43,279 bases of DNA from Lama guanicoe (lineage: Eukaryota), in contig MU053216.1 in NCBI GenBank assembly GCA_013239625.1, forward strand, positions 2,942,943 through 2,986,221. Direction: 5' to 3'. This document shows positions 1-43,279 of this stretch, in pieces. The notes under the pieces are model-generated. The model was not told the origin of the DNA, did not search any database, and worked only from the letters and a program-made list of their open reading frames with translations. A program made the position numbers and the translations under genes. Each line of letters opens with the position of its first letter. The first letter of the stretch is position 1.

Positions 1-39
1 CTCCTCAGAGGAAGACAGAATATTAAGTAGAGAGAACAT

Positions 40-250
40 TAAAAGCCAGAGTAGGTGTCAAATCCTGGTCCTACCTTGACATTTTAGGAGCCCGATAACT
101 AGGACAACTCACCTGACTTCCCTGCATCTCAGTTTCTTCATCCCTAAAATGGGCACAGTTGCACTTCCCCCACCGACCTCATGGTGTCCTCGCGAGAGCC
201 AAGTGAGGCCACACACGCGAAAGCGCTCAGCAGAGTGTCCAGGGCTACGT
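40..250 (+). mobile_element. MIR SINE fragment
   Basis: Core motifs tcaaatcctgg and ctcagtttcttcatccctaaaatggg. Confidence 0.7.
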
Positions 251-2354
251 GTGTATTCTTGTCGGGTCAAAGGCCGCATCACGTTATTAACATCACCCGA
301 GCGTGCGTCCCGCCCTGCTCTGCGGTGGGGGCCGCTGCGGTTGCCAGTGGCATCATGCAATGTATGGAGTGTAAGTCGATTAATTTCTATCACAAAATGT
401 ACTGTGGAGGGTTATTGACTTTCCAGAACCTGTAACGTCTAGGCGTATCTAAAATACGTCCAATAAAAGAGCCTTTTCTGTCATGCATGTGCCTTTGATG
501 AGAGCTTTTCCTAGAAGACCCAGGGTGGAGTCTCACCCTAAGTCTACTGTGTTGACACTAAAATCTAACTCTGAGTGACTTGGTCCCCCCATTACCCTGT
601 TCCATCCTCACAAAACCAGGCACATCTAATGGCATATGCTATGGTTACAGATTGACAATAAAACAGAGGTCAGCAAACATTCCAGGCACTCAGGGCTGTT
701 TCCCAGTTTGTCCAACTCAGCCCATTCACCACTGGGCATCTGACAGTTGTCCAAAAGCCAGAAAACCTGGGATACCCACATACTCTTTCCTTTTGTTGTT
801 TTCTTTCGGTTTATGTCAGTGGTTTTCAAACTTTGGGACTCATGGAATTACTATACACAGTTTTTTTTTCTTTTTGATAAGCCAATTCAATTAAGCCAAA
901 CTTTACAGGTTTTCAATTGTATCTCAACATGGCAAATCATGGACTTCAGGACTTAAAATGGCTTTTTAAGCTGCAAATCGACCCCAAGACGGCCAGTACG
1001 GCTGCCTACTGCTGACACTGCAGCCTCCTTCACTCGGGCACCCCAGCAACCAGCAGCCACCGTGTATCTGAGCTGTCTGTGTGCCACCATCACGGCAGGC
1101 GTCTTTAGCTGAGCATCTCTGATTCTCACAAAAACAGGAAAAGACGGATATAACAACAGCCATTTACAGAAGAAAAGCCAGAAAGCAGCCCTTTGGAGGT
1201 CACCTGGCTGAAAAACAGTATAAAAACCAAACCCAACCGACACGGATCCAGCGTGCGGCTCCTTCCACCAGGATGTCCCACAGTGATGGCCTGAGAGGGG
1301 ACTGCCCGGTTCAGGAGTCCACTAGACAGGGTCACCGCCACAGCCAAGGCCGTGTGGAGGAAGGCCACTTCCATGCTGTTTTTGGTACGATCTCTGCTTT
1401 GTCCACAGCCCACGATGGCAGCGGCGCTCTCGGGCGCTGCCTCCACCACGGGCAGGTCTCACGTTTGGTCCAGCGTCACCTCGTGCTTTACCTGTGACGC
1501 AGGCGCTGTTTCATCCACGGCGTCTCATGGCGAGGCCACACAGCATGCCCAGGATGACCAGCCTCACCGGGGGCAGAGACTTGGCCCAGTCTCTTGGTCT
1601 TCGGGCGCATTACTCTACACCCGAACAAGCCAGGGTCGAGCCGCTAGGGGTTCAGCCTTCAGGGCAAAGGTGGCTGAAATACAAATGCCTCAGGACCCTC
1701 CAGTGTCTCTTGTCCAAGGGTAGTGACGTTGGGCTGCAGATTTGTTGAAAGGGATTCTGAGACAAAACGCATGATGCACATCCTTGAGTGAAGGATTCCA
1801 ATAAAAATCTGCCCTTTCAGTTGGGACGCGTTCTGAACACTGAGGACCAGAAAATGTCTTTAATGAAAGTGTCTTGCTTTCCTCCAGGCCCTCCCTGGAT
1901 TCCCGTTTAAGACCTTTCATGTTGTCTCTGAACGGTCTATCTGATAATGAGAATTCTTGCCTGATAACAGAGTTGAGCCACGTACTGTCGCTAATTCAAA
2001 CCATCACATTTCGTAATTGGAAATCTATAGAGGATTTCACAGCAAAATGAGGCCAAAAGACAAGCCTTTTCACTATGTTATAATAAGTCACAAAACAAAG
2101 CATTTTTTTTTCCAGGTCACCATTGCATGAGCAATTCCTTTTAGCCAAAGAAGTTGTCTTGAGAACAAAACTTTATCTTGAAATAATAAATTTGATTTAA
2201 AAAAAAATAAGACAGGGCCTGGCAGAGTGAAGGAAGTGAGTTCTCTCTCGGTGGGCAGACAGAAAACTCCGAAGGCTGCGAGCAGTGAGGCTGGCGAGGT
2301 CAGGGGACTAAATACAAGGTGTGGGATACTTGTCATTTAATTTTTTAACTTTAA

Positions 2355-2548
2355 AAAGCTAGCACTCACTTGTGCCAGACACTCTTCTGAGTGCTTTGTA
2401 AATGTCAGCTCATTTACTCTTCGCAACAGCCCTGTAAGGCCATGCTGCTGTGCTGGGTTTTTTCTCTCATTTCACAGCTGAAGAAAGCGGGGCCCAGCTG
2501 AGCCGGGACACAGACTCAGCTGCCTGCTCCCGAGCCCCTGCTCTTAAT
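2355..2548 (-). mobile_element. MIR SINE fragment
   Basis: tgtgccagacact...ctcatttactcttcgcaacagccctgtaagg...ctcatttcacagctgaagaaa. Confidence 0.65.
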
Positions 2549-5500
2549 TCGTTCTATGTTGTTTTATTCGTGACAGTGCATAATCCCAACTAGAAAGTGA
2601 GAGCGTGGAAACAGACATATTCACGTAATGACTTGATGAGCAACTGTGGACTATATGTAGCCCAGATTAAATCTAACTGAATGTCCTCCCAGAGGATAAA
2701 TTATTCAGGACCAGGAGTGACGGGACGAAGCCCCAGAAGCTCCAGAGACACCCACGCGACCTCTGCGGTAGCGCAGGGGCGTTTGGGGCTGTATCTTCCA
2801 TCCCTCTGAATCAAGACCCAGACCCTTCAGTGCCGGCAGCTGGCAGAGCAGGGAGTGGAGACGACCACACAACAGTCTCAGGACGGTGTCGCTCGACTAG
2901 AACCGTCCAGATTTTCCACAGACTCCACCCCGAGAAGTGACACCCGCTTCACTGAGGATGGGGAAGCCATTCCACCCCACTAAAGAAACACGAAGACCTG
3001 AAGCGACAGCACTGTACGTCGCCCATAGGAAGCGGAGTTATTTGTCGTGCTTCATCTGGAAGAAGGTCCAATGTCATATACACACAGAGTGAGAAACGCC
3101 CTCCGACAGGTCAGTGCCGAGTCCTGTGAAGTCAGAGGTGAAACAAGGACGTGTCAGGTCCAAGAGGATCTAGGAAGCTTCATTCTTTCAAGATGACATT
3201 GGAAATGGGCTTTGAATGATTTATTTTCCAGGCAAATGAAAGCAAGATATTCCAGGCAGAAGGAAGAGTCAATAAAGGCACAAAGGAATGATTCTGGGGG
3301 GAAAGAGACCATGAGTAGTAGGTGAACGAGCTGGAGGGAGAAGAGGGTCCGAGGAGGAGGGACAGGAGCCAGGAGGACTGTGTTCCTGCCCAGCGACAGA
3401 AAAAAGGGAAGATGAACGTAGGTGGCAGATACGTGCTTCACACATCACTGCTCAGCTGTAATGAGCAAGCGATGTGAATGGTGATACTGCTCCCTGGAGA
3501 AGCACCCACACCAAGTCTTCAAGCTTTGCCTAAAAATGGCAGCTTACAGTTTTGAAATACCTAGGAGCTCCAGACTTCCAGGAAACCAGGAATTAAGCTA
3601 CTTTTCACTGTGATTCAGACGCAGGGGCTAAACCAACACGGGCAGAAGGATCGTAAGATCAGCTGAAATCGGCAGAGGAGACGGCAGGATGGACAGTAAG
3701 AGGAAGTCTGAGCAGAAACGAAACTTCAAACAAGAGAAACCAAAAAAAAAAAAAAAACAGGCTGAACACTTGCTACATTTATAATGATAGCTATTCAGAA
3801 CTCTCAATGTCATTTGTTTTCCCAAGTTAAGCACAAGCAAAACGAAAAGGCATGTCACTGTAACGTTCAACATTCAACAGGGAAACATGTCCAAGGGGCG
3901 CAGGTTTTGTTTTTAAGGTTTTGCCGATTTTAGTAACGTTTTTGCATTTTACACTAATAAAAACGAAATATGAACGTATTTTAAAAAGAGAATCAAAGAG
4001 CAAAGACCTAAAAACACCCTATTCTGGTTCTCGCACTTCCTTTTCACAAAGGCCCTGCGAGTGACATGTCTATTTCTCTACCTCGTCTGAAAAATCCCTT
4101 CTACGCTTCAAAATTTTTATAAAAATATGTAACATAAATACTCAGTTTATATTGAAAACAGTGATAAATAAGAATAAAATAACATCATATCATATATGAA
4201 ATAATACAAATAGTAAGTAATTATATCAGTAAATTGTGTTTCTTACATGGTTACCCTTAGAAACCATCAACATTAACATCAAAACCAAAGAACAATTTAT
4301 ACCCCTCAAATTAAAGAAGACTGTATTATTTGTTTTAATCTCTAGGTATAAAAGAAAAAGATAAAATGGAATAGAAGAAACAGTAAAACCAGAGCAAATG
4401 GTCCCAAATGAAAAGAGTAAGAAGTCGGGTTGCTTGAAACAAGCATTTCTGAGGAGGAACCTTCGCTAACTCGGAGACCGGAGTTCAGCCAAGTCTCTGT
4501 TTTGCTATTTGTGTTTTCAATTGTTTGAGCCCCTGGCGTTTTATTTGATCCATATTTTAATAGTGATTTATACAGAGGAAGATGTCAACTGATATTCCTT
4601 GTTTTCTGTTCATCTTTTTCAACAAGAAAAAAGAACCGTGGGAGGAAGGAGGGAGGCAGGCTTGCGCAGGAGGGAGACGGCCGACTGGAGTCCTCCCGCT
4701 GGGGTCCCTGGCCCTGGGCCTGTCACGCAGGTTTTCTGAGCCACCGTGTCCGACATCAGTCATATCACTTCAGTCTCTCTGCTGATGAAACCCGCGTGGC
4801 ACGTGACACCAGCACCCATTTCCAGGGCCGCGCTGGGAATCAGACGGGTTCAGGCAGGGAAGTGTGCCTCATCACTGGGACGTGGTCGGCTCGGCTTTGT
4901 TGGTGTTTTGTTACCGACAGAAAAAGAAATGCTTGTGCATGAAGGGCCCGACAACACAAGATCTGTGAAGACCAGGCTCAAAATCTGGGTTATTGACAGA
5001 CACAAGGTTTCGAGTGCGATGAGCTTGAAAATCTTACATTTTATAAATGAAAAGTTGCATGAGGAGTTAGCTTTGATTTCAAAGGGGACTAACTCAGTTA
5101 CAGTCAGTAACCCACTAGTGTGATAAGAACAGTCCCTTCCACTTATAATAAAGTTCAGGCCCCCCCTCCAGGCCGCCGGCCCCCGCCCCACGCTGCCCCC
5201 TCCGCCGGCCTCACTGTCTCACTAGACCTGCAGTTCAGACCGCGCGCTCCAGTCCGGCGTGCTTTCATGTCCGCAGAAGACCCTGCGCGGTCCTCTCCAG
5301 CCCACGCAAGCGTAGCCCTGTGGTTACTTCTCTTCTCCCAGAGCCCAGGCTGAGATGAGATCTCTCCCTGCTTACAGGCGGGTTTTTCTGTCTCTCCTCC
5401 TCACTGGGAGGGTGGTCCTTCGAGGGTCAGGGGAGGACAGAACTGTTCTGACCCCCTACTCTGAGTTATGCTCAAAGCCCCCTTTCTCCTGTGTGAGTGG

Positions 5501-6709
5501 ACACCCCCTCCGATGTCCCACTGGGCATCTTGTTGGCAGGAAGGATGGCACAATGCCCTATGGGTATTTTTGGTCCAGGAACAGACTCCTCTGTTAATTA
5601 AATGAAGAGAAGGAAAACTTCTGTGATAAAATGAAAAACTATGCGTGAGATCTTAAAGGAAACATGATGACAGTTTTCCGTCATTGACGTGTTCGCTGCA
5701 AGTTACAGGCATTTAGAAAGCGACCCACAATAGAACTGTGTTAGCAACAGCTAGCAATGGTGATCCCTCTGTTCTGACTGGACATCCAGGTTATTTGAAA
5801 GTTGTCATTACTGCTCTCAGAGTTTGCATCCAGGATCCTGACCAGGGTTCGAGAACTGCGCAGAGCGAAATTCAGCCGGGGCGGGGCTCTGTGTGGCTCG
5901 CACAGCTCGCCCCAAGGGGGTCACTCATGTGCGTCCCTTGTGGTGGTGGTGGAAAGTGGTCTTTTGTATTTCACGTAACACACATTTTCTGTTTTAAGTA
6001 AATGTCTGCAAGTATAATGCCCTCTAAGTTGGCTTAAAACACATGCACATTAGTAGTATATTATTCTGGCAGATTTGAATTTAAAAAACGCAGCAGCCAG
6101 GAAAGGAGTCTTAGGGTTAGGCAGGGAGGCGCTTACTGTGGACTCAGGAAGCCTTCGCTGGTGACAATGTGATCACGCAACCTGTTCGAACTCTCACAGA
6201 GTCACCCCGTCTCTTCAGACTTTTAGGAGACGGTGTATTTATTAACGCCAGTCTGAGGAATCAGCCTTCTTACCCAGATCCTCCCCAGTGATCTCCCTGC
6301 AGGATTATCCCTTTTCTGTGTCTCAAGATCCAGTTCCCTGAACTGGCCTCATCCAGGGGGATGCACTCAGGAGAAAGTCAGTAGACATTGCTGGTATCAG
6401 ATTAAAGCAAGTTGCTTGTAACGACCTCCACTGAACGTTCACAGAAGTCGCTGGCGGTCCCCACTCGGTAAAAAGTCCGCCGACGCCGATGCCAGGCCCC
6501 GCCAGAGGCTGGCGAGCCAGTCGCCGGTTTGACTTCACACTTCTGCTCTGACAGGTGAAATGCACGTTTACGAAGAGCTGTGTTTGTTCACAGACCTGTT
6601 TATTCCGGATGTACCAAGGATGGTAATTATGCAATAACAGTTCAGTTTTATAAACTAATTAAATATGAACACAAAGAGAAGGAAAGGTGCTCCTGTGAAA
6701 AAGGGCTTT

Positions 6710-6729
6710 TGTGTGTGTGTGTGTGTGTG
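6710..6729. repeat. (TG)10 microsatellite
   Basis: Direct reading. Confidence 0.9.
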
Positions 6730-7649
6730 GAAAGATCTGTGCACGTGATGAAGCCGGAGCACGGCATTGTGATGCAGGTATCACAGCAAGATCTCTTTAA
6801 ACTGTTAGGGGAGAATTATCATTAACCCCTTACGGACTTAACGCGCAGAACGCTTCCCATTACTCTCTAACTTTGTGCACCTATTTAAAGAAATTGCACC
6901 TGGTATGTAATGATGCGGCAACAGAGGTGCAGCTGGTGGAAGTCATCGTAAGTGACGGTCCTGTCTGCCAATTATGTCAGAGAAAAAAGCCTCGGCCGTA
7001 TGTCAAAAGACTAGCTTTTCACTTCAAACAAAACTTTCAATTCATGTAAGCGATATTTTGTATCTCTCCACTGTCCCCGCCGTTTTGATTTGTCAGTCAC
7101 TAGCGGGTTGAATCCACTCGAATAAGGTGGATTTTACTGGACTCTCTTACTAGGACGTTCCCCCAGGGCAAGCCCAGAGTAACACAACACGCATGTTTAG
7201 ATGATTTTAAGCGAACCTCAAAACCTACAGTCCCATTTCCTCTAATGCTGATTTAATCAGCACGCGGCAGGCTTCCTGGAACCCTAGTGCGCAGCATTGC
7301 TACAGCGCCTTGCGACACCCCGAGAAGCCTCTTCATTCCTGTCACCCGAGGCCTGGGGAAGGAGAACAGTAAACGCCTTGCCTACCTTCTGTGCACAAAG
7401 CCAGGAGATCTCCTTCCTCGCAAAAGGCTGATACACTTGTCCCAAGCAGATAATTGACTCATTGGAAACTAAAGAAAAAGACCTCAAACTAGAACCACAA
7501 GGACAAAGAACACAGAAAGGTCTTGTAACTTGAAAGAAAAAGTCAGCAAAAACGTCAAGGTTCTTTGGAAGAAGAGAGAAGTTAACCTCCCCGCAGAGAT
7601 CTTACTCCTTTCTTTGTAAGCAGACTCAACACCCCCTGAAACTCTCTTG

Positions 7650-7886
7650 ATTGCATATAAAAGACCTGAAGCTGGCAGAAGTGAGCTCTCAGCTTCCTTG
7701 ACTTGACTTGTTCTTCTGGATTCCACCCTTGGGCTCTCCTTGGAGCCCCGCTCCCCCACCCAATCAGGCCGCTTGGGAGCCAACAGCTGTGCTGAGTGCT
7801 CACTGCTGACACAACAGTGTGAGCTCTGTGGTGATTTCCATCCCTTCCCAGATTCTCAGAAGCCACCTGACTTGGAGCTGGCCACC
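7650..7886 (+). promoter_or_regulatory. Proximal promoter / 5' UTR of ATP6V1G3
   Basis: TATAAAA at 7656-7662, CCAAT at 7760-7764 and Kozak GCCACC at 7881-7886 upstream of exon 1. The TSS cannot be determined from sequence. Confidence 0.5.
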
Positions 7887-7968
7887 ACGGCCAGCCAGTC
7901 CCAGGGGATCCACCAGCTCCTCCAGGCAGAGAAAAGGACCAAGGACAAGCTCGAGGAAGCCAAAAGGA
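7887..7968 (+). CDS. ATP6V1G3: ATP6V1G3 coding exon 1 (start codon reads ACG)
   Basis: GCCACC-ACG-GCC AGC CAG TCC CAG GGG ATC CAC CAG...; 27 codons + 1 nt, then donor GTAAGC at 7969. Confidence 0.93.
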
Positions 7969-8699
7969 GTAAGCCCCCTCCTGTCTGCCCTGTGAGGGAC
8001 TGGTCACAAAACGGATGAGGGGCGTGCAGGAGGAGGAGCGCGGACCTCTCGAACAGGTTACTCCCTGGTTCCGCCACGCTCTCGGGGAGACCGTGGCCAG
8101 CTCACTAAAGCTTCCCAGTTGCATGTCTCCCATCACTAGAGTGGGGATGAATTTCCCCAGCCCAGATCTTTTGGCCACATCGCACTCCGTGGGAAATGAT
8201 GATGGACGCTGAAGTTGCAGAGACTCGGGCTTGAGCTTTGCCTCCAACTTCCCTAAAGCCGCCACGCCTCGGTGTCTCAATGTTGCAGAATGGTTAAGAA
8301 AGGACAGGCCACTTCCAGACCGAAGTGACGGACTAGTGAGCGAGCTTGGGCAAGTGTCTTAGCCTCTGTAGGCATCGGTTTCTGTTCTGCACATTGTGAC
8401 AAAGTTACATTTGTTCTCCCTTTCTTGATGGTTTTTAATGTCCAACCTTTAAAAATATTTCCATTTTATTCTCACTTTCTGATTTCTTGTTATTTGGTCA
8501 TTCATCTACGTGCTTACCCAGAGAATGTTTCTTTGACATTCACAGCAACCACACGGATTAGGCATAATAACTATATTTCCATTTCACTTATGCAGAAATT
8601 GAGAGTCTATAGTTTGCCGACAGCCATATTTTAAAAAGCAGAAAATAGGGTGCCAGGCCCATGCTCATCTTGTTTACTTACTTACTCCTTATCTTATTT

Positions 8700-8835
8700 A
8701 CTCTTCACACCAACCCTCTTTGCAAAAAGGGGAAAGTGAGCTTAGAGAAATGATGCAACTTGCTCAAGATCACACAGAGGTTAATGGTAGAGACAGGGTT
8801 TGGTGGGGTCTGATCCCCCAGCCACAATCTAAACA
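8700..8835 (-). mobile_element. MIR SINE fragment
   Basis: ggggaaagtgagcttagaga...aacttgctcaagatcacacag. Confidence 0.6.
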
Positions 8836-9687
8836 ATGGCACTGTACAAAATGTACGTGATTTTCGTAACGAATAAACGAATGTCACAGATCTACACCCC
8901 AAATTCTGGTCCCTGGGGGCCAAGATCTCTGTTTCCCCCACTGTCCCATTTCACTCACATCCTTACTTAATCTCCAACATGGTGTGTCATTTACCTTCCT
9001 AATTACATGTCCTGTCTCTGCAATTAGATTCCAAGCCCTGCCAGACAGGGATCACGTCTTAAAACGTTGCTTGTGTAAGACCTTGGCTGCGTGAAGAGAT
9101 CAGAACAGAGTCGGTATTGACAGAAGCTTGTTTCAATGCATTGAATGTAACGTGGGCACAGGACGTGATAGTGTAAGAAAGGAAGGCAAGGCAGGCACTC
9201 ACTACTCAGTCCCCTGGGGTTTTCAATCACATATAAAGTCATTTTCCTTTCTTAAGATCAGTTGATTTCCTGAACACTCAGCAATGTGGGCACCAAAGCA
9301 CAAAAGAAAAAGAGTCCACGTGGAGGTGCTGGAAGGGAAAGGGAAGGCTCAAGCTAACGAAGGCAAACTTGACCAACTTCTCCATTTTTTTTTTCGCTAC
9401 AACAAACCATGCAAATGATGGCCAAATGGGATGAACACAGAGTAACTGTTGAGAAAACAAAGCAGCCCAGGACCTGCTGGTTGAAACAGTGTAGAAAACT
9501 CCCTTATCTTTTATTCAAATTTCTTTTCTATATTTAAAATGTCCAGAACAGAAGATCAGTTTATTTTAAGATGTGGTCATTATGTTACCATTCCTTCCTC
9601 AAGATGGAAGAAACAAAATGACAATATTGAGCACATAGTCAATATTGTCATTTGATCCAAATGATACTTACCACCTATCTCTCATTT

Positions 9688-9830
9688 TTCTTTAATTTTT
9701 GAGGGGGAGGGAGGTAATTAGATGTATTTACTTATTTATTTTTTTAATGGAGGGACTGGGGATTGAACCCAGGACCTACTGCATGCTAAGCACCTGCTCT
9801 ACCACTGAGCTATACCCCACCCTTCCCCCT
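9688..9830 (-). mobile_element. tRNA-derived SINE (camelid vic-1-like) with 12-bp target-site duplication
   Basis: Minus strand reads gtatagctcagtggtagag (A box)...gggttcaatcccc (B box) followed by an A-rich tail; TSD tatctctcattt at 9676-9687 and 9831-9842. Confidence 0.9.
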
Positions 9831-10805
9831 TATCTCTCATTTCTCAGTCATTAGAGAGGCACTGGGAATCAGGCAAGTCATTTGGAGGTGGGAACCTCTC
9901 AGAACAATCTAACCTCAGCTTCCACAGGAAAGGTAGAAGACAGGCTATTTTTCCCTCCCCTTGGTCAGTATGCTGTGTTCGGGCAATCTCTCCTCGGAAG
10001 TCAGTACCGGAAGGTCCATACTGTATTATTTGTATACACAATGTTCATTTTGTTGACCAGTCACTTAAAATACTTATGTACTTTTTTTTCTTGGTCTTTG
10101 TTCATAAATCTTTGAACAAATATCAACCAGTAATAGTAAATACCCTGGCCTTAAAAATATTTTGGAAAATATCTTTCCAACTGTTGTTTCAACCAGTGAG
10201 CTCTGCGCTCACTTTCTCAGAGGAAGCCCGTCCTCGGCCTCAGGGAGCACGGGCTCGGGGGCCGTTTTCACCGGATAGACGGGGGCCGTTCCCTGCCCAG
10301 ACGCCACACGCAGGGGCGGCTAGGTGACAGCTCCGGGGCCCGTGCCCGTCACTCGCTTCTTCAGCTCGCCGCGGCCAAGTGCAATGCTGCCTTGTGTACC
10401 TGCTATTTCGTAGCTTTTCTGCTATTTCACTATTTTTTTTAATTTTATTTATGTGTTTAATTCAGTAAGTACTTGTTGGGTGCCAGTGATTTTCAGGCTG
10501 CTCTGGTATATTCACTGATGAGAAGACCTTCCTCAGAAGACTCCCCCACGAGACAGATGTGGAAATGCCATGCGAGGTACAGAGAGCCGTCATCTTTGTA
10601 AACCCATAGATTTACTCGCTTTTTTTCCAAAAAGAGATTCATTTGAAAATCTGACACAGAGGCAGAACAGAGACTCAGAACGGCAACTAACCGATCGCAG
10701 CAGCGACACACTTGCAGGCTTAGCTTCACCATCTCCTTCCTAAATCCGTTTATTTACAAGACTTTCAGAACTTACCCTGCTAGAGCAAGGCTTGTGAGTG
10801 TATTT

Positions 10806-10962
10806 GTAAAATTTAATTAATTAATCAAATTTTTTTTGGCAGGGAGAGGTAATTAGGTTTATTTATTCATTTATTTATTTCTTAATGGCACTACTGGGGA
10901 TGGAACCCAGGACCTGTTGCGCGCTAAGCATGCACTCTGCCGCTGAACTAGACCCTTCCCCC
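10806..10962 (-). mobile_element. tRNA-derived SINE (vic-1-like)
   Basis: Same head (gaacccaggacc...gctaagcatgcactct) and aggtaattaggttt tail motif. Confidence 0.85.
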
Positions 10963-12599
10963 TGTGAAATATATTTTAAAAAGGGAGAAATGGAGGGAGG
11001 GAGAGAAAGACAGAGAGAGAAAAAATAGTAAGTCACATGTTAATCATTTTAGAAAAACACAAGGTTAACATAGTGCTAGTATGTACATATGATGTTGCAA
11101 AACTATGAACATATTCCATTCAGGAGGACAGCCTCAGATCCCAGGGAAGTTACTCCACAGTCCTGTACGTGTGTAAATGCTTTGCCTTTCGGGACACAGA
11201 CAAGGGTGTTAGGGGCTCTCCTGAAGGCTGTTAGAGCCGTGGAAATGCAATCACAGGTCCCTGCTCTCAAGACTCCAGCTGCAGAGAGGTGGGACTGGCA
11301 GGCTGGTTTGCTGTTGGGGGGGCGTGGTACGGAAGTGCGGATATCCAACAGACTCGCAAAGCTGGGCTGTGAGGCAGCAGAGTAGAAAGAGCACCGGCTT
11401 TTTCCTTTTATTTCTTTGTTTAAGTTACTGAGCATCTCTGAGCTTCCATCTTTGCTTTTTTTAAAAAAGAAAACAGAAATATACAGAAGAATAAAATATT
11501 ATATGTAATATTTAATATGTGTGACCAGAATGCTTTAAGGATCAGAAAAATGGTACCTAAGGTGGTAGAGTAAAAACTAATGAGTTAGTCTTCTTTTTAA
11601 TTTATACAGTATGTATACTTGTATGTGACTGTAGGTAAAAGCAACAGAAGACTGGAGTAGGAAACCAGAAACAACAGTCTCGTTTCATCCTTTTTTACAG
11701 CGGCTGCAAGTTCTCGGCCAACTTTTCTGTTTTCTGTTGGGGGTGGGGGGGCTCAACTTTTCTTCCAGTGAGGAGACCAGCGCTGCTTCTAGTAAAATGA
11801 GTGAAAGAACTCAGACGTTCGCCTCTATTCACTGAGCGTGGATTGAATGGTATTTACTAGTTAAGACACTCACCCAAATTTTTATGTGTAAAACTGTTTG
11901 AATTTAGGTGGAATTGCAGTAGGTTGGCATTATTTTTTATTATTTTTGTTTACCTCTTGCTACGGCATTATTTTAATTTATCTCACTTGAAGTTAACACC
12001 TTTTGCTTAAAATTGTGCATCCTTCAAAACATAAAAGTGAGTGTATTGGTCGACGCAAGTTACACTTTCACAACAGAGCATCGGACCTGCCCTGGAGCTC
12101 CAGCTTTGGGGAAATTACCTGCATCTTTGATCAGAATTAGAATAGGAAGTCAGGGCCCCCTCATCCATGTCTTCTCTGAAACACGTGATTTTTTTTTTTT
12201 TACTTTAAGTTACACCTTTTAAGAGCACAGTGTCTATTTCATTTACACCCACTGCAAACCTGGGAGGCTCTACCGTTCGGCCCTAATGCTGTCATTTGAA
12301 CTGTTCCACGTCACATAAAGAATCCATATTCCTGACATATTTCCAAACGTGCACCGTGGCCTCCCCCACAAATTAACACTCCACCTGTCTACTCTGGCAG
12401 CTGCGGTAAATAACGTTTGTGTTTAACCCAAAATTACAATTTGCATTATGGGATACAGATCAAAAGATGCGGTAAACATAAATGTTCAAATCTGGGCATG
12501 AGAAACACTGAACAAGCAGGTATAAGAAAGAGGTTCTGAAAGCTCTGGGCAGTCTTAATAAAAGCGAGGGTCGCGACCCTGGGGTGTCTGACCCAGACA

Positions 12600-12850
12600 G
12601 CGCAGACCCCCCTCGCCCCCAGGAGCAAGCGGCGGCTCCGGCTACAAGCCCAGCTCTCGCCTCCGACTGGCCGGGCGACGTGGGGCCGGCTATCCCTGAG
12701 CCCCCTGGTCTTTCCCCTCCTGAGCCTCACGGCGGAGGTGGCCCCGTCACCCTCAGGGAGTCGTCCTCACGGTTAGCTGAGCTAACGCTTATCAAGGACT
12801 TAAAACACGCCTTGGTCCCCAGCAGGGGCTGCACCCGTGTCAGCTGGGAA
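12600..12850 (+). mobile_element. MIR SINE, strongly GC-shifted
   Basis: ctgagcctca...gttagctgagctaacgcttatcaaggacttaaaacacgcct follows the MIR 3' half. Confidence 0.55.
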
Positions 12851-13985
12851 AATTCCTCCACCGCTTAGTGAAAAGGGTTCTGTGCCGGGTCCAGGGCAAT
12901 CGCAGGGCCCCCTCTGATGAATCCAGCACGACCTTCTACTGAATTCTACTGCAGTGCAAATAAAACAAACAGATAAAATAATTTAAATGTTTCTGTGCAT
13001 TGAGTTGTACTCCAGTGCAAACTAAAGCCTTGAAATAGTTCTGCTTTCTCCCTGGATAACTCATCAGCAAACACAGTGAGGCATGTTCACTTCTGTGGGT
13101 CTCGAGGAGGCCTCCCGCTGATTTTTTTAATCACAATTTGAATTGCTGATTTATTTCCAAATATACAGAGATTCCAAATTATTTCACCAAGCACCTTGGT
13201 TTAATAAACGCTTCACTGTGCCAGGGAGTGTTTTGATTCGTGAAGACATAACTTCTAATAAACGAATAAAATGAAAATTGTTATAGGAGAAATTCACGAC
13301 CCTGCTCTGTATGTTTTGTAGGCCTGTAAATCCTTCCTTCTTCTTACAGTCCACAGACTAATGGGTATTCATGGCTACGCTGGCCTTTCATTTCTTCGAG
13401 TGGGTCATATTAAAATAATAACCACAGGACATTTTCATTTATTAATGATGTTTGGTTATATTCAATCCAGGATCTACACAAAACTACTTAAGTTTTATTT
13501 TTTTAATAAGGATGTACAAGAAAAAGGAATAACAAAGGATTCACAAAGAAGTCAGAGGTATGAAAGGAGAGATGTGGTTCAGCAGAGAAGCATGGGAACA
13601 CTCAAGGTGCCAAAAGAGAGGTGGCTCCTTTGTTTCCTGGTAACGGACCACTGTTCCGAAGTTTGTAGGGCGAGCAGAATAAGAACGCTCTTTGAATGAG
13701 GTTGTTTGTGTCATCACATTAACCACCCCCAAAGCCAAGAAGGCCTTTTCTTCTTCTATTTGGTAGAGCAGAGTGAAAATGTGTAATTAGTAACACACAG
13801 AAATCTTCAAACATTCCCAGAGTGTCCTCTGTGTTCAGACCACATCAAGGTGGCCTCTGCTCTGTCTGTGCATTTTTTTTTCAGGCGGTGCGTTCATTTG
13901 GAAACATACTCCTAGTACCACACTCAAGCACGTGACTTTGCATCTGATGCTCAACTGACCTTGTGTGTCTGTGTCTCTGAGCCAC

Positions 13986-14441
13986 TGTGTTAGCTTCCTA
14001 GGGCTGCTAAACAAATCACCACAAACAGGGTGGCTCCCAACCACAGGCGTATATTAGCCTCCAGTTCTGGGAGCCAGAAGTCCAAACACGAGCTGGTGGT
14101 TCCTTCCTCCAGAAGGAACTGAGGAAGGATGTGTCCACGTCTCTCTCCCAGCTTCTGATGGCCGGCAGCCCTTGGCTTTCCTTGGCTTAGAGCTGCATCA
14201 TTCAAATCTCTGCCCCTGCCATCACATGGCCTCCTCCCCGCATGTCTGCTCTGTGCTGCTCTGTCTCTGTGTCCAAAGCTCCCTCTCTTTATAAGGACAC
14301 CAGTTATCAGATGTAGGACCCATCTTAATCTAGTAGGACCTCGTCCTAACTTGACGACATCTCCCAAGACCCTATTTCCAAGTAAGGTCACGTCCATTAC
14401 GATATAAACACACCTTGAAGGACACAGTTCAACCCACAACA
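13986..14441 (-). mobile_element. MaLR LTR (MLT1-type solo LTR)
   Basis: Termini tgtgttagcttcctagggctgct ... acagttcaacccacaaca; internal tataaggacaccagt and ctatttccaagtaaggtcac motifs. Confidence 0.85.
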
Positions 14442-14549
14442 TCCTCTTGACAAACCCACTTGACCATCTTGAGTCCTTATCTTCTTTGTCTGTTTTTGTA
14501 ACTGAAAACTTCTCAAAGAAGATGCCTAGATTCCCTGTGTCTGCATTTT

Positions 14550-15800
14550 TAAATTCCATTCTCTCCGAAACCCACTCTAATCAGGCTTCAGTCCCTCCAA
14601 CTCCACCAAAGCTTCTCTTGCGAAGACCAGCAGTGTTGCTAACCCCAGTGAATCAGCTTTCTCTGTCACAACGGGGTCCGTCTCTCATCTTTGAAGCTCT
14701 CCCTTCACTGGCCTGCATGACCCCGCCCTCCTGCTCGGCCTTCCTCTACCTCCCCCCCTCCCTCCAGAGTCCAGCCCCCACTTGGACTTGTTCTGTCCTG
14801 CATCCGCAGACACTTCCCAGGTGATCACACCTAATCCTACGACTTCAAATCCCGGCTCTAGGCTGATGTTCCCCAAACTTCAGTATTTCCAGCCTGACTT
14901 GCTTCCCTGATCTTCAAATTCACATTAACATCCGCTTTCTCACCATCCCCACCAGATATTTAACGGGCGTCTCAAACTGCATTCTTGACCCCCCCACCAA
15001 AATAAAATGTCGGAGCCGTCATTGATTTGTCTGTCTCTCCTGCTTCTCCATCAACTCTGCCTTCAACGTCTGTGTCACTTCGCAGCAACTGCACGGCCAC
15101 TTCACCACTGCCAGGCATCACTAACATTTGTCTGAATTAGTGCAGTAGATTTCAAACCACTCTCCCTGCATCTTCCTTGCTCTTACAGTCTCTTTCGCCA
15201 CACCAGCCAAAGAACTCCTTTTAGATCATAAAGAACATTATGCCACCCATTGGTAAAAACCCTTCATGGATTTAGCGTCTCAAGGACCGAGATCCTCGCC
15301 CTCCCCAGGAGAGCTCTGTGACCTGGCCCTACTGCCACCTCTGTGATAGTCCTCCTGACATTCAACCATTCTGCTCTTTGACCTTTGACCCAGCCATGAT
15401 GATGTTTTTACTGTTCCTTGAGCGTGTCAAATGCCCTTCGACCTCAGGGTCTTTGCCCTGCTGTTCCGTCTGCCTGGAACGCCCTTCCCTGTCAGGCGTT
15501 TGCATGGCTAGCTGTCTTACCCCTTGGGGTCTCTGCTCGCATGGCACATCCTCTGAGAGGCTTGCCTGATCTCAGTTAGCTTCCAGCCACCTCTCTGTCC
15601 CGATGGCTCCTTTATTCCTCCGCCCAGGACTCATCACCCCGTTGCACTGTGTCCTCCTGTCAGTTTTCCATTTCTACCTCTCCCTGCAACAGTCGGGATG
15701 CCATGAGAGCAGAAAGTGTGTCTGCCTGTGGTTTTCACTGCTGTATCGGGACCTAGAAGAGTGTGCGACGTGGCAGACCCCCAGGAATGATGGCTGACTG
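14550..15800 (+). mobile_element. L2 LINE 3' portion
   Basis: cctcagggtctttgccctgctgttccgtctgcctggaacgccctt, ccatgagagcag...ttcactgctgtatc and a degenerate gaatga tail. Confidence 0.75.
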
Positions 15801-15909
15801 AGGACGGCTCGTTCACATCCAGTCCGTGTAGCATCTGTTGGCCACCTCCTCTCTGGGCTGTTCTCTATTCTGGTTCCCCTCCGACTCCGGTGACTGCTCT
15901 CGGCTTTTC

Positions 15910-17835
15910 CTGACGCTGTTCTTCCTGTTCTCATCCTCCCAACGTCAGCGCCCCCCTGCGTCCGCCTCGGCTGAGACCTTAGCCCTCTTTCCTGCTCATT
16001 CTGTGCACGCCCCTTGACTTTGTCCCAAACCCACTGCGCCGCCTCGAGCACGCCAGACCCAGATGACACCAAAGCAGAGCTCGTCTCCGTTTCACACCTT
16101 TCTCCTGGATTCCAGACTTGCCCGTCCGGTTGCCCTCTGGGCATCTCCCTGTGGGTGACCTCAGGGAAGCCCGCAGGGGCTTTTTTGGGTGACAGCCCGG
16201 AGCTCTCTCCTCAACCCCCGCCTTCCTCACTGCCTTCCTTCTTAGCAAACGGCCCCGGGAATCGGTCTTTCTTTCCTAATAATGATTGGAAATTGTTGAA
16301 CATTCTTCATCAAGCACTATGTATGTGTTGCAAATCCTTCCGATGACTCTGCAGTACAGCATTAAATCTGTTTTACAGGTGAGAAAGCTCAGGTTCGGAA
16401 ACTACCTTGCTCGAGGTTACAAAGCTTCTAACGTTTTACTGTAGTGGTGCCCAGGGTACAGTTCTGATTTCTTTCTGAAACGATCAATGAAGCCTCTCTT
16501 CCCTTCAGAAAAGGGATCCAGAAGCAGGTTAGCAATCCCAGCATGGAGCGGTGCTCATAAGCATCTTGGGGCCCTCAGCCCCTCGGCTTTTTCTCACCAA
16601 GAAGCCGAGCGGAACCCGGCGCGCAGCCCTGCCCACTCCCCCAGCCCCGGGAACAGAGCTCAGTTCTAACCTGCCCTAAATTGATTTTTTAATCCTTTCC
16701 CCACAATCACCTGGAAATCAGTCCAAACACCTTCCTTTCCTAATTTTCCTCCCACAGAACACCCTATGGAATGTATCTCAGCAACGGCTCGTTGAAAGCA
16801 TGGTGTAGCAGACCGAACGTCTAAAAGCGAATGATTTAAAGGGGAACTATTTATAAAGAGTTCCCAGAAACAACTGACGCTGTTCTTCCTGTTCTCATCC
16901 TCCCAACGTCGGCGCCCCCCGCCCCCGCCTCGGCTGAGACCTTAGCCCTCTTTCCTGCTCATTCTGTGCAGGCCCCTTGACTTTGTCCCAAACCCACTGC
17001 GCCGCCTCGAGCACGCCAGACCCAGATGACGCCAAAGCAGAGCTCGTCTCCGTTTCACACCTTTCTCCTGGATTCCAGACTTGCCCGTCCGGTTGCCCTC
17101 TGGGCATCTCCCTGTGGGTGACCTCAGGGAAGCCCGCAGGGGCTTTTTTGGGTGACAGCCCGGAGCTCTCTCCTCAACCCCCTCCTTCCTCACTGCCTTC
17201 CTTCTTAGCAAATGGTCCCGGGAATCGGTCTTTCTTTCCTAATAATGATTGGAAATTGTTGAACATTCTTCATCAAGCACTATGTATGTGTTGCAAATCC
17301 TTCCGATGACTCTGCAGTACAGCATTAAATCTGTTTTACAGGTGAGAAAGCTCAGGTTCGGAAACTACCTTGCTCGAGGTTACAAAGCTTCTAACGTTTT
17401 ACTGTAGTGGTGCCCAGGGTACAGTTCTGATTTCTTTCTGAAACGATCAATGAAGCCTCTCTTCCCTTCAGAAAAGGGATCCAGAAGCAGGTTAGCAATC
17501 CCAGCATGGAGCGGTGCTCATAAGCATCTTGGGGCCCTCAGCCCCTCGGCTTTTTCTCACCAAGAAGCCGAGCGGAACCCGGCGCGCAGCCCTGCCCACT
17601 CCCCCAGCCCCGGGAACAGAGCTCAGTTCTAACCTGCCCTAAATTGATTTTTTAATCCTTTCCCCACAATCACCTGGAAATCAGTCCAAACACCTTCCTT
17701 TCCTAATTTTCCTCCCACAGAACACCCTATGGAATGTATCTCAGCAACGGCTCGTTGAAAGCAGGGTGTAGCAGACCGAACGTCTAAAAGCGAATGATTT
17801 AAAGGGGAACTATTTATAAAGAGTTCCCAGAAACA
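15910..17835 (+). repeat. Tandem duplication: 15910-16872 (963 bp) and 16874-17835 (962 bp), about 99% identical
   Basis: Both copies start ctgacgctgttcttcc and end gagttcccagaaaca; the ORF track shows near-identical ORF pairs offset by 963. Confidence 0.97.
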
Positions 17836-18440
17836 GAAGGGGTCGTCTTGCCATTTTTTTTTTCTGATGCCAAAATACACTGTCCACTCCCATGTCTGTC
17901 CTGGCTAATGAGTCTCTTCAGTGTAACAATTTTCTCCTCAGACACCTTCCCTGATCCCCCCTGGCGGCTCCTCTGAGCCCCCACCCTGCACAGGTGGGTC
18001 TGTTTGTTCGTCTTCTTTACTAACTCTGCTACCACAAGACATGGCATGACCACCGGCGTGCGGGCAAGCACCGATTCTCAAGAATTTTAGTAGGAGAGGT
18101 TTCCATAAATGTAGTTTTTCGCTGTCACAAAACACACTGAACCAAGACTTACATTCCATTGTCTTCATAGTTGGTTTTGTGCCTTCTTGACAATCTTATG
18201 CATTTTCTAATTCTCCTCATGGACGCTGGAGCAGCATGTACGTATTTCCAAAATACACTGCATGCATGTCAGCTAGAAGCAAAAGCCGTATCGCACGTTT
18301 GGTTCTGGCCCTCTGTGTAATATGCAGCAAGTACTCAATAAATACTGAATGAATAATGGATGGATAAAGGGAAGCCAGCCTTTCCCACACCACTCGGCAG
18401 CACCTGCTCGGGAGTCTTTTTAATCACGATGAGGGAGCAC

Positions 18441-18540
18441 GGGGTGGGGGGGTGTAGCTCAGTGGTAGAGAGCGCGCTTAGCTTGCACGAGGTCCTGCCT
18501 TCAGTCCCCAGTACCTCCGCTAAAAAAACAAACAAAAAAC
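18441..18540 (+). mobile_element. tRNA-derived SINE (vic-1-like), short form
   Basis: ggtgtagctcagtggtagagagcgcgcttagcttgcacgaggtcctg...ccccagtacctcc plus A-rich tail. Confidence 0.88.
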
Positions 18541-20685
18541 TTTCTAACGTAATAAAATCATGACGCACGAGTTGTCTCATTTTCTAAACCAAAAATCAGG
18601 ACATTTGGCCTCGTGTGACCTTATAGGAAATTGGGGACCAATATGTGACTGTTCTATTTAAAATCTGGACTGTCCCAAAAGGTCACCCCTGTGTTTGAGA
18701 GAGAAAGTATTGAGAAATAGGAACGTGATCTCATTTGGGTTCCCAGCAGCCACGCTTTTAATGCTTAAAGAAGGAAGAGGTGCAATTGTAAAATCTGGAA
18801 GGTTCCCATGCAGACGCAGAAGCCAGCAGCGGTCAGGCCATGCGGGCTGGCTGGTGCCCTGCGCCTCCCCGCCGCGGGCCGCCCGAGGTCCCCGTGGCTC
18901 CCCTGTTTAACTGAATGAGAACCAGCAGGTGACCGGCGCCACACGGGGGAAGCAGGCGCACTCGGAGCTCACGCAGCCTCCGAAGAGGGGCGCCAGCTTC
19001 TGCGCAGGGGCCGGGCACGCAGCGCTTTTCCTATTATTAGTTGTTGTTGTTTTTTTTAATGTGCTCGAGTTGCAACTTGGAAACAAGTACTTTTACACAA
19101 TATGCAATTAAGATGGAAAGTAATGATGTTTTATGTGCTTTTTGCTGAATCAGATAGTGTCCGACCACTCGTTACGTAACCCACAGCACGTTCCGACTAA
19201 GAAATCTTCTCGCCTCTTACATACATTTTTGTCCTCATGTTAGTGACAAGCAGGGATAAGAAAGTGAGCTGGGGGCTAGGAATGGTTTTCCTTGCCAACA
19301 TTTCGCCTGTTTGTCCTGTGAACGGCGTGTGTGTGGTTGCCAGGAAGTGGTCAGAGCTCCAGAGGGGAAGAAAAGTGTACATACAAGATGGTAACGAGCA
19401 TGAATTGAGGAGGAAAAAGGAAAGCGTTACTGGTAACGTTCCATTAAGGCTCAGTCATTGGAAGAACACTCATTTTCACTAGACCTTGGATTCTAAGGAC
19501 AATTAAGACAGAGCTAAATATGCGTTGTGAATGACGTCTGCTCAGTCCCGCTCAAGGGTAAGAGGTACTAAAAGAGACACATTTTAGTGTGTAACACAGT
19601 GAGTGTCTCTTGTCCACACATATACAGCGACTCGCAAAGCAACTTCTGTGCAGCAGGAAGAGAAATTTAGGACTCATCTCTGCTCAAATGCAACAAAGTT
19701 ACACAAAAACAAAGCCATGTAAACCTGTGTATCTAGATGACAGATAAGGTTTATGTTAAGATTTTCTTTCATGCTACTTAATGAAAACACATTTAGTTCC
19801 AAGTCTACATAGTGCAACAAACCATTGACAAAAATTATAAACCAAAGCTTAAGAGATCTTACCAGAAGAAAAAAATGATGTTAAACGGGCAAATGAATCA
19901 AGGCATTTAACTAAAATAGAAAGACAATAGATTCTGAAGAAAATTAGTTTCAATACAGTTCAGAGATTTTTTAAAGTTTTAATGATCACAGAGCGTTAGT
20001 ACCTAGCTTCCCCGAAGGTGGTGGGTGGTAAGGGCTGAGCAGTGATTAACATGACTCTGTCACTCCCCCCCAATACTTCCTCTGGTTGTCAAAAAAGTCA
20101 TGTGCTTACCTAATGATCTCCACAGTTTTTCACATTTTTCTGAAACTTTCATCTACCGTGCTATCTGCTGGCTTAAGGCTTACACCTTTGCTCTTAATAA
20201 AAGAAAAGAGAGCTACTTAACTAAATCTCCTAACCATTAAAACCGTTGGTTTTACAACCACTTTCAAGTCCCCCTCAGAGAAAGCGACTACAAAAAATGT
20301 CTACTTTGATGTGCTTTGGGGCTTAATCAGACATTCTAGAGTCAACACACGGTAAGGAAAACACCCCAATAAAATGCTTTAAAAAACTGTAAGTTGGTTT
20401 GAGAGAGTCTGAGCCACATGTTTGTAGTGCCGGTTGGAGGTCTGCCAGCGTTAAACAGATTCATTTGGTGTGGACTGAAGGATTCCTGGCAGCAAATCAG
20501 GACAGCAGATCTGACCAAATAATGTCTTTCTGAGTAAGTGACAGCTCAGATCTGCTCTCTGGCTGTTACTCCTGTGATAGTAAACGGGAAGATATTTCAT
20601 TTAAACATGTGAGTGTAAAAGAAAGTTGTCATTTCCGTGTTCGAAAGAATCCAGTTGAAAAAACAAGGAATTTTTCAGTATTGCT

Positions 20686-20926
20686 TGTTTCTAAACAAAG
20701 GGCATCATTTGAGGCGGGGGGGGGGAGCATCTGAAAATCATGTAGACCTCACCTGTATTTCTAAAAAGCAAGTTTGAAATTCTGTATGCTGAAGAGAAAT
20801 CTGTCATGTTTCTAAACAAAGGGCATCATTTGAGGCGGGGGGGTGGAGCATCTGAAAATCATGTAGACCTCACCTGTATTTCTAAAAAGCAAGTTTGAAA
20901 TTCTGTATGCTGAAGAGAAATCTGTC
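20686..20926 (+). repeat. Tandem duplication of 120 bp (20686-20805 and 20807-20926)
   Basis: tgtttctaaacaaagggc...gagaaatctgtc occurs twice with one G/T mismatch in the G-run. Confidence 0.97.
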
Positions 20927-20952
20927 CTTTCTGTGCCACTGTTAATTTTCAG

Positions 20953-21176
20953 GAAAAGCCAAGCCAAAATGATCAAAGTCGGTATTGTTGCAAATTGCTG
21001 CAAAGGCTTCTGGTATTCCGTTACGATTTCCTTTTCAACTGGATGGCTCCCTTCAACCAGTCTTTAATGAAAATGTAAAGAAATGCTTTTTCATACAGGC
21101 CAAGGAGGAAGCGATGGCAGAGACTGACCAGTACAGGATGCAGAGAGATCAGGCATTCCGGCTGAAACACGCTAAG
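20953..21176 (+). CDS. ATP6V1G3: ATP6V1G3 coding exon 2, interrupted by an insertion at 20967-21096 (in-frame TGA at 20970-20972)
   Basis: Acceptor ttttcag at 20946-20952, then GA AAA GCC AAG. Coding resumes CAG GCC AAG GAG GAA GCG ATG at 21096 and ends at donor GTGAGC at 21177. Confidence 0.9.
20967..21096 (+). repeat. 130-bp direct copy of intron-2 segment 21647-21776 inserted in exon 2
   Basis: aaatgatcaaagtc...aaatgctttttcatac at both sites, offset 680 bp, 4 mismatches. Confidence 0.95.
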
Positions 21177-22429
21177 GTGAGCGAGACGGCTGGCACCGAT
21201 TTCCAAGCAGCTTAGATGGTAAGACACTAACATCCATGAACAGTGATAAGATCTTCATCTTCATAAGGTCCGACGCAGGATATCAGGAGAGAACATATCG
21301 GATGGAGCAAATAGACTTCACCATGGCTGAACCGCAAATCAAATCAGAAACATCCCAGAATCACCGATTTGACGTTTTCACATTCGTCATAGAGACTGTC
21401 AATCCATAGTTCTTATCTAATACATCGTATGTGTTAAAAATCATATTCTCAGATATACAAGTTGATGGAATTGGTTAGTTTTATTCCTACTACAGATGAT
21501 TGACTAACACATTTTAGTAAGAAAAAAATACAGAGAACTTTTTTTTTGTCTATTAATGTTTACTAGTAGAATCAATAAAAAGTGTTGAACAATGTTCTAC
21601 AGTGAGCTTGTTAGGCCAAATTTCCTTTGGTTAATTCAAGATTTATAAATGATCAAAGTCTATATTGTTGCAAATTGCTGCAAAGGCTTCTGGTATTCCG
21701 TTACGATTTCCTTTTCAACTGGCTGGCTCCCTTCAACCAATCTTTAATGAAAATGTAAAGAAATGCTTTTTCATACGTTAGCGTTTAAAAAATATCTGCA
21801 GTTTACAGTAAAATACATAAGTGCAGGAATTTTTCAGAGCTGATTTGCAACATGAACTAAAAGGAATTATTAAATTCCGTGTGCCATAACTAAAGTTGAT
21901 GTATTTTCTCTTTGGCAAAAACACAAATAAAGGTCTGTGCAGAAGCCTGACACGGCAAGATGAACTGCAAGCAGTTTGTAAATCTCTCCGTTTACAGCTT
22001 TGATTTTAGTGGGAGTCAATGCAGAGCTTGCGTTAGATCAGGTGAATGAGATCCCACGATAGGAAAAACTTTTCCAACGGGCTGTTTCTTGAAACAAAAG
22101 GGCCTTAGAATAAAGTGGACCACTCAGCAAAAATAAATTCTTCTTATCGATATTTGGAAAAAGGAATCATAGACTCCCCAGTCCACACAAACACATACGC
22201 CCCCCACAACTGCCCTTCGGCTCTCTCTCTGACCTGTGGGCTCTGAGTGTCATGCACTTGCCTTTGAAAGTGCAGATATTTTTTAAATGCTAGTGTAGGG
22301 AACAGCATGTCTTTATATTTTGTATGAAAGTTTTATTGAGTGGAGCCAGCTAGTTGAAAAGAAAATCATAAGGAAATACCAGAAGACACTATCAGCAATT
22401 GGCAACAATGTCTACTTTGGTCATTTGTA

Positions 22430-22855
22430 ACATATTCTACTCCCTTTGTCTCTACTTGTTCTATTCTAGCCACATGTGTCTCCCTGCTCTTCCCCAGGTG
22501 AACTGAACAGGCCACTGCCACAGGGCCTTTGCATATGCTGTAGCCACTCCCAGGAATCCTCTTCTTTCACAGACATTCATTGCTCTTTGATCTCTGTTCA
22601 GTTAGTTGTTGGCTCTTGTTCTCGATCACCTTATCTAAGATTGTGTCTCTCATAAAAAAAGAAAGTACTAATTATAGTCATAGCATTTATCACTACAGGA
22701 TATACTATACATTCACATTTTTTGCTTATTGATTATCTTTCCTTCTGGACTGTAAGCACCAAAATGGCAGGTTCTTTATTTTGTTCCCTGTTGCTTTCCT
22801 AGACGTTACTGCCCCATTGTAAATACACAGTAAGTATTCATTGAAAGAATGAGTA
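22430..22855 (+). mobile_element. L2 LINE 3' end
   Basis: ctgccacagggcctttgcatatgctgt...ggactgtaagcacc...taagtattcattgaaagaatga. Confidence 0.75.
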
Positions 22856-22999
22856 ACTCAACATTTCTTCTATGCTTTTATCTTTCCTATTGAGTCCTGT
22901 CATAACCATGACTTATTAGGATCCAAAAAATAATCACCCTTAACGCCAATCAGCTTTTCTGATCCTGCAGAAGATATTTCTAACATATGAATTATTCTT

Positions 23000-23177
23000 C
23001 TTCTTTAATTAATATACTTTTTAATATTTTATTTTATTTATTTTTTGTTTTTGTTTTGGGGAGAAGTAATTAGGTTTATTTATTCACTTACTTATTTTAA
23101 TGGAAATACTGGGGGTTGAACCCAGGACCTTGTGCACGCTAAGCATGTGTTCTACCACTGAGCTACACTTTCTCCCC
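23000..23177 (-). mobile_element. tRNA-derived SINE (vic-1-like)
   Basis: tactgggggttgaacccaggaccttgtgcacgctaagcatgtgttctaccactgagctac with a T-rich tail upstream on the + strand. Confidence 0.88.
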
Positions 23178-24605
23178 ATATTATTATTTTTTTTAAATAA
23201 TTACAAAACTGACCACAATTTTAGAAAGTGGTTGGGTTTAATCTCTTGAAATATTACGTCTCATGAAGAATCTCATAAGATGTAAGTCTGGCTCATGGTA
23301 TTTATTCTCTGAGCTGGAGAATAATTAAAACTCCTCACCGCTCTCAGAATGAGAGCTCTAAGCCAATTTAACAGCTAGTTGATCAAAATCTCACATAGGA
23401 AGGTCAACGCATTCGGGCCTCTGTGGCTTCAAGCATATTGTGAAGCGTGAGCCCAGCGCCTTCCCGCCACGGCCCGCGGGGGCCACACGCCGCTGTCCCG
23501 CGCGGAGCTCGTGGGCGCTCACCCGGGGCTCGGAGGAGCTCCCGGAGGAGCCCCGGGAAACCAGTTTCCCACCTGCTGTGGCTGCTGCCCCGCAATGCTA
23601 CTCTTTTGGGTGCTTCTTAGCTCTTGCTAATGTATGTTTTTTCCACACCCCCTGACTTATTTTCCACCCCCCTCCTTTATCAGTAGAAGTGAGTATCCCA
23701 AGGTGGGCTGTATATCAAGGAATATTTTTATAACAAAGATTTACTTTGCTATCTCCTGCTGTACACTTATCCCTTATTTCACTTTGTCTCTTGCTAAACT
23801 GCAGCACCACTCAGCAATAAGAAGGATCAAACGAATGATACACGTGACAGCTGGGGTGATTCTAAGAAGAAGCTCTGCTGAGGGAAGAAGGCGGCCGTTC
23901 ACACTGCAGGGCTCCGTTTCTGTGATTCTCTCAGAAAGACAAAACCGCGGTGATGGAGCTCCTGCGGCCATCCTGCAGGACCTCGGAAAGTCCTGCAAAA
24001 TAACATCCTCTACTGGAGAAAACAGTACTTGGCCGAAAAGAGATCTGGACTGCAGTGGGAAGTTGTATCTACTGTTAATGCAAGTAAAAGTTAGACGGAC
24101 CATGAATCTGAACAAAAGATCTAAAAAATGTCTTTTTTCTTTCTTTCTAAATTCCTATCATGAAAGCATTTTTGTTTCCTTGAAGCAACCACAAGTTGAG
24201 AATGCAAGACTGTGTGAGACCTGACCCTCTGGTTTCCCTTAAATTGGAACATTTGAACAACTTACAAGGAAACTTATTGAACGCTGAAAGATTTCGCCAA
24301 CACCATCAGTCATTACTCTGCAAAGCTGCACACAGCGGCCGCAGCACTGAAGGGTGGGAAATTTGCCTGGAGAAGTCCTCAAACGGCACCCTTCGGCCAA
24401 ACATACCAAGTTCCATGTCACATAATTATCGACTTCTAATTTATATAGTGTCCCAAATACTCAGGCAGCAGGCTTCGGCCGACGAGAGCAGTAGAACACA
24501 GGTAATCAGTTCTCCCTGATGCCTGGTGAGCAGCTCATTCTATTCTGTTCAACAGGGATGCACTGAGCACCTACTATGTGCCAAGCAGTGTTCGAGGCAC
24601 TTATC

Positions 24606-24762
24606 TTTTTTTTTTAATTATTTAGTTAGTTAGTTAGGGTTTTTTGTGGAGGGGATAATTAGGTTATTTACTTAGTTTTTTTTTTTTAACAGAGGTACTG
24701 GGGTTGGAACCCAGGACCTTGTGCATGCTAAGAACATGCTCTACCATTAAGCTATATCCTCC
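24606..24762 (-). mobile_element. tRNA-derived SINE (vic-1-like)
   Basis: gaggtactggggttggaacccaggaccttgtgcatgctaag...ctaccattaagctata; atcttttt flanks both sides. Confidence 0.88.
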
Positions 24763-25878
24763 ATCTTTTTCTTTTCTTTTTTAATACTATAGAAAAATTT
24801 ACGTCACTTATATGGGTCATTGGTGGCTCATATTACAATTCTATTGGGCAGCACCACTCTGCATACTTTGCACACATGACTCTGGTTGACTTTTTACAGC
24901 AGTCCCATCAAATGGGTGATGTTCTGATGTTATCCGTATTTAAAAAATAAAGAACATAAGGTTGAGATGAACTTTTCCAAAGTCCTTCAGGATAGCTGCA
25001 GTAATCTAGCCTAAAAATAACCATTTTTAACACTGCTCCTAAGAAAAATAGATAATCATTTCGTAACAGTTTGTCTTTTAAATTTTTCACCACTTAAGAC
25101 ATTGTATTTAGGAAAAGTAATTTTTTTTTTTGAGTTTGGTAGAATCTCACTTAAGATATTGGATTTAGAGGAAAAATCTGATTTTGGTAGAACTATTTTG
25201 GTAAGTAGTTCTCTATTTTCAAACTTCCTTGTAGCAAGGGAAATTTTATCCAAATGTCTGTTGTTCCTGCATGCATACTTACCAAAATGTAATTTTATGA
25301 AAGCTATTTGATGTCTTAGAAGCTGTATCTCCTCAAAATGATTTTCTTTGAACTAGGAAGCCCCTCTTGCCCAGACTGTAAACAGGAAAGAACCGGAACC
25401 GGACAGCCTCAACTGCTTTCTATTTCAAATTCAGGGCCCAGAAAGATCCTGTGGATTCTAGGATTTAGAACAGTCTAACAACCTGGCAGTAAAAATCAGT
25501 CATTAGTGGAGTCCTCTTGGATTAAATTAAATGCATACCTTCCCTAAACACTCACAGGAGAGAAAAACAAACAAACAAAAACCAGCTGTGTCACCTAATG
25601 ATGCCCTGTTCAAGAAAGGCTGAGTTTACGAAGGAGATAAATTAGGAGCTGGCTGTTGGCTTCAGCAGTGGATAATTTCACAGAGGGTTTCACTGAAGAA
25701 TCCTTTTAAATTGGTAACTCTCCTGGTAAAATTGCATTTCAATCTTGTCATTCCTTGACAGGGAGGCTAAGAGACAGAGGATGAAGTAGGAAAGACCAGA
25801 ATCACTGCCAATGACAGAACAACCAGAAAGATGAGTTACGCTGAGTCTAGAATCATCATGGAACCAAGTGGACAAGTA

Positions 25879-26364
25879 CAGCTCTTCCTTGACCACGATG
25901 GGGTTACGTCCTGACAAACCCACTGTAAACTAAAAATAGCAAAGTCGAAAATGCATTGATGACATCTAATCCATCGATAACACAGCCCAGCCCAGCCTAC
26001 CCTAAACGTGATCAGAACACTATCATCAGCCTGCAATTAGGCAAAATCATCCCACATGGCCTATCTTATAATGAAGTCTTGAATAACTCATGGAATTGAT
26101 TGAATGCAGTACAGAAAGTGAAACAGAGAATGGTTGTCTGGTGCAGAATGGTTGTGTGAGTGAGTTGTTGACGTTCGTGGCTCCTGGGCTGGCTGGGAGC
26201 TGGGGCTCACCACTGTCGAGCATCGCCGGAGAGCGTCCCACTGGACATCACTGGCCTGGGGAGAAGCTCCAGAGGCAAGTTACGGTCCCTGCAGAATACA
26301 CTATCACTTTCTCACCATCAAAAAATTCTGAGTCACAGCATCAAAATTGGGGACCAAATGTCTG
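25879..26364 (+). mobile_element. TcMar-Tigger DNA transposon relic (MER47/Tigger5-like)
   Basis: TA-cag ... ctg-TA boundaries; cgatggggttacgtcctgacaaaccc and gtcgaaaatgcatt match the family as recalled. Confidence 0.75.
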
Positions 26365-27066
26365 TATATCTCAGTTTGAAAGAAATCCAGTTTATACCAA
26401 AATTTTCAAGATTATATCCATTGCCTAAAAAGATATTTATCTGTGCATGTAGAAGCATCTCACTGGGCATACTGCGGCTGTATCTTTCTGAGAAACAAGA
26501 TTTAATCAGTTCAGATAAAGTATTTTAAAAATTGACAAGCCAGTTATTTGCTCTTTAAAAACCAGCAAAAATGGATTGAAGTCTTTCAACTTTATTGTCC
26601 AGACTTTTAATTCAGAAAGCAGTAGGGCAGATACGGGGACTCAATTACAAAACCATGAAGAAACTTCTGCGTGTGGTGTAATGGCTGTGAACTTTTTATT
26701 TGATTTCTACTGTGCAAAGGTCACCTTGAAGCAGAGCTCACATGCCATGGCCAGCTTCCATTTGCTCTTTTTAATTGAAGTATAGTTGATTAATAATATT
26801 TCATTAGTTTCAGGTGTATAGTATAGTGGTTTATTTTTGTTTGTTTTGTCTTGTTTTTTTTTTCCAATTATATTTTTTAGAAAAGTTTATCCATCCTCCT
26901 CATAGCATTGCTGATCTTGTCCGTTCTCTGAGAGAATTCTGGAAAAATAACACATACACCAGAGAACAATCACCCATAAACAGGTGAAGACAAGTTTAAC
27001 TTGCAAAACAATGAGACTGTAATCCGAAGCGTCATGTGGTGAACTCCGTCTGTTCTGTTCTGGTAG

Positions 27067-27324
27067 ACGATGGGCTCCCAGAGCAATCTCTCCAGAGAGA
27101 TAGAAGCACAGACACTGAGGAAGATAAAAGAGCTGGATGGGAGCCACAGCACGTCCATGGAAAGTGTCATCAACCGGCTTTTGAGCATCGTCTGTGATGT
27201 GAAACCGGAAATCCACTCGAACTACAGAGTCACCAACTACACAAGCACTCCGTTGTTCAATAAACAGTGTCTACATGCCACCTCATTGCTATGGCTCCTG
27301 TTTATAGTAAGAGATGTGACATAG
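27067..27324 (+). CDS. ATP6V1G3: ATP6V1G3 coding exon 3; ancestral stop position (27238-27240) reads TAC and the frame continues to TAG at 27322-27324
   Basis: Acceptor ctgttctggtag ends at 27066; 57 codons align to the G3 C-terminus ending ..NYRVTN; matches ORF track 27070..27324. Confidence 0.92.
   Translation, partial: TMGSQSNLSREIEAQTLRKIKELDGSHSTSMESVINRLLSIVCDVKPEIHSNYRVTNYTSTPLFNKQCLHATSLLWLLFIVRDVT
27259..27264 (+). terminator. Candidate polyadenylation signal AATAAA (a second one lies at 27655-27660)
   Basis: Canonical hexamer 18 nt after the ancestral stop position; usage unknown. Confidence 0.35.
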
Positions 27325-27756
27325 ATGTCTTAAATTTGCTAGGCACCTATGGGTTTTAATGTGATGTGGTCCATACATGAGGACTGTATTTAAAAGCCAA
27401 CCAACAAAAAGTTGTTAAAGCTTTCCTGGTCACAGGTACGACCTTGTCGCTTAACTTGGAGCAAGTCAAGAAGGCAGGGTAACATATTTTGGGACACCTG
27501 AACGAAAAAACATGGACCCAACCATTTTTTAGTGAGTGGGTGTTGCTTTTTTAAATTTCTTCTCCTTTCTATCAATTTAGAAAATATATTCTTCATTTCA
27601 GTTGCTAAAAGATTATCTTTAAGGGTGATATCATCATTTCTCCAATAGATACACAATAAACATGTGCTCAGGGTTTTATTTAACTCATTAATCAGTGAGG
27701 AAACCAGTAAGATGTTACCACTAGTTCAAAGAAAACACTAAGAACTTCATAGAGAA

Positions 27757-27850
27757 ATGATAGGATGGATAGACAGACAGACAGATGAGATATATAGACA
27801 GATGATAGACTGATAGATAGATAGATAGACAGACAGACAGATAGATAGAA
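27757..27850. repeat. Compound (GATA)n/(GACA)n tetranucleotide microsatellite
   Basis: Direct reading. Confidence 0.9.
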
Positions 27851-28051
27851 AGAAATGGGTTACATAAGCATTCTCTCTGCCTAACATCAACTAACCAAAT
27901 ACTCTTCTTTTTCGAGTATAAATTTTTTAAAAAATTAAATGACAATTAAATGAGTTGCTAAGATATACGTTTAGGCTAAAAAAGACAAAAGTAAAAACAA
28001 AACAAAAACAACAACAAAAATCTTCCCGGGAGATATAGTAGCTTAGGTATG

Positions 28052-28425
28052 TGTTATGAACAGAATATGTGCGCCACCCCACCCCCAAAAAAAGCTAATG
28101 AAAGCTAATCCCCAACATCGTAGTATTTGGAGGCAGGGCCTTCAGGAGGTGATGACGCCATGAGGGTGGTGCCCTTGTGAATGGGATTAGTGCCCTAATT
28201 AAGAGGCCGGGGAGTTCTCTCACCCTCTTTGCGCCGTGAGAGGATACAAGGTGTCCTCTGTCTGTAGACTGGAAGGGGGTCCTCACCAGAGCCTGACCAC
28301 CCTGGCACCCCTCATCTCAGACTTCCAGCCCCCAAACTGTGAAACATAAATTTCTGATGTTTATAAGCCTCCAGTCTGTGGTTCCTTGTTATCGGAGCCC
28401 CCCCCACCCCCGCCTGACTAACACA
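28052..28425 (+). mobile_element. MaLR LTR (MLT1A/B-type solo LTR)
   Basis: tgttatgaacagaat ... ctgactaacaca termini; cagacttccagcccccaaactgtga motif; diverged 5-bp TSD gtatg/gcgtg. Confidence 0.85.
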
Positions 28426-29614
28426 GCGTGCCATTAGCTCAGTTGCCCACACGGTAAGAGCTAATTTCTTGTGGAGTACCAGGTCGTTTAAATGCAATGT
28501 ATAAACTACCCTGATCCTATTGTGGGGTTAGTATTGGCAGCCCCATCTTACAAAATGGAAAACAGAGATTAAGGAACTTGCCTGGAATTGCCTGAGAGTG
28601 GCAGTACTGGGCTTCGACCTGGCACTATGACTCCAGTGTCCCCACTCTTCATTCATGACCATGCTGCCTCCCTGAAAAGTTTCTATACCTTTATCATTAA
28701 GAATCCAAGGTGCTCTGATTTTCCAATAATGTATGCAGACAAATTTTTATTCCAGTCCAAACAAAATTTAGTTAGTAAATTCTAATTGTTACTCAACTAT
28801 TCACACACTCAATTCCAAATATAAACTGAAATAACTCCAACTGCTCACCAGTTCAGGCTACTAGCATCCTTGTTCCCTTAGCAGACAAAGGTAAAACTTC
28901 AGCACAGCTTTAGATCTCAGAGAGATTCAGTTTCACATGCATATTTGGTAAATGGAAGAGAAATTGAACTTCATTTTTTTTCTCTATTTTCCCAACTTTG
29001 GGAGCAAGGAAAACTAGTTTATTGGTTTTAGGTGGTAGATGTCTCCATTTGCCAGGAAGACAACTGATTTCCCAATTAATGACCAGAAAGGTATCAGCCT
29101 TGCCTGGGACACTGTTCTTCATCTTTCAGGGGGCAGCGGGGACAGGGAGACATCAGTAGAGCTGCCTCCCTAAGACGAGGGTGGCTGTCGAGGATTTCCA
29201 CCTGGACACAGATGTCAGGCTCCCGTTACTCCCCTACAGAGTGAGGTGTGTAAAGCCACACGTCTGAGAAGTTGCCACGTGAAAAGATACATTTGAAAAA
29301 CGCAGCCTTGTGATTGCCTTTTATCTCCTGAATAGTATCTTAAATAGTGTGTCTCATGAAAACCATCAAGATGTCCATTTTATGAATAGAAAAAGGCTCA
29401 GACAGTGTCCAGAAAACCCAAGTCAGTAAACCCTTGAGCCTGCGCAGGAGATGGGTGCACTTTCCAGGTGTCGAGCACTAGACAAACACACTAAAATCAG
29501 CACAGGCTTCTTCTCAGGAGACTCGGAGGGAGCTTGGGTGTGTCTGGTCCTGGCTCTGCCCCCAGAGTCTCGCTGTCCTGTTGGCAACTCAGTCTCTCTC
29601 GGCCTCGGACCCTT

Positions 29615-29808
29615 TTTCTTTTCTTTTTTTAATTAAAGTATAGTCAGTTTACAACATTGTGTCCATTTCTGGTGTCCAGGATCATGTTTCGGTCATACAC
29701 ACACATACATATATTCCTTTTCATATTCTTTTTCATTATCGGTGACTACAAGATATTGAATATAGCTCCCTGTGCTCTACAGTAGAAACTTGTTGTTCAT
29801 CTATTTTC
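29615..29808 (-). mobile_element. L1 3'-end fragment
   Basis: Poly-T then aattaaagtatagtcagtttacaacattgtg...gatattgaatatagctccctgtgctctacagtag. Confidence 0.8.
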
Positions 29809-30544
29809 AGTGGCTTAACAGACAAAATGGCATTGAACTAAATGACCCCTACAGGCCTTGGACAGTTAATTCCATCAACTAAATCAAAGCAATTTCAAAG
29901 AGCAGTGCTCACTACTGAAGAGCCTTCCCGTCCACGTCCACGGTGTCTGCTCGTTTTTCCATGACCCCACCTCTATTCCAAACACTGCACTGGGAAGTGT
30001 CTGTGCTAATCCTTGCATCCTAGGTTCTCTGGAACTCATGTATTTTTTACATTCAAATCTGGTTTCACGTCTTTGCTGAACTGAATGAGTCATTTTCCAG
30101 GAACTCTCAGCCTCACACAGATGGCAGAGCCGCTACGGTTCACTTTATTTACATATTTAAAAAAAAAAAGAGGTTTTCCGTATTTCAGAGATAACTCATT
30201 TATCTATGATAGCTTTCTTAGCCACAAAAAAACTTGACTTTTTGTACATGTACTTATCCTAAAATGCTTTTTCTGCTCACACAGGTCTTCACACAGAAAT
30301 GGAGTACCCTAAGGATGTTCTGAACCCTGCTCATTTTTTGTTTTGATCCTTTGTAAGATGAGAAATGACTCCACCATGGTTTCACTCATCTCCCTGGCAC
30401 CTTAAAATGAAGCCATGCAGCTTACAGAAATGCGGAGGAGTAAAAAGGTTTCAGATTATGCTTTCCCTAGATTAGCACACAAGCACACACAAAGTCAGGA
30501 ATTGCCACCAATAAATGAAACCTATTACCTTCTGGAGGGACTGA

Positions 30545-30818
30545 GCTAGAATAGAGTTGGCCACATTCTGCAAAGCTGCCAGTTTTGAAATACTGCAGCC
30601 GAGGCCATCCCAGAACCAGCCAGCCCACAGCCTGGAAGAATCCAGCCTAGATCTGCAGAGCTGCGCCACCCGCACTTGACCGCCACACCTGAGTGAGGCA
30701 AAAGGAGACCGCATAAACCACCCAGGAGACCCACAGACTCAGGAGAAGCAGTAACTTGACATTTCCAGCCGCTGAGTTTGAGTGTGATGTGTTCGGAAGC
30801 AATCGCTAACTGGTACAC
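30545..30818 (+). mobile_element. Old MLT1-type LTR fragment
   Basis: cagccgaggccatcccagaaccagccagccc ... agccgctgagtttgagtgtgatgtgtt...gcaatcgctaactggtaca. Confidence 0.6.
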
Positions 30819-33317
30819 CTACTAGGTGTCCTTCAAAAAGGAGAGCAGGGTGGTCTGTCTGGAACGCTGCTGGGAGTTCCAGTGAAAGAAGTCAGAGATG
30901 GTGACACTAGATCCAGGCAGGGGGAGGAGGAGTTCACGGAGCGAATGAGTGTGATGAGAAAGGGAGAGACACCAGCTCCCGAGAACCCTAAGCTGTAAAC
31001 ATCATCAGAGACACGGAGCTGCAGCTTGAGACAGACATGTACTGAACGTGTATCTTTTGTTTGGGACAGGACATGTTAGAGCATATTCATACGTCGACTG
31101 AAATTCCACTAAAGAGGAAAATATTTCCATGCAGCAGAGAAGAAAACGATTGCAGAAGCAACGTCCCTGGGGGGTCAGGAAGCACTGGCTTCTGATCACA
31201 CGCAGGAGAGCTGGTCTTGGATAGAACCAGGGACTCTTGTCTGAAACGAGAAGATGGCGGTGGCACTGACTTACACGTGCGCTGGCAGACTCAGCGGTAG
31301 GAAGACGAGAAAGCTCCTGTGTGATTCACTGCCACGGTTTTAGAAGAACAGGAGGGAAATGATTGGCTGATTGAGAAATTCTGGGAGACGAATCAAGACA
31401 AGGGGTAAAACGGTCATTTTGGGAAGCGAGGAGATGGCTATGCTAGGGAGGGTGACAGGGCGGCCAGGCAGTGTTGGGGGTCCACACGAGACGCATCGTC
31501 CCACTGTCAGGATGTGCTGGAGGCCACTGTGGGCCTCTCTCGGCGCTGGCGGGTTGCAGCAGCAGGCCCAGGTGGGCAGATAATCTGGTTCCCCCTCCGG
31601 ACTCAGCAGCCAAGACCTGAGAGCAGAGCTCCTGCCCTGCTTCCTTCAGCTCAACACTTGCACCGGGATAATTCTCCTCCAGGTGGCTACGGGAGCCCTC
31701 GACATAGAGGAAACAAGATTCTTGGGAGAAAAGCATTAAAGTTAAAGATGGGAATCTAAGCACAAAGGTCACTGAAGATGTTATGGTTCTGTTTCACCAG
31801 CGGGAGGGAACGGAGCTGCTGCGGTCTCTGGCTGGTGGTCCCATGTCCCATTCTCCTCTGTCCACTCTCTCAGGGCTGGTGGACACTGACATCGTGGGGA
31901 CTTAGATGCAGCGAGTTCCTCAAAGAGTGGCCTGAAGGAGCTCCTTACCAAGGACATGACTGGGACATCTTACACCCCGTGTGACAGTGATCAACTCATC
32001 CATTTATTCAACCAAGACTCCTGAACTCTATTAAGTCACACACTGGAGATCTGAAATACAGCAGCCACGGTTATTCTGCAGTCGACAAGTTCCGGGTCCT
32101 CACTCCCACCTCCAGTGACCAAGTTCTCACTTCCAGTCCAACACGCACTACACCTTGAGTGTGTGGGGTTCCCTGTGTCCTCAAATCAGTGACACCCTGC
32201 TATGTGAACAGCACGCACATGAACCAGGACCATTCTTAAACACAGAGTATCGCACAGTATAAAAGATCACCATCCCTGCAAATAAATCATCTGGATTCAT
32301 ACCCCAAAACCATCAGTGACTAACTCGGTGACTTTGAGCGTGTTACTAACCTCTCTGTGTTTTAGCTTCCTCATCCGTAAAACAGAATAGCAACGGTGTT
32401 ATCACAGAGAGTTATTGTAAGTTTTAAATAACTAGAAACCCAGAAAATACTCAGAATGTTACCCATATCACACATAATGGTTATATGTAAGAGTTTATAA
32501 TAATAATGGCAATTATTACGAGTACAGTTGAAAGAGAACTGAGTCAAATAATCTGATTAAAAGATAGAATGAGAGGGGAGGGGGTGGTGAGGTAGGAATG
32601 GCAGAAAAATTACTGTAATTTACTTCTGCAGAGTTTAAATAGACCCTTATGAAATGATCTTATTTTTAAAGTAAACTATTTCTCTTCGGTTAAGTAGACT
32701 CCAACAGTGCCGAAGTTTGACGGAAACTGTTGTAGCATGCTAGCTCTCCCCTTGCAAAAGCACCCGCGAGTGTTAATTTGTCACCATTTTTATTAATGTG
32801 TAATCAATTAATAAGAACATATGTGTTCCACAGACCAACCCCAAAGATATTTAAACAGAGCTTACAGTGAACATGAGAACCTTGCCAATATTCTAAAGAC
32901 CCGTTTCCTAGTGAACTCACAGTTTGTAGTCACAGTTCGGAAAGATGCTTTCCTAAGCAAAAATGTAAATATGCCCAAACATCTCAAATAAAACCACCAG
33001 CACCGAATGTTCTGTACAAAGCAGTCTACACAAGAAGCAAGAAGTTTCCCACGGTGACTGCATCGGAGTCAGCAAAGTTTGAAAGAGCCGTGATTTTGCT
33101 GATTGAAACTCGGATGGCCCACCATTCATGAACGCCCGTCCAAAACCATCCACCACCACGCAGAAGAGGTATCAGTGCTTGGCACACTGGGTTGGTTAAG
33201 GGCTAATGACCAAATTTAATGTTCACAGGAAACAACAGTTATCATCGTAACACGAGAAGAGCTTCTCATGAGCACGGCAATAGGAATTTCACAGAATTAG
33301 AACTTAAAACACTACTT

Positions 33318-33482
33318 AGCACGGGAACGATAGTCAATATCTTGTGACAACCACAATGGGAAAAAAGTCTGAAAAAGAATATGTCTATATGCGGGTGACT
33401 GAATCACAGTATACCTGAAACTAACAGCATGGTAGATCAACTACACTTCAATTTTTAAAAATTAAATTAAATTACATTTTTA
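33318..33482 (+). mobile_element. L1 3'-end fragment
   Basis: caatatcttgtgacaacc...tctgaaaaagaatat...tacctgaaactaac...tcaactacacttcaa. Confidence 0.75.
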
Positions 33483-33539
33483 AAGACATTACTTAGAATC
33501 TCTTACCGGCCTGCCAGAAGGACAGAGAAACCCCAAACG

Positions 33540-34630
33540 TGGCGCTGATTACGAGGCAGCCTGACGAACATGGGAGGGCGGGGGTTGCTACACCCGGAGA
33601 GGGGCGCGTGCACGAAGCGCGGAGATGGAGACAGCGGAAGGGCTGCACTTGGGGAGAAGAAGGCTCGCCTTGCTGTCGGCGAGGCTGGCAGGGCCGCGTG
33701 CGAAGGCCCTTTGAGGCCGTACTAAGAAGTCTGTTCTTTACCTGCAAGGGAGCAGGAGCCACCGAGCAGCTGTAAGCAAGAGTCACAACGAGAGCTGCGC
33801 ACGCGCAGCTCAGGGCGCGCCAAGGGCGTTAGGCAAGGGGCCAGCCCGGAGGCCGGGCACCTGGGGAGCAGCCGGCAGAAGAGTCGAGGCCCCGCGAGCA
33901 GGGGGAGGTTAGCGGAAGCAGCGCCCCGGAAGGGGCTGGGTCACGCAGGGCCCCGTCCCTGGCGGGAAATCTGGCTGTTCCCAATGACGCGGTGACCTTG
34001 GCGGGATCTGAGTAGGGGTGACGTCATCTAACGTCAGCGTTCAACGGGTCACGAGGGCGGCTGCGTTTGCCACATGTGACCCTAACCTTGCCCTTGTCTT
34101 CGTCCTTCCTTCCCTCCCTCCCTCCGTGCCTCCCTCTCCGCCCGGGCCTGGGTCGCGTCCGCAGATCTGTTAACCCGTTCGCTTCGCTCTCTCCGCTCAG
34201 TCCCACGCCCGCTGCGCGGCCTCCTCCGCGCGTGCGCGCTGGATCCCAGACAGAGCGCGCTGCCCTGAAGGCCGCTGCGCCCGCCTCCACGAGCCGCCTT
34301 CCCCCGATGCCACTCCCGGGGAACCGCCTATTTACCCTCCGCTGTTGTGTCTGTGTCTCTCTGTTCCCCCGCCACAAGCGGAATGCATGCTCTTTGCTTT
34401 CCTCCTCCCCGCGCGCTGTCTGCACCACCGCCCGGGAGCTCCGGCGTGCGGGTGGGTGGACGGGGCTCGCTCCAGCGTTTGCGCTCGGACCCTTTCATCC
34501 CGGAGCCCGAAGAGGGCACGGCTGCTTCCGAGTCCGCTTCAGGACAGTGAGCTCTGGGGAAGCGCGTACTTCTGCGCCGTGAAGGTTACACACCGTGTCA
34601 CTTTGACAAGGGACTTGTGACGCCCGGCCC
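33540..34630. promoter_or_regulatory. Orphan CpG-island-like region with NRF1, CCAAT and CRE motifs
   Basis: Dense CpG by eye; TGCGCACGCGCA at 33796-33807, CCAAT near 33981, TGACGTCA at 34019-34026; no associated gene recognised. Confidence 0.55.
33560..33830 (-). mobile_element. L2 fragment, CpG-enriched
   Basis: gaggctggcagggcc...aggccctttgaggccgtactaagaagtctg...ggagccaccgagcagctgtaagcaagagtcaca parallels the L2 consensus as recalled. Confidence 0.55.
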
Positions 34631-36798
34631 TCTACACCCAAACCACTCTTGATAGCACAGCAACACGGTGACAGTGACCTCGCTCTCTCACCCTGTCCAA
34701 GGCAGAGCCCTTCCTTTCTTACCTGCAAAGTTACTTGCAATTAATTAGCCGCTCGGTGTCTGCACCGATCCCACCCCTGGGCTGTTGCCGCCCGCGCCGC
34801 TTTCTCAAGACCCCCCTTTCCTCCTGAAGACACCCTCCCAGGTCCCCAACACACAAGGAGCGCAGGCGGTGGACAATTCTCTGTATTCTCAGACTTGCTC
34901 TTTTGCTGCCAAATGTCCCTCCATGTTCCTACGTGGCAGCTGATAATAGCCCTGAGTTCATGGATTTAATCAATCGTGGGGCTTCTGGAGTCTGAACGAG
35001 GAACGGGCTAGTCACACCGCCGCTGCGGTCCAGAACCGGAGCTGCTGAGAATGGCTTGGTCAGGCCTTAGAGACCCTCCGCCCGGCAGGGACGCCCACCG
35101 CCCACGGCACGCCCAGCATCCCCGGGACCTGGCTGCCCCAGGAGATAAGGGAGATGTGAACGGAGACGGGGACTCCGCAACGTGGAGTCTCCGGTATCGT
35201 CCTCATGGAAGAAGGGAAGAAGAAAGAAAGAAAAAGGAGGGAAGGCAGCAGCATAGACGTTAAAGTGCGAGCTGAGTTTTTCCCGGTTAGAAGTCATCTT
35301 CGTTGTTTCTGAGAGAGAATTTCTCTTCTAAGAAGCTCATTCTGGGGTAGGATTTCCTGGGTTTTCTGTCTCATCCCATTCATCACATTGTGGTGAATGG
35401 CGAAGATGTCAATGTGGCCCCAAAAGCAACACCGTTCAGTGACCACCATAGGTGATAACATAGTAACTTTTGATAAGCTAATCCTTCAAAAAGACTGCAT
35501 ATTACAAAACAAAAACTGAATTTGAAATGTTTTCTAATACTTAGCATTTAATAGCGGTAACTTTGGATTTGGCAGCAACTATTAAAGCTCAAATAAAACA
35601 CTGGAGCAGGAATTTAAAGATATTAGAATTGCATAAAGTCTACACTATTTCTAGTTTGTACCACAATTTTGACAATTATTTTACATGTGCTTCTGTGGAG
35701 TTTCATCATTTCCTGTTGTTGGATAAGTGGAATTTTAGTTTTTAGTGGGGAAATATTGTGAATAAAAGCAGTATTCAAGAAAAACATCTTTAGAAATTGA
35801 TTCTTAATACAGGTGGAGGAAAAAATCTTACATTCAGCTAATATTTATCTTAATAATCTCAGTATGAAAAATGGCATATCAGAACTAGGCTGAGTATTGG
35901 GGGAAACAAGAAAAGCATATTGAGGAATTTTGAATAATATTACATAGCATTAGTCATTTTTTATATGGTTATTAGCCATGGTAGATAGAAATCAATTAAA
36001 GACCACCTGAAACCAATATAATATTGTAAATCAACTATACTTCAATTTAAAGAACAGATTTGCAGATTACCATATGGGCACCAGGAGGCGTTAACGCTGA
36101 GAAAGCTGGGGAAATATCTAAGGAGGGCTTAATAATGAAGGAAGTCGTGTACTTAAATAAATATGCAAACAAACAAAAGAAATAAGTTAAAGATGACTAA
36201 AATGAAGGTTGAATAAGAAAATAATGTACTTATCAGAGAAAGGGGAATCTAAAAATAGAGCTTTCGAGAAAGATACAGTTTTATTTTACACATACTGAGA
36301 GTGAAATCATCTCAGAACAATCAAGTGGAAATATCCAACAAGAAATTTAACAATAAGACTCAAAATTGGACCACCATCGGAAGTAACATTAATAGCACTT
36401 ATTTTGCTTAGCGCTTAGCATGTCCGGGTAATGGTTTAAGTGCTCTCCAGAGGTTACCTCTATTCTAAACGGAACTACAGGCCAAGATCGGAGCATCTCA
36501 AGGTCTGATGTCAGGAGAAAATCAACAGTCACTTCAGGACACCTCGATGAACTGGTACCAATCATTTTGTCCCCATGCATCATCTACTCAAGGTTAAACA
36601 TCAGAAGTTCCCCCGAGGAAAACCAAGGTCGTGTTAAGAAGTTAGAGGAATGCGTGTCAGGCATGAAAAACAACAGAGCTCACTGCTGAAGGCGACTGTC
36701 CCAACAGCAACGACAGCTGAGCTTTACTGAGCACTTACTCTGCTGGACGTGCTACCTGTGGGTGGAGATTCTCACAACAAATCTCAGATGCTGCCACT

Positions 36799-37191
36799 CG
36801 TACTACTTCCCCGAGGCTGCATAAAAAAAATTGCCACAAATTGAGGGGCTTAAATCAACAGAAATGTGTTCTCTCAACAGTTCTGGAGCCTTGACGTCAA
36901 AATCCAGGTTTCCGCGGGGCTGGAGGCACCAGGGGAGAATCCTCCCAGCCTCGCCCAGCCCCCGGCGGCTGCCAACGTGCCCGGCCGCCTTGGCTTGTGG
37001 CCACCTTGCTCCCTGCGGCTCCTCTTCTGTTTCTTCTGTTTCTGGATGTAGAGTCCAATCCAGGATGAGCTTATCCCAAGATCCTTAATGACAGCCACCA
37101 GGATCCATTTTCCAAATAAGTTTACATTCACAGGTTCTAGAGGTGAGGATGTGGAGTTATCTTCCTGGGGACCACCATTCATCCAACGGCA
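36799..37191 (-). mobile_element. MLT1-type LTR nested in a MIR (MIR halves about 36715-36798 and 37192-37335)
   Basis: ggcttaaatcaacagaaatgtgttctctcaacagttctggag...atttccaaataagtttacattcacaggttct. Confidence 0.75.
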
Positions 37192-38109
37192 GTGGCATAA
37201 TCATCTTCACTCTGCAAAACTAAAGCCTGGAGACAGCAACTTGCCCATGGGCTCACAGCTCTGAAATGACGACGGAGTGACATTCAAACCCGGGTTGTCC
37301 AACTCCAGTGCCGGTGGTCTAAACTGCTACACTGTAGTGCGAGCCACCGGGCATAGGAGGTGGGATAGCCTGGAATAATAATCTGAATCAGAAATCTAAG
37401 AGGAAGTGTTTCTGCTACTATCAGGGCAGAGAACATGCCCGTTGGCCACAGCTGGCTGTGCACCGCCCCCGTTTTTTAGGGAGGAGATACTGTTTGTCAC
37501 CATCAAGATCACACAGCCGAAATGTAATTGTCATCTAAGTTAGTTATTCGACAAACTGTATACATGTGATTTCACAACATGGGGCTCTGAACTAATCTTG
37601 TTGTTTGTCTACACATGAGTCCTCCACTGAAAGATTGATTCTGAAATAGATGGATATCTCCAACTAGAATTAGTCAAGACTTTAGTCCACAGACTTGGAA
37701 AGCCAGAATGCCCCATCAGAATGGCGCTTTGACCATACAAATCCATGTCAATATGCACCCATGTCTGAATAAATCAAGCGTTATATCCATACATTTCCTG
37801 GAGCTACCACTGGCCCCCTATTAAATTGCACACTATTGAATTGCAGGATATGTGTGTGTGTTCCATCCTCCAATCAGATTGTGAGATCTTTGAAGGCCAA
37901 CTTCTATCCCCAGTAAGCAGGCCAGTGCCCTGCCTGTAAATAGGGCCAATAAACATCTTCTAAGAGACTAATTTCCTGACATATTAGCAACTACCTGTGG
38001 CGTATGCGTATCATGAAGCAGATGGATTTCAAATAAAACAAAAGGCAGGGTCCCTGCCCACCCAGAGCTTATGATGTGGTTGTCTTTTCTTCCGTCTTTC
38101 TCAAAATCC

Positions 38110-38262
38110 CTTATATTCAATGTCGTGTAATAACATACAATGGAAAAGAATCTGAAAAACAATATATATACGTATATAGCAGAAAAGTGAATCACTTTGC
38201 TGTACACCTGAAACACTGTGAATCAACAATATTGCAATCAAAAAACAAGCTATATAAAAAGA
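38110..38262 (+). mobile_element. L1 3'-end fragment
   Basis: aatggaaaagaatctgaaaaac...gaatcactttgctgtacacctgaaac plus A-rich tail. Confidence 0.75.
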
Positions 38263-39089
38263 CAAAAATCCATATTTTTTGAGGGCCATGTTTCAGAAGC
38301 TGGACTGCCCATAAACAGCTATGAAACTTCCCAGTGTTCTTATTTAATTTTATTAGGAAATTGTATAGTGTGTCTTAGAATTAAACTTGATACAATCTCT
38401 GGAGAAAAAAGTGTTATGAATTCAATTCAGTTGTTAAATAATAATGCTCAGGTTCCTGGTTCAAGCTGATTAACCTTATCAGATTAATCTGTTTTAATTT
38501 GCTTTCACTCTGTATGTGAACTTCACCTTGCAGTTCCTAAAGCGTGAGCTTCTGATCTGCTTGCTCAGAGCGCTGTCTAGCAGACCTTGGATCTCTATAT
38601 ATCTCAGTTCACTAAACCCACAAATACAAAGTGAAGGGGCCGCCTCGTACACAGCACCCCGCTCACGTCGTTCAGATGCATCGCGGCTGCTCTGACTTTC
38701 TATCTTCTGTTGCCCTTCATGTGATAGTAAAAGACAATTGAAACTACAGGAAACTTCCCTAAGGAATGGTAGCACAGGCTGCGAACACATGATCCAAATA
38801 TTGTCACTGCAAAATGCTAGTAAATAGGACTTTGGAATATTATTAATAATCAACATAGCACTTACAGGATGTGATCACACGTGGAATTCCACATCAACAT
38901 GTCAGCTTGTCATATTTTGGGGAACCCCGTTCTTTCTTGTTAAGGATGTACTAAGACAGTTTTGAAGTTCTAGCTGACCATTTCTCATGGTTAAACACAC
39001 TACCATGTGTGGCCCATTCTTCTGTCACGTACATGTGGATTTTTCTCCTATTTTTCTCATTATTCAACCACACAGACTATTCCTTTCTT

Positions 39090-39320
39090 AAATCCCTGTG
39101 TCAAGGAGACCTTTCTTGACCATCTATCTGAAGTAGCCCCAAACGCCATCACCCTGTTTTATTTTCCCATGACTTTCTTTATTTAAAACCGTCTTGATCT
39201 TTTCTCTGTTCACGTGCACTGCCTGCCATCCGCCCTACTATTACTGCTGTTCCCAGAGCACAGAACGGTGCCAGGCACTTAGGTTCTCAATAAATATTTT
39301 TTGAATGAATTAACAAATAA
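39090..39320 (+). mobile_element. L2 3' end
   Basis: gaacggtgccaggcacttaggttctcaataaatattttttgaatgaat. Confidence 0.7.
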
Positions 39321-39769
39321 TTGATCCAAACTCTTATGTATAATTAAAGCCCTGCATTAATTCAGACTAATAGTAGAAGTGATCTGCTTCTGGGCTAATA
39401 TGGGAAAGATCCAGAAGGGACAGGGAGAGCTCTAGGTGACTCTCAAATTACACTGCAAGTTTGGGTTTTAATTCTGGGAGGATTTTTCTCTGCAGGTCAA
39501 CTCATTCACTGGAAAGAAATCCTTTTAATATTTCAGAAGGTAGCAACATGAATTTTAATATTTAAAGAGAATAATTTTCTAATAACATTAGTCGTCATGT
39601 TCTACTTAATGCTACACAGATGTAAGAGGCATCACATTATGTCTTCAAATTCCTACTGAGAATATTTTATGTTTATGTTTAATCAAAATCAATTAGAGCT
39701 GAGTGGCTCATCTAGGAAGACGTCAGCCTCTGCCATCAAATAAAGGTCCTTCTCATCCTCTCCCAGCCC

Positions 39770-40420
39770 CTCCTCCCTCACGCTCCCCTTCAGACTTTAG
39801 TCCCAAGTCCAGGTTGTCACCTGTGCTTCTGAGCTACCAGCTACAGACTGGAGGTTCCCACGACCCCCTCCTTGGGTTTGATTGATTTGCTAGAGCGGCT
39901 GATAGAACTCAAAGTGTTTTATTTCCTAGACTCCCAGTTTATCATGAAAGGATACAACTGGGAACCACCAGATGGAAGAGATGCCCAGTGAGACGGAAGA
40001 GATGCCCAGCGAGATGGAAGAGACAGAAAAGGGCACCGAGCTTCCTCACTCTCCTAGTGGTCACCGTCCCGGCACCTCCACATGCTCACAGATCCGGAAG
40101 CTCTCAGAACTTGTCCTTCCAGGTTTTTATGGAGGCTTCATTCTCAGGCACAGTTGATTAAATCATTGACATTTGGAGATTGATTCAGTCTCCAGCCTCT
40201 CCCCCTCCCCACAGGTGGGGGTGAGGAGTGAGGACTAAAGTTTCCAGCCCTCTAATCACAAGGCTGGTTTCCCTGGTGATCAGCCCCCAACCTTAGGTGA
40301 CCTAGAGCCATTCCAAAGGTCACCTCATTAAAATAATAAAAAAAACACTTTTATCACTCTATCCCTTAGGACATTCTAAGGGTTTTAGGAGCTCAGTGCC
40401 AGAAATAGGGATGAAAACCA
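39770..40420. mobile_element. MER21-like ERVL LTR containing a 21-bp tandem repeat (about 2.6 units, 39970-40023)
   Basis: ggaggttcccacgaccccctccttgggtttgattgatttgctagagcggct and ggtttttatggaggcttcatt motifs. Confidence 0.65.
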
Positions 40421-40808
40421 ACTACATATATATCCACCTATGTCCTCTTGCATTTGTCTGCTTGGCTGCAATTCTTCTTACAAACAAGGTAAACTCACCA
40501 TGCACGAGGATTCTCTAGTCCTTCCCTAATTGCAATATTCCCTAAACTCTCGTTATCAGAGTTGATCTGCAGCATAAAGTGATCTTTTATTTTTGCAGCA
40601 GAGAATGACCACCCACACAGTTGACAAACCACACTCCTCTTTGTTTTTTTCCTCTCTTATGAGTTATTGGGTTTCAACAATAAACAATGAGTGTGATTCA
40701 TGCAACTATGACCCAGAGAGTCAACAAAGTATCTTGGGGGTGAGGTGATTTTTGCAAGAAAGGAACTAGCATTTACCTCAAACTTTCAATCGGATGCTAG
40801 TCTGACAC

Positions 40809-41356
40809 TGAGACAGGAGGGAAGGGGGCAGGGCACAACCACTGAAAGAATGACACAGCAGGTGAGGACACGACAAAAACTGGTTAGAACCAACCTGGCC
40901 CAAGATGGCAGAAGATGCAACTTCCAGGAGACCTTGCGCTTCACTATACTCTCATTGTAATAAATTAGCTGCTAAAAGGCACTCACACAGGCACCACGAC
41001 GGTTCTGAGGCTGGCCATAAGAGGCCAAGAGTAGGCAGCGGTCCAGTTCCTGGAAATCCCCACCCCTTCCCCAAAGCAGCTGGCATAACCCTCCCAACTG
41101 TTGGCCTGTGAAATTACCCAGCTCATAAAGACTAACGCTCCCCACACTCCAGGGCGCCGCTCGCCTTCGGAGACAGCCTGCGCTCCGTCTGTGGAGTGTG
41201 TGCGTCCCTGTATAAATCTGCCTTCCCTCTGCTGTGGCTTGCTCTTGAATTCTTTCCTGCAAGAAGCCAAGGACCCTGACTTGGTGGGGAGCATCCCAGG
41301 GACTGGCTGGGGACCTGAGACATGCCCATCCTCTCGGGCCCCATTTTCCTGCAACA
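40809..41356 (+). mobile_element. ERV solo LTR (TG...CA, about 548 bp)
   Basis: tgagacagg ... cctgcaaca; ERV1-like motifs tgtgaaattacccagctcataaa and cttgctcttgaattctttcctgcaagaagccaagg; no clean TSD seen. Confidence 0.7.
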
Positions 41357-43279
41357 GGACCACTACCTCACCTACTTCCTAATTTAATTTCAACACCAGA
41401 TTGTAGGGTAGGCATTATGATCCTCATTTATGGATAAGAAAACCTAGGAACTCTATCACAGTGTCGCGGTTGGTGAGGAATAAGTGATCCTCTGAACTCA
41501 TGTCGTTCTACCACTAAAGCTGGGGTTCTTTTCACAGAAAGACTGAATTATCTGTGGAAGAAATCTTGAGAAGATGACTACGAGTGGTCCTTGCATGATG
41601 AAGAGATACTCCATAGAAAGTAAATTACAGGATGTTACGAGGGAATGGGAGGCAGGAAAGGATAAAATCGATGTCAGGGGGCTCAGAGATTTTCACCCTT
41701 CAGAGTAATTTGCATTGTAACAAATGAAAGATGAGGAGGATCAGAGCCAAGGCAGAGCAAGGGTTGGGAGCAGAGAGAAGGGGTAAGAGTCAAGAAATGC
41801 CAATGACGGACATCAGTGCAGAGTCATTGCCTCGCAAAGTGTTCTGTGTGGAGCCACCAGCAGGCCCTGGTTAACTGGCTTTCCACCCCGAGTGCTAGAG
41901 TTTTGTCTTACCGGTTGTATCCCACTGGGATGGGGGCCCTTTCTGAACACTAGACCAAGGCTTTAGTTTTTGTTGTCTCTTAAATGCAAAAGTTCTGTAA
42001 CAGTTTTGTATAGAACAACTTAATTCACACAACGAACTATTTACTAAATGTTAAGCTTATGTTCATATGCCAATCAAAAAGTCATTGTGTTTTAATTAAC
42101 TGTTTCAATATACTGACATTGTAGTATTTGTCTTTGATAACAAACCTCCCACCAAGAGGTGAAGCAGTTTTTGGCCGGATGTATTTAAGAAAAATGTTCT
42201 GGTCTTGATCCTACCCAGTCCTCTTTTATTGCCACTGTGCACGTGCCTGTGTGCATGTGTGTGCACGATTCCACATGTGTTCTGTTCGTCTGTGTTTTAT
42301 GCTAAACAACTTCTCTCATCTCAGCTGGACATTTCGCCTTCTCTGCTCAGATGTGTTAATTACAGAATGCTATCAGTCTTTCAGTCTGCGATTATTGATG
42401 TCTTTCAACTATGGTATTTCCATAACTTTTAGCTTCTTGGTTTTGTTTCTCCACATTCTACTGCATAGATCTATGCACACGTGGGAACCTGATAAGGCAG
42501 CACATTCTTCCAAACAAGCACTTGGAGCTACTTCTTCACACATGACTATTTTAAGCAGGACTTTATATGCTGCCATGAATTTTGATAGGAAGAGAGCAAC
42601 TTCTGGATTAACGTACCCTGTGTAAATCCCTCAGTATGAGAGAGAGAGAGAAATTCGAAAGGAAGAAGCGTAGGAGGCGAGGAAGATAAAACTAACATGA
42701 TTGTTTCCTGTCTTGTATCGTTAAGTGTTTCTTATAATTACAGCAGGCTGTATTAATTCACTTGAATTTGGCATCGAATCATTGCTGCTGACTTATTTGT
42801 AGGCAACACAAGCTCATGTAAAATTAAGTTCCTTGAACATAGTTAGACCTGAGCCAACGCTGATTTTCAATTTCCTTTGAAAAAAATTTTTTATCTATTT
42901 TTAGAAACAGATTTTCATTCTATAGAAAGGAAGCAATAAAAAACTGTCTTCTGAAAACAGAAAGTTGGCTGTTTTTGATGGTTTACAGAAAAACTAAAAT
43001 ACGATTAAGGAGGAACAGGTTGCCTGACAGGCACAGGAGCAAGACTTGGTTGGGCGCCCATGTTAATACTGAGACAAACCACGTATTTACCTACACTCTG
43101 CCATTTCAAGAATATACTTTACTCGTATATAACACGATCTTGCACTGTCTCCACCTTAATTTAATTGTGAAAACTCTCTTCATTGTATTGCTAGGGAATC
43201 TTGTAAATTCATTCACTCAACAAATGACTATTCAGTAGACCCTGCGTCTGAGGCTTCGTGCGACCCTCCAGGTGATGCA

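Follow-up and report, generated by a model that had tools for sequence, protein, structure and literature searches.

Probable loss of ATP6V1G3 in a South American camelid, with an exon-2 insertion apparently copied from the adjacent intron

Renal intercalated cells have few markers as cell-type-specific as the G3 form of subunit G of the V-type proton ATPase, a protein whose length of 118 residues is conserved from monotremes to birds, turtles and crocodilians. The window analysed here (the whole stretch of DNA, 43,279 nucleotides in length) carries an intron-containing copy of its gene, ATP6V1G3, with a lesion in each exon, namely ACG at the start of exon 1, an insertion with TGA in exon 2 and TAC at the end of exon 3, as the original prediction of a lineage-specific loss had claimed. 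This raises the question of whether a camelid has lost the protein or whether the locus can still make it in some altered form. The coding parts of the locus are as follows:

7887..7968, + strand: exon 1, coding part, 27 codons plus 1 nt, 83% identical to residues 2–30 of whale G3; donor GT at 7969–7970
20953..21176, + strand: exon 2; acceptor AG at 20951–20952, donor GT at 21177–21178
27067..27240, + strand: exon 3, coding part, codons 62–118 plus TAC, Pfam positions 60–105; acceptor AG at 27065–27066

The exon translations matched the V-ATPase_G family profile (PF03179) along its length and in colinear order (positions 1–25, 33–58 and 60–105), far above chance (E = 3.5e-6, 9.6e-5 and 1.7e-7 for exons 1, 2 and 3 respectively). 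Exon 3 alone (32.2 bits) exceeded the cut-off of 28.6 bits, exons 1 and 2 scoring 28.0 and 23.3 bits, and the unmatched positions 26–32 coincide with the site of the exon-2 insertion. A whole-genome search with whale G3 as query gave identities of 83%, 75% and 77% for exons 1, 2 and 3. The best protein matches are all named G3 (70–98% identity), the closest being the Vicugna pacos model (98%), followed by Camelus (93%) and then by the intact 118-amino-acid proteins of whale and ruminants (79–80%); on these identities the host genome is that of a Lamini camelid, in keeping with the camelid origin proposed earlier. Exon 3 sides with G3 rather than with the paralogues G1 and G2, being 77% identical to whale G3 where exon 3 of the genome's own G1 and G2 reaches 42–44%. 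The three exons are separated at the conserved sites by GT–AG introns of ~13 kb and ~5.9 kb, all four splice sites being canonical as had been stated, and the presence of introns rules out a retrocopy origin, which the original prediction had also rejected. PTPRC, the neighbour that it expected, was represented by a CD45 domain (PF12567, 72.9 bits) ~106 kb away on the same contig, on the opposite strand and head-to-head. Judged by similarity and position, the window holds the true syntenic ATP6V1G3 orthologue.

Intact G3 genes of other amniotes (Eubalaena glacialis, P0007; Ovis aries, P0008; Muntiacus reevesi, P0009; each encoding 118 amino acids) share with the window the exon layout, the intron phases, the PTPRC neighbourhood and the PF03179 domain. 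Exactly 118 amino acids is the length of 80 of the best 120 G3 proteins, which come from mammals, birds, turtles and crocodilians, and 104 of the 120 begin M-x-S-Q/P-S-Q-G. By contrast, the window departs from the form of a functional G3 gene (an ATG, an uninterrupted frame of 118 codons and a stop at codon 119) throughout, having no ATG, 44 codons including a TGA in place of codons 32–34, no stop at codon 119 and derived residues at conserved sites (M1T, E54A, Q59H, Y88H and A18T).

At the start of the frame, ACG (Thr) was read directly at 7887–7889, where all intact orthologues have ATG. It lies in the context GCCACC-ACG-G, and the codons after it spell the conserved N-terminus of G3 (ASQSQGIHQLLQAEKR...). 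No ATG occurs in any frame within 7601–7968, and an in-frame stop (TGA at 7704) lies upstream of the ACG. At the other end, codons 62–118 occupy 27067–27237 and TAC (Tyr) was read directly at 27238–27240, where orthologues have their stop; the frame then continues beyond the former coding region:

27241..27324, + strand: read-through of the former 3′UTR, 27 more codons (28 including TAC), then TAG at 27322–27324

A poly(A) signal (AATAAA, 27259–27264) lies upstream of the TAG at 27322, the next signal being at 27655.

The largest lesion is in exon 2, which measures 224 nt against the 101 nt expected from 118-codon orthologues. Codons 28–31 (RKAK) end at 20963 and normal reading restarts with Q35 (CAG) at 21096, the translation of 21096–21176 covering Pfam positions 33–58. 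The intervening sequence carries the in-frame TGA that had been described for this exon, at 20970–20972, six codons into the exon and after ...RRKAKPK. Three further features bear on its origin:

20964..21095, + strand: inserted block, 132 nt (44 codons), containing the TGA and replacing the 9 nt that encode R32-L33-R34 in Camelus
21647..21776, + strand: source segment in intron 2, 130 nt, 97% identical to 20967–21096 (4 mismatches)
20686..20926, + strand: putative tandem duplication of ~121 nt, two copies, 99% identical, with a poly-G run

The boundary of the block was drawn from the Camelus models P0004 and P0126, the repeat itself spanning 20967–21096. The three displaced codons belong to the most strongly conserved, basic stretch of the exon. 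In the whole genome the 130-nt segment occurs only twice, in exon 2 and in intron 2, the latter copy being 680 nt downstream of the insertion and on the same strand. Because this sole other copy is in intron 2, a foreign or transposon origin was ruled out, and the insertion is, by all appearances, a templated copy of the gene's own intron 2. The source segment lies inside one arm of an imperfect inverted repeat (21687–21804 vs 22267–22385), and short motifs common to both copies are found near the junctions (CAAG on the left, C on the right). Templated insertion from nearby sequence is a general mechanism of break repair or replication template switching. The exon-2 lesion resembles such events in that a short deletion was refilled by a same-strand copy from a few hundred bases away, although here the mechanism is read from the end product only. 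The end of the tandem duplication and the exon-2 acceptor downstream of it are 26 nt apart, and the duplication may record another recent, local rearrangement next to exon 2.

Gene models of other camelid assemblies, rather than reads, served as the check on sequencing error. Threonine stands at the position of Met1 in models of Vicugna pacos, Camelus ferus and Camelus dromedarius (P0003, P0004 and P0126 read ...PATTASQSQ...), the dromedary RefSeq model being labelled 'partial' and lacking a Met, while tyrosine replaces the stop in four models from these three species (P0003, P0004, P0005 and P0126 read ...VTNYT...). Since the start and stop losses recur in other assemblies they are not sequencing errors, as the original prediction had maintained, and their presence in three and four models respectively is that of fixed changes rather than of polymorphism. 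Being common to alpaca, wild Bactrian camel and dromedary, both losses would predate the camelid radiation, and we infer that they are pan-camelid. The insertion has a narrower distribution. Its 3′ end is also found in alpaca, whose model reads KCFLIQAKEE (corresponding to 21081–21176), but it is absent from three Camelus models, which read RRKAKRLRQAKEE uninterrupted; the normal exon 2 in Camelus makes the insertion Lamini-specific, and it is probably confined to the South American branch. The comparison among camelids thus upholds, on sequence grounds, the proposed lineage-specific loss but divides it into two layers, a pan-camelid one at the start and stop and a South American one in exon 2.

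The database records for this locus in Vicugna pacos (XP_031531738.2, 170 amino acids), Camelus ferus (EQB78245.1, 223 amino acids) and Camelus dromedarius (XP_031294134.1 and KAB1258690.1, 'partial') carry the same Thr and Tyr lesions as the window. They differ in being presented as coding genes, and reach an open frame through species-specific upstream pieces, through partial skipping of exon 2 or by staying partial.

Several comparisons bear on constraint. The mean distance of camelid G3 to 11 outgroups is 0.27–0.29, compared with 0.21–0.24 for whale, sheep and muntjac, an increase of ~20–30%. Between the window and dromedary, 8 of the 115 coding residues differ, as do 5 of the 86 in the translated leader and read-through; the ratio of 1.2 (Fisher p = 1.0), which has little statistical power, fits neutral decay. 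Where at least 28 of 30 other mammals agree on a residue, all camelids share the changes M1T, E54A and Q59H, with A18T, Y88H, K19N and A40V being lineage-specific within the group. The number of such changes was dropped as a test of decay because it is uninformative (5 in camelids, 0–7 in intact species, with elephant at 7). All 118 codons remain in frame in Camelus, as residual constraint would allow; on a rough estimate only about one disruptive event would be expected in 354 nt over that time, and the intact frame weighs little either way.

The camelid loci are annotated as protein-coding by NCBI, and a working but remodelled G3 could in principle be made from an upstream spliced-in ATG or from the ACG itself, with a cryptic acceptor avoiding the TGA and a 28-residue C-terminal extension. 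One candidate start piece is present in the window:

929..995, + strand: upstream ATG-initiated ORF piece (MANHGLQDLKWLFKLQIDPKTA), followed by GT; start exon in the alpaca RefSeq model

The Camelus models do not use this piece, and the borrowed ATG pieces vary by species, being 929–1000 in the alpaca model and 268–372 plus 4721–4798 in the C. ferus model (window coordinates), with none in the dromedary RefSeq model. A further piece of the alpaca model, KTGTGSGA, has no counterpart on the + strand of intron 1 of the window at up to 2 mismatches. The ACG lies in an optimal Kozak context, in which near-cognate initiation is possible, and a cryptic acceptor giving an exon start at 21061 would yield an in-frame, stop-free product. 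Against this, the authentic exon-2 acceptor is unchanged and canonical, so that normal splicing includes the TGA, and the conserved RKxKRLxQ stretch (Pfam positions 26–32 being unmatched) is removed or replaced in every rescue. Three separate work-arounds would be needed simultaneously, and we regard a remodelled protein as improbable.

Loss of the protein need not silence the locus. Of 24 sequencing runs listed for 26900–27600, 20 contain part of the stretch. Its sampled words are present in six RNA or possible-RNA runs at shares of 0.10–0.36 (word match only), and fourteen DNA runs, under five organism labels and from six studies, contain at least half of them. Given RNA runs with about a third of the words from the exon-3 region, the locus may still be transcribed. 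Its retention as a non-coding RNA with some regulatory role would be in line with the four splice sites and two poly(A) signals that have been kept and with the runs at the upper end of this range (0.24–0.36, again by word match only). Yet the survival of eight splice-site bases over such a time is what chance would give, and this explanation, which we consider very improbable, does not conflict with gene loss at the protein level. That some or all of the lesions are artefacts of a 55,231-contig draft, with the exon-2 block and the 121-nt tandem duplication as mis-joined repeats, has in its favour that the block is near-identical to sequence 680 nt away and the 99% identical duplicate lies just upstream, local repeats being typical sites of mis-assembly, but it is hardly credible when the same start and stop changes are found in models of three other species, the alpaca RefSeq model encodes the 3′ end of the insertion, and the two copies of the block have diverged at 4 of 130 positions, a pattern expected of an old duplication rather than of a collapsed repeat.

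An intact second G3, the duplicate whose discovery would have overturned the proposed loss, was not found in six-frame searches of the 2.05-Gb genome with exon 3 of the window and whale G3 as queries, an absence that is not absolute in so fragmented an assembly. Apart from the G3 locus, the genome-wide matches were to the two paralogues, G1 and G2, and to three G1-like copies without introns. The two paralogue loci (contigs C3686 and C5172 of G000), which were named through PDB matches, have an ATG, no stops and normal ends. They share with G3 the family and the three-exon structure and are likely functional substitutes; they differ from it in being intact and in their low exon-3 identity. A crude and incomplete screen for another kidney-enriched subunit family, subunit d (PF01992), gave two loci with 3–4 stop-free exon matches each.

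Taken with the lesions, these results make ATP6V1G3 of this South American camelid very probably a single syntenic unitary pseudogene. Its history may be pictured as follows. The ATG>ACG and stop>TAC substitutions, placed on the camelid stem because the models of alpaca, wild Bactrian camel and dromedary share them, would have left the gene to drift. Later, on the Lamini branch after its split from Camelus, a template switch during repair or replication would have copied 130 nt into exon 2 from 680 nt downstream. Present transcripts would have no AUG for the normal frame; normal splicing would lead to termination after 33 codons, skipping of exon 2 or use of a new AG at 21097–21098 would shift the frame, and no stop would precede the proximal poly(A) signal. 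For these reasons no functional G3 is expected to be made, and in cells rich in V-ATPase the G subunit of the peripheral stalk would come from the ubiquitous, intact G1. In a bolder version, the mutation of the start codon would have abolished G3 a single time, before the living camelids diverged, and the loss would be bound up with camelid-specific acid–base or water-saving kidney physiology rather than with redundancy alone; camels, llamas and alpacas would all be G3-null by nature and would rely solely on G1 in their renal intercalated cells and in other cells that secrete protons. This version seems to us unlikely, if somewhat less so than the alternatives weighed above.

Lineage-specific losses of single genes are common, and losses of renal transporters have reportedly occurred in fruit bats. 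The camelid case is similar to such kidney-gene losses in that a conserved, tissue-restricted gene is inactivated in one clade, and differs in the gene and clade concerned. Among the papers listed as naming ATP6V1G3, none by title or abstract reports a loss of G3, though large automated gene-loss resources may list one; none of these papers also named camel, matches combining camelids and pseudogenes with V-ATPase were unrelated, and no title among the matches listed for ATP6V1G3, knockout and intercalated was that of a G3 knock-out study. The passages on ATP6V1G3 in a bat kidney paper (PMC10776631) deal with expression and not with loss. We see the camelid loss as a new case of a familiar type of event, of moderate significance, the new details on present sequence evidence being the intron-2-templated insertion, the pan-camelid loss of start and stop, and the Lamini-specific exon-2 lesion.

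The exon-2 lesion offers a clear case of templated insertion out of a neighbouring intron, and the camelid records named 'V-type proton ATPase subunit G 3' would be flagged as gene-model work-arounds rather than real proteins. If the loss is true, a clade of large mammals living without G3 for millions of years would amount to a natural knock-out, and would show whether G1 is a complete substitute for G3 in cells that secrete acid.

The translated exons 1–3 of the ATP6V1G3 locus (window 7887–27324, plus strand) match the Pfam V-ATPase_G profile colinearly, at profile positions 1–25, 33–58 and 60–105. With exon 3 as query against a large protein collection, we detected eight proteins at E ≤ 0.001 out of 33 candidates, of which seven were named V-ATPase subunit G3 and one was an unnamed fin-whale G-subunit protein. 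Identity was 98% to Vicugna pacos, in line with the camelid source originally predicted, 93% to Camelus ferus and C. dromedarius, and 70–80% to whales, sheep, muntjac and hyaena. Six-frame searches of the 2.05-Gb genome (55 231 contigs), with window exon 3 and an intact whale G3 as queries, revealed no other G3 locus, and hence no intact second copy. They also retrieved two three-exon paralogues, identified by their best PDB matches as G1 (contig C3686) and G2 (contig C5172), both with an ATG, no stops and normal ends, together with three intronless copies. One of these, G1-like and on the minus strand (L009, G000:C55231:28840792–28841139), has a full ATG-to-stop frame of 118 codons, differs from the G1 exons at two residues and may be an intact retrogene; the other G1-like copies, on C8676 and C8876, have either lost a codon or contain an internal repeat and lack an ATG. 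A PTPRC CD45 domain lies ~106 kb away on the same contig, on the opposite strand, the neighbourhood expected. Pfam order, G3 matches, single genome locus and PTPRC synteny therefore identify the locus as ATP6V1G3 of a South American (Lamini) camelid, present in single copy, with introns and in syntenic position, bearing out the original prediction as to identity, intron-containing structure and proximity to PTPRC.

Lesion sites were read directly in the DNA and translated, and the exons were then joined and read in frame. The features concerned are:

7887–7968, plus strand: coding part of exon 1, ACG-GCC-AGC-CAG... (T-A-S-Q-S-Q-G-I-H-Q-L-L-Q-A-E-K-R...), GT directly after
20686–20926: tandem duplication, two ~121-nt copies at 99% identity, poly-G run of 8–9 in both
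20953–21176, plus strand: exon 2, 224 nt, AG before and GT after
20967–21096 and 21647–21776, same strand: duplicate copies, from repeat finder and alignment
27067–27237, plus strand: exon 3, T-M-G-S-Q-S-N-L-S-R-E-I-E...N-Y-R-V-T-N, AG before

The start position reads ACG in the context GCCACC-ACG-G; no ATG occurs in any frame within 7601–7968, and a TGA at 7704 closes the exon-1 frame on the upstream side. Exon 2 has 224 nt against an expected 101 nt (354 − 82 − 171, from orthologues of 118 codons that share these intron phases), and reads R-K-A-K-P-K-TGA in frame (stop at 20970–20972) before returning at 21096, in the same frame, to the normal Q-A-K-E-E-A-M-A-E-T-D-Q-Y-R-M-Q-R-D.... The orthologues' stop codon position holds TAC (27238–27240), beyond which the frame reads through 27 further codons to a TAG at 27322–27324. 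All three lesions were thus as first described, as were the four splice sites, all canonical. Compared with functional G3 proteins, the locus agrees in sequence, structure and position but fails in start, open frame and stop.

Lesions were compared across database protein models of other camelids: alpaca XP_031531738.2 (170 aa), wild Bactrian camel EQB78245.1 (223 aa) and dromedary XP_031294134.1 (RefSeq, 204 aa, labelled 'partial') and KAB1258690.1. The first three read ...P-A-T-T-A-S-Q-S-Q... over the start position, and therefore carry Thr at the Met1 position of other species; all four read ...R-V-T-N-Y-T... over the stop position. Because alpaca, C. ferus and dromedary all show them, the missing start and the missing stop are features of both camelid branches, and sequencing error can be set aside as their cause, as had been argued. 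Exon 2 is uninterrupted in all three Camelus models, and the alpaca segment K-C-F-L-I-Q-A-K-E-E maps by tblastn to window 21081–21176, the 3′ end of the insertion, so that, on these models, only the South American branch carries the insertion. The loss had been described as probably lineage-specific; the lineage differs between lesions, being both camelid branches for the start and stop losses and Lamini for the insertion. The models differ in how an ATG is supplied, the alpaca one using window 929–1000 and the C. ferus one 268–372 and 4721–4798, while the dromedary RefSeq model has no such upstream piece. In the window, 929–995 (followed by GT), 268–372 and 4721–4798 are short open pieces 5′ of exon 1, and nothing on the plus strand of intron 1, at up to 2 mismatches, corresponds to the K-T-G-T-G-S-G-A piece of the alpaca model. 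We read the upstream pieces as gene-prediction work-arounds.

When 20960–21100 was searched as DNA against the whole genome, there were two hits and no more: the query's own site in exon 2 and, 680 nt further downstream, an intron-2 segment of 97% identity. The two copies differ at 4 of 130 positions. An imperfect inverted repeat (21687–21804 versus 22267–22385; 81–84% complementary, ~460–565 nt apart) holds most of the copied intron-2 segment in one of its arms. The intron-2 copy is taken as the putative source of the insertion, because the arm similarity extends beyond the end of the duplicated block. Camelus models read R-R-K-A-K-R-L-R-Q-A-K-E-E at this site; by comparison, codons 28–31 are retained in the window to 20963, 132 bases (20964–21095) stand in place of nine (R32-L33-R34), and normal reading resumes at Q35 (21096). 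In front of each copy stands a CAAG motif, and at the right junction the two have a C in common, a pattern that would fit template switching during repair or replication. At an assumed 1–2.2 × 10−9 substitutions per site per year, the four differences suggest a very rough insertion age of 7–15 million years, with a wide counting error. The tandem duplication at 20686–20926, ending 26 nt short of the exon-2 acceptor, is either very recent or an assembly artefact.

As predicted from sequence, normal splicing would terminate the frame after 33 codons, and use of a new AG at 21097–98 or skipping of exon 2 would cause a frameshift and early stops. An in-frame reading without stops results from just a single cryptic acceptor, with its exon start at 21061, and would place unrelated residues in the conserved basic stretch. 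No in-frame ATG comes before codon 41, and a product re-initiated there would lack the N-terminal, conserved portion of the helix. The closest poly(A) signal, an AATAAA at 27259–27264, lies 19 nt past the old stop position and ahead of the new TAG (27322); transcripts ended by it would be non-stop mRNAs. These splicing and polyadenylation defects would be additional to the missing AUG.

Divergence was measured indirectly, on camelid protein sequences. Between window and dromedary, 8 of the 115 coding residues that can be compared are different, as are 5 of 86 residues in the non-coding leader and read-through tail translated in the same frame, a coding/flank ratio of 1.2, as expected without constraint, albeit from small numbers (Fisher p = 1.0). 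Against 11 outgroup mammals, the four camelid sequences showed a mean distance of 0.27–0.29, compared with 0.21–0.24 for whale, sheep and muntjac. At conserved sites (identical in 28 or more of 30 other mammals), derived residues were M1T, E54A and Q59H in both branches, Y88H and A18T in Lamini, and K19N and A40V in Camelus; five such changes lie within the range for intact species (0–7). The absence of frameshifts from the 118 Camelus codons is neutral on loss in the stem lineage, because about one disruptive event is expected in a gene so short.

G3 is widely conserved. Ranked by similarity to whale G3, the top 120 proteins come from placental mammals, marsupials and a monotreme as well as birds, turtles and crocodilians; a length of precisely 118 aa is found in 80 of them, and 104 share the N-terminus M-x-S-Q/P-S-Q-G. 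Among entries P0062, P0006 and P0036 are a dugong G3 (116 aa, labelled LOW QUALITY PROTEIN, two single-residue gaps), a fin-whale model without a normal exon 2 and a horse entry of 116 aa, oddities reflecting either independent G3 decay in other lineages or annotation faults.

ATP6V1G3 is thus very probably a unitary pseudogene in the Lama guanicoe genome, and its inactivation was somewhat more probably than otherwise already present in the camelid ancestor. The full-text papers searched showed no report of ATP6V1G3 loss, and none joined ATP6V1G3 with camel; supplementary tables of genome-wide loss screens may list such a loss. Passages of PMC10776631 concern expression in bats. That G3 loss is causally linked to camelid kidney physiology is speculative and quite improbable. 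The putative loss of ATP6V1G3 in camelids would be a further case of a well-known type of event.

What the first reader, a model, noticed from the sequence alone, without database searches (positions are those of the whole stretch)
20964..21098. Exon 2 broken by a templated insertion copied from its own downstream intron
Seen: 20967-21096 is a same-orientation copy of 21647-21776 with 4 mismatches in 130 bp. It has no TSD or poly-A and replaces about three codons (RLK in the human protein as recalled). Net gain is 123 nt, so the frame is preserved and the only stop is TGA at 20970-20972. Known: local templated insertion plus a small deletion is the signature of Pol theta-mediated end joining or template-switch repair. 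The four mismatches argue for a real, not brand-new event and give an internal clock for the inactivation.
Basis: partly seen in the sequence, partly recalled or inferred. Interest (0 to 1): 0.7.

Follow-up and report, generated by a model that had tools for sequence, protein, structure and literature searches.

The report
Repair scar in decaying camelid gene
A real 130-base piece of intron was copied into an exon of the kidney proton-pump gene ATP6V1G3 in South American camelids, but camels without this insertion already lack the gene's normal start and stop codons, so it looks like a second hit on a gene already decaying in camelids.

Summary
20967-21096 copies 21647-21776 (126/130, same strand) into exon 2 of ATP6V1G3, adds 123 nt and gives an in-frame TGA. 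It is real: contigs of 3 of 4 laid runs cross the right junction, the fourth enters the left one, none skips the insert, and the alpaca RefSeq model carries the insert's tail. Dromedary and wild-camel models have an intact exon 2, so the event is New World and post-dates the ~16 Ma split. It does not date the inactivation. The window and all four camelid models with those ends share a lost ATG (ACG in the window) and a lost stop. Post-split changes hit conserved sites in both lineages (6 of 9, against 13 of 71 in intact pairs). The four-mismatch clock is weak: one mismatch is a donor-side variant. The donor is one arm of an older 164-bp inverted repeat. Microhomology-driven template switching fits best; 130 nt is long for Pol theta. 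One copy mutation creates an in-frame acceptor that would bypass the stop (untested). The scar is ordinary; the apparent camelid-wide G3 loss was not found in five literature searches.

The parts
7887..7968 (+). ATP6V1G3 exon 1 coding part (82 nt, phase 1). The first codon is ACG instead of ATG; no in-frame upstream ATG before a stop at 7704
   Evidence: Thr at this position also in camel and alpaca models
20953..21176 (+). Exon 2, 224 nt (101 + 123); native AG acceptor and GT donor intact
20964..20966 (+). Junction bases CCA (Pro where orthologues have Arg32): possibly a 3-4 nt patch templated from the flanking GCCAA, or a substitution in codon 32
   Evidence: sequence; Arg in 63 of 64 G3 sequences; patch origin is inference
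20967..21096 (+). Inserted copy of intron-2 sequence (130 nt, probably 131 with 21097)
20970..20972 (+). In-frame TGA brought in by the insert, 204 nt upstream of the last exon junction (NMD-predicted by the usual 50-55 nt rule, recalled)
21059..21060 (+). New AG made by the copy-side change 21060 A>G: a cryptic acceptor (CAG|T, 10 of 15 pyrimidines) in frame with exon 1 and downstream of the stop; use not shown
21096..21176 (+). Native 3' part of exon 2 (Gln35 onward)
21647..21776 (+). Donor in intron 2, starting 550 nt downstream of the right junction
21643..21804 (+). Left arm of an older inverted repeat; contains the donor
22267..22430 (-). Right arm of the inverted repeat (80% to the left arm, 462-nt spacer); used to polarise the mismatches
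27067..27237 (+). Exon 3 coding core (57 codons), frame intact
27238..27324 (+). Lost stop (TAC at 27238-40) and 28-codon read-through to TAG at 27322-24; the same extension is in the camel models
20686..20926 (+). 121-bp tandem duplication just upstream of exon 2; single copy in run X14, so a private allele or an assembly artefact; not part of the insertion

Best explanation
A germline break or stalled fork in ATP6V1G3 exon 2 was repaired by microhomology-driven template switching in the South American camelid lineage, after the split from camels. The left end, possibly after a 3-4 nt extension on the flanking GCCAA, primed on intron 2 about 550 nt downstream at the start of an inverted-repeat arm. 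It copied 130-131 nt in direct orientation and rejoined the exon through 1-2 nt (CA), losing 8-9 nt (codons 32-34). The insert adds a premature stop. The gene had already lost its ATG and its stop codon in the camelid common ancestor and was under relaxed selection, so the insertion was fixed as a neutral second hit. Shown: copy, donor, junctions, presence in other individuals, absence in camel models, shared earlier lesions. Inferred: the repair pathway, the role of the hairpin, the patch origin of CCA, and that the camel allele is non-functional.
For: Copy and donor. Right junction in a 625-nt contig (21068-21692) in X1, X4 and X7; left junction entered by 8 nt in X14; no joint skips the insert in 4 of 4 runs. 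Contig ends sit exactly k-1 letters into the repeat, as a true two-copy repeat predicts. The alpaca model XP_031531738.2 contains KCFLIQ, the insert's tail, with the 21090 C allele seen in X14. Dromedary (2 models) and C. ferus have KAKRLRQ. Thr at Met1 in P0012, P0035, P0036 and the window, while 128 of 133 proteins with the motif have Met; read-through past residue 118 in P0002, P0012, P0035, P0036 and the window. Post-split changes at >=90% conserved sites: 6 of 9 vs 13 of 71 in 8 intact pairs, p=0.005; dromedary alone 3 of 4, p=0.03; without codon 32, 5 of 8, p=0.013; other stem changes 0 of 7. Core vs translated flanks 9/115 vs 5/86. The inverted repeat folds at z=-11.1. Germline template-switch insertions at quasi-palindromes are described (PMC8421209, section 10 part 1).
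Against: No camel DNA was available, so junction microhomology and deletion size rest on protein models. No contig meets the tool's 31-letter bridging rule (29 letters right, 8 left). Counts for relaxed selection are small, the core/flank ratio interval is 0.41-5.11, and the camel excess in relative-rate tests is significant against whales (p 0.003-0.035) but not against hippo, cattle or sheep (p 0.14-0.52). The camel frame is open from the Thr codon to the new stop, and the ACG in the window sits in a strong Kozak-like context (consensus recalled). 130 nt is long for Pol theta.
Confidence: 0.68

Rival explanations
1. The insertion is the killing lesion: the ancestral camelid gene still made some G3 from the ACG codon with a longer tail, camels still do, and the insertion ended this only in the New World lineage.
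For: The camel frame is open through all three exons (P0012, P0035). Splice sites are intact in the window. The ACG context is Kozak-like (recalled). No frameshift is seen in camels after about 16 My. Stem changes other than Met1 avoid conserved sites (0 of 7).
Against: The dromedary branch has 3 of 4 changes at >=90% conserved sites and the fourth (R56W) at 89%. The two branches changed about equally (4 vs 5). The stop was lost as well as the start.
Confidence: 0.14
2. The patch was RNA-derived (class 2 TSIP type): a fragment of the gene's own pre-mRNA intron was reverse-transcribed or used directly to mend the break.
For: The insert is sense-oriented, has no TSD or poly-A and comes with a microdeletion: class 2 features (PMC5110952 passages).
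Against: TSIP donors are described as distant. A donor 550 nt away is most simply DNA in cis. G3 is described as kidney-specific (PMC4595830 passage), so germline pre-mRNA is unlikely (inference).
Confidence: 0.07
3. Compensated allele: after the insertion, 21060 A>G created an in-frame acceptor that skips the stop, and a G3 five residues longer, started at ACG, is still made in South American camelids.
For: The acceptor is in frame, has no stop downstream and has the same pyrimidine count as the native acceptor (10/15). The chance that at least one of 3 substitutions does this is 10% (YAG) or 4% (with the pyrimidine filter, chosen after the fact). The G is seen in X1, X4 and X14.
Against: The native acceptor upstream is intact. 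The alpaca model does not use this AG but a poor one at 21081 plus a micro-exon not found in the window at up to 4 mismatches. The ATG is still missing. Further changes at invariant sites continue (A18T in the window only, Y88H). X7's collapsed contig has the donor letters.
Confidence: 0.05
4. The segment belongs to a dispersed repeat or DNA-transposon family whose arm was inserted or converted here from another locus.
For: The donor is one arm of a 164-bp inverted repeat, a shape that some non-autonomous transposons have. The whole genome could not be searched.
Against: The copy is 97% like the adjacent donor and 77% like the other arm. No off-target contig was listed on the arms at 80% likeness in 4 runs (9 pieces were not shown and a filter drops records, so this is weak). 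No TSD at the repeat's outer ends. No meaningful Pfam hit in 12 stop-free frames and no meaningful Rfam hit.
Confidence: 0.04
5. Assembly artefact: a misplaced read segment, like the neighbouring tandem duplication may be.
For: The 121-bp duplication ending 40 nt upstream of the insert is single-copy in X14, and a 963-bp 99% duplication lies nearby.
Against: Junction contigs occur in four runs of four studies, and an alpaca annotation that differs from the window at 3 of 123 residues carries the insert's tail.
Confidence: 0.02

Closest known systems
Pol theta-mediated end joining (TMEJ/MMEJ) templated insertions (PMC12426944, section 6 read)
   Same: Insert copied from DNA near the break, small deletion, 1-2 nt microhomology, possible small patch from the flank.
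   Different: 130 nt against the usual <25 bp; template 550 nt away; Pol theta dependence not testable.
MMBIR/FoSTeS-type germline templated insertions, including direct duplications at quasi-palindromes (PMC8421209, abstract and section 10 part 1 read)
   Same: Nearby template, direct orientation, donor inside a quasi-palindrome, microhomology at a junction, germline.
   Different: Here the copy lands 550-680 nt from the donor in a coding exon of a non-human lineage and appears widespread or fixed; the paper's size and distance distributions were not read.
Class 2 templated sequence insertion polymorphisms (PMC5110952, passages read)
   Same: No TSD, no poly-A, microdeletion.
   Different: The donor is local rather than distant; there is no sign of an RNA origin.
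Unitary pseudogene / lineage-specific gene loss in mammals (general knowledge)
   Same: Orthologous three-exon locus with shared early lesions and lineage-specific later ones; relaxed constraint.
   Different: The earliest lesions are a start loss to a near-cognate codon and a stop loss, which leave an open frame in camels, so databases still list camelid G3 proteins.

Membership tests
TMEJ templated insertion | Insert templated from sequence flanking the break | tested here: met
   Donor 550 nt downstream, 126/130; farther than the usual immediate flank
TMEJ templated insertion | Accompanying small deletion | tested here: met
   RLR of the camel protein missing, net +123 nt; 8-9 nt by inference from protein
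TMEJ templated insertion | Microhomology at junctions | tested here: inconclusive
   Right: C, or CA with the 21777 A allele. Left: needs outgroup DNA, which was not obtained
TMEJ templated insertion | Short length (generally <25 bp) | tested here: not met
   130-131 nt against PMC12426944
TMEJ templated insertion | Dependence on Pol theta | not testable with these tools
   Ancient germline event
MMBIR/template-switch insertion | Nearby template, here inside a quasi-palindrome | tested here: met
   Inverted repeat of 164 bp at 80%; fold z=-11.1
MMBIR/template-switch insertion | Replicative origin at a broken or stalled fork | not testable with these tools
   No sequence feature separates it from end joining in a single event
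L1-mediated insertion / class 1 TSIP | TSD of 5 bp or more | tested here: not met
   The only 6-bp match is the native AK...AK repeat of the exon
L1-mediated insertion / class 1 TSIP | Poly-A tail | tested here: not met
   The insert runs straight into exon sequence
Class 2 TSIP | Donor from a distant region | tested here: not met
   Donor is in the same gene
Class 2 TSIP | RNA intermediate | not testable with these tools
   The insert crosses no splice junction
Mobile element insertion | Multi-copy in the genome | tested here: inconclusive
   3 copies in the window; no genome held; no off-target piece listed on the arms in 4 runs, weak
Unitary pseudogene (camelid ATP6V1G3) | Orthologous locus with exon structure kept | tested here: met
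   Three exons match Pfam V-ATPase_G in order; best hits are camelid G3; flanking-gene synteny not tested
Unitary pseudogene (camelid ATP6V1G3) | Disabling lesions | tested here: met
   Start loss, stop loss, and in the New World lineage a premature stop
Unitary pseudogene (camelid ATP6V1G3) | Relaxed selection | tested here: met
   6 of 9 vs 13 of 71 changes at conserved sites, p=0.005; protein-level only, small counts, relative-rate tests mixed
Unitary pseudogene (camelid ATP6V1G3) | No functional protein and no intact duplicate | not testable with these tools
   No kidney RNA or protein data laid; no genome held; no Met-starting camelid G3 among the hits listed

The most novel reading that the evidence does not exclude
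Camelid G3 is not dead. It is translated from an ACG start with an extended tail, and in South American camelids a single later substitution inside the repair insert (21060 A>G) created an in-frame acceptor that splices out the insert's stop and exonises its last 36 nt. That would be a natural case of a repair scar rescued by splice-site birth in a non-AUG gene.
Probability: 0.05. Interest if true: 0.75.

Novelty: new member of a known kind. Interest (0 to 1): 0.4.

Why it matters
The scar is a clear natural example of a known repair outcome and a usable presence/absence marker for South American camelids. The larger point is the gene. G3 is one of the kidney-specific V-ATPase isoforms (PMC4595830 passage) and is expressed in intercalated cells (PMC10776631 passages). 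If all camelids lost it shortly before the Old/New World split, they are a natural knockout showing that G1 can stand in for acid secretion, in a family known for unusual kidney physiology. It also means the camelid G3 proteins in RefSeq, GenBank and UniRef are probably annotation work-arounds of a pseudogene.

Tried and rejected
Own-genome search: none held, so copy number and synteny are open. Outgroup DNA from metagenome contigs: 1 of 499 pattern matches confirmed, a 37% distant G subunit, no use. Mismatch clock: rejected; 4/130, 3/131 and 1/131 give roughly 19, 14 and 5 My on a rate taken from only 5 amino-acid differences in translated flanks, and the intervals exceed the phylogenetic bracket. 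TSD reading of GCCAAG: rejected as native. Intron-gain rescue with a donor inside exon 2: every GT lies after the TGA, and the two GC sites before it are poor (3-4 of 9 matches to the recalled consensus). Acceptors at 21081 and 21099 shift the frame relative to exon 1. Gene conversion between copy and donor, suggested by collapsed contigs with copy letters (X1, X4) or donor letters (X7): depths are 20.6, 14.9 and 57.4 against 17.6, 17.1 and 44.2 if the copies differ and 24.6, 23.8 and 61.6 if identical; bubble removal by the assembler explains X1 and X4, and X7 stays unresolved. Missing flanks in X1, X4 and X7 are not evidence (record filter). Identity of the inverted repeat: Rfam gave one chance-level hit (E=0.36), Pfam one (E=0.058) in 12 frames, the ESM Atlas nothing above 0.78. 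The representative-protein search with the insert-containing frame gave 3 hits: two G3 fragments and one Ig-repeat protein judged chance; none carries the insert peptide. The alpaca model's micro-exon was not found in window intron 1 at up to 4 mismatches. Earlier findings: three look-ups returned nothing.

Full report
Observation. The segment 20967-21096 matches 21647-21776 on the same strand at 126 of 130 bases without gaps (E=5.5e-57 in a self-BLAST of the window). It lies in a 224-nt exon (20953-21176) with intact AG and GT ends, and the frame meets one stop, TGA 20970-72. Three exon pieces match Pfam V-ATPase_G in order, at profile positions 1-25, 33-58 and 60-105. The best database hits are camelid ATP6V1G3 models. 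The window differs from the alpaca model at 3 of 123 compared residues and from each camel model at 9 of 123, so it comes from a South American camelid. No whole genome is held.

Is it real? Twenty of 24 listed runs hold part of 20560-22500, 14 of them half the sampled words or more, under five organism codes. I laid 4 of those 14, one each from four organism codes and four studies, all as contigs. X1, X4 and X7 each have a 625-nt contig from 21068 to 21692. It starts 29 letters inside the insert, crosses the right junction and ends 30 letters into the donor's shared part, which is where a k=31 graph must break if the repeat has two copies. X14 has a contig that crosses the left junction by 8 letters, up to a GATC site that exists only because of the insert, and separate copy-type (21013-21089) and donor-type (21693-21770) contigs. 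No run shows a joint that skips the insert. Independent support comes from the alpaca RefSeq model XP_031531738.2, which reads KCFLIQAKEE where the window's insert tail reads KCFFIQAKEE; the F/L difference is the 21090 T>C variant seen in X14. An artefact is therefore very unlikely, although the 121-bp tandem duplication just upstream is single-copy in X14 and may itself be one.

When did it happen? Two dromedary models and one wild-camel model have an uninterrupted KAKRLRQAKEE. The insertion is thus absent from camels and arose after the Camelini-Lamini split, given as 16.3 (9.4-25.3) Ma in PMC6899786 (passage) and ~16.3 Ma in PMC12337305 (passages). Its presence under four organism codes and in alpaca suggests it is widespread or fixed among New World camelids; the codes do not name the species. 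The mismatch clock is poor. The inverted arm (below) assigns three mismatches to the copy and one, 21661, to the donor, and donor 21661 reads G like the copy in 3 of 3 runs that cover it. Three of 131 has a Poisson interval of 0.5-6.7%, wider than the phylogenetic bracket. X7's collapsed contig carries donor letters at a depth (57.4) nearer identical copies (61.6) than differing ones (44.2), so two of the three may be polymorphic; assembler bubble removal is an alternative.

Did it kill the gene? Probably not. Exon 1 begins ACG, with no ATG in 7600-7970. The dromedary RefSeq, wild-camel and alpaca models all show Thr at that position, whereas 128 of 133 fetched proteins with the N-terminal motif have Met; the five exceptions are these three, the window, and a wombat model that I did not examine further. 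The stop after residue 118 is TAC in the window, and camels share the same 28-residue extension (1 difference in 28); the alpaca model also reads past it. Both lesions therefore predate the insertion. Since the split, the window lineage changed 5 residues and the dromedary 4 among 115 compared, against 5 differences in 86 translated flanking codons (ratio 1.35, interval 0.41-5.11). Six of the 9 changes fall at sites at least 90% conserved among 64 full-length G3 sequences, against 13 of 71 in 8 intact pairs (10 pairs planned, 2 skipped because members were outside the set; p=0.005). The dromedary alone gives 3 of 4 (p=0.03), and leaving out junction codon 32 gives 5 of 8 (p=0.013). Seven other camelid-shared changes fall at variable sites (0 of 7; Met1 and position 75 were left out), so constraint seems to have lapsed late on the camelid stem. 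Against this: the counts are small, the 64 sequences are related, relative-rate tests are significant only against whales (p 0.003-0.035) and not against hippo, cattle or sheep (p 0.14-0.52), and the camel frame remains open from a near-cognate codon in a Kozak-like context (consensus recalled).

Mechanism. The donor starts 4 nt inside one arm of an older inverted repeat, 21643-21804 and 22267-22430 (164 bp, 80%, 462-nt spacer), which folds far better than shuffles (z=-11.1, 0 of 20). The anatomy is: exon to GCCAAG, then CCA, then 130-131 nt of donor, then CAG GCC AAG. Contig ends point to A at donor 21777 in other animals, as in the inverted arm, which gives CA microhomology at the right junction. 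CCA replaces an Arg found in 63 of 64 sequences and repeats the adjacent GCCAA, so it may be a short first extension on the flank; camel DNA is needed to test this. GCCAAG on both sides is native (K-A-K and Q-A-K), not a TSD. I infer a break or stalled fork, one or two rounds of priming on minimal homology, copying from the hairpin-prone intron, and rejoining with loss of 8-9 nt. A review describes such patchwork inserts as a Pol theta signature but says they are generally under 25 bp (PMC12426944, section 6). MMBIR-type germline insertions with a direct template inside a quasi-palindrome were the most abundant class in two human genomes (PMC8421209, abstract and section 10 part 1). It works like these; the pathway cannot be assigned. 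Class 2 TSIPs share the junction features but have distant donors (PMC5110952 passages). A transposon identity for the repeat found no support but is not excluded without a genome.

A possible bypass. The copy-side change 21060 A>G creates CAG|T at 21061. It is the only one of eight AGs tested after the native acceptor that keeps the frame with exon 1; it lies past the stop and has 10 of 15 pyrimidines, like the native acceptor. Its use would give a product five residues longer. The chance that one of three substitutions makes such a site is 10%, or 4% with a filter chosen after the fact. The native acceptor is intact, the ATG is still absent, and the alpaca model uses a poorer AG at 21081 with a micro-exon that I could not find in the window. 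No RNA was laid. I give this reading 5%.

Novelty. Searches of the open library for ATP6V1G3 with pseudogene (28 papers), camel (0), gene loss (3) and lost/mammals/lineage/inactivat (2), and for camelid gene loss with kidney (2), showed no report of this loss. I saw listings only for these, except passages of PMC10776631 and PMC2835735. Subscription papers and supplementary gene-loss tables were not searched and may list it. Three look-ups in earlier findings returned nothing.

Verdict. The insertion is real and is a new member of a known kind of repair scar. The more interesting result is the apparent camelid-wide decay of a kidney-specific V-ATPase subunit (PMC4595830 passage). Interest 0.4.

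Noticed in passing
window 20686-20926: 121-bp tandem duplication (one mismatch, in a G run) ending 26 nt before the exon 2 acceptor; run X14 has a single copy at unique-sequence depth, so it is a private allele or a false duplication.
   Followed up: partly
window 15910-17835: 963-bp tandem duplication at 99% (9 mismatches, 1 gap) in intron 1; may be two haplotypes assembled in tandem.
   Followed up: no
window 27259-27264: AATAAA lies upstream of the new stop at 27322; if this signal is used the mRNA would have no stop codon. Further signals at 27655, 27934 and 27945.
   Followed up: no
window 20969-21098: The insert also brings an ATG (20969), a weak GT (20978) and, with the exon's CAG, an AG (21097-98); splicing these would join three codons in frame to Ala36 onward. 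A truncated product, probably without meaning.
   Followed up: partly
P0036 (alpaca), P0035, P0012, and 124-aa mammalian isoforms: Camelid database proteins start at distant upstream ATGs or are marked partial, working around the lost start. Many 124-aa G3 isoforms carry unrelated 6-residue inserts at the exon 1/2 junction, which looks like annotation forced by the human isoform.
   Followed up: partly
window 9696-9844, 10831-10982, 18446-18535 (-), 23048-23197, 24637-24786: Five copies of a short SINE-like repeat; the name Vic-1 is recalled, not tested (one search gave a listing only).
   Followed up: no
window 21523-21557: A 35-nt A-rich piece matches a contig from elsewhere in X4 (5 other letters), with the same loose end in X14; probably a repeat fragment.
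   Followed up: no
window 33500-35200: GC-rich, CpG-rich stretch (GC 0.62 at 34001-35000) about 6 kb downstream of exon 3; possibly a regulatory island.
   Followed up: no
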